Shown here: positions 1 to 64,000 of the stretch, piece after piece
Numbering within the stretch: the stretch's first letter is position 1
Layout: every line of letters begins with the position of its first letter
Assembly: GCA_002269645.1 (NCBI GenBank)
Contig: NIVC01003664.1
Location: 1 to 64,000 of the forward strand
Direction of reading: 5' to 3'
Length of the DNA: 64,000 nucleotides
Source: Macrostomum lignano
Lineage: Eukaryota
Program-made: the position numbers and the translations under genes
Notes under the pieces: model-generated
Databases searched by the model: none
The model's input: only the letters and a program-made list of their open reading frames with translations
Told to the model about the DNA's origin: nothing

Positions 1-275
1 TCCGGCCGCTCAAGGTTGATGTCTCTTCTCTTCTCTCCCTCTCTCTCTTTTCCCTCCTCTCTCACCTTCTCTCCCCCTCTCCTCTCTCCTCTCTCCTCTC
101 TCCTCTCTCTACTCTCTTCTCTCTAACCTCTCCCCTCCTCCCCTCCCCTCTCTCCACTCTCATGTCTCTACCCTCTCCTCTCTCCACTCTCCTCTTCTAT
201 TATCTTCTATCCTTTCTCTAATCTCTCTTCTCTCTTCTCTCATCTCTCATCTTCCATCCCATCTTCTTTCCACTC
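1..275. repeat. CT-rich low-complexity tract
   Basis: Almost pure C/T irregular repeat (ctctc/ctcct). Confidence 0.9.
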
Positions 276-421
276 TCATTGAGGCAAAACAGTTTGCTGA
301 CCCCTGGTGTAGTATTTCCAAATTTTGACTGAATTTACCTTTTGAACTAAAGTTGAACAAACATATTTGTTAGTGCAGATGTAATCAAAGTAAGGTTTTT
401 AGACACAGTTGGCGACCTCAC

Positions 422-3400
422 CGCAGGATTCGATAGCGCAAGTCTCAAAGTGAATTTCACTGTCTTCCTCGTTAACATAGAAACATCCGGGAACCAACGA
501 CGAGATTAGTGTGCTTCGCTGGGTTGATGGGGAGTTTTTGAATTTGTAGCTCGTACAGGAATCCAAGCTGGATAATAATTATCACAGGTATTTCATTGAA
601 AAAAATTAGCTGGGCAGCTTACCTGGAGCCAACCCGGTTCGTGCCAGTCTCATCGTAGTAAGTGGCATCGTACAGGACGTGGGCCGCTCTGCAGTAGTTC
701 GTGCGATTGCTTATCGCGTAGTCAGTCGTCAAGATGATCATCTGATCGATTGAGTAGTCTGGGCAAAATATGACAATTTTAGTTGTATTGATGATTGATA
801 AATTTTTATATTGGTTTTTTGACAACGGCACTGAAAAACTCACATCGGAATGGAAAATTCCAAGAAATCAAATCTGAGTTTGCCAGGCTAAGCGTCCGCT
901 TGGCTATGGCAGTCTTCACGTCGTCCCACACCATGCACTCCCGACCGGAGTTGGTATAATTCAGGTTGCCTGTGTACTTTGCTGACTGCTTCTCCGCGAC
1001 GTCGCCGGAGCTGCGCACCACGCAGTCGTAGGTTCCCGAGGCGGCTGCGGATGAAGCAATGAGAAAGTTAAATTTGCAGATAGGCGAAAGCATATGAGCG
1101 AAACTTGTTTTTAGTCTGAAGGACCTTAGCAACTGGGATGATTTTTTTTATTAGAGGCCGGGGGTTGTGTGCACCCTGGCGCACTTTAAGCGACATCAAC
1201 ACACAACCGGCGAGAGGCATTACTGCCCATTCCGCCGACTCCCCTGAGCAGGCACACAAGCGCGCGGATACGTACGCAGGCCCACACTCACACAGGAGTG
1301 TACAGCGGCCCTAACTTTATTTATCGTTAGGCATGTACACTTCACTGTGCCTTGGGGGGTTGGCCCTCGAGGCCGTTAATGCACGAGCAGAGCCAAGCTG
1401 AGATTCCAATTTAGTCCCAGATTATTGTGACTGCACTTGGAATCGAGCCTGGGCCGCTGGCACACGAGAGCAGCTGCGCCAGACCACTGGACTACGGCCC
1501 CTCATTAGAGCAAGCTCAGATAACGCAATGCCGCATACAGCAGAACGGGATGTTGCAGTAGGACAGCGCCAGTCCATTGTGCGTATCATTGTAGTAGAAA
1601 CAGTACGGCCCAATCAGATAGTCGGCCAGGAAGCCTCCGTAGGACGCGAATACAGGCAAGTCGGCTGAAAAAAGAAAGTCAATTATGATTAAAGTAGAGC
1701 AGGGCCAGGGAAACTTTGTTTCTTAGATAATATAAGCAAAAATTATACGACAGTAGTAGATACGTAATACAGCTTCATTGATTTGGGAACTTTATTTATG
1801 GAATAGAATTTAGGAAGAATGGAATTAGCAGGCACTGTAGAGTTGGTAGAGGTCCCTCCTGTGCCTTCCTTCCTGTGCCTTCCCTCCTGTGCCTTCCCTC
1901 CTGTGCCTTCCCTCCTGTGCCTTCCCTCCTGTGCCTTCCCTCCTGTGCCTTCCCTCCTGTGCCTTCCCTCCTGTGCCTTCCCTCCTGTGCCTTCCCTCCT
2001 GTGCCTTCCCTCCTGTGCCTTCCCTCCTGTGCCTTCTCTCATGTGCCTTACCTCCTGTGCCTTCCCTCCTGTGCCTTCCCTCATGTGCCTTCTCTCAGTG
2101 CCTTACCTCCTGTGCCTTCCCTCCTGTGCCTTCCGTTCTTGCCCTTAACTTAGGCACCGTGCCGAAATGAAGGGCTCGAGAAAGAGTCTACAGAGGCGAG
2201 AGATTATGCAACCGCGCCGCTTTTAATATGCAAGACAAGGCTCCCTCACCCGTGGGCCGGATCTGCTTCACGCTCATGTACAAGCCGTCTCCTCCGCAGG
2301 TTTCATCCGCATCCGCGGCCTGTCCGGGACACGAGTACTTGCAGTTACTCGAGTCTGCCGTGTTACCAGGCACAATTCTGTTACTGCAGAAGCAATCATA
2401 GTACTGCAACCCGTAGTACTTGAAGTTGTTTTTGAAGCAGCATTCGGTGCACTTTTCGACGTTCATAGTGGGAATCTGGCCGCCGAAGCAGCTCACAAAA
2501 AGTCTGTCCGATGCGCTGTCCTGATAGCAGATTGGATCCTTGTCTAGGTTGATCAGGTAGGCTGAAATTCATTCGATCAGATATAAGCGTGTTATAGCAG
2601 TGAATAGAAGTAAACCAACTCCAGTAAGAAACGCTATTATGGATACGAAACAAGCGCATTTCATTTTTGCGCTGGTCTTCAACAGTGTACGAAACACCGG
2701 ATGGCCAAGAGTTCACAACAACTGCATTGAAATGTAAACCTACGCCTTCGGCGACATCATCCCACAACCAGCACTTTGGCAGTCTCTCATACGAGCTACA
2801 CACGCTCACACAGGGTGTACAGCGGGCTTCTGACTTTTCAACCGTCAGGCAGGTACGCTCTCTGTGCCTTGGGGGTTGGCCCTGACGGCTGTGAATCGCA
2901 TGAAAACCCGCCGGCCAATTTTCGTGCACAAGTACCAAATAAATTTGTTTGCGCACGGGAATCGAACCAGGGGTCGTGGCGCGAGAGTTAGACACAATTT
3001 TCGCTGAGTAACTCCGCTCTATTGCGCTGCTTTTAATAGCATATTTTACCAATTCTGGCTCTGGTTAGTACAAGAAAATAACATTTCATAACCTGAAACT
3101 TTCGTATCTGGGAAATGAATTTCATAAAGAAAAAACCGTCAATACTTTGAGTGAGCGAGCGTTCCTGGCATGAGCAGACAGCCCCAGAAACTCACTGGTG
3201 AAATTGTCGAATTCCTCCAGCGGCAGGCCAGGTGGAGTCCGGCACCTGGCGTCATTATTTGAGAAATTATAGGACAGAATCTTGTCCGACATGTTCTTGA
3301 GGCCGGCCTCTGCAAGCAGACGGGCGGCCTCGTTCCATGGCATGCAGGGCAGCTCCGTGACGTAGTTCGGCTGCGTCAGATTGCTTGGTGGCAGTGTCAG

Positions 3401-5612
3401 CCTCAGGCTGTTGCCGAACACGGGCACCGAGCTCTTGTCTGTCGGTGTATTCGGTTCCGTCCAGGGTAAAGCGACACTCGCTGGTGTTTCCCGCTGAAAG
3501 AAAAACGTGGGAAATTATGGTGTAGTAGTAGCTTTTCTCCTGCACTTCTTTCCTTCTTTGTAGTGTACCGGCATTCTTGCATTGTAATGAATAGAATGAA
3601 GTGCATGGGATGATTCCTGAATTAATTAGGAGAAAGCACTTTTAAAATTCGAAGCATTCTAATTGCTTCAAATGAATGCACCGTCATGCATCTAGCTTAA
3701 ATATTGATTTTACAGCAACAGCAACAAGAGACGCAACCCAGAGAAGCAAAGTCAAGCGGCCAGGGTGCGTCAGACGGCGTCGCAAAGCAGGCAGTCTCCG
3801 CGTATCGACGGGTTCGGGCCTGGCCCCGCCTAAATGGGCCCTGGAAGGGGAGCAATAGAATGTAGAGGCTGGGGGCAGCAGCAGGATCACGTGACCCGCC
3901 AGTCATCGCCCGCGCAGGATGTTGGGACGGGCGTCGAGAAATACCTTGAGTTACGGCACTTACAGACCCATCCGCACCCTCTGCAAACTAAAGAACTCGT
4001 TTTCACTATCAAGATTCAACTAGTGCCTTGTTAGTTGGCTACGTATTTTGCTAGGAGGGCTTTGAACACTGCCTCCCATTCCACTGACCTAGAGCATGCC
4101 CACGCACACGGATACGTAAACGATTTTCACATCACCAGGCAATGAACAAAAAGTCGCAGGTCAAGACTCAATTTCTGTGCATTTTGTGTCTCAAATAATT
4201 GCGAACCCTTACTGAGTGTGCTACTGGTCTTAAACAATGCATCTTATTAACACTTTAGTCTTAACCAGGGGATTCGTTACCGGGGGGGGGGACATTACAA
4301 TATCTTGTCCCCCCGTCCCACCTTGTGAACCGTTATCTGAAATCAGTAAGTTTGCGTTCAAAGCGCCAAAATTAGTGCTAAAAACGCCATGTAATTCCCC
4401 CCACCTGTGCCTCGAGTATTTATAACTCAAACATTAACTTGTCCCTCAGAATGAGTTTCCTCACCGATGCCTTTGTTGTTGAGCTTGGGCATCAGAGCAG
4501 CTTCCACAGAATACACCATTCTAGCGAATGCGTACATTGGCGTGCTCAGGTAGACGTCGGATTCCTTGAAGTAGCTCAGCCTGGCCTGGCAGGTGGTGTT
4601 GCAGTCTTTCTTCAGTCCGCGCAACTTCGGCATGTCATCCTTGAGCTTGAATGGTTCGTAGGCCTTACTCATCGCGATCGGATTCTTCGGGCAGATGTAC
4701 ACATCCGGGAACTCGTACGGCAGCGAGGTGGCCAGGCTTGTGAGCAAACGGCGTGCTGGTGAATCTGTGAGTAGATTGGAATTCAGCCGAATGAAATCGG
4801 ACGCACGGGCTACTTGATATTTGTTTAACTGAACAAACGGTTAAAGCAATCTTGATATTATCTACATCGTCAACGGATTTGTTTAACTGATCAAACGGAT
4901 AAGTGGATGACTCATCGTCAATGCTTCTTAGTTGATATTTGTTTAATGAAGTTGTTTATGTTGAATAATGTACTAATGACGTTTGTATATCGTATAAATT
5001 TCTTTCAATCCAAAGCTAAAACTGAGGGCTATGGGCACCCTGACGCATCGCTCTCAGCGAAATTGTCCCACAGCCAGCGGCAATTCTGCCTTTTCTGCTG
5101 ACTCCTGAGCACATGCAAGCCCGCCAATACTGTACGTAGGAATGAACTCATACACGATCTCTTCAGGGTGTACAGCAGCCTTAATCTTCTAATCGTCAGG
5201 CATTAGAAGATTATCTGTACACTCTCTGTGCCTTGGGGGAATTGCACGACAACCCGCTCGCCTCCCCGCTGAGTCTTCAGACCGCCCTGCAGCTATATAA
5301 GTCAGGTAAGACAAGTCAACTCTGGGCTGGCCCTCAAGGCTGTGAACCCTTCGGCCAATTTTCATTGCCCCAAATGAATTCACCTGTCAATCAAGGTGAA
5401 CAGGTGGTAAGCGAAGCCGCCATAAGTGCCGAGCAGAAAGGCGATCCAGATTGTGCGGCCAAAGGCCGTCGACTGGGCGGCGAAGCGTCCCAGGCCGTGG
5501 CGGTGGTGTACTGGGCGAATTCGCGGAACGAATTGGCGATGCCGAAGCCGCCAGCCTCTGCTTCTGCTGTACCGCTTGCGTCTGCGGCGCTCTGCTTCTC
5601 AGTGTCTGCCAT
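422..5612 (-). CDS. DEG/ENaC (amiloride-sensitive sodium channel family) protein with kringle-like(WSC-inserted) + kringle-like ectodomain modules; 3' end off-window; 3 frameshifts (pseudogene or assembly error)
   Basis: Hand-spliced exons with GT-AG ends and consistent phases: 5612-5384, 4764-4465, 3493-3196, 2561-2250, 1664-1539, 1044-844, 758-623, 567-422 (possible mini-exon 328-302). Restoring one G at 5499-5500 gives FREFAQYTTAHGLGRF..RTIWIAFLLGTYGGFAYHLF (the ENaC pre-TM1 HG motif + TM1). Exon 2 gives FTSTP..LPYEFPDVYICPKNP (the FPxVTxCxxNP motif). Kringle motifs: YTGNLNYTNSGRECMVW, NYCR, PGCFY..ETCAIESC and GPYCFY..SYCNIPFC. WSC: CYQD..TMNVEKCTECC..YYGLQYYDCFCSN..CKYSCPG..CGG. Confidence 0.85.
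1160..1418. mobile_element. MITE/foldback family copy (intronic)
   Basis: Its end (ccgttaatgcacgagcagagccaagctgagattccaatttagtccc) is the reverse complement of 36518-36570. It shares the gtgtacagc..tgtacac..ctgtgccttggggggttggccct core. Confidence 0.75.
1850..2135. repeat. 14-bp minisatellite (CCTGTGCCTTCCCT)n, ~20 copies
   Basis: Directly visible tandem unit in an intron of the channel gene. Confidence 0.95.
2250..2561 (-). CDS. WSC-domain exon (symmetric phase 1-1) of the DEG/ENaC-like gene
   Basis: 312 nt, acceptor tttcag, donor GTGAGG; WSC cysteine pattern C..C..CC..YYGLQ..C.C..C...C.G....CGG. Confidence 0.85.
2745..2935. mobile_element. partial MITE/foldback family copy
   Basis: ccttcggcgacatc..cacaaccagc and cagggtgtacagc..ctctctgtgccttgggggttggccct match 36660-36840. 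Confidence 0.65.
5025..5370. mobile_element. diverged MITE/foldback family copy
   Basis: cgccaatactg..ctcatacacgatc..cagggtgtaca..gtacactctctgtgccttggggg..aattgcacgacaaccc match the 36.7-36.8 kb copy. Confidence 0.65.
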
Positions 5613-5635
5613 GCCTGCTGATTGAGGGGAAATGC

Positions 5636-6686
<1,051 letters not shown>

Positions 6687-7683
6687 CATTTGTGATTCTA
6701 ATTAGTGCTCGAGAGCACACTATACTGTTTATTTGAGCAGAATGGATCAAATTCATTAGGTATTGACAGGTGTGTCACTTCTGTTACCTCTGATGTGTCT
6801 GTTGGGTTTCAGTTTGATGAATGACAGCTGAAAATGATTCCCCAGCTATGCAACTCGTTAGAAACTGTGAGTCGCAATTAAAACTTTTCAGCAATTAATA
6901 TCCACTTATTCCGAAAAAATGGAAAACCTCGTGGTTGAATTTTTGGATGAGGCCAGAATAGGATGAGGGCACCTGTTATGCTGTTTGTAGGGGTTTAGTA
7001 TTCTTACAAATTTATGAAGACATTGTAAGGTTCATAAAGGAGCACCAGTACAGTGGTGCTTAGAGAGACGATGCCAGATGAGAAGTTCTAAAGTGCCTAG
7101 AGAATGGGCCTAAAGTACACAGAAGATGTGTCGTGAGGTGTGCAGAAGATTTGAGGTGTCGTGACATAAGTATGTAGGAAGGAATGAAGTTAGCAAAGGT
7201 ATTCTAGCAAGTGTTGAAACAAGCTCACCTATTGCAGCAGGGGAGCCACTTTGCCAAAATTCCGGTGGGCAAAAGATCCATCATCTCTTCCTCGCAGCTT
7301 CCTTTTATCAACGTGTGGGACAGCGAGTGCTTGGATAGGGCGATTCAATTAACAATTGCAGCTGGAATAATCCGCTTGGCTCCACCCAGAGACTGGAACT
7401 CTGTTTAGGCAGTGGGGGGAGGGCATACCTGCAGCAGGTTGTTTTGACAATTGATGAGCTCCAGTCTAAACCCCGCTCAGGGAACACAGGAGATATGGAA
7501 GTGACAACTCAACCCACCCCCCACAAAATGGGACCCAGTCGAACCAACCCGGGACAATTTGTTTAAAAGATTACTTGGCTTGCTTAATTTCCAAAAACTG
7601 CAGTACCGATAAATAGTCTCGTTTTGAAGCTGAAGAAATTCTTCATTGGAATATGAGCAGAAGTTCAGTGTGTATGTGCTAGA

Positions 7684-8070
7684 CCCTTGGTGCTGGCGCC
7701 CCTTGGTGCTGGCGCCCCTTGGTGCTGGCGCCCCTTGGTGCTGGCGCCCCTTGGTGCTGGCGCCCCTTGGTGCTGGCGCCCCTTGGTGCTGGCGCCCCTT
7801 GGTGCTGGCGCCCCTTGGTGCTGGCGCCCTTGGTGCTGGCGCCCCTTGGTGCTGGCGCCCCTTGGTGCTGGCGCCCCTTGATGCTGGCGCCCCTTGGTGC
7901 TGGCGCCCCTTGGTGCTGGCGCCCCTTGGTGCTGGCGCCCCTTGATGCTGGCGCCCCTTGGTGCTGGCGCCCCTTGGTGCTGGCGCCCCTTGGTGCTGGC
8001 GCCCCTTGGTGCTGGCGCCCCTTGGTGCTGGCGCCCCTTGGCGCTGGCCCCCCTTGGCGCTGGCCCTTCT
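7684..8070. repeat. 16-bp minisatellite (CCCTTGGTGCTGGCGC)n, ~23 copies
   Basis: Direct tandem unit. Confidence 0.95.
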
Positions 8071-8577
8071 TGGTGCTCCTCCTGCCTTTCTTGACTTCTG
8101 CGCACGTTAACTCTTAACTCTACACGTTAAGACAAGACACTAGACGCTAGGTTGCTAGCGAATAATGTTTTAGTATTCCTTTCTGAAACGCTCCGCACTC
8201 CTCACAAGTAGACGTCAGCGAATATTGCGCTCCATTTGTCCGACAGACCAGTTATCTCTCTCTCTCTTTTGCATTTTTTATCCAATCCTCTTCAGTCTAG
8301 AAATTCAAATTTAAAACGCAATAAAATTCTTGATGCATTATATTTCAGTTAGCTCTCGAGTCTTGCAGAAAGTATACTGTACGCTGCAACAAACGGCGAC
8401 ATAGTGAACAAAATACAATTACAGCTTCCAGCATGAGTACTGACAGTACTGAACAGGGTGATGCGTTACAAAGTTTGTTATAATTAAATACACAAATTAC
8501 TTCAAGTAAACAACTCCAAGTTTCAAATTGTGATGCAAACGGTCTTCTGAATCATTAATAATATAGGTCACTAAAGT

Positions 8578-8830
8578 CATCAACCATCGTGTCATTTTGG
8601 GTCATCAACCATCGGGTCATTTTGGGTGATCAACCATCGGGTCATTTTGGGTGATCAACCATCGGGTCATTTTGGGTGATCAACCATCGGGTCATTTTGG
8701 GTGATCAACCATCGTGTCATTTTGAGTTATCAGCCATCGGGTCATTTTGGGTGATCAACCATCGGGTCATTTTGGGTGATCAACCATCGTGTCATTTTGA
8801 GTTATCAGCCATCAGGTCATTTGGGCCATC
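8578..8830. repeat. 25-bp minisatellite (TCAACCATCGGGTCATTTTGGGTGA)n, ~10 copies
   Basis: Direct tandem unit with variants. Confidence 0.9.
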
Positions 8831-9199
8831 AACTGTTGGGCCTCTTGTACAAGCGTTACACATCAACATTGATTTGATTTGACAAAAAAATATATCAAAA
8901 GTGCACTGAATACAAAAATATAACATTTACTTAATAACCTAAACACTGAATTGGTCTACTTTTTTTCCAAAAAGTACTTTAAGATGCACTGAAATTACAG
9001 ACAGACATGCGACAGTTTTTCAATTATCCTAACGAGACTACTTGCAACATAGTAGTGAGTAATAGCAAATATTGATGAATACTAAATAAAGTACGCAACA
9101 AGAACTGTCTAGGCGCATGGATAACAACCTACTTACCTATCTACGTGCCTAGGTAAGCCTATCAGCCGGGATTGCTGAAAACTGTTTTAAAGGACTTGG

Positions 9200-9690
9200 A
9201 GGATAAAAGGACTGTGCTAAAAATAGAACGGTTTTTGGGCTAGGCTAAAGTTAAAACGGAGTCGCATGTGAACTTATTGGCTGATACCGATTGGCTGGAG
9301 GGACTGGGCTTAAAATAGAACTGTTTATTGGGCTAGTCTAAAGTTATAACTGGGTCGCATGTGAACTTATTGACTGATACCGATTGGCTGGAGGGACTGG
9401 GCTAAAAATAGAACTGTTTATTGGCTAGGCTAAAGTTAGAACTGGGTCGCATGTGAACTTATTGGCTGATACCGATTGGCTGGAGGGACTGGGCTTAAAA
9501 TAGAACTGTTTATTGGGCTAGGCTAAAGTTATAACTGGGTCGCGTGTGAACTTATTGGCTTATACCGATTGGCTGGAGGGACTGGGATAAAAATAAAACT
9601 ATTTATTGGGCTAGGCTAGGCTAAAGTCAGAACTGGGTCGCATGTGAACTTATTGGCTGAAGGGTCTGGACTAAAAGTAGAACGGTTAAT
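9200..9690. repeat. ~93-bp tandem repeat, ~5 copies, two ATTGG (CCAAT) motifs per unit
   Basis: gcatgtgaac recurs at 9264, 9357 and 9449. Confidence 0.85.
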
Positions 9691-9726
9691 TAAGTGGACT
9701 AGGTTCAGAATAGAAGAGATCCATAC

Positions 9727-9732
9727 TTTATT
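9727..9732 (-). terminator. putative polyadenylation signal (AATAAA) of the protocadherin
   Basis: TTTATT on the plus strand, ~260 nt downstream of the predicted stop at 9994. Confidence 0.4.
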
Positions 9733-9993
9733 ATGAATACATAAATATACATATAAATAGCGCTGTTTGGTTATTTAGTGTGTGTGTACTAACCAGATAC
9801 AGAACAGAACAGAGTACTAGTAAATCGCAAAGCCTAGTTTTGTTCATCTATAAAAGTACATTTACACGTGCATGTACACTTGAGAACTACGAATCATTTT
9901 GAAGGTGAGAATATAATGATCAGGATGACTCAGAAAGATTACTGGACCATCAATTTCGGGGAGGGGGGCAATTTTTGGACGGGACTCGGGAGT

Positions 9994-10224
9994 CTAGATT
10001 GCACTGGCCGAGGGCGCGGTCCGGTCGGGCCGCAGCAGGTAGGCGTGATGCGGGTGACCGCTCCTCGGCAGAGTCAACGGCCCAACAAACGTGCCGATGC
10101 TGTTGGGCACCTTCACGTCTTCGATTGAGCCGCCGCGCCCGGAGTCGTCCACGCTGGCTTCCTCGGACAGTCGGCGCTCATGGTGCTGCGCACCGTCTGT
10201 CTGGCCGGTGAGAATCAGGCCGGG
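9994..10224 (-). CDS. putative last coding exon of the protocadherin (cytoplasmic tail, DDSGRGGS motif)
   Basis: Acceptor aattttag, phase 0, 77 codons PGLILTGQ..SVDDSGRGGSIEDVKVP..SAI*. GC-rich coding composition. The link to the protocadherin is inferred from phase and strand. Confidence 0.6.
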   Translation of the reverse strand, partial: PGLILTGQTDGAQHHERRLSEEASVDDSGRGGSIEDVKVPNSIGTFVGPLTLPRSGHPHHAYLLRPDRTAPSASAI

Positions 10225-11875
10225 CTAAAATTAGAGCAGAGTGATGTGGCTGGTTTTTTGCTAACAAACACAAGCTAAAAATAGAACAATTACGAGCTAT
10301 AATGTAAACAAAGGGCGGAGTGATCGGGTGACTGTCCTGATTTCTGATTGGCTGATAGAAATCAGCTAAAATAGGAATGACTTTTAGAGATCACTTGGAG
10401 TGAGGTGGGTGTTTTTCTAGCTACACAAAATGCCGCTAGCCTAAAATAGTCTGGAGGGAGAGGTGGGCGCTTTTCAGCGATTGCCAATTAATTGGCTGAG
10501 AGAAATAAGAATGAACTAAAAATAGACTGAATGATAGTGTGGCGGATAGAAAGTGTCCGGAGTGGGGTGGGTGGTCGTTCTCTGTTGCGGATTGGCTGAG
10601 AAAACGAAGCTAAAAATTCAATGACTTTTATGGCAGAAATACATATGAAGAGCTCGGGTAACTGACGCATCCAGGGGTCAAGGGGTCAGCTTATCCCTCG
10701 GAAAAAAATCCGCGATCCACCACTGGTAAAAGTGGGTAAAGTTGCTTGTGCGCTGCAAGTTAAAATCTAAACTGGGTGACTGTTGCATTTTCTTATTTCA
10801 ATTCTTTATCATCCATCGGACTGAGGCTAAAACATGCCAAGAATCTTCGCTCAACGCATTTCGTTATTGGAAAGAGAAAAGAGAAAGAAAGCAAGCGAAT
10901 TTCTCCGATCAAAGCAGACCGATACAGGCTTGTTGTTAGTTACGCAGCGACAAAAAAACAGAAAGCAGATTTCAGGGAAAGATATACCGTACGAGAAGAC
11001 AAAAAAGGAACGGAAACAGAAAAAAGTCGCTGGTGATAATAATAGTAATGACCTAAAGAAGCTTGCACTGAAACGAAGTGGCCATTAGCAGTTTTGACAT
11101 TGTGTTTCCGCGCGTTGCGACGCGTGTTCCGTTCGGTTAAAAGCGAAAAGCAGCAGAAAAGCCGCAAGGCACAAAAAAACTGAAAACTTTCTTTATCACC
11201 GGCTACAGATCTGGGTGGGATGAAAAGAGGCGGGAAGCTTATTGGGATAATGGCAATGGGAAGAGGATTGGCAAAGAGTTATGCAACAGTTTGTCTGGCG
11301 CTAATAAGCTGCCAAGCACACTCGCCAGCAGTCCAGTGGAAGCATGATAGCCATGGGATCCGGAGAGATGAGGGACTGAGAAACTGTGCCAGTCTAGGCT
11401 TTCCTAGTATAGTTGGCAAGGGAAATACTAATGTCATTTGGGAATTTTCGATGCAGGCGCGCTTTGGTTCGAGTCTGACTGGCTTGCAGCAGAAATTCCC
11501 ATTGAGTTATCCGACAGATAATATGAATAGAAGGCACCAGAGCCGCTCGATTCCTGCTAATTACAATAATATCCTGTTGGTGACTTGGTTGGCTCGCCCC
11601 AGAACTGCGACCTGACAAGTTTAATAATAACTGCTGCACAGGATTAGCCAAGTGGCTCAGCTTTTCATTTCCCGTGCGGGGCAACTGGAGGCCACAGCTG
11701 GCCAAGGTGTGCGCTGATCAGCTTTGATTAAAAGTGTGAATTGCTCACTTGTTTCTGCGATTGTCGGTGGGGGGGGGGCACAGCCAAAATCTGGTTTCCA
11801 TTGTCTGCTGGGGATCGTCTTTGACCTCGGCTGGGATTGCCTTGTTTCAGTGTCCTCGACAGCAAACTTGACACT

Positions 11876-12166
<291 letters not shown>

Positions 12167-12734
12167 TGGCAATCTCAAAAGTTCCTAAAACAGTTTCGAA
12201 TCTCCACCAAGTTTCAAGCTTCAACTACAAATTTTCACAATTTCCCGGAGAGCGACTGCTCTCATAGTGCGACTTCCCCTCTCCGCCTCTCGCTCGCGTG
12301 TTTGCAGTGGGACAACAACTCTCGCTAATATCCCAGGGAAGTTATTCGACTGAATAGAGACAGCCCTACCGTATAGGCATGAGAATGAGAAGCATGAGTG
12401 ATGAAGAAGTTTTCCTATGAGGAGAGAGAGAGAAAGAGAGAAGTCGCGGGAGACAAACAAGAGCAGGGGGTCAGGTGGGTGGCGGGCGGTTGAATCAGCT
12501 GAGAGCGGGCACAGGTGAAGTTTGAAATTGGAGAATGATAGATTAGATACTGGGCTGGGTATTTATAAGTTAAGCCTTTCAATTCTGTGATACTCGGCTT
12601 CATCGTGCCACGAGGTGCAGCGCCACTGTCTTGCGATGCCCAAGGACGCGAGTAACAGAAGTCTCGCCTATCCTTTCTAACTGAGACGGGGGTTGTAGGG
12701 CCAGATACAGGACCTAGCACAGGACTGCGGGTCA

Positions 12735-13265
12735 GAGGGGAGAGAGGAGAGGGAAGAGAGAAGAGAGAAGGAAGGAGAAGAGAGGGGAGACGAGAAGAGA
12801 GGAGAGACGAGAAGAGAGGAGAGGAGAGACGAGAAGAGAGGAGAGACGAGAAGAGAGGAGAGACGAGAAGAGAGGGGAGACGAGAAGAGAGAGGATAGAC
12901 GAGAAGAGAGGAGAGACGAGAAGAGAGGGGAGACGAGAAGAGAGGGGAGACGAGAAGAGAGGAGAGAAGAGAAGAGAGGGGAGACGAGAAGAGAGGAGAG
13001 ACGAGAAGAGAGAGGAGAGACGAGAAGAGAGGAGAGACGAGAAGAGAGGGGAGACGAGAAGAGAGAGGAGAGACGAGAAGAGAGGAGAGACGAGAAGAGA
13101 GGAGAGACGAGAAGAGAGGAGAGGAGAGACGAGAAGAGAGGAGAGACGAGAAGAGAGGAGAGACGAGAAAAGAGGAGAGAAGAGAAGAGAGGAGAGAAGA
13201 GAAGAGAGGAGAGAAGAGAAGAGAGGAGAGACGAGAAGAGAGGAGAGACGAGAAGAGAGGAGATT
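12735..13265. repeat. AG-rich minisatellite (~GAGGAGAGACGAGAAGA variants)
   Basis: Direct purine-rich tandem units. Confidence 0.9.
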
Positions 13266-14149
13266 CAAAATAAGAGAGCTGAGAGGAGACACGAACCTTG
13301 GGCGGGCCGGATTGCAGACGCAACTTAACGGCAACTTAAGGACATGCATGTCAAAAACTTCACTCAGCCGACACCTGGCTAAAAAAGGTGATTTTAGGAA
13401 GAATTCTCCCCCTCCCCACAGGCTCTAGTTTCTATCTAGATCTCCTTGCCTCTGAGAATTGTGTCGCTCCTTCCCTATTTTCACTCCTCCCTTAGCAGGA
13501 CGCAATTACCCGAAGTAACAGCAGCTTTAGACAGAGGCTAAACTCGCTAGAGGAGGGAGTTAGGAAAGGAAAAAAGGAACAGTAGCGGGAGCTCGCAGGT
13601 CATAAAATTGTGTTTTATGATCGGAACGGAGGGGCCACAAGCGGTACCGAGTGGAGACCGGGGAAGCCACGGAAGCAAATGCCAATAACTGGAGCCTCCG
13701 TTCCAATTGCGAAAAATTTCAGATGCCCCCCCCCCCCCTATTACTCAGAATAACTCGAGACAACAAAAGTATCTAAGAGTTCTTTATGGCAATCTTGGAA
13801 CAAAGAAGCAGAGGAGCAGCCGATGGGAAACCAAAGTAGCTCGTAGTTGAGCAGCACAGTAAGAAACTGCAGGAATCCGCCCCACCCATCAGCAGGTGCT
13901 GAAAGTCAGCGCTGCTGCTCAGATGGATTGTGGCGTGAGACCCGGGGCAGCTGATGCGGAGCAGCGCCGTGCTGGCAGCCGGGGTCTGTTCCGCCAATTT
14001 CAGAGCTGAGCAGTTGCTGGCTGGCTGAGCACACAGTCATTAGCTGTCAGTCTGCTGCTGTTTGCATCGCTGCGAATCTCCCTGCTTCACGCCCGGGAAG
14101 GGGCGGGGAGTCTGACTGCGTTCCATCTGCATGAGGCTTGCGCTGCAGC

Positions 14150-14150
14150 C

Positions 14151-14182
<32 letters not shown>

Positions 14183-14254
14183 AGAGTGTCTGGCTGTCTG
14201 TCTGTCTGCCTGCCTGCCTGTCTGTCTGTCTGTCTGTCTGCCTGTCTGTCTGCC

Positions 14255-14335
<81 letters not shown>
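14150..14335. repeat. (TCTG)n/(CCTG) microsatellite
   Basis: Direct. Confidence 0.95.
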
Positions 14336-15694
14336 CGCCCCACCGCGGCCGGCCCTGCCAGGTCAGGCGGACTCACAGTGCAAGCCAGGAAGCTTTTAGC
14401 CGTTCAATTTCGCGTGGCTAAAAGCCGCCACCCCGAGAGCAGCTTTAGAGCGCCGGAGCTGCGCGGGCACCGAAGTGAACAGAAGCGGAGCCAGGCAGCC
14501 AGGCAGGCAGGCAGGCAGGGCCAGCACCTTCAATATCCCCGTAAACGGCAGCTTCAAGCTCTCACTAAGGTAAGAAAATCAACTTTAACTCAGTAAAAAA
14601 TGCGTCTCAAAAAAGGAAGAAGGGGGCCCAACAACTTAAAGGTTTTCCTGCTTTCTCCCTGCTTTCACTGTTTAGTCCATCGGCAGCGCCGCCGTCCCCG
14701 CCTCGATGGTGGCTCGCCTGACTGAGCCAGCGACCGGGCTCGGGGATTGATGACGCTGGGACGGCGCCATCAATAATGCGAGGCCGCTGGCTCGATTTGT
14801 TATTACAAAAGCGCTCTCCAAGTTCGGTCCTTGGCCTCGGCCGTGCGCTGATCGAGGCGCGGCGTCATTAATAAGGGGATTAGCCGGGCGGAGATTTCGT
14901 CAAGCAATGACTGCGACTTTTTTCTCGCCCTCTCTCTCCCTCATCTCCCTCTCGCACTCCTTGGAGCATGCAAATTGAGCTCTCAGCCGGGTTGGGCAGT
15001 CAAGCTCTCCGAAAAGATGAAAAAGTTTCCCAGTGAAATATTATAGATTGAGAATTAGGAAAACTCGACGGATTATCATCTACCGGCAATGATTGAGGAT
15101 TAGTGCGTGAATTTTAATTGACAACGGCCACTTGATCATGCCCGGCAGGGGGTGGAGGGGGCTCGCGAAGATGAGCAGGGGGTGGTGGTGAGGCAGGCAC
15201 AGACCCTCCAGGATGCGTCAGTAATTGTGGCCTGCCGAGCGCGCGTGATTTCAGCACTCGAGACTCGAGTTCGCGGCGTCTGAGCAGGATGGCTGCCGAT
15301 CCCTGCCCGCATCGGGACTGCTGAGGGGCCTCTCCTCTCCACCCGGGACCAACACAGATTTGGCCTCGGGAGTGGCGTTCTGTCACGTCGCCTTATAGGA
15401 GAGGCAAAACTGCGGAGATCTGGAGCAGAAGACGATGGGCGCAGAGAGAAAGACACAGAGGGATTACGCAGGGGCAAAGACCGCGACAAGAAAGTAAGAA
15501 ACAGAGGGCGATTATAAGGAAAAAGAGGGGAGGATTACGGACGCGACTCAAAAAGATTGCGGATGGGAAAAGGCGACAGGGTTTGATGCATCAGCGAGTT
15601 GGTAGAAATTGACGATAAAGTTCTTCAACTTTGCTGTTTAGCAGCTCCGGATTGCAAATTTCTGTGAAATTCGTGTCCAATCCTGCAAACTATT

Positions 15695-16445
15695 TTATGT
15701 ACAATCATGTGAACTATTTCATGTACAATCATGTGAACTATTTCATGTACAATCATGTGAACTATTTCATGTACAATCATGTGAACTATTTCATTTACAA
15801 TCATGTGAGTTATTTTATGTACAATCATGTGAGTTATTTCATGTTCAATCATGTAAGTTTTTTCATGTACAATCATGTAAACTATTTCATGTACAATCAT
15901 GTGAACTATTTCATGTACAATCATGTGAACTATTTCATGTACAATCATGTGAACTATTTCATGTACAATCATGTGAACTATTTCATGTACAATCATGTGA
16001 ACTATTTCATGTACAATCATGTGAACTATTTCATGTACAATCATGTGAACTATTTCATGTACAATCATGTGAACTATTTTATGTACAATCATGTGAACTA
16101 TTTCATGTACAATCATGTGAACTATTTCATGTACAATCTTGTGAACTATTTCATGTACAGTCATGTGAACTATTTCATGTTGAATTATGTGAACTATTTC
16201 CTGTACAATCATGTGAACTATTTCATGTACAATCATGTGAACTATTTCATGTTTAATCATGTAAGTTATTTCATGTTCAATCATGTGAACTATTTCATGT
16301 ACAATCATGTGAACTATTTCATGTACAATCATGTGAACTATTTCATGTACAATCATGTGAACTATTTCATGTACAATCATGTGAACTATTTCATGTACAA
16401 TCATGTGAACTATTTCATTTACAATCATGTGAACTATTTCATGTA
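15695..16445. repeat. 24-bp minisatellite (TGTACAATCATGTGAACTATTTCA)n, ~31 copies
   Basis: Direct; explains the HEIVHMIV / MYNHVNYF pseudo-ORFs. Confidence 0.97.
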
Positions 16446-16554
16446 AAAATCATGTAAACCATCAATATAATCAGAGAATCCTGTGGGCAATGATATATCA
16501 ACAGGAATCCCAGATGCTATAAGCTGTAAAAGAACTGTCCTCAATCTCACTCAC

Positions 16555-16776
16555 CCTGGGCGATGGAGCTCCAAAGTAGCGCTGCTGCGGATGCTGGAAG
16601 GTCCGAACGAAGGTCTGGCCGCTGCTGACGCCGCCGCTGCCGCCGACTCCGACAATTCCGCCGATTCCACTGAAACCGACGGAGACTCGTTCCATGGGCA
16701 GGCAGTCAGACCGGTGCTGCAGCTGGTGCTGGTGCTGCAGCTGGTATTGCTGAGGCTGCAGGTACGATCTCAGCGA
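16555..16776 (-). CDS. putative internal cytoplasmic exon of the protocadherin
   Basis: Acceptor gcattttcag, donor GTGAGT, 222 nt phase 0-0, SLRSYLQPQQYQLQHQHQ..GAPSPR. Phase fits the donor at 20706 and the acceptor at 10225. Confidence 0.65.
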
Positions 16777-17399
16777 CTGAAAATGCAGATTGAATGCACT
16801 ACACGGATGCTGTCTTCGCCTAACAAGGATGCCGATGTCCCCCTCCCCTCTTAATGCAATTTATTGTTGCACGGCGATAAGTTGAGCAACAGTGCCTTCC
16901 GCTTCACCTCGCAAATGAAGGATTTGGGTGGCAACAGCGAAATGCAATCACACGGCCCATCTCAGCTGCCTTGTGTTCTAGCCTGAGCATGCAGTAAATT
17001 GAGCCCACTTCCCCCTGCATCAGCCTGGGCAGCAGCAATCGAGTTATCCCCTGGCGCCCCGGGGGCTCCCACCATCTCCAAGCATGGCTGATTTTCCTGG
17101 CTAACATAGCACTGCTGCTGCTGCTGCTGGAAGCGAGCAGTCATTCAGGTCAGCCTGAAGACATGATCGAGAGCAAATCAAGGCTAATAAGGGTTATTAC
17201 AGAGGGGGGGGGTAGCAGTTGCAGTAGCGAATGCTCCTGGTTTAAAGAGCTATTCAATGTTGCTGTCTTCAGCAATTTCTGGATGCAAATGCTCACTAAT
17301 TCATGTGTTAGTTTCTGAAGTAACTCTGGCTCACCTCACTCCCTGCAGACCTCACCTGTCTCTGGAATCTCTTTCTATGGGTCCTTTCTGCTCTCTGAA

Positions 17400-17660
17400 C
17401 TTTCCTCTTCTCTCTTCTCTCCTCTCTCCTCCTCTCCTCTCTCTACTCTCTCTCATCTCTCATCTCTCCTCTCTCTCCTCTCTTCTCTCTTCTTTCCTAT
17501 CTCTTCTCTCTTCTCTCTTCTCTTCTCTCCTCTCCTCCCTCTTCTCTCTTCTCTCCTCTATATTCTCCTTTCTCCTCTCACCTCTCTTCTCTCACTTCTC
17601 ACCTGTCTCCTCTCCCCGCTTTCTTATCCATTCTCTTTTCTCCCCTCTTCTCTCTTCTCC
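17400..17660. repeat. CT-rich low-complexity tract
   Basis: Direct. Confidence 0.9.
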
Positions 17661-20600
17661 GCCATTCAAGCCAAGCACAAACTTCCAGGAATTTCTAGTT
17701 CAAAATACACTCACAGATTTGTTCGAAAGCACTTGCGTCCAAAGCTTCATCAAGCCTAGCCATCTTCATCACTATGGAACTCTGTCCTCTGCGAGGCATT
17801 ATAGAATGAATAGGAACTAAGCAGAGAAGCCTGATGAAGCTTAAATTCTCATCCAGCCTCGCAGGAAGTTCAGCGGCACCAAAATCGCTAATCTGTCCGG
17901 CCCTCATGGGAGGACGGATGGAAAGTTTTAATCGGGAGATAATTGAAGCCTCGCTTAAGCGCTGCACAACGAAAAGGCGCTCGCAGACTTTCTCCAGACA
18001 GGCCTCGGACATCGCGTTCCGCCCTCTGGGGAAATTCTGTCCGCGGATCAGGGGCACAGGATTAGGGCGGCGGCTTTGGCTCCGGCCGAAATCTTGCTAG
18101 GTTACCCCCAGCTAACTTTCACTCCAGCAACGGATGGGGCATAGAGGCTGGGACAGAGTGGAGAAAAGGGTCTCACAAAAGAAGACAATCCCGAGAACGC
18201 ATCCAGCAAGATAAAGAAGCCAGATAAGATAGGGACAAAGTTTCGTTTGGCGTGGGTCAAAAAAACTTTTCTTTCTTATTAAAGAAGAAGAGCAAAAGAA
18301 GAAGATGGAGAAAGGCAAAAGCCGATCTGCGCAGTGCCAGGGACTGGGAGAGCCACAAAGAGACGTCGGAGGTGGGGGCATCGGGCCCCGGGGTCCCTCT
18401 GCCCCCTTCCTGTGCTCGCTCTGCTAATAATTGGAAAGCCTCATTACTTGCTAATTCCCGGGTCGCAACTCCGTTTTGGGATTCTTCTGCCGACCTGAAA
18501 ATCTCTCCCCTGCTCAGTGTGCCGTGAATTCGCTCCCTCCCATGTATTTTCATGTCCCATTGAGACCATTTGTATTGGGCTCTGGGCTTGCGTGTACTTT
18601 CTCTTCGCCCCCCGGCTTCAGATCCGATGCCTGAAATGAATTAACAATCAAAAGGGTATTTCGTTACGCTTCTCAGGGCCAGCTCAATGCATGTCGGTCA
18701 GAGGTCACAGGTCGGGGAGAATGGTGAGCAGACTTTCTGTGAGCTAACCAGTCGCCAGGTGCAGGGAAGCGGCACCTAAACAGCAGGATGCATCATCGCG
18801 CCTCCGTCATCTTCTAGCCTGAGCGGCTTCCGGACGGAACCCGTCAGAATCAAGAGGCTCAGTTTGGCAGGGCCTTCCGGGTCTGAGTTACAGACCGTAC
18901 CGCACAGTCTGTTGGCATGGCAGCTGCCGCAGTGTTGGCGGTGGAGAGCAACAATGGCTGATCATTCTTTGTGTGCGGCAGCTTGGCAGGGCAGGGGAGG
19001 ATTTCATTATAAAGGAGAACTGGATGAGAAGCATCAATCATTATTCTGTTGGCCGTCTGGACAGTTGAAGACTGCTATGAGAAGTGAAGCGAATTTACAC
19101 CCACACACGCACAGAGCAGAAGAGAGCGCTATAGCAAGGTTCCGAGGCAAAGAGACCAGCCAGCCCTCACAATGCGGGACACCCTTTGCTGCCTCTGACA
19201 CCTTCACGCTCCGCCAGTCAGCCCCGCCCGTCCAGAGAAGCGATAGAGTCTTTGGGAAGCATTCACCTTTGGCTCGGCCAGGTCCGTATACTAGCGAGGG
19301 AGATTGATCGATCGATAGCTTTTTACATCAAAGTTGGAACCTCTGCGTTCTGTGTTGGACGCCTGTCCTGCTTGCTGCTACTTGTTACATTGTTTTTCAT
19401 AGTCATATATAGTTTTAATTAAGGGTAGCACGTGTTTGCTGAAACTAGCTTTGCTTGTTGATGAGACACAAAGAGCCTCACTTTGATGTGTCCAGTGTGC
19501 GCAACAAGCGGCTGTTATGCAACAATATAGCTAGGAACAGAGGTGTCCTCGTTGCAGATAAATAAATTTTTAAACCAACTCAAGAAGACGAAGAAATGCA
19601 AAAGCAAGAGCAGAAGCAGACCATTGCCAATAGGATTTGCGAATCGATCTGACTTGAAGCGGAACGGAAGGCAAGCGATGACGAAGCTGCGCTAGGTAGA
19701 AAAATCAATTAATTCACTCTCTGGTCCAGCCAGCTTCCCCAAACTGCACAGCTTCATCGGGCAGCTTGTCACGAGCTCAATATACTCGTCTACATTTTAG
19801 CTATATTGTGGGATGGATCGGCTCAAATCCACTGCTTTAGCGTGTTGTTCCGAGGAAATATGTCAGGAAAAAAGTATTGAACCACGCCATGACAGCTCCG
19901 ACCAACTGTTACATTGTTCCCATTTTTGCAAGATTTGGATACGGGCACAAGGGAAAGGAAAGTATAAAACAGAAGACAATGGGATGAGGGATTACAGGCA
20001 AGGCACGGGGGTGGGAGATGAGATGGAACCAGCCATTGCTAATGGCCTGCCATCCCAGCCCCCCTCACCCCTTGCAAGGCGGAGGTGCTTAGCCGCCGCC
20101 AGCCCCGTCGCATATTGTTATCTCTAATCGGAGCACTGGATGTGGCTACTGGGCTGCTGGGGAGGGATAAGGCCCGTCCCTACCGCACTCACCGCCCTGT
20201 ATCGGATTTCAAAATCTCTTCTTCCCCATCTCACTTTTCCCGTCCACTCGGTTCCCCCCTCGTTTTTTTCTTGTCCCACTCCCTCGCGAGAGTCTCTACA
20301 AGCTAAAGCAAAGACAGGCTTTAGGCACCGGATTTTGAAGAATCACCGGAGACTCTTTGAAATCCTCTCAGCCGATCTTAGGTTTACCTACTTCCAGCAA
20401 CAGTTAGAAACAACCGCCAGTTGAAATCAAAGCACTAGCTAGGTAAACAGCGCACAGGTGCATTTGGTACCCAAGCATCGGTGCACTGTATGAAAGTCTG
20501 GGCTGTGTGACGATGCCCTCACATCCAACGACCCCGAGTCATAGCCGAACATAGTACCGATTAGTGACACCCGAAACTGATGGAGCCGGGCATTTGGCTT

Positions 20601-20706
20601 CATTGCGAGGGAGGCGCCCGCAATTCGGTATATTGTCGAAATAAGACCTGACCGCTCCTAGTAAAACAAAATCTTGCTCAATTTTTCATGCTAAAAATCC
20701 GCTCAC

Positions 20707-22359
20707 CGCAGCTGGCGACCCGGATGGCCGGCCGAGCGACCAGCCGGCCACGGAGAAGTCGCCCGCCACGCCGACGGTGTCAGCGTCCGCGTCAGCGCCG
20801 CAGTCGTCTCCGTTGCCGTCTCCGCCGTCCACAACGCCGCCGCCGCCGCCGCCGCTGCCGTGTGTCTTGGACCTCGCCAGCCTGTCGCCGGTTGCTAAGC
20901 GTGCGTCGCTAACGACGCCGCCAGTCGAGGCGACATCGGCAGACTTAGCCCGCACGTAGAAGATGGCCGCCACCAGGCCAGCCGCGATCAGCACGGTGGC
21001 CGCGATGATGACGATCAGGATGGCGACGCCGCCAGCGCCAGCAGCGCCGAACCGGTGCATCGACCCGGGCGGCGCGGTCAGCCGGACGTAGAAGGTGACG
21101 CTGCCGGAGAGGCGCCGGGGCAGGCCGCCATCGGTGGCCACCAGGGTCAGAGCGTAGACGCCAGGTTGCGGCGGTCCTAACGGGTCGTCCGGCTTCCAGA
21201 GAGTGTGCAGCTCGCCTTTGACAGGATCCACGCCGAACAGCCGGCTGCCGTTGGTTCCCGGACGCAGGCCGAAGCTCACCGTGCCGTTGTCGCCAGCGTC
21301 AAGGTCGGCGGCCACCGCCTCAATCACCAGGGACCGTTCGGGCAGGTTCGTGTAGAGCAGCCGAGTGGCGACAGCAGACTGCGCCTCGCTGCCAGTTGCT
21401 CCGTCGCGGACACCGCTTCCAATGATCTGGCCGGGCAGCGGCGCGGTGAACACGGGGGCATTGTCGTTTACGTCCAGCACCTCGATCTGCAAGCTGGCGG
21501 TGGCCGAGCGAGGCGGCTTGCCGAGATCCGAGGCCCCCAGCAGCACCAGCAACCGCGGCTGCTGCTCCCGGTCCAGTTTAGCTTTCAGCAGCAGAGCTCC
21601 AGTTGAAGCGTTCAGGCGCAGGTACTCATTGTGCACGTACCGGCCTGGCAACAGGTTGAATCGAACTGTGCCGTTCTCGTCCTTGTCCGGGTCTTGAAAC
21701 GCAACGCGGCCGATCTGGGCACCCACCGAGCTGTCCTCGGACACGCTCATGACCGGCGGGCCCACGTAGGCCGGCGCGTTGTCGTTTTCGTCCAACAAGA
21801 TGACAATGACGGAGGCGGAGGCGCTTTGCGACGGATGTCCGGAGTCCTCAGCGATCACTTGGAACGTCAGGCTTGGCTGGAGCTCGCGATCGAGTCTGGC
21901 GCCGGGAAGCAGCTCGATATTGCCTGAGCGCTGACCGATGCGGAAAAATTGCTTCCCAGCCGCGTCCAGGCGGTAGGACAGCAGGCCGCTCTCGCCCTTG
22001 TCCTTGTCAACCGCCTGCACGGTCAGCACGGAGAGGCCAGAGGCCAGGCCCTCGGACACCTGGGCAAAGTAGCTTCTCTGGGGGAAGGCCGGCGCGAAGT
22101 CGTTGGTCTCCCGGATCGGAATTACAAACCGCCGGATGGCCGGCTGCACTGGCTGGGCCGAGTCCATGCAGCTGATCTCGACGGAGACGTTCTGCAACAC
22201 TTCGAAGTCGAATCGAGTAGCGCTGTATAAGTTGTAGGTGGTCGCCTCTGACGACTGTCGCTCGGCGTTGTTGTTGTCAGATATTTTCAGACTGAACATT
22301 GGGTTAGACTGTAGCTTGCAGGTCACCTTGCCACGGGACACCGAGTCCACGTCAGTCAC
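20707..22359 (-). CDS. protocadherin exon 2: rest of EC4, EC5-EC7, TM and start of cytoplasmic tail
   Basis: Cadherin motifs (ETNDFAPAF, LDRE, DENDNAP, DVNDNAP, DxDxGxNG), TM GVAILIVIIAATVLIAAGLVAAIFYV; acceptor ctcgtag, donor GTGAGC. Confidence 0.93.
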
Positions 22360-22823
22360 CTACGAGTTGGATGGAGAGTTCGAAAATTTTAGTGAGCAAC
22401 ATTTTTTATTAAGACTTGGCAAAGCCGCTACGGCCTACCCGTGTCTTGGCCTTGCCCGAGGACTATCGGGGCCCCCCTCGAAGTGTACAATATGTTCTAC
22501 ATAGACTGTCCAGACCTCTCAAAGGGTACAATATGTTCTACATAGACTGTCCGGACCTCTCAAAGGGTACAAGATATCTTACAAAGACTGTCAGGGTCTC
22601 TCGAAGGGTACAGGAGGGTTACAGTCTTACAAAGACTTCATGACCTCTCTAAGAATACAGGATGTCTTACAAAGACTCAGAACCTCTCGAAGCGTACAGG
22701 ATGTCTTACAAAAACTGTCAGGGTCTCTCGAAGGGTACAGAAAGTAGCAGGACTGAGCTCTATCTGCTATGTCTCGCCCCCCCCCCATACTCATGTCGAC
22801 CCATGTCAAAGTTGAGCAACCAC
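22360..22823 (-). other. 464-bp phase-0 intron splitting EC4, filled with degenerate tandem repeats
   Basis: AAG|GTGGTT ... CTCGTAG|GTG joins ..ELIMTLK|VTDVDSVSRG.. in frame. Confidence 0.85.
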
Positions 22824-23960
22824 CTTCAGCGTCATGATGAGCTCGCCTTCGCTCCTGTGCTCGTACAGGTCGTACACAGCCAACTGCTCGATTATCGGCG
22901 GATTGTCGTTGACGTCTTTGACGTTGACGGTGACGGTGGCGCTGGCCGAACGTACCGGGGTACCGGAGTCCCGAGCCTCGATCAGCACCACGGCGCTGCG
23001 CTGCTCCGGCCGCTCAAAGTCCAGCTGGCGGCGCAGGTGGAGGTCCCAGGTGGAGGCCCCTTTTTTTAGCACCTCGAAATGGCCAGCGAGTTCCGACGGT
23101 GTTACGGCGACAATCTTCAGGTGGAGCTCGGCGTTGGCGCCGTCGTCCTGATCGTCTACCGAGAGCGTCGTGAGCCTATCGCCGACTGGCCAGTTTTCCG
23201 GGATCTCCAGCGTCTGCGTCGGCGTATTGAAGACTGGTGCGTTGTCGTTGACGTCGCCGACTCGGACGGTGATGACCACGGCGCCAGTTCGGAGGCCGTC
23301 GGTGGCGCGCAGGGTGATCTGGTACTGCGGCTGCCGCTCGCGGTCCAGCGGTTTCGTCAGGCGCAGACGCGGCTGCCCGGCCCCGGACGTGTCCACCAGC
23401 GCGAAGGTGCCGCTGGGGTCCTCCAGGCTGTAGTTGGCCACGCCGAACGCGGGCGAGTCGCGGTCCTCCGCCGCGGGCAGGTCGATCACCGTCCCGTTGG
23501 CGTCCTCGGGCACGTCGATTGGCTGCATGCTGCGGAACGCAGGCGGCTGGTCGTTCTCGTCGTTCAGGACAATGCGCAGCAGGCGAAGGATCGGCCGGGA
23601 GCCCGGCGCCGCCCGCAGCTCGAGTTGATAGTCCAGGACGCAGTCGGACTTCTCGCAGCAGTCCAGGAGGCCGCAGAGCTCGTCTCGGTCCACGTCGCGG
23701 TTGGCGGAGATGGCGCCCTGCCGGTCCACGGTGAATAGGTTGTCCGGGCTCTTTGATTGCGGCTCCAGGCGGGCGGACTGGTAGGGCGGCGGCGGCAGGC
23801 GGCTGTCGAGGGTGTACAGCTGGCCGACCAGCGTTTTGAAGTTCACGTTGTCACCCAGGCTGATGCTGATGCCGACGTCCGCCTGAGCGGAGGCCGGCGT
23901 GGCTAGCAGCACCAGGAGCAGGTGGACGCTGGCGAGGCGGCTCTGCTGCTTGGCGGCCAT
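22824..23960 (-). CDS. protocadherin exon 1: signal peptide, EC1-EC3, start of EC4 (7-EC, delta-1-like architecture)
   Basis: MAAKQQSRLASVHLLLVLLATPASA signal; EC1 DVDRDELC..C motif typical of protocadherins; PED/PEN, LDRE, DxNDN motifs. Confidence 0.93.
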
Positions 23961-24361
23961 TTCTTCTTTCGGTTAAATAATCCTAATTTAATAGGCCGAG
24001 CTGTGGCGTTGCCATTGGTATGTTATCTGCTTTTTTCTTATGCCCTGCTGGCCTGGCTCTCAGCTAATTCACCTCTCACCGCGTTGCAAGCTCCTTCTTC
24101 TAAAAGAAACATGTCTACGCCGCTGATTGGCTGACAGATTGGCCAATAGGAGCTGCTCGACTTGCCGCGATTCATTTCTTATTTTTCTGGCTGCCTTCTT
24201 TGCTTGGCCTCTGGTTTTGTATTCAATCCGGAATCAAACAAATCCCCTGTGGATCTCCTTTGTTAGAGTTTCAAAATTGTCTGAGGGCTTCGCATTTGAC
24301 AAGTGGGTTGAAAATAAACTAATGGGGAAGCGAGATGACGAAGTGATAAAAGGAGAGAAAA

Positions 24362-25460
24362 ATTGAGTGAATTGGTGAGAGAGTGAGTGAATTGGTGAGA
24401 GAGTGAGTGAATTGGTGAGAGAGTGAGTGAATTGGTGAGAGAGTGAGTGAATTGGTAAGAGAGTGAGTGAATTGGTGAGAGAGTGGGTGAATTGGTAAGA
24501 GAGTGAGTGAATTGGTGAGAGAGTGGGTGAATTGGTAAGAGAGTGAGTGAATTGGTGAGAGAGTGAGTGAATTGGTGAGAGAGTGAGTGAATTGGTGAGA
24601 GAGTGAGTGAATTGGTAAGAGAGTGAGTGAATTGGTAAGAGAGTGAGTGAATTGGTAAGAGAGTGAGTGAATTGGTGAGATAGTGGGTGAATTGGTGAGA
24701 GAGTGAGTGAATTGGTGAGAGAGTGAGTGAATTGGTGAGAGAGTGAGTGAATTGGTAAGAGAGTGAGTGAATTGGTGAGAGAGTGGGTGAATTGGTAAGA
24801 GAGTGAGTGAATTGGTGAGAGAGTGAGTGAATTGGTGAGAGAGTGAGTGAATTGGTGAGACAGTGGGTGAATTGGTGAGAGAGTGAGTGAATTGGTGAGA
24901 GAGTGAGTGAATTGGTGAGAGAGTGAGTGAATTGGTGAGAGAGTGAGTGAATTGGTGAGAGAGTGAGTGAATTGGTGAGACAGTGGGTGAATTGGTGAGA
25001 GAGTGAGTGAATTGGTGAGAGAGTGAGTGAATTGGTGAGAGAGAGAGAGTGAATTGGTGAGAGAGTGGGTGAATTTGTGAGACAGTGGGTGAATTGGTGA
25101 GAGAGTGAGTGAATTGGTGAGACAGTGGGTGAATTGGTGAGAGAGTGAGTGAATTGGTGAGAGAGTGAGTGAATTGGTGAGAGAGTGAGTGAATTGGTGA
25201 GAGAGTGAGTGAATTGGTGAGACAGTGGGTGAATTGGTGAGAGAGTGAGTGAATTGGTGAGAGAGTGAGTGAATTGGTGAGACAGTGGGTGAATTGGTGA
25301 GAGAGTGAGTGAATTGGTGAGAGAGTGAGTGAATTGGTGAGACAGTGGGTGAATTGGTTAGAGAGTGAGTGAATTGGTGAGAGAGTGAGTGAATTGGTTA
25401 GAGAGTGAGTGAATTGGTGAGACAGTGGGTGAATTGGTGAGAGAGTGAGTGAATTGGTGA
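24362..25460. repeat. 20-bp minisatellite (GAGTGAATTGGTGAGAGAGT)n, ~55 copies
   Basis: Direct. Confidence 0.97.
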
Positions 25461-27071
25461 TAATATAAAAAAGTTTCTGGGGAATAAGAGATAAGTGAAT
25501 AGGTCGCCATCATAAACCCGAAAGATCATAACCCCCGAAAACCAGAATAGCGTTGGACATTGCTAGCACTTTTGGAGTTATATTTCGGGTTTGTGATATT
25601 TAGGGTTTGTGATGCCCCCACAAGTGAATGAGTGAGAGATTCATGAATGCTGGAGAAAGTGAGTGAAAGTGAGCTGAGAGTGAGTGAGCAACTACTAGCA
25701 CTTTGCCGGCAAGAAATGAAGCTGGACTGAAGCCGAGAGCCAGGTCACCCAGAATCCACATGCCATCTCTTACTTGCTGCAACTTGATGCAGCTAGCTGA
25801 GCACGAGAGGCGGGACCAGCCAACTCTTTCTTGATCTCAAAGCGGCCAGCCTGTCCTGTTCCAAATTTCTCAGTTTGCACCCTCATCTGCTGCCGTCCTC
25901 ACTCCTTCCTCATCTAAGAGGCTGGATCAGGAGCCCCGACAGGCCCTCGCGAAGTGACCCTCAGGCGGGCGGCAGCTGGTAGCCCGGGCTTGGACTTTTT
26001 ACCTCTCCTCCTCCTCTTTCTTCTCATCCTCACTTTTTTCTAACTGAGCAGAACCGATTGGCAAATAAATTATTTTTGGCGAAGAAATGGCGGATCGATC
26101 GGCTTGGCGTTTTCCCTGCCCCAGCTTCCCCAGGTGCGCGAGACCCTCCGCTGAGGGTGGGGGAAGCCATTTTTTAAGTCCCCCTTCTCCGATTTTTTCA
26201 AGATGACGATGATTCAGGAAATTCTTGAGATGGCAGAGGGTCCGGGCGGGCAACTGGGGATTTTTTAGCTGAGGATTAAAGATCGCCCGCTTGCAAAAAA
26301 ATTGATGATGAAGCTGAGACTGTCTGGGGAAGCAGGCTAATAATATTTTTGGCCCAGCGCGGGACTAAATCAAAGGAAACCTGCGCTCAGGCTATGGGGC
26401 CTTTGCTGCCTTTGAGATGAGCAGTGCTCAAAGCAGAAGCACTCCAGCCGAGCAGTTTGGAGACGTGTGTTGATGAAGCGTGAGGCATCTGGGAGAATCT
26501 GTTTGTTTTACTTGTCCAAGTTCATAGAAAAATGACTCACACACACATTCGTGAACTCACCTGCGATCAAACTGTAATATTTATTTTTTTAATTCTTTAA
26601 TTTATGACCTCACTCATGAACTAATGAAACTCAGTCTAATTAATCAGCTCTCCCGTAAACTGATAAACTCACTAATTGACTCGGTTTCAGTCATGTACTC
26701 ATGATTTTAGAAACTTATTAATGAGATTATGATAAATTTATTAAGCCATAAATTCTTCAGCATATGAGAATTGAATCGCAGGGGTCACAAAGCATTCGAG
26801 GTCAAAAATCGAGTAACCTGAGGCGAGCAATGAAGCGGTGAGCCCCTGCACCTGCACCCGAGCAATGCGACCTCTCAAATTTTGCTAGGGGAGTATGGAG
26901 GCACCTGGAGACGAGGATGTATATTACGAGCTAAAGCGACAGAAACGCCCTTGACGACCTTCTCAAAAGAAATCATTGAATATCTTGACGGCCTGAAATG
27001 CTGGTCACTTGCTGCCAGTGTGCCCAGAAATATCTAGAACGAATTCTGGGAAAGTAGTCTAGTAATTGAAT

Positions 27072-27320
27072 TAGTCACTCACTAAATGAGGCAGTCACTC
27101 ACTAAATGAGGCAGTCACTCACTAAATGAGGCAGTCACTCACTAAATGAGGCAGTCACTCACTAAATGAGGCAGTCACTCACTAAATGAGGCAGTCACTC
27201 ACTAAATGAGGCAGTCACTCACTAAATGAGGCAGTCACTCACTAAATGAGGCAGTCACTCACTAAATGAGGCAGTCACTCACTAAATGAGGCAGTCACTC
27301 ACCAAATTAGGCAGTCACTG
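27072..27320. repeat. 20-bp minisatellite (AGTCACTCACTAAATGAGGC)n, ~12 copies
   Basis: Direct, near-perfect copies. Confidence 0.97.
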
Positions 27321-27704
27321 GCTAAAAGCCGGGTCTCAGTTTTACAATCTCACTTCAATTTATATCTCACGCCACTCACTCCTCTGACCTGTCAATCTCC
27401 CATTTTCACTTCAACCCCTCTTCAATTCGCAAACGCTTCACTTCCTGTATGCCTCCTTAAAAACTCCTTAAAATTCTGAGCTATTCATCACTTTAGTGTA
27501 AATTTCTGTAGAAGAAGCGATAGGACAGGAAAATGCTGTTTTTGTGACCGATGGAACAGAAGCTTAGTCTCAATAACTGTTCTCTTAAGTCTTGAAAATA
27601 TAAAGTGTGACTGTTGAAAATCCTTTCCATACCGGTAAATAAAACCAAATTTCAATTGGTCGTCAACCCACGTACCCTGCGAAATGAATTTTATATTCTT
27701 TAGA

Positions 27705-28270
27705 CTAGCCAAATTAGCAATCCATTCTATTCCTGCATCCGTGATATTGGCTAGAATAGCAATCCATTTAATTCCTGCACCCGTGATGTCGGTTAGATTA
27801 GCAATCCATTCCATTCCTGCATCCGTGATGTCGGCTAGATTAGCAATCCATTCCATTCCTGCATCCGTGATATTGGCTAGATTAGCAATCCATTCTATTC
27901 CTGCATCCGTGATATTGGCTAGATTAGCAATCCATTCTATTCCTGCATCCGTGATATTGGCTAGATTAGCAATCCATTCTATTCCTGCATCCGTGATATT
28001 GGCTAGATTAGCAATCCATTCTATTCCTGCTTCCGTGATGTTGGCTAGATTAGCAATCCATTCTATTCCTGCATCCGTGATATTGGCTAGATTAGCAATC
28101 CATTCTATTCCTGCATCCGTGATGTTGGCTAGATTAGCAATCCATTCTATTCCTGCATCCGTGATATTGGCTAGATTAGCAATCCATTCTATTCCTGCAT
28201 CCGTGATATTGGCTAGATTAGCAATCCATTCTATTCCTGCATCCGTGATGTTGGCTAGATTAGCAATCCA
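27705..28270. repeat. 42-bp minisatellite (GGCTAGATTAGCAATCCATTCTATTCCTGCATCCGTGATATT)n, ~13 copies
   Basis: Direct; 14-aa period in the ORF track. Confidence 0.95.
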
Positions 28271-28864
28271 TTATTTTTACTAGAGACAGAATGCAGATCT
28301 GAGGACGGCAAGCAGAGTAATGATAGCTGGCTTCGCCTGCTCCGAGAAGCCTTCTAAAAGCGGCAATCCGATCACTCTCTCTTCCCTTTTTCGCGAGCCA
28401 GAGCACAGCAGCTGATGACTCATGCTGCGGAGATCGGAGATGCGCAGGCTGGCAGGTGCGGAACCCGTGGGATAAATGAGCATTATCGAAAAGACAATGC
28501 TCGCTCGTGTTCCGCATCAGAGTCAGCTGCTCTCACCCAAGCCTTTCATCAAACTTTCTTTTTTCTTTTTGAGACTTTTTTGAGATGAAAAAAGCTGACT
28601 GGAGAAATTCCTGCCAGCGGAAATCGCGGTAGACCCACCCCGATGCCTTTAGAGCGCCGCGCCTGCCGTGACCCGAGTAGAACTCGGACAATTCCGTGCT
28701 AACTTTTAATTACATTTTCCACGAATTCGAAGCTGCTTCAGTTTTAATTCTATTATGGAGACTCGGCGCTACTCAAGCGCATCATTTTGTGCCTTGAATT
28801 TGCTTTGAATCTGACCGGTCACTGATTATGGGTCTGGGGCGGCTGCAGATCCGGGAATTGTGCA

Positions 28865-31578
28865 TTGGCTGAGGGAGTGACATTGAGGATCTGGGTGAGG
28901 GAGTGGCATTGAGGATCTGGGTGAGGGAGTGACATTGAGGATCTGGGTGAGGGAGTGACATTGAGGATCTGGGCGAGGGAGTGAAATTGAGTGAGGGAGT
29001 GACATTGAGGATCTGGGTGAGGGAGTGGCATTGAGGATCTGGGTGAGGGAGTGGCATTGAGGATCTGGGTGAGGGAGTGACATTGAGGATCTGGGTGAGG
29101 GAGTGACATTGAGGATCTGGGCGAGGGAGTGAAATTGAGTGAGGGAGTGACATTGAGGATCTGGGTGAGGGAGTGGCATTGAGGATCTGGGTGAGGGAGT
29201 GGCATTGAGGATCTGGGTGAGGGAGTGACATTGAGGATCTGGGTGAGGGAGTGACATTGAGGATCTGGGCGAGGGAGTGAAATTGAGTGAGGGAGTGACA
29301 TTGAGGATCTGGGTGAGGGAGTGGCATTGAGGATCTGGGTGAGGGAGTGGCATTGAGGATCTGGGTGAGGGAGTGACATTGAGGATCTGGGTGAGGGAGT
29401 GGCATTGAGGATCTGAGTGAGGGAGTGACATTGATGATCTGGGTGAGGGAGTGACATTGAGGATCTGGGTGAGGGAGTGGCATTGAGGATCTGGGTGAGG
29501 GAGTGGCATTGAGGATCTGGGTGAGGGAGTGACATTGAGGATCTGGGTGAGGGAGTGACATTGAGGATCTGGGCGAGGGAGTGAAATTGAGTGAGGGAGT
29601 GACATTGAGGATCTGGGTGAGGGAGTGGCATTGAGGATCTGGGTGAGGGAGTGGCATTGAGGATCTGGGTGAGGGAGTGACATTGAGGATCTGGGTGAGG
29701 GAGTGACATTGAGGATCTGGGCGAGGGAGTGAAATTGAGTGAGGGAGTGACATTGAGGATCTGGGTGAGGGAGTGGCATTGAGGATCTGGGTGAGGGAGT
29801 GGCATTGAGGATCTGGGTGAGGGAGTGACATTGAGGATCTGGGTGAGGGAGTGACATTGAGGATCTGGGCGAGGGAGTGAAATTGAGTGAGGGAGTGACA
29901 TTGAGGATCTGGGTGAGGGAGTGGCATTGAGGATCTGGGTGAGGGAGTGGCATTGAGGATCTGGGTGAGGGAGTGACATTGAGGATCTGGGTGAGGGAGT
30001 GGCATTGAGGATCTGAGTGAGGGAGTGACATTGATGATCTGGGTGAGGGAGTGACATTGAGGATCTGGGTGAGGGAGTGGCATTGAGGATCTGGGTGAGG
30101 GAGTGGCATTGAGGATCTGGGTGAGGGAGTGACATTGAGGATCTGGGTGAGGGAGTGACATTGAGGATCTGGGCGAGGGAGTGAAATTGAGTGAGGGAGT
30201 GACATTGAGGATCTGGGTGAGGGAGTGGCATTGAGGATCTGGGTGAGGGAGTGGCATTGAGGATCTGGGTGAGGGAGTGACATTGAGGATCTGGGTGAGG
30301 GAGTGACATTGAGGATCTGGGCGAGGGAGTGAAATTGAGTGAGGGAGTGACATTGAGGATCTGGGTGAGGGAGTGGCATTGAGGATCTGGGTGAGGGAGT
30401 GGCATTGAGGATCTGGGTGAGGGAGTGACATTGAGGATCTGGGTGAGGGAGTGGCATTGAGGATCTGAGTGAGGGAGTGACATTGATGATCTGGGTGAGG
30501 GAGTGACATTGAGAATCTGGGTGAGGGAGTGACATTGATGATCTGGGTGAGGGAGTGGCATTGATGATCTGGCTGAGGGAGTGACATTGAGGATCTGAGT
30601 GAGGGAGTGGCATTGAGGATCTGAGTGAGGGAGTGACATTGATGATCTGGGTGAGGGAGTGGCATTGAGGATCTGGGTGAGGGAGTGACATTGAGGATCT
30701 GGGTGAGGGAGTGGCATTGAGGATCTGAGTGAGGGAGTGACATTGATGATCTGGGTGAGGGAGTGACATTGAGAATCTGGGTGAGGGAGTGACATTGAGG
30801 ATCTGGGTGAGGGAGTGGCATTGATGATCTGGGTGAGGGAGTGACATTGAGGATCTGAGTGAGGGAGTGGCATTGAGGATCTGAGTGAGGGAGTGACATT
30901 GATGATCTGGGTGAGGGAGTGACATTGAGAATCTGGGTGAGGGAGTGACATTGAGGATCTGGGTGTGGGAGTGACATTGAGGATCTGGGTGAGGGAGTGG
31001 CATTGAGGATCTGGGTGAGGGAGTGACATTGAGAATCTGGGTGAGGGAGTGGCATTGAGGATCTGGGTGAGGGAGTGACATTGAGGATCTGGGTGAGGGA
31101 GTGACATTAAGGATCTGGGTGAGGGAGTGACATTGAGGATCTGGGTGAGGGAGTGACATTGAGGATCTGGGTGAGGGAGTGACATTGAGGATCTGGGTGA
31201 GGGAGTGACATTGAGAATCTGGGTGAGGGAGTGACATTGAGAATCTGGGTGAGGGAGTGACATTGAGGATCTGGGTGAGGGAGTGACATTAAGGATCTGG
31301 GTGAGGGAGTGACATTGAGAATCTGGGTGAGGGAGTGACATTGAGGATCTGGGTGAGGGAGTGACATTGAGGATCTGGGTGAGGGAGTGACATTGAGAAT
31401 CTGGGTGAGGGAGTGACATTGAGAATCTGGGTGAGGGAGTGACATTGAGGATCCGAGTGAGGGAGTGAAATTGAGGATCCGAGTGAGGGAGTGACATTGA
31501 GGATCCGAGTGAGGGAGTGAAATTGAGGATCCGAGTGAGGGAGTGACATTGGTGATTTTGGTGAAGGAGTGACATTGA
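28865..31578. repeat. 26-bp minisatellite (GAGGGAGTGACATTGAGGATCTGGGT)n with higher-order structure, ~2.7 kb
   Basis: Direct; an 18-bp truncated variant recurs at 148/148/304-bp spacing (600-bp period). Confidence 0.97.
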
Positions 31579-32077
31579 GAAAACGTTTATACCTTTAAGT
31601 CTAGGCGAGCACCTTTATTTTGCAAGCAAGCAAGATGCACAAGTAATGTCCGAGAGGGCATAAACAGGGTCAACAAACCGGCCATGATCATCAGCAGAGT
31701 TGGGGAATGTATTGCCTGTGTGAGTCGAATTGAATTGAGGAGGTTGTGTCACATCAGAGAGCATTTGACAACAATTGAGTCTCTGATTGCCTCCGCGGCT
31801 CGCAGCTCCTAAGACCCAATTGGGCAAGAAATCCCAGACAGTAAATTAATTTGCATCGATTCGACATGGCCATTTATCCAAGAGCATCCAATGCATTCTG
31901 TTCACTTGTATACCAGTTCCAAGTATGAAGTGGGCTACCGGTCATGCAGTTTACCTAATCGGAATAACAAGTATGCACTGAGACCTGCTCAAGGAAGTGA
32001 CGATACCGAGAAAAATGGACAAATAGGCTTTGTAATAGTTGCCCTACTCTTCAATAAACAGGAGTCTTCACTTAACA

Positions 32078-32815
32078 GCCACCTCACTCCACAGCCACCT
32101 CACTTCACATCCACCTCACTCCACAGCCACCTCGCTCCATATCCACATCATTCCATATCTACCTCACTCCACAGCCACCTCACTCCACAGCCACCTCACT
32201 CCACAGCCACCTCGCTCCACAGCCACCTCACTCCACAGCCACCTCACTCCACAGCCACCTCGCTCCATATCCACATCATTCCATATCTACCTCACTCCAC
32301 AGCCACCTCACTCCACAGCCACCTCGCTCCACAGCCACCTCACTCCACAGCCACCTCACTCCACAGCCACCTCGCTCCACAGCCACCTCACTCCACAGCC
32401 ACCTCACTCCACAGCCACCTCGCTCCACAGCCACCTCACTCCACAGCCACCTCACTCCACAGCCACCTCACTCCACAGCCACCTCACTCCACAGCCACCT
32501 TGCTCCACAGCCACCTCACTCCACAGCCACCTCGCTCCACAGCCACCTCACTCTACAGCCACCTCATTTCCACACCCACCTCACTTTACAGCCACCTCAC
32601 TCCACAGCCACCTCACTCCACAGCCACCTTACACCACAGCCACCTCACTCCACAGCCACCTCACTCTACAGCCACCTCATTTCCACACCACATCACTACA
32701 CAGCCACCTCACTCTACAGCCACCTCATTTCCACACCACATCACTACACAGCCACCTCACTCTACAGCCACCTCATTTCCACACCACATCACTCCACAGC
32801 CACCTCACTCACCAC
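32078..32815. repeat. 16-bp minisatellite (CACCTCACTCCACAGC)n
   Basis: Direct, degenerate at the ends. Confidence 0.93.
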
Positions 32816-33735
32816 ACCGGGAGCAGTCGTCACAACTTTGTCATCTTTGTCATCATAGCTACTAGAAATAAAATATAAAACAGAATCAGTCATCGCGCCG
32901 ATATTGCTAAAAGCCAGACTGCCAGTTGCAATCAGAGCTACAGCTCATTCAGACGCTGCCCACTCGATGGCCGGTCAAGTTCAGGTCAGAATTAGCAGCG
33001 CCTTCGCTGCAGTTTGTTGCTGACTAAGGCTGCAGCTGCCGCTGCTTCTGCTTGAGCTGTCTCGAAGGAACGAGCAGAGATCTCTAGAGAAAGAGACGAT
33101 TCGGGCACTAATGGCGGCTAGAAGATGGGGGAGAAGAGAGAGAGCGAGGCTGCGCAGCAACGCCCCAAATTGAGCCACTCGAGTTTGCGGCGGCCCATAC
33201 CCCGGGCCTCGATCCCCTTCCTCACAAATACTTCCCCCCCCCCCAGAGGATCGCGAGCTCTCGAGTGTCGGGTAGCCGGGAGCCGGAGCCGCCGCGCTCT
33301 CTGGTTAAAGGATCCGAGAGAAGGCTTCACCAAGGTTGGCCAATTGCTCCCAGCGGGTGCTGTGCGCGCGAGTGCTTGAAGAAGCAAAGTCGGTGGACTG
33401 TCTAGCCAGCTAGTATGGTCGAGATTTTTTGAGCTGGCAAAAATAAAAGCGATCATTGTGCCGACTTGTTTTGACTGCCAGCTTGGCTCCACAGGGCAGA
33501 CTTGTGTACGAGCACAGTTCCTATGTACACTTGAGACCTTCAAGACTTTCAACAATTCATCTAAACATTTTGGATTCCTCTGGAAAAGCAATAGCCTAAC
33601 TTGATATTTCAACGTACTTTAATGTACACTAAAAGTGTTTATTCAATAGAACCGGTGAAAAAGAAGCTGGTTGAAATGCTTGATTGATGAATGTGCTTCG
33701 AGAGTGAGTAAGAGTGCAGTAAAGAGGAGGCTGCA

Positions 33736-34650
33736 GAGTGAGGTGGGTGCAGGAGTGAGGTGGGTGCAGGAATGAGGTGGGTGCAGGAGTGAGGTGGGTG
33801 CAGGAGTGAGGTGGGTGCAGGAATGAGGTGGGTGCAGGAATGAGGTGGGTGCAGGAATGAGGTGGGTGCAGGAGTGAGGTGGGTGCAGGAGTGAGGTGGG
33901 TGCAGGAGTGAGGTGGGTGCAGGAGTGAGGTGGGTGCAGGAGTGAGGTGGGTGCAGGAATGAGGTGGGTGCAGGAATGAGGTGGGTGCAGGAGTGAGGTG
34001 GGTGCAGGAGTGAGGTGGGTGCAGGAGTGAGGTGGGTGCAGGAGTGAGGTGGGTGCAGGAGTGAGATGGGTGCAGGAGTGAGATGGGTGCAGGAGTGAGA
34101 TGGGTGCAGGAGTGAGGTGGGTGCAGGAGTGAGGTGGGTGCAGGAGTGAGATGGGTGCAGGAGTGAGGTGGGTGCAGGAGTGAGGTGGGTGCAGGAGTGA
34201 GGTGGGTGCAGGAGTGAGATGGGTGCAGGAGTGAGGTGGGTGCAGGAGTGAGGTGGGTGCAGGAGTGAGGTGGGTGCAGGAGTGAGGTGGGTGCAGGAGT
34301 GAGGTGGGTGCAGGAGTGAGGTGGGTGCAGGAGTGAGATGGGTGCAGGAGTGAGGTGGGTGCAGGAGTGAGGTGGGTGCAGGAGTGAGGTGGGTGCAGGA
34401 GTGAGATGGGTGCAGGAGTGAGGTGGGTGCAGGAGTGAGGTGGGTGCAGGAGTGAGATGGGTGCAGGAGTGAGATGGGTGCAGGAGTGAGGTGGGTGCAG
34501 GAGTGAGGTGGGTACAGGAGTGAGGTGGGTGCAGGAGTGAGGTGGGTGCAGGAATGAGGTGGGTGCAGGAGTGATATGGGTGCAGGAGTGAGGTGGGTGC
34601 AGGAGTGAGGTGGGTGCAGGAGTGAGGTGGGTGCAGGAGTGAGATGGGTA
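33736..34650. repeat. 17-bp minisatellite (GAGGTGGGTGCAGGAGT)n, ~53 copies
   Basis: Direct. Confidence 0.97.
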
Positions 34651-34949
34651 TTGCAGTGAGGTGGAAGTGAGAATGGTTTTAGTTCGACACAAAAATTTCT
34701 GTCAAATTTCTGCCAAAATTTGGCAAAAGAAGAATTGAATTTGCACTTTAAAGTCAAATTTTAATCAGCAAAAGCTCGCAGAGCATTGAGAAAAAAAGCA
34801 AAAAAAAACTTGGACCATGAACAGTCCACTTCCCGTAGTCGTGTATTTGCGGTTGCAAAATTACCAGTGAAAAAAATTTGTTCAAACCCAACTGATCAAA
34901 AAACGCATTTTTATACGAGATGTAAAAAACGGACGGACGCCTGCGCGGG

Positions 34950-35399
34950 TCACCAGGTCGATGCGAATGGCTGCCGCAGCTCGACACAGTGCCTCTGCCG
35001 CGCCTGGCTCAGCTGAGCAATCTGCTGATCGTCCTTCTGCTCCAGCAGGTCGCAGCACTGCCGCTTCCAGGCTCTGGCCATCTCGCGCCACCTGACCGCT
35101 TCGCATTTCCACTGCCTGGCCGCCTCTCTGCAGCGCTGCGTCTCCCGGTGCCAGTCAGTCAGCTGCTCCCGCGCTTTGCGCAGCTCCGCCTGCGTCAGGC
35201 CGCTCCGCTCCCGCCAGTGGCTGGCGCTGCGCGCCGCCTCAAAAGTCTGCTGCTGAAGACTGAGCGCCTCCCTGCGCCACTTCTCCCGGCTTCGCTTCCA
35301 CCGGTGGATGCAGTCCTTCCAGTTGACGCTGTCCGACTGCAGCTGCTGCCGATGCTCCTGGAGGTCGTCGACAGGGCCGCAGTAGTCCGGCTCGAACAT
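34950..35399 (-). CDS. 149-aa uncharacterised Trp-rich coiled-coil protein
   Basis: GC-rich ORF in AT-richer flanks, in-frame stop just upstream of the ATG, AG acceptor ~30 nt upstream; W27/34/41/62/83/97/104/111 all share one heptad position. Confidence 0.7.
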   Translation of the reverse strand: MFEPDYCGPVDDLQEHRQQLQSDSVNWKDCIHRWKRSREKWRREALSLQQQTFEAARSASHWRERSGLTQAELRKAREQLTDWHRETQRCREAARQWKCEAVRWREMARAWKRQCCDLLEQKDDQQIAQLSQARQRHCVELRQPFASTW

Positions 35400-35739
35400 T
35401 GCTGCGATGGCACTTCAGCTGTTTCAGTCTAATGAAAATGGCTGCACAGTGAGGGAGTTCCTGTCGGCCGTTTTGCGCTGCCTATCGCTGATTAATTCAC
35501 ATCTGGCTGCAGATTGACAGCTCTGGCTTCTCAGGGAAACACTTTTAGCCATAGACTAAAATAGAGGGCTGCAAAAACTTACCGTGCCTTTGGTATTTAT
35601 TCTTCTGGAATCTCTTTGGCCGATTTTCTTATCAAGTATCCATGTTAATTAGCCGTCCATGGCTGAGCCAGCGAGTTGCGTCTTAATATATATTTGAGAT
35701 TCTGAGTTTAAATTTTAGCTCTGGGTTTGGGATGCTAGG

Positions 35740-35955
35740 TTGGGATTCTGGATTGGGATTCTGAATTGGGATTGTAGATTGGGATTCTGGATTGGGATTC
35801 TGGATTAGGATTCTGGATTGGGATTCTGGATTGGGATTCTTGATGGGGATTCTGGATGGGGATTCTGGATTGGGATTCTGGATGGGGATTCTGGATGGGG
35901 ATTCTGGATGGGGATTCTGGATGGGGATTCTGGATTGGGATTCTGGATTGGGATT
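35740..35955. repeat. 13-bp minisatellite (GGATTCTGGATKG)n
   Basis: Direct. Confidence 0.92.
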
Positions 35956-36513
35956 TAGAACCGTAGGTTAGTGTTTTTGATTTAAACATATTGTTCGCAT
36001 TTCACAGCATTTGGGATGCACGAAAAACCATTGAGATAAAATCAAAGCCATTATTTAATGTGATTCAAATTGATTAAGGAAAAGCATAATCTTAAAATAA
36101 TATTATTATTTTATTTAAATATAATTTCGAACTTTGAAAATGATTCAAAATATAAATAAATGGATTAAGAAGGGCGCTTTATTGCGAATGGTGGCTGTCT
36201 GGGGAATCAACAAAAGGCGGAACACGACAGAATCAAACTTATTACGTAATAAAGAAAATTCAACGATTCAACTAAGTAAGGAGCGGTGAAAATGAAGTTG
36301 TCCGCAACAAAACAACCAAGTACTACAGTTGGACAGAAATATTACATAAAAAGCTAATATGTCTACTAACAGCAGTCTGTAGCGATTTTTTATCAACAAA
36401 GTGCAATAACAGTTGAAATCAACCCGCTGCATCCATTGCCAGCCAATAGGAAATTAAAATGCGCGAAAGTTTGCTAAAGTTCGAAAGTTCGATTCCTAGT
36501 GCAGTCACATTAA

Positions 36514-36860
36514 TTTTGGGGCTAAATTGGAATCTCGGCTTGGCTCTGCTCGTGCAATTAACGGTCTTGAGGGTCAACTCCCAAGGCACAGTGAAGTGTA
36601 CATGCTTAGCCGATGTACACCCTGAGTGAGCGTGTGTACAAGTGCGTGCCTGCGAACAGTCCTTCGGCGACATCGTCACACAACCAGCGCTGTAGACAAG
36701 CGCGCCAATACTGAACGCAGGCGCGCACTCATACACACGATCACTCAGGGTGTACATCGGCCAAGCATGTACACTCTCTGTGCCCTGGGGGGGGGGGTTG
36801 ACCCTCATGACCGTGAATTGCACGACAACCCAACAGCCAATTTGCACACAAGCCCCAAAA
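36514..36860. mobile_element. palindromic MITE/foldback element, ~340 bp, just 3' of the SSADH stop
   Basis: Left arm gtgcaattaacggtcttgagggtcaac..aaggcacag..gtgtacatgcttagccgatgtacaccctgagtga is the inverse of the right arm; ends TTTTGGGGCT / AGCCCCAAAA; possible TAA TSD. Related copies at ~1.2, 2.8 and 5.1 kb. Confidence 0.8.
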
Positions 36861-36897
36861 TAACCCAACAGTGACGCTCTGGAGTTGCTGCTCCTGG

Positions 36898-39800
36898 TTA
36901 AGCCAAGTTCAGCACGACAGTCTTGAGGTTGAGGTACTCCTCGATGCCGTAGCCCACGCCGGACTCGCTGCCCAGCCCCGACTCGTTCCAGCCTCCGAAC
37001 GGGGCGATGCAGGAGCTCACCATGGACTCGTTGACCCCGACCATGCCAACATTGAGCTGCTCCGCCACTCGCCAGCACTGTCCGACATCGGCCGAGTAGA
37101 AATAACCGGCCAGCCCCACTCGACAGTCGTTCGCCAGTTCGACAACATCCGCCTCGCTGTCGAACTCGAACGCGGCAACAAGCGGGCCGAAAATCTCCTC
37201 GCGAAAGCAGGCGGAGTCGCGGCCCAGGCCCGACACCACCGTCGGTTGGAAAAAGTGGCCGGCGCCGCTGCCGACCTTGACCGACTGGCCGCCGGCGAGC
37301 ACCCGGCCGCCGCGCTGCTTGGCGTCAGCCAGGAGCCGCTCCAGCTTCGACTCGGCGGCCGCGTTGATCAGCGGGCCCAGTTGAGTGCCCGCCTGCACGG
37401 TTGGGGGAGGGGTTGGTGCAATTCCCCCCTCTGACCGCTTGTGCAATTCCCCCTCTGACCGCTTGTGCGATTCCCCCTCTGACCGCTTGTGCAATTCCCC
37501 TCTGACCCCTTATCAAATTCTCCTTGATTGCTTGTGCTAAATTGCTTCCTCATGAGGCCGTGAGCACTTGAGGCAATTCCCCAGCAACCCAACAGCCAAC
37601 AAACCTCGAAGCCATCGCCAACTTTCATTTCGGCAACCCGTTCGCACAGCTTAGCCAGAAACTTTTGGCTAACGCGGCGCTGCAAGAAAATCCGGTTGGG
37701 ACAAACGCAAGTCTGGCCCGTGTTGCGAAATTTGGCCTGAATGAGGCCAGCCACCTGCGGTGAATAGGGGGAAATGTTTTGCTAGAAATAAATTTGTTCA
37801 GACAGTGATAACTTGAAATTTGATACGAGGTAAACAAAAAATTATAGTTTTTTTCCGTCTTTGACAAGTTATACATACTTGAAAACAGTGTAAACATTGC
37901 AGAGATGGTGGAAGTTTCGAGCCTATGTGAAGATTTTAGATTGTGTGAAGATTTGAGTTTCTGAAGATTTGAGTTTGTGTGAAGATTTGAGTTTCTGAAG
38001 ATTTGAGTTTGTGTGAAGATTTGAGTTTGTGTGAAGATTTGAGTTTTGTGAAGATTTGAGTTTTGTGAAGATTTAAGTTTGTGTGAAGATTTTAATTTTT
38101 GTGAAAATTAGAGTTTGTGTGAAAATTTGAGCTTGTGTGAAGATTTTTGTGTGAAGATTAGAATTTGTGTGAAGATTTGAGTTTGTGTGAAGATTTGAGT
38201 TTGTGTGAAGATTCGAGCTTGTGTGAAGATTTGAGTTTGTGTGAAGATTTGAGTTTGTGTGAAGATTTGAGTTTGTGTGAAGATTTAAGTTTGTGTGAAA
38301 ATTTGAATTTATGTGAAGATTCGAGCTTGTGTGAAGATTTGAGCTTGTGTGAAGATTAGAGCTTGTGTGAAGATTTGAGTTTGTGTGAAGATTTGAGCTT
38401 GTGTGAAGATTTGAGCTTGTGTGAAGATTTGAGTTTGTGTGAAGATTAGAGCTTGTGTGAAGATTTTGGGCTTGTGTGGAGATTTGAGCTTTTTGTGAAG
38501 ATTTGAGCTTGTGTGAAGATTCGAGCTTGTGTGAAGATTATAGCTTGTGTGAAGATTTGAGTTTGTGTAAAGATTTGAGTTTGTGTGAAGATTTGAGTTT
38601 GTGTAAAGAAAAACATCCCTCCCCCCCAAAAAATCTCACAGCCTTGTCAACATCGGCCGAATCGAACACAATAAACGGAGCATTGCCGCCGAGCTCCATA
38701 GTGACTCGCTTCACCGTACTGGAGGCCTGTGCCAGCAGCAGCTTGCCCGTGTCCGTGCTGCCGGTGAAGCTCACGTGCTTCACGGCCGGGTCGGTGGTCA
38801 GAACTCGGCCAACTTCGGCAGCTCGGCTTCGCGAGCACGTGACCACATTGAGGGCACCTGGCGGCAGCAGGGCGTCGGCGGCCAGTTGGCACAGGGCCAG
38901 GGCCGTCAGCGGTGTGTCCTCGGCCGGCTTGATCACCACCGTGCAGCCGGCGGCGAGGGCGGCGCCAGCCTTCCGGGTGATCATGGCGGCGGGGAAATTC
39001 CACGGGGTGATCATGCCGCACACGCCTGCGGTTGGGGTTCAGGGGAGGTCAAGCTCTAGGTAAGGCGCCAGTGACCCAGTGACAGGTCAGGCACACCAGT
39101 AACCCAATGACAGGTCAGGCACACCAGTGACCCAATGACAGGTCAGGCACACCAGTAACCCAATGACAGGTCAGGCACATCAGTGACCCAATGACAGGTC
39201 AGGCACATCAGTGACCCAATGACAGGTCAGGCACATCAGTGACCCAATGACAGGTCAGGCACATCAGTGACCCAATGACAGGTCAGGCACACCAGTAACC
39301 CAATGACAGGTCAGGCACACCAGTGACCCAATGACAGGTCAGGCACACCAGTGACCCAATGACAGGTCAGGCACACCAGTAACCCAATGACAGGTCAGGC
39401 ACACCAGTGACCCAATGACAGGTCAGGCACATCAGTGACCCAATGACAGGTCAGGCACACCAGTAACCCAATGACAGGTCAGGCACACCAGTGACCCAAT
39501 GACAGGTCAGGCACACCAGTGACCCAATGACAGGTCAGGCACACCACTGACCCAATGACAGGTCAGGCACACCAGTGACCCAATGACAGGTCAGGCACAC
39601 CACTGACCCAATGACAGGTCAGGCACACCAGTGACCCAATGACAGGTCAGGCACACCAGTGACCCAATGACAGGTCAGGCACACCAGTGACCCAATGACA
39701 GGTCAGGCACACCAGTGACCCAATGACAGGTCAGGCACACCAGTGACCCAATGACAGGTCAGGCACACCACTGACCCAATGACAGGTCAGGCACACCAGT

Positions 39801-41388
39801 GACCCAATGACAGGTCAGGCACACTGACCCAATCAAGTCAAGGAAGGCGCTGCACAAAGCAATGCCTGATTTGACTCACCCTGCGGCTGCTTGAGCGTGA
39901 AAATTCGCTTGTCAGGCGTCGGGCCCTGCAGAGTCTGGCCGGTGACCCGAATGCCCTCTTCGGCGAACCAGCGAATAAAGGAGGCACCGTAGGCGACCTC
40001 GCCGCGAGATTCGGCGAGCGGCTTGCCGTTCTCCAGGGTCATGAGAGCGGCCAGGTCCTCGCAGCGGTCCTGGATCAGGCGCTCCCAGCTGTGCAGAAGA
40101 GCAGCTCGCTGAGATGGCGTCTTGCCGCGCCAGGCTTCAAATGCAACCTGCGGGGAGCCGAGTGACAGATGCGAGCTGCGGGTGGAGCTGCAGACTTTTC
40201 TTGTACATTAATTTATTAACTGATGGTTTTCACTTTGAGTTCACTTTGACTCCTAACTTGACCATCTGTCACTCCTAATTGGACCATCTGTCCCTCCTAA
40301 TTTGACAAGCTGTCACTCTTAATTTCAGAATCTGTCACTCCTGATTAGAACATCTGTTACTCCTGATTTGACAAGCTACTCTTAATTTAAGAGTCTGTCA
40401 CTTCTAATTAGACAAGCTGTCACTCCTAATTAGACAAGATGTCACTCCTAATTTGACAAGCTGTCACTCCTAATTAGACAAGATGTCACTCCTAATTAGA
40501 CAAGCTGTCACTCCTAATTAGACAAGCTGTCACTCCTAATTAGACAAGATGTCACTCCTAATTTGACAAGCTGTCACTCTTAATTTCAGAATCTGTCACT
40601 CCTGATTTGACCAGCTGTCACTTTTTATTTCAGAATCTGTCACTTCTAATTAGACAAGCTGTCACTCTTCATTTCAGAGTCTGTGACTCCTAATTACACA
40701 AGCTGTCACTCCTAATTTGACAAGCTGTCACTCCTAATTTCAGAATCTGTCCCTCCTGATTAGACCACCTGCCACTCCTAATTTCAGAGTCTGTCACTCC
40801 TAATTGAAACCCTCTGTCACTCCTAATTTGACAATCGGTCACTTCTAATTTGAAAAGCTGTCACACCTAATTTAGGAGTCTTTCACTCCTAATAAGACAA
40901 GCTGTCACTCTTTATTTCAGAATCTGTAACTCCTAATTAGACAAGCTGTCACTCCTGATTTGACAAGCTGTCACTCTTAATTTAAGAGTCTGTCACTCCT
41001 AATTAGACAAGCTGTCTCTCCTAATTTGAAAATCTCTCACTCCTAATTGAACAATCCGTCACTCCTAATTTGACAATCTGTCACTTAATACTTTATCGCA
41101 AAAGGGCTACTCAAGTACAAGATAGAAGTAATATTAACACCAAATAATCACCTGAGCATGCGCAATGGCGGCTGTTGCATCAGCAGCTCCCATGTCTGGC
41201 ACCTTGCAGACAAGTTCCCCATTTGCCGGATTGTAGACTGGGAAGCTCTCTCCATTGGCTGCATTCACCCATTGGCCATTGACAAAGGCTTTCTCACGCA
41301 GCAGGCTTTTGTAAGATGATGACGACATTGCGCGACTAGATAGGCTTAGAAGAGTTCTAGCAATCTGTGAACTTAGAAGCAAGCGCAT
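36898..41388 (-). CDS. ALDH5A1: succinate-semialdehyde dehydrogenase, mitochondrial (511 aa, 5 exons)
   Basis: Exons 41388-41152, 40147-39880, 39025-38640, 37754-37605 and 37392-36898 total 1536 nt, open. Motifs: N-terminal targeting-like peptide, [57 protein letters not shown] (catalytic Cys and CxC), EEIFGP. SSADH-type substrate Arg/Ser positions present. Confidence 0.93.
37415..37510. repeat. ~23-bp tandem repeat, 4 copies (SSADH intron 4)
   Basis: gtgcaattccccctctgaccgctt units. Confidence 0.85.
37920..38605. repeat. 18-bp minisatellite (TGTGTGAAGATTTGAGTT)n (SSADH intron 3)
   Basis: Direct. Confidence 0.95.
39068..39833. repeat. 28-bp minisatellite (CAGGTCAGGCACACCAGTGACCCAATGA)n, ~27 copies (SSADH intron 2)
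   Basis: gacagg at 39081, 39109, etc. Confidence 0.97.
40245..41090. repeat. degenerate ~22-bp minisatellite (TGTCACTCCTAATTWGACAAGC)n (SSADH intron 1)
   Basis: Direct, diverged copies. Confidence 0.9.
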
Positions 41389-43567
41389 AGCTACAAAAAA
41401 GGAAGAAATCAGGGAGGACACTAAAGCTCAGAAACAATTTTGATAACATTTTTTAATTTAAATCTTTGATATCCTGCATAAAAGCAAGTATACTTCCTTA
41501 TTGGTGTCAAGAATATTTGATACAATTCAATCTTCATTAAAAAAATAGTTTACAAGTCATTTTGATCATGATAAAAGCTATTATAGTTTTCCAAAAGCAC
41601 AAAAAATAGTATTTAATAGATCAGCTTTGTTCAATACTTAGTTCTATGCCAATTTTCCAAAACCTCATTTAGGATTCACATTACTATTAAATATCTAAAT
41701 TCCTAATGAATTTGATTACACTAAATTTTATTATATTATAAGTCTATTGAATCAGTATTATAATATTACTTGAAATGGTTAAAATTAAAAAAGATAAAAT
41801 TTGATTGATAAAAAAATCAACAATTATCTATAAGTTATGAAAAGAAATAGCTAGCAAAAATAGTTTGTCTAAAATATCTTTGCATTCATATTTTCATATT
41901 TTTAGATATGAAAATATATTCCTTTAAAGAGAAAAATTGAATGGCTAAGCCTAAAAACTCTGGATAGCAGGAAGGACTAAAACAAATTAAAAAAATCAAA
42001 GTAATTAAAATTTCTTAAATGTATTTAGACTTCTAAGACATCAGTTAAATTAAAATAGAACATAAAATATTTATGCAGAAATATTGACACAACTATCCAG
42101 AAGTCTAGGGAAAATGCAGATGTACAAAGAAAATAAAAATTAAATAAGAATTTATACTTAACTAATTGAATTCAAATATAATTTAATTAAACTAGTAGAT
42201 TTGTATCTTAATAATAAGCTCACCTGTTCGAGTTTTCCAAATTAAGGCTAAACTGTCTTTGATATGGTTGATTGAATTTACGATTTTTTGCCTAAACAAA
42301 TTAGCAAAGCAGTCAAAAAATTACAAACTAAATAAATTATAGTTTTATTTTAATCTTAAGTCACTATAGGAAAAGTTTTCAGGTCCGCATTTGTAAACCA
42401 TGATAGAAATTTCTGCTTTGTGTAGTTAACTATAAGTCGCGGTTCATGGAAAATTTATTGTTCGTGCGACAATCCGAACTCGAGCCAAATCATATACTAT
42501 AATAAATTTTATTGCAACCTATACATATTGCAACATTCCAAGCTGCTGAATATTATTTTTCTTTTGCGTTAGCTATAACTTTTGTGGATCAATGGGGCAG
42601 GAACTACTGGAAGTCAAAATGTTGTTACAATGGTCTTAGCCTAGCCAACGGTCTCTACTGGTACGACACCAGGATGTAATTTTCATTGATAATGACTTTT
42701 GATGCTGGCAGGAGGCCCTAAAATTAAATTTTCTGTCACAAAGATAAAATCATGTATAATATAGCCGAAAGTTAAAGATTCAAAATCGCTTGGAATTTTC
42801 ATGCAAGAAGACGATTATAAAATCATTGATCGAATAGATAAAGCAATAAAGTAATAGTTAAGTAGCAAAATTTAGATAAAAACAAACCGTTTAATCAAAT
42901 TTTAGTAAGCAAAACTGATTTTTAAACCAACGTCTATAGTTACCAATGAAGATAGACTGAATGACTGAATAGACTGATAGGTTGAATGTATGAATACTAT
43001 ATACAACAAATTAAATCGATCAAGAGCTTGTACACGATAAAATGCAACTTTAAAGTAAACTCTAAAATGATAATAGTTATACACTTCAGCTTACCATAAT
43101 TGAAGAGTTCGTAAGCGGCTGCTCGGTAGGGGGCCCAAATCAAGCAAAATTTCTTTTGGAGCTACCATTATATATAACTGCACTTGTAGAAGGCCAAATA
43201 AAAAACAAAGCATTCACACAGCGGCTCAACACACGTCCATTATCTTATCTACACTCATGTACATCTACGAGTAATTTCGCTATGCGAACCGAAAATGTAC
43301 TGTTCCTCATTTTGATAAAGTATGCATTTTATGCGCACATTGCATTATCTTTAGAAGCTTCTTTCAGGGACAGCTAGGAGTTACTAGATTCGATTGGACG
43401 CAACATGCCCCACGATTCATTCGAAAATTGCAAAACTGCTTTGACTTTAGAGGTATTTTGCTCTACAGTTCTAAACGACATAGCATGCATAATGTACATG
43501 TAGCTGCACGTACTGGAACAAAACCTTGAGTTATTAACTGCGCGGGTTTAAATTTTTTGAGAGGTGG

Positions 43568-43826
<259 letters not shown>

Positions 43827-45944
43827 AGTTCATTCCAGTTACAGTATATAGACCGACATGTAGATCATTTCGGCCATGACAGAACCACATCCTACATAGA
43901 GCTATCCAGTTTATTCCCGTCATCATAAAGACCTACTAAATAATTTCCCGAGTTTATTTTAGACTCGATCATAGAAACCATAGAAATAGAAACAGTCACA
44001 AGAAGCTACTTTGGATGCGACATGTTTGCGTGGGTATAAAAAAAAATAACCCTTTTTATAAGCTTTAAAATAATTTCGAAACTATATATTTCATTACAGT
44101 TTAGTTTCGAGCTTTGTGAAGCGACCAAACTTGAATATATAATATGAGATGCAGTTGAGACGTACGAACGTCGTTTTCTGTCGATGTAATGTAAAAGTAC
44201 ATATTGGTCAGCAACGTCGATAGCTAGAGACAATCCGACGTCGAATTGCTGTACAGGTTTAAAAAGTTTGACAGCTATAAAATGTACTTTCATCAAGCCT
44301 AAAAGTTTCACAAAGTATATCTTGTAGAACATTCTTGAGTCGTTATTTGCAACATTAGTTAGGGAAGTATTCTAAATAGAACTGAACTAATGCATACATG
44401 TAGCTCGTACATTATATCGTCCCGCTCAAGGCGATCGATCGTTTGTCGATTAAGGACTACTCAAGTAACATATATACTTAAGTTGTCCTTGTTGTCGAAT
44501 TGAATAAAGAATTTATTGTGGTTGGCAGTCAAGCACATGAGACACAAGCCTCACTCTCAGGAAGTGAAGTTTGCCATTTCTTTAATTTAGCATGTACATG
44601 TACAACATGTTACTCTGAATTGCAATTTGTATACATGTAGTTGTGTAGTGAAAGTTGTTTTTCATATTACTTTCTTTTTATTTCATAAGCCCAAGCCAAA
44701 GTTGCAAATGCTCACAAATGAAATTTTTGTTTTGCTCCTTACTTCTTTAAGTGCAAGTACGAGTATACTAGAATTAAATTTGTTGCATACTCCAGATCAA
44801 ATGCAATCAAAAGATTTTGTGATGAAAAAATCATTATTCCGATCTTTACGTGTACCTTTTTTCCAGAAAATTGTTGGCCTCCTATAAATTACATGCATTG
44901 TACACGATATTTTAGTTTTACGTCCTCTTATACTAGTGGTCCAGCTTGATTTGAAACTTGTGACTAGCATGTACGCGTTGTACAAACGAGTATTTGTATG
45001 TAAATGTACTAAAGCGACATGCATGAATTAATAGCCTACCGCGATGCATACCCCTTGCATGTATACACATGTAGAACTGATCAGGAATATTATACCAACC
45101 TTGTACAAGAAAAATATAAATTTGATATGCATGCATTTTACTATCAAAACGTTTTGATCGGGTAAATCTCTTTATTAAGACTCACTGAGCATTGCAGGGC
45201 AGGCAATGAAGACAAAATCTGCCTCGCGTAGCTAAATGCGCTGCAGGAAATTAAAAAAGCATTGTGGGCCCCCACAAGGCTTTGCCCGGGCAAACCTCGG
45301 CGGGAAAAAACTTGGTGTGCAGCTCTGCGGGCAAATCTCGACGCGACGGGCAATTCGTCTGCGTGGGCAATTCTCATGGACCAAGTTGCAGCTTTGTGTC
45401 AATCACATATGCAAAATGAACTTATATAACTATTCGATGCAACACCAGATCAATGGCCATATATATAATACGTGTTTTGACTACATGTACATGTACTGTA
45501 AGCTCTGCATACTGCATATACATCAATAGAAGGTTTAATTAGGTAGAGACCAAGCATATATGCTCCGAAACAAAGTTAATCCAAAGGATCAAAATGAAAA
45601 CGTCTTTATTTCGCATTCCTTAGTCTTTTTGGAGTTACGATTTATCCTGTACAATTCGTAAAAGTTAACCTATTATCTCTAAAAAGCCAAGCCGAAAGTT
45701 TTAAATTTAAACAAATAAAAAGACCTACTTATTTTGGATCAAAAAAGCCCAGCCAATAAATTATTACTTATGTACTAAAAGCGCTTTTTGATTGTGTAAA
45801 ATAAATAAATAAAAACACTTTTTGACATTTAGTGAGTATGTTGTTATCTTCAACTTCTAATAATCAAATAGTTTTTTACAGGTTTGTTGTTTGAGTCTCG
45901 AGATCGTCTTTCAAAATAGAATTTTGACCAACTGAAACTGCAGC

Positions 45945-47703
45945 ATGAAGTCAGTTAAAAGTACAATAAAGAGCACATGGACTCCGCTTTCAAAGGACGA
46001 GACAAATGCGGCTGTATGTTATACAGAATTATCTGTGAAATTTTTTACAGATTGGTGGATTTAGTCAATAATAATTAAACTTAATACAGCTTTCTCGTAT
46101 ATTAGGATCCATTGGTTTCGCGCAAAATGGCGTCGTATTTTTTTCATTTTTAAAAATTTCATAGCACAAAATTATTATGCAGGCTTGAAAATACAATGAC
46201 TTTTACTGCAACATGTACGAGCATTGTCTATACTTTAAACTGCTCTAAATGTAATCTATCATATGTTAATTTCATAATTTTGTTTGAAGTACCTAAAAAA
46301 CACAAAAATAAACAATTAATAATTAAATAAATGAATGTTTAAAACTTTTCATAAATTATAACTAACAGTTTGTTTTGAAAAGCAAATTGTAAAATTGTAC
46401 TCTAAAAGTTTGGGCTACTATTTTGTTCTTTACCTCAAGATTATTTTCTTGGCCAAAAGTTATACAGTACTCCAGTATGTACTTTGTTAATCATTTTAAA
46501 GCTTAGCTGAACCTTGATGAAAGACAACTCTTAAATTAAATATTTGACATAATATAAATGTTTAAAGCATCACTTTAATTAAATATAACTGGCTAGATTT
46601 GTAAAGATTTTTTCGTTTCATTAAATTTATGAAAAGCAAACCACCTCGTATTTATTTTATGCCTTTAGTTTTTACAGTAATGTCAATACTTGATGTAATT
46701 AAGCTAATTTCCTCTCCTGACTCATTTTAGATTTTTGAGGAACGACGTAACCTTTTAAACAAATGGGTAAGCTCATTGGAGAAACATTCGTTATTGTTTA
46801 TCATATAAAAAATCAGGAATTTTGAATTATGACTTGGTTTCAGTTCGCGAAATGGACCGACGAGCAGCGAAAGACGGCACTGAACGACCTGGTGCGAGCG
46901 TGCAACCAGTCCCAGATCGAACATCTGCACGAAGTCACGAAGCCCAGAGTGGTTCTGCACAAGGTGGACTTCACCCGCCAGCTGCCAAGGAGCCTCAGCT
47001 TGCTGCTGCTGTCCTACTTGGATCCGCGCAGCCTCTGTCGGGCGGCTCAGGTGACTCAAACTGCCGCCATGACTGGCCCCACCCACTTGCCACGCGACAA
47101 CCTAGCGCACCTATACAGAACACCACACCCGATTACCACAACAAAGCTCACACTGGATTCCCTATCCCATCCGCTGACAGGTAAGCTGGTACTGGAACTG
47201 GCTGTGCGACTCTGACGAAGTCTGGCTGCCCAAGTGCGCCCGCCTTGGCTGGTTCCTGCCCGCCCAGGCGCATCGGGACGTTGAAAGCTTCACCTTCTGG
47301 ACTGGCAAAGCCGTCACGCCCGGAGTCTACAAGCGGCTGTACTTGGAGAACCTCACCAGCCTGCAGGTATGAGAGGGAGAGTACGGAGGGAGAAGGAGAG
47401 AGGGTCCAGGTTCGACCCTGGGCTGTGGCACTCCGTCGACCTCAAGGAATAGTACAACAAAGCGTGCCTGGGGGGCATCGAATTCACTGCATTATTTAGT
47501 TAGTTAGTTGGTTAGTTAGCTCAGTTAGTTAGTAGTGAGTTAGTTAGTTTGTTTGTTTGTTTGTGAGTTAGTTAGTTAGTTATTTAGTTTGTTTGTTTGT
47601 TTGTTTGTTTGTTTGTTAGTTAGTTAGTGAGTTAGTTAGTTAGCTCAGTTAGTTAGTAGTGAGTTAGTTAGTTTGTTTGCTTGTGAGTTAGTTAGTTAGT
47701 TAT

Positions 47704-47772
<69 letters not shown>

Positions 47773-47821
47773 CAGTTAGTTAGTTCGTTAGTTAGTTAGT
47801 TAGTTAGTTACTTAGTCAGTG

Positions 47822-47887
<66 letters not shown>

Positions 47888-47978
47888 CTCAGTTAGTTAG
47901 TAGTGAGTTAGTTAGTTTGTTAGTTTGTTTGTTAGTTAGTTAGTTAGTTATTTAGTTTGTTAGTTTGTTTGTTAGTTT

Positions 47979-48034
<56 letters not shown>

Positions 48035-48069
48035 GTTAGTTAGTTAGTTAGTTAGTTAGTTTGTTAGTG

Positions 48070-48100
<31 letters not shown>

Positions 48101-48153
48101 GAGTTAGTTAGTTAGTTAGTCAGTGAGTTAGTTAGTTAGTTAGTTAGTTAGTC

Positions 48154-48216
<63 letters not shown>

Positions 48217-48217
48217 C

Positions 48218-48298
<81 letters not shown>

Positions 48299-49287
48299 TG
48301 TAACAGGGGTTTTACCTCCTACTTTATCAATTTTAATCCCAACCGCTGATACCAAGTTGTTACAGGCGTGATTCTCCCTTCTTAATAATATCTCACTGCT
48401 GACACCAAGTTGTTACAGGGTTTTTGGCTCTCTATAAAATTCCACTGTTATGCCACCAGAGTTGTACCAGGGCTAATTTACTATTCTCTTAAGTGTTCTT
48501 GTTAGGTTGGTAGCTGCCACCAAGATTATTCTATTAATAAATTATGAGTTTATCAATATTTGAATAATCTGAAAAATGTTTCTTAGAATAGGTCTGAGTA
48601 TTTAGTCTGAGTATTTAGTCTGAGTATTAGTCTGAGTATTATTCTTAGAAAAACTGTTAGCCCTGAGAGGTGTACTCTTCTGATTATTCTGGTAGCGTTC
48701 TATTATTCTGGTAGCGTTATACTTAATAATGGCCTGAGCGGTATTTTGGCTTACTGGTATATATATTTCATGTACTTTGCAAGTCCTTGGGCGTTACCGA
48801 GATCAGAGGGTCACAGCCTCCGTTATTCTTACACGTCTTACTTCAGATCTACTTCGCAACTTATCACTACTCAACACTTTCCTTCTTAGTAGTATATACG
48901 GTACACACCTCCGTCTACTTCACTCTTACTTCTTAAAGGAATGAATACAGAAACACTTCTTCAATTCTTATTTTCTCGGAACTCTTATTAATTGCTATCA
49001 ACTGTTTTATTGAACCGCGATGCGCGAGGTTGCTTCTCCCTCCGCCAAATTTGCCTGTATTTATAATAATTTTTCTCGTAGATTAAAACAAAAATTAACT
49101 CGCGTAAAATATTATCAAAAATACGAGTAGTAAAACAAAAATGCGTCGTAGTTTTTTGGCGTGAATTTAAAATGTAATAAATGATAGCTATTTTTTTGAA
49201 AGCAATCGGGAGGGGCCCTTTACAGTTAGTTAGTCAGTTAGTTACTTAGTTACTTAGTTAGTTAGTTAGTCAGTTAGTTAGTTAGTC

Positions 49288-49340
<53 letters not shown>

Positions 49341-50249
49341 CTTAGTTAGTTACTTAGTTAGTCAGTCAGTTAGTTCGTTAGTTAGTTAGCTGACCCGAAT
49401 CTCCACCCACAGGTGGAGGGCCCGACCCTAAAGGAGATGCAGCGCCTGCAGGAGACGGCACGCAGGCAGGACGAGGCCAAGGCCCGAAAAGCCAAGGCCA
49501 AGCGCGAGGCCGAGCTGGCCAAGAAGCGCACCCTGTCTGGCGCAGTCTGGCGCGCACCGGACAAGCACCCGGTGGACACCATGCGCTACAACTACTTGGA
49601 TCGTCGGGACATTCAACAGATGGAGAGCCGGCGCAAAGAGCCGCAGCCGCACAACACGTAGGAAGCCGCTTTGTTGATCCTTATAAAATCGACCATTAAA
49701 CCTCATTGAACCGAAGCCTAATTAGACATCTTTGGATGAGCAATCTACCGAATCACCTGCCACTGGGCCGCCCGCTCCCCCTGGATCCCGCAGGATGCGC
49801 AGCGTCGTGCTGACGGGCACAGGCAAGCTGCCGGCCGGGGCCGCCTCAGTCGCAGCTGGCGACGCAGCTTCAAAGAAGCGACACGCCGTCAACATCCGAG
49901 CTCTGCATCAGGTGTGGCAAACATAAAGTCATGATAATAAGAGCAATAAAAATTCAGTGTCTACTTTCGCACTTTTCTACTAACAAGTAGTCAAGTTTGA
50001 ATGTGCAGCCGAATAAAATAAGAAAAAATCTCCGCGCAGAGACTGCAATCGGACACGACGGTGACTCGCGGCAACCCCGAGCTTCCGCCTAGCGCTGGCA
50101 AAAATTTCAAGACCGTCGATTTAGCGGAACCCTCCGGGGGCGGCGGCGGTGGCGGCGGCGGTGGCGGCGGCTACCTGGTGGAGACTCTGCTGGACGGTCA
50201 GCTGATGGAGTCGCGGCCTTGGACGCTGAACGAAGGCGAGCTGGAGTAG
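45945..50249 (+). CDS. FBXO16: F-box only protein 16-like
   Basis: Exons 45945-46013 (MKSVKSTIKSTWTPL..), 46731-46766 (IFEERRNLLNKW), 46844-47050 (FAKWTDEQR..VDFTRQLPRSLSLLLLSYLDPRSLCRAAQ), 47181-47366 (VSWYWNWL..WLPKC..GW), 49413-49657/49661 (WRAPDKHPVDTMRYNYLD); probable 49726-49911 and 50040-50249. STWTPL, FEERR..L.KWF.KWTD, the F-box and DKHP.D..R.NYLD match FBXO16 as I recall it. Confidence 0.85.
47495..48298. repeat. (TTAG)n/(TTTG) microsatellite, left part
   Basis: Direct; intronic in FBXO16. Confidence 0.95.
48299..49224 (-). mobile_element. solo LTR (926 bp), probably Ty3/Gypsy-type, inserted in (TTAG)n
   Basis: TGTAA...TTACA inverted termini; GTTA on both sides (48295-98, 49225-28); minus-strand TATAAATA (49058-65) followed by AATAAA (49006-11). 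TSD length is hard to fix inside a microsatellite. Confidence 0.8.
49225..49390. repeat. (TTAG)n microsatellite, right part
   Basis: Direct; continues the array split by the LTR. Confidence 0.95.
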
Positions 50250-50664
50250 GGTTAATTCCGCTATTTGAATTCGCGTCCTGGCCTCCAAATCTACTGTCTA
50301 GTAGTATTCTGTGCATGTTAATTTCATTCATACGCTCGAGAACTGCTTCGCTGTTGAAGTAGAAGCAGAACGTTATTTCTGCAGAACATTGATATGCTTT
50401 AGCTAGCCTGTTTAAGTTTAGCTACAATATGCTCGCACTATCACTATAATTCGTGACCCAATAAAAGGCACAAAATTTTCTGCTACTGCTTCAACGTATG
50501 GTACTCATAGCTCAATAAAACGCCCCCAGCCCGTGCTCAGTGAGAGACAGGATTAGGAAAAAAAGTTTATTGAAATTTTACCAGGAGTGACTCCATTTTC
50601 CATAGATTAACTACCGCGAATCAAAAAGTAAAGAAGCTCCTTTACGATCGTTAATGATTTCATC

Positions 50665-51658
50665 AGCCGGGAATGATTTGCAATTGTCCATGGCTTTAAT
50701 CCGGGAATGAATAGCAATTCTCTATGGCTTTAAGCCTAGAATGAGTTGCAATTGTCTATGGCTTTAAGCCTAGAATGAGTTGCAATTGTCTATGGCTTTA
50801 AGCCTAGAATGAGTTGCAATTGTCTATGGCTTTAAGCCTAGAATGAGTTGCAATTGTCTATGGCTTTAAGCCTAGAATGAGTTGCAATTGTCTATGGCTT
50901 TAAGCCTAGAATGAGTTGCAATTGTCTATGGCTTTAAGCCTAGAATGAGTTGCAATTGTCTATGGCTTTAAGTCAAGAATGAGTTGCAATTGTCTATGGC
51001 TTTAAGCCTAGAATGAGTTGCAATTGTCTATGGCTTTAAGTCAAGAATGAGTTGCAATTGTCTATGGCTTTAAGCCTAGAATGAGTTGCAATTGTCTATG
51101 GCTTTAAGCCTAGAATGAGTTGCAATTGTCTATGGCTTTAAGCCTAGAATGAGTTGCAATTGTCTATGGCTTTAAGCCTAGAATGAGTTGCAATTGTCTA
51201 TGGCTTTAAGTCAAGAATGAGTTGCAATTGTCTATGGCTTTAAGCCTAGAATGAGTTGCAATTGTCTATGGCTTTAAGCCTAGAATGAGTTGCAATTGTC
51301 TATGGCTTTAAGCCTAGAATGAGTTGCAATTGTCTATGGCTTTAAGTCAAGAATGAGTTGCAATTGTCTATGGCTTTAAGTCAAGAATGAGTTGCAATTG
51401 TCTATGGCTTTAAGCCTAGAATGAGTTGCAATTGTCTATGGCTTTAAGCCTAGAATGAGTTGCAATTGTCTATGGCTTTAAGTCAAGAATGAGTTGCAAT
51501 TGTCTATGGCTTTAAGTCAAGAATGAGTTGCAATTGTCTATGGCTTTAAGCCTAGAATGAGTTGCAATTGTCTATGGCTTTAAGCCTAGAATGAGTTGCA
51601 ATTGTCTATGGCTTTAAGTCAAGAATGAGTTGCAATTGTCTATGGCTTTAAGTCAAGA
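50665..51658. repeat. 34-bp minisatellite (GGCTTTAAGCCTAGAATGAGTTGCAATTGTCTAT)n, ~28 copies, two variants (CCTAG/TCAAG)
   Basis: Unit starts at 50726, 50760, 50794. Confidence 0.97.
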
Positions 51659-51991
51659 AATATTTGTTGCCATTCAAATAGTACGAAGCTGAGAGCGCTG
51701 TATAAACGTTGGAGCAGTAACAGGAAAAAATTACCTTTTTATAAGATCACCTCACCCACTAAAGGGTCCTTCTGAGGCATACTGTAAAGCATCGCAGATT
51801 GATAGGAAACTATACTCGTATTATTTTTGTTGCTGACACAGCAGAAATAAAACCAATTTATTGTCAATCACTGCAAATTGGCCGACAAGTTTTTCTGGCT
51901 TTCGAATTCAGTGAGAATTTTGAATAAAATCTAGGATTTTTTCATTTCCGTCGTAATTCTCAGTCACCAGCAGCAGCATACAAAAACCTCT

Positions 51992-52184
51992 GAATATTAG
52001 TCATAGATCAGACCATATATGGAAAGTCTGCAATCAAAACGCATGTTAAGCATGTCCGCTTTTCTCACCAGAAAATTTATTACAATCGTTAAATAAAACA
52101 AAACTGATGCTTTTCCACTGTCCGGAAATGAAAAATTTCTGAAAATTATTAAATTTCTGCAGCTTTGAACCAATTCTAATGAAC
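51992..52184 (+). repeat. ~190-bp unique flank duplicated at 57015-57207
   Basis: gaatattagtcatagatcag...aaccaattctaatgaact is identical apart from ~1 mismatch, and both copies run into (TCTG)n. Confidence 0.92.
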
Positions 52185-53220
<1,036 letters not shown>

Positions 53221-54763
53221 TTATTGTCTGTGTGTTTACTTGGACCTTTCGTCAGTATTTTTCCATGGACGACCCGTTTTAACTGGACCCCTTACGTGGA
53301 CCACCATATATATTTCTACATGAAAGGTTAAAGATGTTTTACATAGACCTATGATGGAGTCTACCAGAAAACGATCGTGGTCCCTAAAGTTGCTCACTCG
53401 AAGTTCTTTTGGTTCCAAGTTACAACGGTTTCAGTTTACCTGGACCTTTTACTCGGTCCACCTAAACCGATTTTCGAGGTCCACGTAAATCGAAATTTCA
53501 CATGACCCATTTTCAAAAACTGTCTGTTTGGTGTTTGTTTTGTGTCTGTTAGGTAAATTGGTAGCTGAGGCGGAAGGCCTTTTAGTTTCAATAGATGGAA
53601 TGGCAGCGAAGATCTTGCGCTGCTTTGCGCGTATATTTATATTACAAACAGCGCGAGATTATTGAGGGGCCTAGGGAGGTGCGCACATGTGGCGTGGCGT
53701 GATTGGCTACGCAAACCCTCCTTCCTGGCTTAGCGAGCCGGCTGGCGCGGTGCGCCACCACCCCACCTCAGCTAGACAGAGGTTGGCGGGGGGGGGGGTT
53801 TCCAGTGCGGCTGCACTGGTGCTGCCGGTCGCGTAGTCTGGCCGCCACATAGCTAAATTTGTCGATTTGCTGTAATCGTGAAAGCGTTGTTTTGCGAAAA
53901 AATAACAAATTTTGTAAGCAACAATATGTATAATGGATTTGGGGCTTGGACGACAGACGGAACTATTATATGCTATTAATTTCGAAACAATTTTTATAAA
54001 AAATCACGATATTGCATCACAGCATTGAGTCTCCTCTCCACCTTGAGCTACTAAAAATTCTTCTAAGATCGCAATTGTAAGTGATGCAACTGGCCACCTG
54101 TGCTGCAGGGAATGATGTATTTACACAATCACACACTATGAAGTAATGATTGATAACAGGCTGTTTCGTACGAGCTATATACCTGTATCTTATTATGTCA
54201 AAGCCAAAACGAAAGCCATATTTGTATCGCTATCTTTGAAAGTCGTAGCTTATCCGAACATTTAAGTGCCTTTAACCAAATTCATTGGACGGAAAATCCA
54301 GAGTACATCGTGTGATTGGACTAAGTGAGCCGCTCTTATGCTTAAAGGAGCCTCACACTCCTTGAAAGATAGCGGCCTCCAGTGGTTCCCCTAAAACGAT
54401 GTCCTGTAGCACAGACTAATCTCTACCCCCTTATTTTAGCATGACTGCTTGTCTCATTGTACACAGCAATGTACACTAGTTGTTTGCTTTTTATTAAGAC
54501 AGCTGATGTCGGGAGATAAGAATTCTAGAATTTTCTGTTTCAAGACTGTGCAGTGTGAATAGACACTGGCCAACCAGTGGGGTATCTCAATGGGCACTGT
54601 ACATTTGCCAGCCACAGAATCTCGCTAACCAATGTCTAATGAAATTGGCGTGGTGTTGCTTGCCTATAGAAGCCTCGCAATCAGGTCCATTGAAACCCAG
54701 ACCCGTTGCAATATTAGGCCCCGTTGCAATTGCAACTGCAAGTATAGGAAGAATATCCTGTAG

Positions 54764-56085
54764 AAAACGGCCGAAAATATTTTACGTCGAAAGGATTGAG
54801 AAGTGCTGCAAAAAGAAGTTTTTTATAAAGTGGACTGACTATCCCAGGTAAGAAAATTTTCAAAAAAGAATTACCTCTAAATAATAATTTTCCTTAACTT
54901 GTAAAAAATTTAAGGCTTTACTGCTTTTCATTTTTAACATGCTTTGTAGGAGTGAAAACACATGGGAGCCGAAAAAAATATCCCCGAGAACATCGTCAAG
55001 GCTCTGCACTCTGAGTGCGGTAAGCTATACTGTACAGTCAATATCAATAGCAAACAATAGCACATTTGCATCAACAACTTATACAGTATTACATTATTTT
55101 ATACATTTCAGGCAAGTGCTTTCCATCAAGTCAGTAAGTTTTGTTGTAACGTGTTATTAAAATTTTTGATTTTGCGCTTTACTTAAACTATGAACAAATA
55201 TTGTGGACACAATTCTCCTTTATGTTTTTCTTTGATTCGAAATTCCTATAAAGTACAAAATGATTAGCTTTAGATGAACTAAACAGCTGAACTACTACAA
55301 CCACTTTCTTCTACGCTTCATACTTCAAAGTAAACAGTCAGTAATTGATTAGGGTCCAGCTAACACACCGTGACACCAACAGACAGACGCAGTCAGTTTA
55401 AGATGGTGCCCCGATCTGGGGTCCAGCTAACACACCGTGACACCAACAGACAGACGCAGTCAGTTTAAGATGGTGCCCCGATCTGGGGTCCAGCTAACAC
55501 ACCGTGACACCAACAGACAGACGAGTCTAGCAAGCTTAGAAAGGTGTCCGTTTTCGATTGGAGCTTTTGTTCTGTCAGTGATGTACTTTCCTTATGCGCA
55601 CCCAACAGCAGGACTCGGGCAGTATGCCAAAGCAACGTTGCTTGGCCAGTCCTACGTCCAGTTTTCAAGAGAACAACTCTGTTTTTATCGGTGACGATTT
55701 TGCTGAAGCTTTTGACCCAGATGCATTGTCTTTGGACGTCGACTCAGTGGAAATGAGCGAGCTTGATAGTGATCTGCACCCGGCAATGCAAAGTATTGCT
55801 GATACTTATGATGAATACTTTCATGCAGCAAAAGGAAAAGTTGAAGCATCGTGGTGAAGAAGGTTCGAATGATGTGGATGAAGATGATGATTCTGAAGTC
55901 ATTTGGGAAGAATGTGAGGAATACGATCTTCTTCGGCGTCACGCTCGAGTATCTCCTGATAAAAAGAAGCACAGCTGTTTATTTTGTGGCGAACTTTTTT
56001 CGAAGCTGCCTCGCCATCTGATTAGTAGGCATTTAAATGAACTGGAAGTCCAGGAAGCTAAATCGCATCCTAAGAACTCTAAAGG
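54764..56085 (+). pseudogene. disrupted spliced ORF: chromodomain + acidic linker + C2H2-like (C-x2-C..RHL..H) module, probably transposon-derived
   Basis: Exons ~54764-54847, 54950-55019, 55112-55133, ~55579-56085. Chromodomain FYVERIEK..FFIKWTDYPR|SENTWEP(K)KNIPENIV (needs +1 in the A-run at 54972-78). KKHSCLFCGELFSKLPRHLISRHLNELEVQEAKSHPKNSK. Further frameshifts in the last exon. Confidence 0.7.
55353..55523 (+). repeat. 67-bp direct repeat x2.6 starting GGTCCAGCTAAC and containing ACAGACAGAC
   Basis: Units at 55353, 55420, 55487. Confidence 0.92.
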
Positions 56086-57014
56086 CAAGCAGTTTTTTAC
56101 CATTTTTGTGAGACATTAACAATGTTTTTTCAAGATTTTTGAGAAAGAAAATGATACATTGGTGACGACATCGTGAACGTTTTTCGCTATTATATTTGCT
56201 AAATTTTTATTTGCTATTTATGTCTGTTGCTAGTGTGCGTTCCCAGTGTGTTTTTTTCTATTTGTGCCATTGTTAAAGTCCTCGGCAAATGATTTTATTC
56301 GCTAGGCTGCAGATTTGGATTATCTAGTCCCACAACTCCAAATTCGAATTAAAACTTAGTGCCGCTACTTTGTAGGGATCAGTTAGACAAATAGTTGTGT
56401 GGTTAAACCGTGTCTGTTGCAAGTGTGCGTTCCCAGTGTGTTTTTAGCAGTTTTTTGTATCAACTATTTAAATGGCTTATACAAAATTGTATTAATTGAA
56501 AAAATGAAAAACGGCAGAAATAAATTGCAACGTTTTGCGTTTCTTTAAAATTTTTCCCTTATGTTAAATCGATTATTTACAATCGCGTCCGTCTGTCTTT
56601 AACCTTAGCTGTCAGTGTTAGTAGTAGAGAAAACTCAAAATCAACATTTTTGTTTCTTAGACTTTTGCCAATGCATTTCGACCACAATCGGTCATCTTCA
56701 GGGCAGACACGTCAATTAATCACACAGAACCATGTTATAAAAATACTTTATTTTAAGAAATGAAAACTGTAAAATGTCATGTGCAAATCAATTTCAGTCC
56801 AGTCTCGTTAACAAGAGAAAGAAAACCTGAATAAAGTTCAACGAGACTGCCAACCTAGCTAAAACACATTTGAGCTGGCGGCTTGCACCCCCATGGCTAA
56901 CTGGCTGTTCAAATTTGGTTTCTGAGCCTTGATGTACATCGCCTCCAGAATGTTCAATTTGTTTTCTCTGCTACAGGAATCGATAACTTTATCGAAAGCA
57001 TACAAAAGACCCCA

Positions 57015-57207
57015 GAATATTAGTCATAGATCAGACCATATATGGAAAGTCTGCAATCAAAACGCATGTTAAGCATGTCCGCTTTTCTCACCAGAAAATT
57101 TATTACAATCGTTAAATAAAACAAAATTGATGCTTTTCCACTGTCCGGAAATGAAAAATTTCTGAAAATTATTAAATTTCTGCAGCTTTGAACCAATTCT
57201 AATGAAC
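57015..57207 (+). repeat. second copy of the ~190-bp flank
   Basis: Matches 51992-52184. Confidence 0.92.
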
Positions 57208-58112
<905 letters not shown>

Positions 58113-59844
58113 TACTGTCTGTGTGTTTACGTGGACTTTTTGGAAGTTCAGTAGCCTCGTTAGCTGGACCAACCGGTGTAGGTAGACCACTTAGGTGGAC
58201 CACCAAATAATTTTGTCTCTGGTGGGGTTAAGACGTTGATGAGGATCTCACATTAATGTCAGGCGGGTCAAGAAAGGCTTAAGCAATTTTGGGATGTCTA
58301 GCATGGATTTTTCCAAAGTTATTTGCATTTCAGTTTAGCTGGACCTCCAGCCTGGTCTACCTAAACCGAGCGAGTCTGGTCCACGTAAACCGAAAAATTT
58401 TAGAAAATTTTTCGAAAATCGTCTGTTTGTGTCTGTTTGTGTCTGTTTGTGTATAGCAGTTATTAAGCATAGATTAAATGCAAAACTGAATTTTTTACAG
58501 ATCATTACCTTACGAACAAAGGGCTATGTTGGCATCATATTATGACCGCTACTGGCTTTAAAACAATATGCGTTCAGTTCTTTGACATTCAAGTAGGTAC
58601 GCAGGTTAATTAAAAATTCTGAAACCTCGTATGCGAAATGAATTTGATACAGTAAACTTTAAACTCCATTTAATTAGCTCAGTTCCAGCAATTCCGGTAT
58701 CGTACTCTGAGCACAGACTCACAGAGTAAGACACCAACGTAAAGAAATCCAATTCGCTAACCAGATCAAACGATAAAGACTCCGAGACAAGAAAGATATT
58801 TAAGTGAAGCTTAAATAGTATTCTTCAATGACTTCTCAAGAACTCCCAGTGGTCCTTGATAGCCACACTGTGTAAATGCGAATTTCTGAGGCTCTACCAT
58901 TACACAAGAAGAAAATAGCAACTTCATGAATTAAGTGCTTGCCAATTCTATCCTAAACACTATGGGATATCCTGTTCTATCCTCCTCCAATTTTGGAAGA
59001 AGAAGATCCTAAGCTGCAGCCTTTCAAGTGCAAAGTTGAAGATGCAATTTACCTAATTGAAAAGGACAATTCATACATGTACATGCAAAAGATTTGATCA
59101 AGAGGACGCAATTAAGAAGGGCCTTTTAACTAGCGATCGGGTCTCTGACTCTCTAGCAAAAGGTCGACTTGATTGCGGTCCCAGTAAAACTAAGAACGCA
59201 TTAACAGTCAGCCTAACACTCACTGTCTGTTTGGTCCACGTAAACACATTTGCAGGAGTATAGGGTTGGAACAGACAGACAGACAGACCTCCCTTTCTAT
59301 AATTGGCTGGTTAACACTTAGGAGGATAGATCCACCCCAACAATGGGACCGACCGCAGCCAATAGGAAACCCGCAAGCGTTCTGAAGGTAAGACAGTGGA
59401 GAGAGGGATATATAATGTCTAAGCGGCTGGTCCACGTAAACCATGGCGTAGTGAGACCAGACACAGACAGTTTAAAAGAAAGTACTTATAATCCATACTA
59501 TACAACTCTAAAGGATTGCAATTGTATAGATTAGAACGGTTTTTTATACTTAATAGGTCTAATGTTAATCCTTACTCCAAGTTTCATCCATATATAAATT
59601 TATTGTGCCAAAAACTGTAATCTACAACCAAGATATGATGACCCGCAAAAAAGGACGCCAAGCCTAAAATAAAAACTAAAAAAACACCGTCGCAAAAAGC
59701 CACTGCGAAATCGAAGAAGCCGCATCGCCTGGTGAAAATCATCAGTCTGCTCGCAAATCCGTCGACACCGAGTCCAGAAAAGTGAGTTTCGTTTGATGAT
59801 CTCAAAGTAGCTAGCTGCAAGGCCTGCAACTCAATTGCTGTAGA

Positions 59845-62800
59845 GAAGCTGGTCCACCTAACCTACAGACACAACTGAATCAGCTCTCTCAGTCTGTTTG
59901 AGGCTTTGGCTCTCAGAAGGTGGTCCACCTAACCTACAGACACAACTCGAGCAGATTTCTCTGTCTGTTTGAGGCTCTGGCTCTCAGAGCCGCCGAGAAA
60001 GTTTAGTGCCGAGAATGCTTCAGTATGTTAGAATGCAATCAGAACAGATTCCTAGAAAGTGAGCTAGTCCAGCATCAAGGCAGAACATCTGGATGTGTAA
60101 CGAGAGGCTCTCGGAGATTCCTGGCTCAGATTATCGCCTAGAAGTGCTGTAGAATAGCTGGTCCACCTAACCTACAGACACAACTCGAACAGATTTCTCT
60201 GTCTGTTTGAGGCTGTGGCTCTCAGAGCCGCCGAGAAAGTTTAGTGCCGAGAATGCTTCAGTTTTTTAGAATGCAATCAGAACAGATTCCTAGAAAGTGA
60301 GCTAGTCCAGCATCAAGGTAGAACATCTGGATGTGTAACGAGAGGCTCTCGGAGATTCCTGGCTCGGATTATCGCCTAGAAGTGCTTTGGAGTAGCTGGT
60401 CCACCTAACCTACAGACACAACTCGAACAGATTTCTCTGTCTGTTTGAGGCTCTGGCTCTCAGAGCCGCCGAGAAAGTTTAGTGCCGAGAATGCTTCAGT
60501 TTGTTAGAATGCAATCAGAACAGATTCCTAGAAAGTGAGCTAGTCCAGCATCAAGGCAGAACATCTGGATGTGTAACGAAAGTCTCTCGGAGACTCCTGG
60601 CTCAGATTATCGCCTAGAAGTGCTTTGGAGTAGCTGGTCCACCTAACCTACAGACACAACTCGAACAGATTTCTCTGTCTGTTTGAGGCTCTGGCTCTTA
60701 GAGCCGCCGAGAAAGTTTAGTGCCGAGAATGCTTCAGTTTGTTAGAATGCAATCAGAACAGATTCCTAGAAAGTGAGCTAGTCCAGCATCAAGGCAGAAC
60801 ATCTGGATGTGTAACGAAAGTCTCTCGGAGACTCCTGGCTCAGATTATCGCCTAGAAGTGCTGTGGAGTAGCTGGTCCACCTAACCTACAGACACAACTC
60901 GAACAGATTTCTCTGACTGTTTAAGGCTCTGGCTCTTAGAGCCGCCGAGAAAGTTTAGTGCAGAAAATGTTTCAGTTTGTTAGAATGCAATCAGAACAGA
61001 TTCCTAGAAAGTGAGCTAGTCCAGCATCAAGGTAGAACATCTGGATGTGTAACGAGAGGCTCTCGGAGATTCCTGGCTCAGATTATCGCCTAGAAGTGCT
61101 GTGGAGTAGCTGGTCCACCTAACCTACAGACACAACTCGAACAGATTTCTCTGTCTGTTTGAGGCTCTGGCTCTCAGAGCCGCCGAGAAAGTTTAGTGCC
61201 GAGAATGCTTCAGTTTGTTAGAATGCAATCAGAACAGATTCCTAGAAAGTGAGCTAGTCCAGCATCAAGGCAGAACATCTGGATGTGTAACGAGAGGCTC
61301 TCGGAGATTCCTGGCTCAGATTATCGCCAAGAAGTGCTGTAGAATAGCTGGTCCACCTAACCTACAGACACAACTCGAACAGATTTCTCTGTCTGTTTGA
61401 GGCTCTGGCTCTTAGGTGGTCCACATAACCTACAGACACAACTGAAGCAGCTCTCTCAGTCTGTTTGAGGCTTTGGCTCTCAGAAGGTGGTCCACCTAAC
61501 CTACAGACACAACTCGAACAGATTTCTCTGTCTGTTTGAGGCTCTGGCTCTCAGAGCCGCCGAGAAAGTTTAGTGCAGAAAATGCTTCAGTTTGTTAGAA
61601 TGCAATCAGAACAGATTCCTAGAAAGTGAGCTAGTCCAGCATCAAGGCAGAACATCTGGATGTGTAACGAAAGTCTCTCGGAGACTCCTGGCTCAGATTA
61701 TCGCCTAGAAGTGCTTTGGAGTAGCTGGTCCACCTAACCTACAGACACAACTCGAACAGATTTCTCTGTCTGTTTGAGGCTCTGGCTCTCAGAGCCGCCG
61801 AGAAAGTTTAGTGCCGAGAATGCTTCAGTTTGTTAGAATGCAATCAGAACAGATTCCTAGAAAGTGAGCTAGTCCAGCATCAAGGCAGAACATCTGGATG
61901 TGTAACGAGAGGCTCTCGGAGATTCCTGGCTCAGATTATCGCCTAGAAGTGCTTTGGAGTAGCTGGTCCACCTAACCTACAGACACAACTCGAACAGATT
62001 TCTCTGTCTGTTTGAGGCTCTGGCTCTCAGAGCCGCCGAGAAAGTTTAGTGCCGAGAATGCTTCAGTTTGTTAGAATGCAATCAGAACAGATTCCTAGAA
62101 AGTGAGCTAGTCCAGCATCAAGGCAGAACATCTGGATGTGTAACGAGAGGCTCTCGGAGATTCCTGGCTCAGATTATCGCCTAGAAGTGCTGTGGAGTAG
62201 CTGGTCCACCTAACCTACAGACACAACTCGAACAGATTTCTCTGTCTGTTTGAGGCTCTGGCTCTTAGGTGGTCCACATAACCTACAGACACAACTGAAG
62301 CAGCTCTCTCAGTCTGTTTGAGGCTTTGGCTCTCAGAAGGTGGTCCACCTAACCTACAGACACAACTCGAACAGATTTCTCTGTCTGTTTAGGCTCTGGC
62401 TCTTAGAGCCGCCGAGAAAGTTTAGTGCAGAAAATGCTTCAGTTTGTTAGAATGCAATCAGAACAGATTCCTAGAAAGTGAGCTAGTCCAGCATCAAGGC
62501 AGAACATCTGGATGTGTAACGAGAGGCTCTCGGAGATTCCTGGCTCAGATTATCGCCTAGAAGTGCTGTGGAGTAGCTGGTCCACCTAACCTACAGACAC
62601 AACTCGAACAGATTTCTCTGTCTGTTTGAGGCTCTGGCTCTTAGGTGGTCCACATAACCTACAGACACAACTGAAGCAGCTCTCTCAGTCTGTTTGAGGC
62701 TTTGGCTCTCAGAAGGTGGTCCATCTAACCTACAGACACAACTCGAACAGATTTCTCTGTCTGTTTGAGGCTCTGGCTCTTAGGTGGTCCACATAACCTA

Positions 62801-62975
62801 TAGACACAACTGAAGCAGCTCTCTCAGTCTGTTTGAGGCTTTGGCTCTCAGAAGGTGGTTCACCTAACCTACAGACACAACTCGAACAGATTTCTCTGTC
62901 TGTTTGAGGCTCTGGCTCTCAGGTGGTCCACATAACCTACAGTCACAACTGGAACAGATTTCTGTGTCTGTTTGA
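59845..62975 (+). repeat. 238-bp satellite with interspersed ~70-bp sub-units (GGTCCACCTAACCTACAGACACAAC..TGTCTGTTTGAGGC)
   Basis: Unit starts at 60156, 60394, 60632, 60870; short-module runs near 61349-61489 and 62570-62940. Confidence 0.95.
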
Positions 62976-64000
62976 TTGTCAGTTAATTTTATTTTCTACC
63001 TTTGTAGGAGCCTGTGGTTGATTTTGTTCGCCTGAGCTCGACGAGACTGACTGCGTTTCACCGAGATGAAGGTTAAAACGAACTGTAAAAGAAGATTCAA
63101 ACCACTAATTGACGAGAAATATAGAAAGGTTCATCATAGAGCTGAGCTGACGAAAGCGGATTCGATGGCTGAGTAAGCTGAAATTCGTGAGAGAGGCAAT
63201 GACAGATCAATAACAGAAGCGGTCCCGGACCACGGAGGCAGGGAAGGTCCAGGAGAATATTTCGTAGAAAAATAAGAAGATTAAGCCATCATCTGCGTGA
63301 ACGAAAAGATGAAAGTCGGTAAAATGATTGGCTTATCATATGATTGCTCACCAACTCATTCAGTATAATAGGACTGATGTAGTCAAATCAATTTAATTTC
63401 AGTTTTAGTAACTTTTGTCGTTATTAAAAATGCCCTTCAACTTCTTGTAGGCTCGTACTCGGATGACCTTTTTTAACTAATGGAATCTTACGTTTGTTAA
63501 CATGTATTTGAAGCATACATTTTGACCTAAATTAGTTTTAATGAGTTTACAGTTAGTATTTGATATGATTCTGTATTTATTTTCAAAATGCTTTATTTTC
63601 ATTCACCTTCTTGTATTCACGCGACGCAACTAACTAATGCGATCGTACATTTGTTTAACCCGATTAACCCGATTAATAATGCTAAATAAATTGGTTTGAA
63701 CTTGGGATATTTTCATTAAATGACGTCGTAACCCTTTTATCTGTTCTTTTTGAGAATTTCTGTTTTAATTAGTTCAAAAGAACAGTTTAAAGCAATAAAT
63801 TTTCTACAACGAAAGAGGTCTAACTAAACCAACTGTTTTTTTGCGGTCCACCTAACCCGGTCCCCAAAACGTAGTTAGTGAACCACCACAGTTTCCCCGA
63901 ACTGGCTATTCCGTCAAGTTAACAAAAAGATAACCCTAGCTAGCCTTTCGCGTTGTCAAAACAGACTCTATTTTTTAACCGGAATTGCGTGGTCCACGTA

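What the first reader, a model, noticed from the sequence alone, without database searches (positions are those of the whole stretch)
422..5612. DEG/ENaC-family channel carrying two kringle-like domains and a WSC domain in its extracellular loop
Seen: the reconstructed protein has the ENaC N-terminal FxEF..TTAHG motif, TM1 and FPDVYICPKNP, followed by a six-Cys kringle-like module (containing a WSC) and a second six-Cys kringle-like module. The ORF track misses this because of splicing and frameshifts. Known: kringle+WSC is the Kremen ectodomain pairing, and these modules bind proteins or glycans. DEG/ENaC finger domains are the variable ligand/protease-sensing part. Inference: a channel with a built-in receptor-like sensor. 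I do not recall this architecture being described.
Basis: partly seen in the sequence, partly recalled or inferred. Interest (0 to 1): 0.82.

Follow-up and report, generated by a model that had tools for sequence, protein, structure and literature searches.

The report
Flatworm sodium channel with kringle–WSC insert
This is the front two-thirds of a Macrostomum lignano (flatworm) DEG/ENaC sodium-channel gene whose outer "finger" region holds a ~390-residue insert: a WSC domain nested inside one divergent kringle, followed by a second kringle. My literature searches found no description of this layout, and a whole-library protein search found it only in this species.

Summary
On the minus strand, eight exons (5612 to 422) join in matching splice phases. 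They encode a DEG/ENaC N-terminus (FREF..YTTAHG, TM1, FPDVYICPKNP; Pfam ASC 32 bits, cut-off 23.6), a WSC domain (48 bits, cut-off 27.8) and two kringle-like modules.

The organism is Macrostomum lignano. A sister copy (NIVC01000342.1, protein BOX15_Mlig034226g1) is 94-99% identical in DNA. It continues into the ASC core and a TM2 exon, so the insert lies inside the channel's extracellular finger.

The kringle modules fail Pfam's threshold (at most 22 bits; cut-off 34.3). Profile-profile comparison with 24 canonical kringles gives 97% probability for each module, with all six cysteines aligned; column-shuffled controls scored at most 16.7 against about 58-60 observed. Module 1 is split between Cys3 and Cys4 by the WSC, which sits on its own phase 1-1 exon.

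At least six divergent paralogues share this layout, two of them full-length. All are M. lignano; none turned up elsewhere among 1.84 billion representative proteins.

The window copy has three or four single-base frame breaks. These look more like consensus errors than decay. AlphaFold models were unusable. Function is inferred only: a ligand- or matrix-binding antenna on the gating finger. I rate it a new variant of a known kind.

The parts
5384..5612 (-). Exon 1: start codon (5612), cytoplasmic N-terminus with FREF..YTTAHG (HG gating motif) and TM1. Donor is GACAG|GTGAAT.
   Evidence: Pfam ASC profile positions 1-86 match exons 1-2. Matches P0001 residues 13-91.
5499..5500 (-). Frame break 1: a CC run where the sister copy has CCC. 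One base is missing inside the TTAHG codons.
   Evidence: Exon-by-exon alignment to L001. Adding one C restores YTTAHGLGRF.
4465..4764 (-). Exon 2: post-TM1 strand with LPYEFPDVYICPKNP, then about 70 residues of proximal finger. Acceptor is cacAG|ATTCACC; donor is ATCG|GTGAGG (phase 1).
   Evidence: Aligns to ASIC5 (9mkz) residues up to 80.
4746..4748 (-). Frame break 2: CCGTTTGCTC here against CCGCTGCTC in the sister copy (one extra base plus a substitution).
   Evidence: Removing one T restores RFTSTPLLTSLATSL as in P0001.
3196..3493 (-). Exon 3: N-terminal half of kringle-like module 1 (Cys1 ECRF..GTEY, Cys2 PCMPW, Cys3 ARCRTPPG). It has a ~25-residue loop insertion, and a segment between Cys2 and Cys3 drawn as helices only in the low-confidence AlphaFold models. 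Phase 1 at both ends. The exon is 298 nt, one base too many.
   Evidence: hhalign aligns it to kringle profile positions 1-60.
3441..3442 (-). Frame break 3: ACCGACAGAC here against ACCGGAGAC in the sister copy (one extra base plus a substitution).
2250..2561 (-). Exon 4: WSC domain (10 Cys) on a symmetric phase 1-1 exon. It lies between Cys3 and Cys4 of kringle module 1.
   Evidence: Pfam WSC 48.1 bits against cut-off 27.8, profile positions 4-82 of 82. Splice phases.
1539..1664 (-). Exon 5: C-terminal half of kringle module 1 (GPYCFY..LSYCNIPFC, Cys4-6). Has a 3-bp in-frame insertion relative to the sister copy at ~1597.
   Evidence: Pfam Kringle profile positions 58-79, sub-threshold. hhalign on K1C alone gives 94%.
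844..1044 (-). Exon 6: kringle module 2, Cys1-Cys2 (DCVVRSS..KYTGNLNYTNSGRECMVWD).
   Evidence: Pfam Kringle profile positions 4-32, 21-22 bits. phmmer hits to true kringle proteins at query residues 221-285. hhalign.
623..758 (-). Exon 7: kringle module 2, long loop and Cys3 (NRTNYCRAA). Donor is TCCAG|GTAAGC (phase 2).
422..567 (-). Exon 8: kringle module 2, Cys4-6 (PGCFYV..ETCAIESC). Donor is TGCG|GTGAGG at 421. With the acceptor at 568/567 the frame stays open. The sister-copy gene model uses an acceptor at ~519/518, which would be out of frame here by one missing C.
   Evidence: The paralogues lack the extra 16 residues, which favours the 518 acceptor.

Best explanation
Window 422-5612 (minus strand) holds the first eight exons of a genuine Macrostomum lignano DEG/ENaC channel gene. 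The remaining exons (ASC core and TM2) lie just beyond the window's left end.

**What it is.** The subunit has the usual cytoplasmic HG motif, TM1 and first palm strand. Where ASIC5 has a ~45-residue finger, this protein has about 470 residues. About 390 of them form a disulfide-rich array: a divergent kringle whose Cys3-Cys4 loop hosts a complete WSC domain, followed by a second divergent kringle. The WSC sits on its own phase 1-1 exon, as expected if it entered an intron of the kringle by exon shuffling.

**Distribution.** The layout defines a species- or lineage-restricted, expanded subfamily of at least six divergent paralogues plus a tandem neighbour.

**How it probably works (inferred, not tested).** The channel is presumably a trimer, which would place three such arrays on top of it. 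I propose they act as a protein-, glycan- or matrix-binding antenna or tether. Occupancy or tension would be passed through the finger, the region that transduces protons, peptides and protease cleavage in ASIC, FaNaC and ENaC, to the pore gate.

**Frame breaks.** The three or four single-base breaks in this copy are more likely consensus errors of a long-read assembly than evidence of a dead gene.
For: **Gene structure**
- GT-AG introns with matching phases.
- After four single-base corrections, the product is 98.9% identical to P0001.

**Species and sister locus**
- P0001 is BOX15_Mlig034226g1.
- L001 is colinear with the window at 94-99% DNA identity.

**Channel identity**
- Pfam ASC is above threshold on the window's exons 1-2.
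- Pfam ASC scores 131 bits on full-length paralogue P0006.
- The sister locus carries ASC-core exons and TM2 (GILGLWCGVSILTVCELIEL).

**Position of the insert**
- ASIC5 residues 4-80 align to P0001 residues 45-119, and ASIC5 residues 126-175 to P0001 residues 592-641.

**Domains**
- WSC is above threshold.
- hhalign against 24 canonical kringles, module 1 with the WSC excised: 97.0% probability, E=1e-10.
- hhalign, module 2: 96.8% probability, E=3e-10.
- All six Cys align in both modules. The WSC control scored 0.1%.
- 100 column shuffles scored 11±2, maximum 16.7.
- phmmer with the insert finds true kringle proteins for module 2 and WSC-repeat proteins for the middle.
- Each half of module 1 carries three Cys, so the halves must pair across the WSC.

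**Family**
- P0002/3, P0006, P0007/P0161, P0008, P0010 and P0050 share the layout and are all M. lignano.
- A tandem paralogue lies at L001 25038-27559.

**Frame breaks**
- Exon substitutions are 6.3/kb against 32.7/kb in introns.
- Short indels are about equally dense: 2.3/kb in exons and 3.5/kb in introns.
Against: - Pfam's Kringle model never reaches its gathering score (12-22 bits against 34.3).
- Both modules are nearly twice the length of a normal kringle.
- The NPDGD lysine-pocket loop is not conserved (alignment).
- AlphaFold2 gave only pLDDT 48-49 with the four-sequence alignment, so the nested fold is not structurally confirmed.
- TM2 and the ASC core are not in the window itself.
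- No RNA-seq was examined here. Single-transcript status rests on database gene models and splice-phase logic.
- Two of the frame breaks are 'one extra base plus an adjacent substitution' rather than plain homopolymer slips, so real mutations cannot be excluded.
- Nothing here tests function.
Confidence: 0.85

Rival explanations
1. The window copy is a recently inactivated pseudogene of the kringle-WSC channel family. The frame breaks are real mutations, and only the sister copy is functional.
For: - There are three certain and one possible frame-disrupting single-base indels in 1.7 kb of coding sequence.
- Two of them are complex changes (an extra base plus a substitution).
- Six of 11 exon substitutions change the amino acid.
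- No protein encoded by the window itself came back from the protein database.
Against: - Exon substitution density is five-fold lower than intron density against the sister copy, while short-indel density is similar in both. That is the pattern expected from technical indel noise on a constrained gene.
- All splice sites are intact.
- There are no in-frame stops once the single bases are corrected.
- At one site (E8, ~518) the sister copy is the one that breaks the window's open frame.
Confidence: 0.3
2. The architecture is an artefact: two neighbouring genes (a DEG/ENaC and a Kremen-like kringle/WSC receptor) have been fused by eye and by gene predictors.
For: - No RNA evidence was examined here.
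- P0001 is flagged partial.
- The exons are mostly phase 1-1 modules that can be joined in many ways.
Against: - The insert is flanked on both sides by channel sequence: TM1 and the first palm strand before it, and CDFYGWQC..GVCYKF, the palm/thumb regions and TM2 after it, all in the same orientation.
- At least six paralogues at 30-35% identity keep exactly the same order. That includes two complete 1050-residue models.
- Between the two channel halves there is no signal peptide, no separate TM and no CUB domain.
Confidence: 0.03
3. The two cysteine-rich modules are not kringles. They are lineage-specific cysteine-rich finger elaborations, like those of nematode degenerins, that merely share short motifs with kringles. 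Only the WSC is a true imported domain.
For: - Pfam Kringle is below threshold in every paralogue.
- The modules are about 140-150 residues long, against about 80 for a kringle.
- AlphaFold2 did not produce a confident kringle fold.
Against: - hhalign covers the full kringle profile with all six Cys and the G-x-x-Y-x-G, C-x-x-W, (N)xCRxP and GP(Y/W)C(F/Y) motifs in the right order. It gives 97% probability, far above the shuffled controls.
- A whole-library phmmer search independently recovers genuine kringle proteins for module 2.
Confidence: 0.1

Closest known systems
DEG/ENaC channels with solved structures (ASIC1/ASIC5, FaNaC, ENaC)
   Same: The HG motif, TM1, the FPxVxxC strand, the CxFxGxxC..GxCYxF core and a TM2 with a G-x-S motif (sister copy) are shared. 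Pfam ASC is above threshold. The variable finger sits between the first palm strand and the beta-ball.
   Different: The finger region is about 470 residues against about 45 in ASIC5. It contains recognisable imported domains (WSC and two kringle-type modules). ENaC's finger carries a protease-cleaved inhibitory GRIP insert, which is not an autonomous binding-domain family (own knowledge).
C. elegans degenerins MEC-4/MEC-10 (own knowledge)
   Same: These are DEG/ENaC subunits with extra cysteine-rich extracellular segments. They work with extracellular-matrix partners in touch sensing, which sets a precedent for an extracellular tether on this channel type.
   Different: The nematode extra segments are not kringle or WSC domains. 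The matrix-binding modules (Kunitz/EGF in MEC-1 and MEC-9) are on separate proteins. Here the binding-type domains are part of the channel subunit.
Kremen1/2 ectodomain (Kringle-WSC-CUB; PDB 5FWS, PMC5014086)
   Same: It is the best-known protein pairing a kringle with a WSC domain. There are weak direct sequence hits to its WSC and kringle.
   Different: In Kremen the domains follow one another and are followed by a CUB domain and a single TM. Here the WSC is nested inside the kringle, a second kringle follows, there is no CUB, and the whole array is embedded in a channel. It is not a Kremen homologue.
WSC-bearing surface sensors: yeast Wsc1 (PMC9024836) and polycystin-1 (own knowledge)
   Same: A WSC domain is exposed on a membrane protein implicated in sensing mechanical or surface stress.
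   Different: Those are single-pass or 11-TM receptors. None has the WSC inside a pore-forming DEG/ENaC subunit.
Tmed-krg1, membrane-bound six-kringle protein of flatworm anchor cells (PMC9229212)
   Same: It is a flatworm membrane protein using extracellular kringles as a proposed tether, for a lysine-rich cohesive protein. That paper reports homologues in M. lignano.
   Different: It has canonical tandem kringles, no channel and no WSC. No link to the present gene was shown.

Membership tests
DEG/ENaC (Pfam ASC, PF00858) | Profile match above the curated gathering score | tested here: met
   Window exons 1-2 score 32.4 bits against 23.6. Paralogues score 41-131 bits.
DEG/ENaC (Pfam ASC, PF00858) | Cytoplasmic N-terminal HG motif followed by TM1 and the post-TM1 FPxVTxC strand | tested here: met
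   FREFAQYTTA(H)GLGRF, TM1 and YEFPDVYICP are present. The HG codons are in frame only after restoring one C at 5499-5500. They are intact in sister protein P0001. The region aligns to ASIC5 residues 4-80.
DEG/ENaC (Pfam ASC, PF00858) | Conserved extracellular core and second TM helix with a G-x-S motif | tested here: met
   These are not in the window, which ends about 120 bp before the next exon. They are present in the colinear sister locus L001: core exons at 17230-17847 and 18136-18732, and TM2 GILGLWCGVSILTVCELIEL at 19514-19624. They are also present in full-length P0006 and P0161.
DEG/ENaC (Pfam ASC, PF00858) | Forms a trimeric, amiloride-sensitive cation channel | not testable with these tools
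   This needs heterologous expression and electrophysiology.
WSC domain (PF01822) | Profile match above gathering score with the conserved cysteine framework | tested here: met
   Exon 4 scores 48.1 bits against 27.8, over profile positions 4-82 of 82. It has 10 Cys. Five cysteines in the WSC segment are invariant across all eight aligned sequences, two of which are truncated.
Kringle domain (PF00051) | Profile match above Pfam gathering score (34.3 bits) | tested here: not met
   The best scores are 22.2 bits for module 2 (profile positions 4-32) and 14.2 bits for the second half of module 1 (profile positions 58-79), across five paralogues.
Kringle domain (PF00051) | Six cysteines and flanking motifs (C..G..Y.G, C..W, xCRxP, GPWC[YF], YCxIPxC) in kringle order | tested here: met
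   hhalign against 24 canonical kringles gives 97.0% for module 1 with the WSC excised (E=1e-10, profile positions 1-83 of 88) and 96.8% for module 2 (E=3e-10). All six Cys align. The WSC control scored 0.1%. Column-shuffled controls reached a maximum score of 16.7 against observed scores of 58-60.
Kringle domain (PF00051) | Compact ~80-residue triple-loop fold with 1-6, 2-4, 3-5 disulfides | tested here: inconclusive
   The modules are about 140-150 residues long. The AlphaFold2 models had mean pLDDT 48.9 and 47.8, so no fold comparison was made.
Kringle domain (PF00051) | Lysine-binding pocket (acidic NPDGD loop and aromatic residues) | tested here: not met
   In the alignment, CRNPDG aligns to CRTPPG in module 1 and the WSC is inserted in that very loop. 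Module 2 has NYCRAAHVLYD. This was judged by inspection only.
Kremen family | Sequential Kringle-WSC-CUB ectodomain on a single-pass membrane protein | tested here: not met
   There is no CUB hit. The WSC is nested within the kringle. The array is flanked on both sides by channel sequence.

The most novel reading that the evidence does not exclude
These subunits are receptor-channel chimeras. Binding of an extracellular macromolecule (a glycan, a matrix component or a lysine-rich secreted protein), or tension on such a link, at the nested kringle-WSC-kringle antenna would directly gate a DEG/ENaC pore. That would be a gating modality, or a built-in mechanical tether, not known for this channel superfamily. 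It would have arisen by exon shuffling and then expanded in Macrostomum.
Probability: 0.25. Interest if true: 0.8.

Novelty: new variant of a known kind. Interest (0 to 1): 0.6.

Why it matters
**For channel biology.** DEG/ENaC channels are gated by very different stimuli (protons, peptides, proteases, force), and the finger domain is where that diversity is encoded. To my knowledge, a subfamily that imported autonomous binding-type domains into the finger is the first case of recognisable receptor modules built into the subunit. It offers a natural experiment on how finger movements couple to the gate. The test is direct: express the complete paralogues with and without the insert, and look for partners of the isolated insert.

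**For protein evolution.** It is a rare three-level nesting, with a WSC inside a kringle inside a channel ectodomain. The exon structure (a phase 1-1 WSC exon splitting the kringle) shows how it could have arisen.

**For annotation.** These genes currently carry only automatic names, and the kringle parts are missed by standard domain scans.

Tried and rejected
- **Splice-site guesses.** I first guessed an alternative exon-2 acceptor (CACAAG|CC at 4736) and an alternative exon-3 acceptor (CCAG|CG), which avoid frameshifts. I rejected both once the sister protein showed RFTSTPLLTSL and ECRFTLDGTEYTG.
- **Reading PICYQ..FVSC as the end of kringle 1.** Rejected, because Pfam's WSC match starts there and the paralogues have the WSC 'GC' start.
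- **Homologue search with the insert alignment A2.** It returned one irrelevant hit and told me nothing.
- **AlphaFold2.** Runs on the whole insert and on the K1N-WSC-K1C crop gave pLDDT 48.9 and 47.8. I therefore did not run fold searches.
- **Direct PDB sequence search.** It gave only weak kringle and Kremen hits (E 0.02-0.6).
- **tRNA scan of the intronic repeat.** Nothing found.
- **Literature.** No paper combined ENaC or degenerin with kringle or WSC, or named these gene ids. The M. lignano DEG/ENaCs tested by Dandamudi et al. 2022 are other genes.
- **Second DEG/ENaC gene in the window.** Not found.

Full report
**1. What is in the sequence**

The region is eukaryotic and the gene runs on the minus strand. 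Three-frame translation and splice-site mapping give eight exons:

| Exon | Window coordinates | Content |
|---|---|---|
| E1 | 5612-5384 | Start codon, N-terminus, HG motif, TM1 |
| E2 | 4764-4465 | FPDVYICPKNP strand and proximal finger |
| E3 | 3493-3196 | Kringle module 1, Cys1-3 |
| E4 | 2561-2250 | WSC domain |
| E5 | 1664-1539 | Kringle module 1, Cys4-6 |
| E6 | 1044-844 | Kringle module 2, Cys1-2 |
| E7 | 758-623 | Kringle module 2, Cys3 |
| E8 | 567-422 | Kringle module 2, Cys4-6 |

Every intron is GT-AG. E3, E4, E5 and E6 are phase 1-1 exons. After E8 a good donor (TGCG|GTGAGG) points off the left end of the window.

**2. Domain tests on the window's own product**

- ASC scores 32.4 bits (cut-off 23.6) on exons 1-2.
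- WSC scores 48.1 bits (cut-off 27.8) on exon 4.
- Kringle scores only 21-22 bits (cut-off 34.3), and only on the first 29 residues of module 2.

**3. Species and sister copy**

Its locus (L001, NIVC01000342.1) is colinear with the window at 94-99% DNA identity for 17 kb. Window position 1 corresponds to L001 position 17105.

Relative to L001 the window has:
- one C missing in E1 (5499-5500);
- one extra base in E2 (4746-4748);
- one extra base in E3 (3441-3442);
- an in-frame 3-bp insertion in E5;
- one C fewer at ~518 in E8.

With these single bases corrected, the product is 98.9% identical to P0001 and free of stops.

Against L001, exon substitutions are 6.3/kb and intron substitutions 32.7/kb. 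Short indels are about equally dense in both (2.3 and 3.5/kb). Constrained substitutions with unconstrained 1-bp indels fit consensus errors better than an old pseudogene. A recent inactivation is not excluded, because two of the lesions are complex changes.

**4. Is it really one channel gene?**

In L001 the exons after the second kringle module encode the ASC core and a TM2 exon:
- SPSVPGIVRNNIG..CDFYGWQCTANHF..GVCYKF;
- ..DCLNEYV..CRCLPTFLPIP..FPWP;
- TM2, GILGLWCGVSILTVCELIEL, at 19514-19624.

Two complete paralogue models have the same order from HG motif to TM2: P0006 (1052 aa; ASC 131 bits plus WSC) and P0161 (1049 aa). Channel sequence on both sides of the insert rules out a fusion of two neighbouring genes.

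Against solved structures, ASIC5 residues 4-80 align to P0001 residues 45-119, and ASIC5 residues 126-175 align to P0001 residues 592-641. The extra material therefore occupies the finger.

**5. Are the modules kringles, and is the WSC nested?**

A HMMER search of 1.84 billion representative proteins with the 389-residue insert gave three kinds of hit:
- full-length single-stretch matches, all M. lignano (names);
- WSC-repeat proteins matching residues 111-192;
- genuine kringle proteins matching residues 221-285, including a hedgehog apolipoprotein(a)-like protein.

The alignment of the paralogues shows this conserved pattern:

C-R-x-T-L-x-G-E-E-Y-x-G ... C-M-x-W ... S-R-C-R-x-P-P-G-L-P — [WSC] — G-P-Y-C-F-F ... 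Y-C-N-V-P-x-C

That is kringle Cys1-3 before the WSC and Cys4-6 after it. A second module with all six cysteines follows.

I built a reference alignment of 24 canonical kringles from the hits and ran hhalign:

| Query | Probability | E-value | Kringle profile positions covered |
|---|---|---|---|
| Module 1, WSC excised | 97.0% | 1e-10 | 1-83 of 88 |
| Module 1, C-terminal half alone | 94% | 1e-7 | 58-83 |
| Module 2 | 96.8% | 3e-10 | 6-83 |
| WSC segment (negative control) | 0.1% | 0.41 | – |

One hundred column shuffles of each query scored 11±2 (maximum 16.7) against observed scores of 59.7 and 57.8.

Pfam's own Kringle model stayed below threshold even with the WSC excised. Membership by Pfam's criterion is therefore not met; homology by profile-profile comparison is well supported.

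Each half of module 1 has an odd number of cysteines (three), which fits pairing across the WSC. The WSC occupies its own symmetric phase 1-1 exon between the two half-kringle exons. That is the arrangement expected from exon insertion into a kringle intron.

**6. Structure prediction**

It failed. I therefore made no fold searches, and the nested fold remains unconfirmed in three dimensions.

**7. Distribution**

Proteins with the layout fall into at least six clusters at under 50% identity:
- P0001;
- P0002/P0003;
- P0006, with the related fragment P0010;
- P0007/P0161;
- P0008;
- P0050.

A tandem paralogue lies downstream of the sister gene at L001 25038-27559. No protein from any other organism matched the whole insert. 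Transcriptome-only flatworms are probably not in these libraries, so "Macrostomum-specific" is a lower bound on the spread.

**8. Literature**

Full-text searches found no description of a DEG/ENaC with kringle or WSC domains, and no mention of these gene ids.
- M. lignano DEG/ENaCs have been used in phylogenies. Three others were expressed without response to neuropeptides (PMC9234716).
- A membrane-bound six-kringle protein of flatworm anchor cells has been proposed as a tether for a lysine-rich adhesive (PMC9229212). This is a precedent for kringles as surface tethers in these animals, not evidence about this gene.

**9. Mechanism**

Shown:
- It is a DEG/ENaC subunit.
- The insert is in the finger.
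- The insert is built from WSC and kringle-type modules.

Inferred:
- The finger transduces ligand, proton and protease signals in ASIC, FaNaC and ENaC (own knowledge).
- WSC and kringle domains are binding modules (Kremen1, PMC5014086; Wsc1, PMC9024836).

From these I take the array to be most likely a binding antenna or tether that modulates gating. The canonical lysine pocket is not conserved, so the ligand is not predictable from sequence.

**10. Verdict**

The function is hypothetical. I rate it a new variant of a known kind: already in databases under automatic names, with its kringle parts unannotated and no published description found in my searches.

Noticed in passing
window 5645-6686: A 1-kb (TGTC)n microsatellite (262 copies) starts only about 30 bp upstream of the channel's ATG. 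Similar four-base arrays recur at 11923-12165, 14150-14335, 43569-43824, 47492-48298, 52184-53219 and 57207-58126.
   Followed up: no
window 1853-2134: A 14-bp tandem array (20 copies, TCCCTCCTGTGCCT) lies in the intron between the WSC exon and exon 5. The sister locus has a different copy number, judging from overlapping BLAST segments.
   Followed up: no
window 1141-1520, 2801-2896, 36489-36608: An interspersed repeat occurs in two introns of the channel gene and again inside the aldehyde-dehydrogenase gene region (79-89% identity). A copy also lies at L001 19109-19348. It looks SINE-like by eye, but ARAGORN finds no tRNA in 1-6000.
   Followed up: partly
window 20686-23960 (minus strand): Two long open frames (557 and 384 aa) carry multiple cadherin repeats and a TM segment. 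This is a protocadherin-like gene (Pfam Cadherin 145 and 98 bits).
   Followed up: partly
window 36898-39023 (minus strand): Exons of an aldehyde dehydrogenase gene (Pfam Aldedh 161 and 174 bits, covering profile positions 130-255 and 303-461).
   Followed up: partly
L001 25038-27559 and 23344-23565: Downstream of the sister gene lies a tandem paralogue with the same N-terminus, finger and first half-kringle exons (50-60% identity). Between the two genes is a short ASC-core-like fragment containing a stop codon, probably a decayed exon.
   Followed up: partly
window 28866-31579, 32075-32810, 33724-34664: Very long minisatellite arrays (26-, 16- and 17-bp units; up to 107 copies) create spurious ORFs of up to 918 aa on the ORF track.
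   Followed up: no
window 59921-62975: A nested higher-order tandem repeat (68/71-, 139-, 238- and 376-bp periods, 97-98% identity) lies near the right end of the window.
   Followed up: no

What the first reader, a model, noticed from the sequence alone, without database searches (positions are those of the whole stretch)
48299..48530. Tandem array of four different tRNA-Leu-like primer-binding sites built into the LTR's U5 end (repeat-spacer layout)
Seen: a semi-conserved junction (plus strand GCTGAYACCAAGTTGTTACAGG) recurs every ~52-65 bp with unrelated 30-40-bp spacers. On the minus strand each unit reads LTR-end-like CCTGTAACA + ACT + TGG-PBS. The motifs are TGGTGGCAGCT (48522-12), TGGTGGCATAACAGTGGAATT (48458-38), TGGTGTCAGCAGTGAGAT (48407-390) and TGGTATCAGCGGTTGGGATT (48354-35), and the element then ends at CCCCTGTTACA. 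Known: a PBS starts with TGG just after the 5' LTR. From memory, tRNA-Leu 3' ends give TGGTGTCAG(G/A)AGTGGGAT and TGGTGGCAGCGGTGGGAT. Inference: U5 grew by repeatedly capturing former LTR-end/PBS junctions, leaving an ordered record of primer usage. Alternatively, the array offers alternative isoacceptor primers or acts as a decoy for 3' tRNA fragments that silence LTR elements. I know no description of this arrangement.
Basis: partly seen in the sequence, partly recalled or inferred. Interest (0 to 1): 0.8.

Follow-up and report, generated by a model that had tools for sequence, protein, structure and literature searches.

The report
Retrotransposon end with stacked primer sites
A lone retrotransposon end-repeat in an animal gene's intron carries three or four worn copies of the site where a leucine tRNA normally starts its copying; this looks like a fossil trail of old element ends rather than a set of four different primers, and it is unusual but of unproven function.

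Summary
The array is real. A 926-bp TGT…ACA insert (48299-49224, minus strand) splits a (TTAG)n tract in an F-box gene intron, in a phase that fits a 4-bp target duplication. Its 3' end holds three complete [LTR end + 3-4 nt + tRNA-Leu PBS-like] junctions, 52-59 bp apart, plus a 10-nt remnant. Units 3 and 4 are the best two of 1901 TGG sites against published Leu tRNA ends.

Two claims fail. The motifs are not four different tRNAs: one shared G→T, six G→A changes and two insertions separate them from a single Leu end. The spacers are not unrelated 30-40-mers: three are 21-30 nt and weakly homologous (joint p≈0.0002-0.04).

It is also not plain uniform decay. Junctions 3 and 4 are more alike (25/29) than their spacers (17/30; P≈0.01), and decay worsens away from the LTR end.

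Best reading: a solo Ty3/gypsy-type LTR whose end grew by duplication or unequal template switching at the LTR-end/PBS junction, with priming from the last PBS. The internal copies are mostly vestigial. Only one copy was available, the host is unidentified, and function is untested. Ten literature searches found no such array; the closest cases are dual-PBS HIV-1 and the bipartite PBS of Gypsy and Ty3.

The parts
48299..49224 (-). Putative solo LTR, 926 bp, TGT...ACA, 36% GC, no coding frame, single copy in the window
49216..49224 (-). 5' terminus TGTAAAGGG (fits TGTNR); imperfect inverted repeat of about 10 bp with the 3' terminus
   Evidence: TGTNR pattern from PMC2836005
48299..48309 (-). 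Present 3' LTR end CCCCTGTTACA (presumed integrase attachment end); followed directly by host repeat, no PBS
49225..49228 (-). TAAC, 5' copy of a possible 4-bp target-site duplication (phase also fits 0 or 8 bp; not 1-3 or 5-7)
48295..48298 (-). TAAC, 3' copy of the possible 4-bp target-site duplication
48513..48522 (-). Unit 1: 10-nt remnant, perfect match to the first 10 nt of a Leu(AAG) PBS; no LTR-end motif before it; folds back on the next bases
48470..48511 (-). Spacer 1, 42 nt, no significant likeness to the other spacers
48439..48469 (-). Unit 2 junction: TGGTACA + 4-nt linker + degenerate PBS (8-nt perfect start, 2-nt insertion, three G-to-A changes vs Leu-AAG)
48418..48438 (-). Spacer 2, 21 nt, AT-rich / purine-rich / A-run / C-run
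48390..48417 (-). Unit 3 junction: TGTAACA + ACT + 18-nt PBS, 16/18 to Leu(CAA), 9-nt perfect start
48365..48389 (-). Spacer 3, 25 nt
48336..48364 (-). Unit 4 junction: TGTAACA + ACT + PBS-like 19 nt (17 of 19 to Leu-AAG with one inserted base; only 4-nt perfect start)
48306..48335 (-). Spacer 4, 30 nt, the present terminal segment of the LTR
47492..48298 (.). (TTAG)n host microsatellite, left part of the insertion site
49225..49389 (.). (TTAG)n host microsatellite, right part of the insertion site
47367..49412 (+). GT-AG intron of a host F-box gene that holds the insertion; the LTR is antisense to the gene
   Evidence: (PF12937, E 1.4e-5)

Best explanation
The insert is a solo LTR of a tRNA-Leu-primed Ty3/gypsy-type retrotransposon whose 3' end was lengthened stepwise. 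A segment made of the last 20-30 nt of the LTR, the TG..ACA end, the 3-nt linker and the 18-nt PBS was duplicated in the element's RNA leader. This could come from mis-annealing at plus-strand transfer or from unequal template switching between co-packaged, somewhat diverged relatives at the conserved junction. Each time, reverse transcription was primed from the most downstream PBS, so the earlier junction was copied into strong-stop DNA and became LTR-internal. The internal copies are now mostly vestigial and decaying. They descend from one, at most two, Leu-type PBS and are a trail of former ends, not four primers.

Shown: the anatomy, the Leu-PBS likeness, weak whole-unit homology, polar decay, and junctions more conserved than spacers. 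Inferred: LTR status (no full-length copy seen), the duplication route, which PBS primes, and loss of function of the internal copies.
For: TGT/ACA ends with a short inverted repeat and a flank phase fitting a 4-bp duplication. Each of units 2-4 has the geometry of a true LTR/PBS border, with a linker of 3-4 nt; published offsets are 0-5 nt in Drosophila (PMC2790888) and 4 nt in ta-TRIM (PMC4558846). PBS likeness stops at 18-19 nt, the length copied from the primer in plus-strand synthesis (PMC1785368). Units 2-4 align end to end, periods 52, 53 and 59. Against the Leu-AAG probe there are 6 G→A and 2 G→T changes (the latter at one shared position); none gives a G·U wobble. Duplex energies are -19 to -25 kcal/mol against -33 and -39 for perfect sites. 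No special RNA fold (z +0.84). Tapeworm Saci2-like, lennie and ta-TRIM elements combine TGT/ACA or TG/CA ends, 4-bp TSDs and Leu priming.
Against: Strict serial self-duplication followed by neutral decay predicts that junctions 3 and 4 are at least as diverged as spacers 3 and 4. The reverse is seen: 25/29 vs 17/30, simulated P 0.008-0.010; Fisher p 0.01-0.035 on hand-counted tables. Inter-subfamily switching, conversion or selection is therefore needed. Junctions 3 and 4 share TGTAACA while the real end and unit 2 have T at that position, which does not fit a simple oldest-to-youngest order. Units 1-3 keep perfect starts of 10, 8 and 9 nt, as long as working flatworm PBSs (8-9 nt). No second copy, internal region or host tRNA set was available.
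Confidence: 0.55

Rival explanations
1. Working multi-primer array. The internal junctions are still used now and then as alternative priming sites and LTR ends (or as extra tRNA anchors for RNA packaging or strand transfer), possibly with two Leu isoacceptors. Selection keeps end + linker + PBS start while the spacers drift.
For: Junctions are more conserved than spacers for units 3 and 4 (P≈0.01); end + linker are identical over 10 of 10 nt; TG..ACA is kept in 3 of 3 internal ends; perfect PBS starts of 8-10 nt in units 1-3. The four sites are the four strongest Leu-AAG duplex sites in the element. Extra tRNA sites are functional in Gypsy and Ty3 (PMC1635307), and Saci2 families switch primers by PBS substitutions (PMC12471100).
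Against: Unit 2 shows no clear junction excess (22/31 vs 15/25 with unit 3; 21/32 vs 16/30 with unit 4). Unit 4, nearest the end, has a mismatch at PBS position 5. The changes are non-wobble. An unrelated site at 49055 binds about as well (-19.0) as units 2 and 3 (-19.6). Active upstream priming would tend to delete downstream units (inference).
Confidence: 0.22
2. Ordinary decayed tandem repeat: one old DNA- or RT-level slippage amplified a 52-59-bp unit that happened to span the LTR end and PBS, and the better-kept junction of units 3 and 4 reflects chance or one short conversion event.
For: Units 2-4 align along their whole length. The same LTR has other short slippage repeats of 13 and 19 bp, and the window is full of minisatellites (68 TRF rows). 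The non-uniformity rests on one pair of units.
Against: Uniform-divergence simulation gives P 0.008-0.010. Unit lengths differ. TRF did not call the array. Even here, downstream priming is needed to bring a PBS inside an LTR.
Confidence: 0.13
3. Not an LTR: a non-autonomous TGT..ACA DNA transposon (Ginger-like) or other insert that captured LTR/PBS pieces, or a plus-oriented element.
For: Ginger elements share TGTNR ends and 4-bp TSDs (PMC2836005). Orientation rests only on the array; promoter and poly(A) hexamers are symmetric and at chance level. No full-length element was seen.
Against: The terminal inverted repeat is about 10 bp, against 40-270 bp for Ginger1 and about 50-180 bp for Ginger2. 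The site is TAAC, not CCGG/CCGT or RTATAY. The internal junctions copy this element's own end.
Confidence: 0.07
4. Decoy or sponge for 3' tRNA fragments, or a host-co-opted source of tRF-like RNA from the antisense host intron.
For: 3'-tRFs repress LTR RNAs through PBS complementarity and tolerate some mismatches (bioRxiv 10.64898/2026.01.22.698655).
Against: Extra sites in cis should add repression, not relieve it (inference). The same preprint reports weak or no repression at several mismatched sites. No expression data.
Confidence: 0.03

Closest known systems
Saci2-like / lennie Ty3-gypsy elements and ta-TRIM of tapeworms (PMC12471100, PMC4558846; passages read)
   Same: TGT..ACA or TG..CA LTR ends, 4-bp TSD, tRNA-Leu PBS a few nt after the LTR, many solo LTRs, PBS variation among families
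   Different: One PBS outside a short LTR (about 200 bp for ta-TRIM); no internal junction array in the passages read; no coding region here to place this element in that clade
Steamer elements of bivalves (PMC8905726; passage read)
   Same: Leu PBS beginning TGGTGTCAG; TGTAACA motif
   Different: In Steamer TGTAACA is the LTR start, LTRs are 153-219 bp and the PBS follows immediately; here the LTR is 926 bp with a 3-nt linker and stacked junctions
HIV-1 variant that stably keeps dual PBS (Li et al. 1997 Virology; title seen only in the reference list of PMC11181671)
   Same: More than one PBS in tandem near the LTR end of a replicating retroelement
   Different: Laboratory virus with two PBSs for different tRNAs; paper not read; here 3-4 degenerate Leu sites, each with a copy of the LTR end, lie inside a natural solo LTR
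Bipartite or second PBS of Drosophila Gypsy and yeast Ty3 (PMC1635307; passages read)
   Same: Additional tRNA-binding sites besides the canonical PBS
   Different: There the second site lies at the 3' end of the RNA and can bridge the two RNA ends through the tRNA; it is not a tandem copy of the LTR-end/PBS junction
Tandem-array TRIMs (search listing only; layout recalled)
   Same: Repeated LTR-PBS units in tandem
   Different: Their units hold whole LTRs and a PPT; here the repeated piece is only the LTR tail, and a C-run rather than a purine tract abuts each TGT
Ginger1/Ginger2 DNA transposons (PMC2836005; passages read)
   Same: TGTNR termini, 4-bp TSD
   Different: Need TIRs of 40 bp or more and have specific targets; not met

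Membership tests
Solo LTR of an LTR retrotransposon | TG...CA termini with short imperfect inverted repeat | tested here: met
   TGTAAAGGG start vs TGTAACAGGGG as reverse complement of the end
Solo LTR of an LTR retrotransposon | 4-6-bp target-site duplication | tested here: inconclusive
   TAAC on both sides fits 4 bp and excludes 5-7, but in a 4-bp-period repeat 0 or 8 bp fit as well
Solo LTR of an LTR retrotransposon | Same sequence flanks a full-length element elsewhere in the genome | not testable with these tools
   Single copy in 64 kb; no host genome; 0 hits in two GTDB scans
Solo LTR of an LTR retrotransposon | U3-R-U5 signals (TATA, poly(A)) in the sense orientation | tested here: inconclusive
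   TATAAA at 49065 and AATAAA at 49011 on minus, but counts equal chance and the plus strand has as many
tRNA-Leu primer-binding site | Starts TGG 0-5 nt after an LTR 3' end | tested here: met
   Units 2-4: 4, 3 and 3 nt after a TG..ACA copy; unit 1 fails, so 3 of 4
tRNA-Leu primer-binding site | 8-18-nt complementarity to a tRNA-Leu 3' end | tested here: met
   Against two mammalian probes: perfect starts 10, 8, 9 and 4 nt; unit 3 16/18; unit 4 17/19 with one gap
tRNA-Leu primer-binding site | Exact match to a tRNA of the host | not testable with these tools
   No tRNA gene in the window; host not identified
tRNA-Leu primer-binding site | Primes minus-strand cDNA | not testable with these tools
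   Needs strong-stop cDNA mapping
Saci2/Gmr1-like Ty3-gypsy clade | pol domain order and RT/INT phylogeny | not testable with these tools
   No retroelement domain among 135 frames scanned with Pfam; 122 of the 157 frames listed were sent
Ginger DNA transposon | TIRs of 40 bp or more; CCGG/CCGT or RTATAY target | tested here: not met
   TIR about 10 bp, target TAAC
tRNA pseudogene / tRNA-derived SINE fragment | Likeness continues past nt 18 into the T-loop | tested here: not met
   2, 1 and 3 of 8 further matches; no tRNA hit in Rfam or ARAGORN
CRISPR-like repeat-spacer array | Unrelated spacers of even length acquired from foreign DNA | tested here: not met
   Spacers 21-42 nt, spacers 2-4 mutually homologous; none matches elsewhere in the window above shuffles

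The most novel reading that the evidence does not exclude
A natural retrotransposon family keeps a stack of switchable LTR ends, each with its own Leu primer site and each taken from a different relative. LTR length and primer choice could then change from one replication round to the next, and the array would be a readable log of recombination and primer history.
Probability: 0.22. Interest if true: 0.75.

Novelty: new variant of a known kind. Interest (0 to 1): 0.45.

Why it matters
LTR boundaries are set by where the tRNA primes, and a PBS inside an LTR is not expected to last. A natural LTR with three stacked former ends shows a route by which LTRs grow, a process otherwise hinted at by dual-PBS laboratory viruses. 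It makes that route testable from genome data alone, by counting copies that end at each internal site. It would also mislead LTR/PBS annotation tools and may give solo LTRs target sites for 3' tRNA fragments that they normally lack. If the copies are only vestigial, it is a neat but minor piece of transposon anatomy.

Tried and rejected
1. Host identification by three protein searches failed. ALDH exon: best 47-54% identity, mixed sources. Cadherin: 26-35% to many animals. F-box exon: one unnamed hit at 81%. The host is an animal; a Macrostomum-like flatworm is my recalled guess from the repeat landscape and no call supports it.
2. Other copies: none in the window and 0 in two GTDB scans for stray contigs. 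Viral and metagenome contigs and the host genome stayed unchecked.
3. Rfam: one match, at chance level (RAGATH-23, E 0.97).
4. RNA fold of the array is no better than shuffles.
5. Micro-TRIM reading (TGTAACA as a tiny LTR, the purine stretch as PPT) rejected: a C-run, part of the terminal inverted repeat, lies between the purine stretch and TGT.
6. tRNA pseudogene, Ginger and CRISPR-like readings rejected (see membership table).
7. Promoter and poly(A) signals do not orient the element.
8. Literature: 10 searches. Searches gave 0 papers; one search was swamped by other meanings of 'PBS'. None listed a paper describing stacked LTR-end/PBS junctions inside an LTR. The library lacks most subscription papers, and Repbase and Dfam could not be searched. 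The Saci2 PBS figure (Suppl. Fig. S6) gave no text and may bear on isoacceptor switching.

Full report
Setting. The window is repeat-rich animal DNA: 68 tandem-repeat rows and cadherin, aldehyde dehydrogenase, WSC and F-box exons. Three protein searches did not name the host. The finding lies at one end of a 926-bp insert, 48299-49224, which splits a (TTAG)n tract inside a GT-AG intron (47367-49412) of a plus-strand F-box gene (a likeness to FBXO16 is recalled, not tested). On the minus strand the insert starts TGTAAAGGG and ends CCCCTGTTACA, an imperfect inverted repeat of about 10 bp. The flanks fit a 4-bp duplication TAAC and exclude 1-3 and 5-7 bp, but 0 or 8 bp would fit equally in this repeat. 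The insert has no coding frame and no second copy in the window. Two exact-match scans of GTDB contigs found nothing.

The observation. TGG motifs stand at 48522, 48458, 48407 and 48354. Units 2, 3 and 4 are each preceded by a copy of the element's own end (TGGTACA, TGTAACA, TGTAACA) and a 4-, 3- and 3-nt linker; end-to-end periods are 52, 53 and 59 bp. Unit 1 has no such end. A junction pattern made from the array occurs 3 times in the window and 0 times in 100 shuffles. For an independent yardstick I used two published mammalian tRNA-Leu 3'-end probes (PMC7997516, passage read). Units 3 and 4 rank first and second of 1901 TGG sites; 0 of 3000 shuffled elements reached unit 3's score and 1 reached unit 4's. 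Unit 2 ties with 16 other sites and unit 1 is at background by that score, though its first 10 nt match Leu-AAG perfectly. By duplex energy the four sites are the four best Leu-AAG sites in the element (-19.6 to -24.8 kcal/mol; perfect site -39.0), with an unrelated site close behind at -19.0. Likeness stops at PBS length: 2, 1 and 3 of the next 8 bases match the T-loop, and neither ARAGORN nor Rfam sees a tRNA.

Are there four different primers? No good sign of it. Scores against Leu-CAA vs Leu-AAG are 25/25 for unit 2, 29/26 for unit 3 and 26/29 for unit 4. Units 3 and 4 mix diagnostic positions of both probes. Against Leu-AAG, all substitutions are G→A (three, two and one) except one G→T shared by units 3 and 4; unit 2 has a 2-nt and unit 4 a 1-nt insertion. 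G→A in a PBS makes an A·C mismatch, and unit 2's change at position 16 faces the invariant tRNA C61 (established tRNA structure), so unit 2 cannot be the exact complement of a tRNA. One ancestral Leu-type PBS plus decay suffices. A switch between two isoacceptors is possible, since such switches are reported among Saci2 families (PMC12471100, passages read). The host's tRNAs were not available, so an unusual host Leu end matching unit 3 or 4 better is not excluded.

Are the spacers unrelated? They are 42, 21, 25 and 30 nt. Spacers 2-4 share a layout and align: pairwise global p 0.049, 0.0075 and 0.0087, joint p 0.0002. Much of the signal is the C-run next to the end; without the last 4 nt, joint p is 0.04 (global) and 0.35 (local). 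Spacer 1 matches none. No spacer matches elsewhere in the window above shuffles. They look like older or sister versions of the LTR tail, not acquired foreign DNA.

Is it ordinary decay? Not quite. Using a partition fixed by function (end + linker + PBS vs spacer), units 3 and 4 are 25/29 identical in the junction and 17/30 in the spacer. In 6000 simulations per ancestor, matched for overall identity, such a gap arose with P 0.010 and 0.008. Pairs with unit 2 show a much smaller excess (22/31 vs 15/25; 21/32 vs 16/30). Serial self-duplication with neutral decay predicts the reverse gap, because junctions 3 and 4 would have parted before spacers 3 and 4. So either the units came from diverged relatives in which each junction was still under selection, or there was a short conversion, or internal junctions are still under selection. 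The result rests on one pair and one of three comparisons. Decay is polar: unit 1 is a remnant, unit 2 is degenerate, units 3 and 4 are best kept. The array has no special RNA fold (z +0.84).

Mechanism. The right end of an LTR is set by where the tRNA primes, and plus-strand synthesis copies about 18 nt of the primer (PMC1785368 and PMC3832253, passages read). If the LTR tail and PBS are duplicated in the leader, by mis-annealing at plus-strand transfer or by unequal switching between co-packaged RNAs, priming at the last PBS copies the earlier junction into both LTRs. Repeating this gives the present stack, and LTR-LTR recombination leaves the solo copy. These steps are inferred. I put 0.55 on this with mostly vestigial internal sites, 0.22 on a working multi-primer array, 0.13 on plain slippage plus chance, 0.07 on a non-LTR element and 0.03 on a tRF decoy. 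In favour of residual function, units 1-3 keep perfect starts of 10, 8 and 9 nt, like working flatworm PBSs of 8-9 nt (PMC4558846, passages read). The label U5 is positional only: TATAAA and AATAAA counts are at chance level on both strands.

Comparison with known systems. Ends, likely TSD length and Leu priming resemble tapeworm Saci2, lennie and ta-TRIM elements and, in the PBS, Steamer (PMC8905726, passage read). Clade membership cannot be tested without pol. Ginger DNA transposons fail on TIR length and target (PMC2836005, passages read). Extra tRNA sites are known in Gypsy and Ty3 but lie at the 3' end of the RNA (PMC1635307, passages read). A dual-PBS HIV-1 is known (title only, in the reference list seen). 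I recall second PBS-like sites in Ogre and in 412/mdg1; no call confirmed this, and 'two PBS' did not occur in the plant survey PMC6317226 (passages read). Passages of PMC8931336, PMC8220671, PMC2790888 and bioRxiv 10.64898/2026.01.22.698655 described no such array. Ten searches listed none either, but the library omits most subscription papers, and repeat databases were not searchable.

Verdict. A real and unusual piece of LTR anatomy, a new variant of a known kind. The four-primer record and the unrelated spacers do not. Function is open and can be settled largely from the host genome. Interest 0.45.

Noticed in passing
window 48683-48720 and 48509-48522 (minus strand): A 19-bp duplicate in the LTR carries ACGCTACC twice (the only two occurrences in the window), and unit 1 continues with GCTACC. 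These are complementary to the 5' end of tRNA-Leu(AAG) as I recall it, so they could pair with the freed 5' acceptor strand or with a PBS; unit 1 folds into a hairpin. Post hoc, and chance is not excluded.
   Followed up: partly
window 51975-53219 and 56997-58126: A 210-bp sequence occurs twice (98% identical), each time followed by about 1 kb of (CTGT)n; looks like a young microsatellite-carrying mobile element.
   Followed up: no
window 36900-41430 (minus strand): Aldehyde dehydrogenase (succinate-semialdehyde type by best hits) gene; different minisatellites of 18, 28 and 22 bp lie between its exons.
   Followed up: no
window 55352-55527: 67-bp tandem repeat (2.6 copies) with TGGTGTCA on the minus strand, a weak Leu-PBS-like start (score 8, background level); no LTR-end motif checked.
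   Followed up: no
window 59844-62975: Higher-order satellite built from 68-71-bp subunits with periods 139, 238 and 376 bp.
   Followed up: no
window 20686-23972 (minus strand): Two long cadherin-repeat exons, only 26-35% identical to the best database proteins.
   Followed up: partly
window 1283-1446, 2801-2939, 5116-5180, 36489-36859: Short dispersed repeat fragments, 73-89% identical; family unknown.
   Followed up: no
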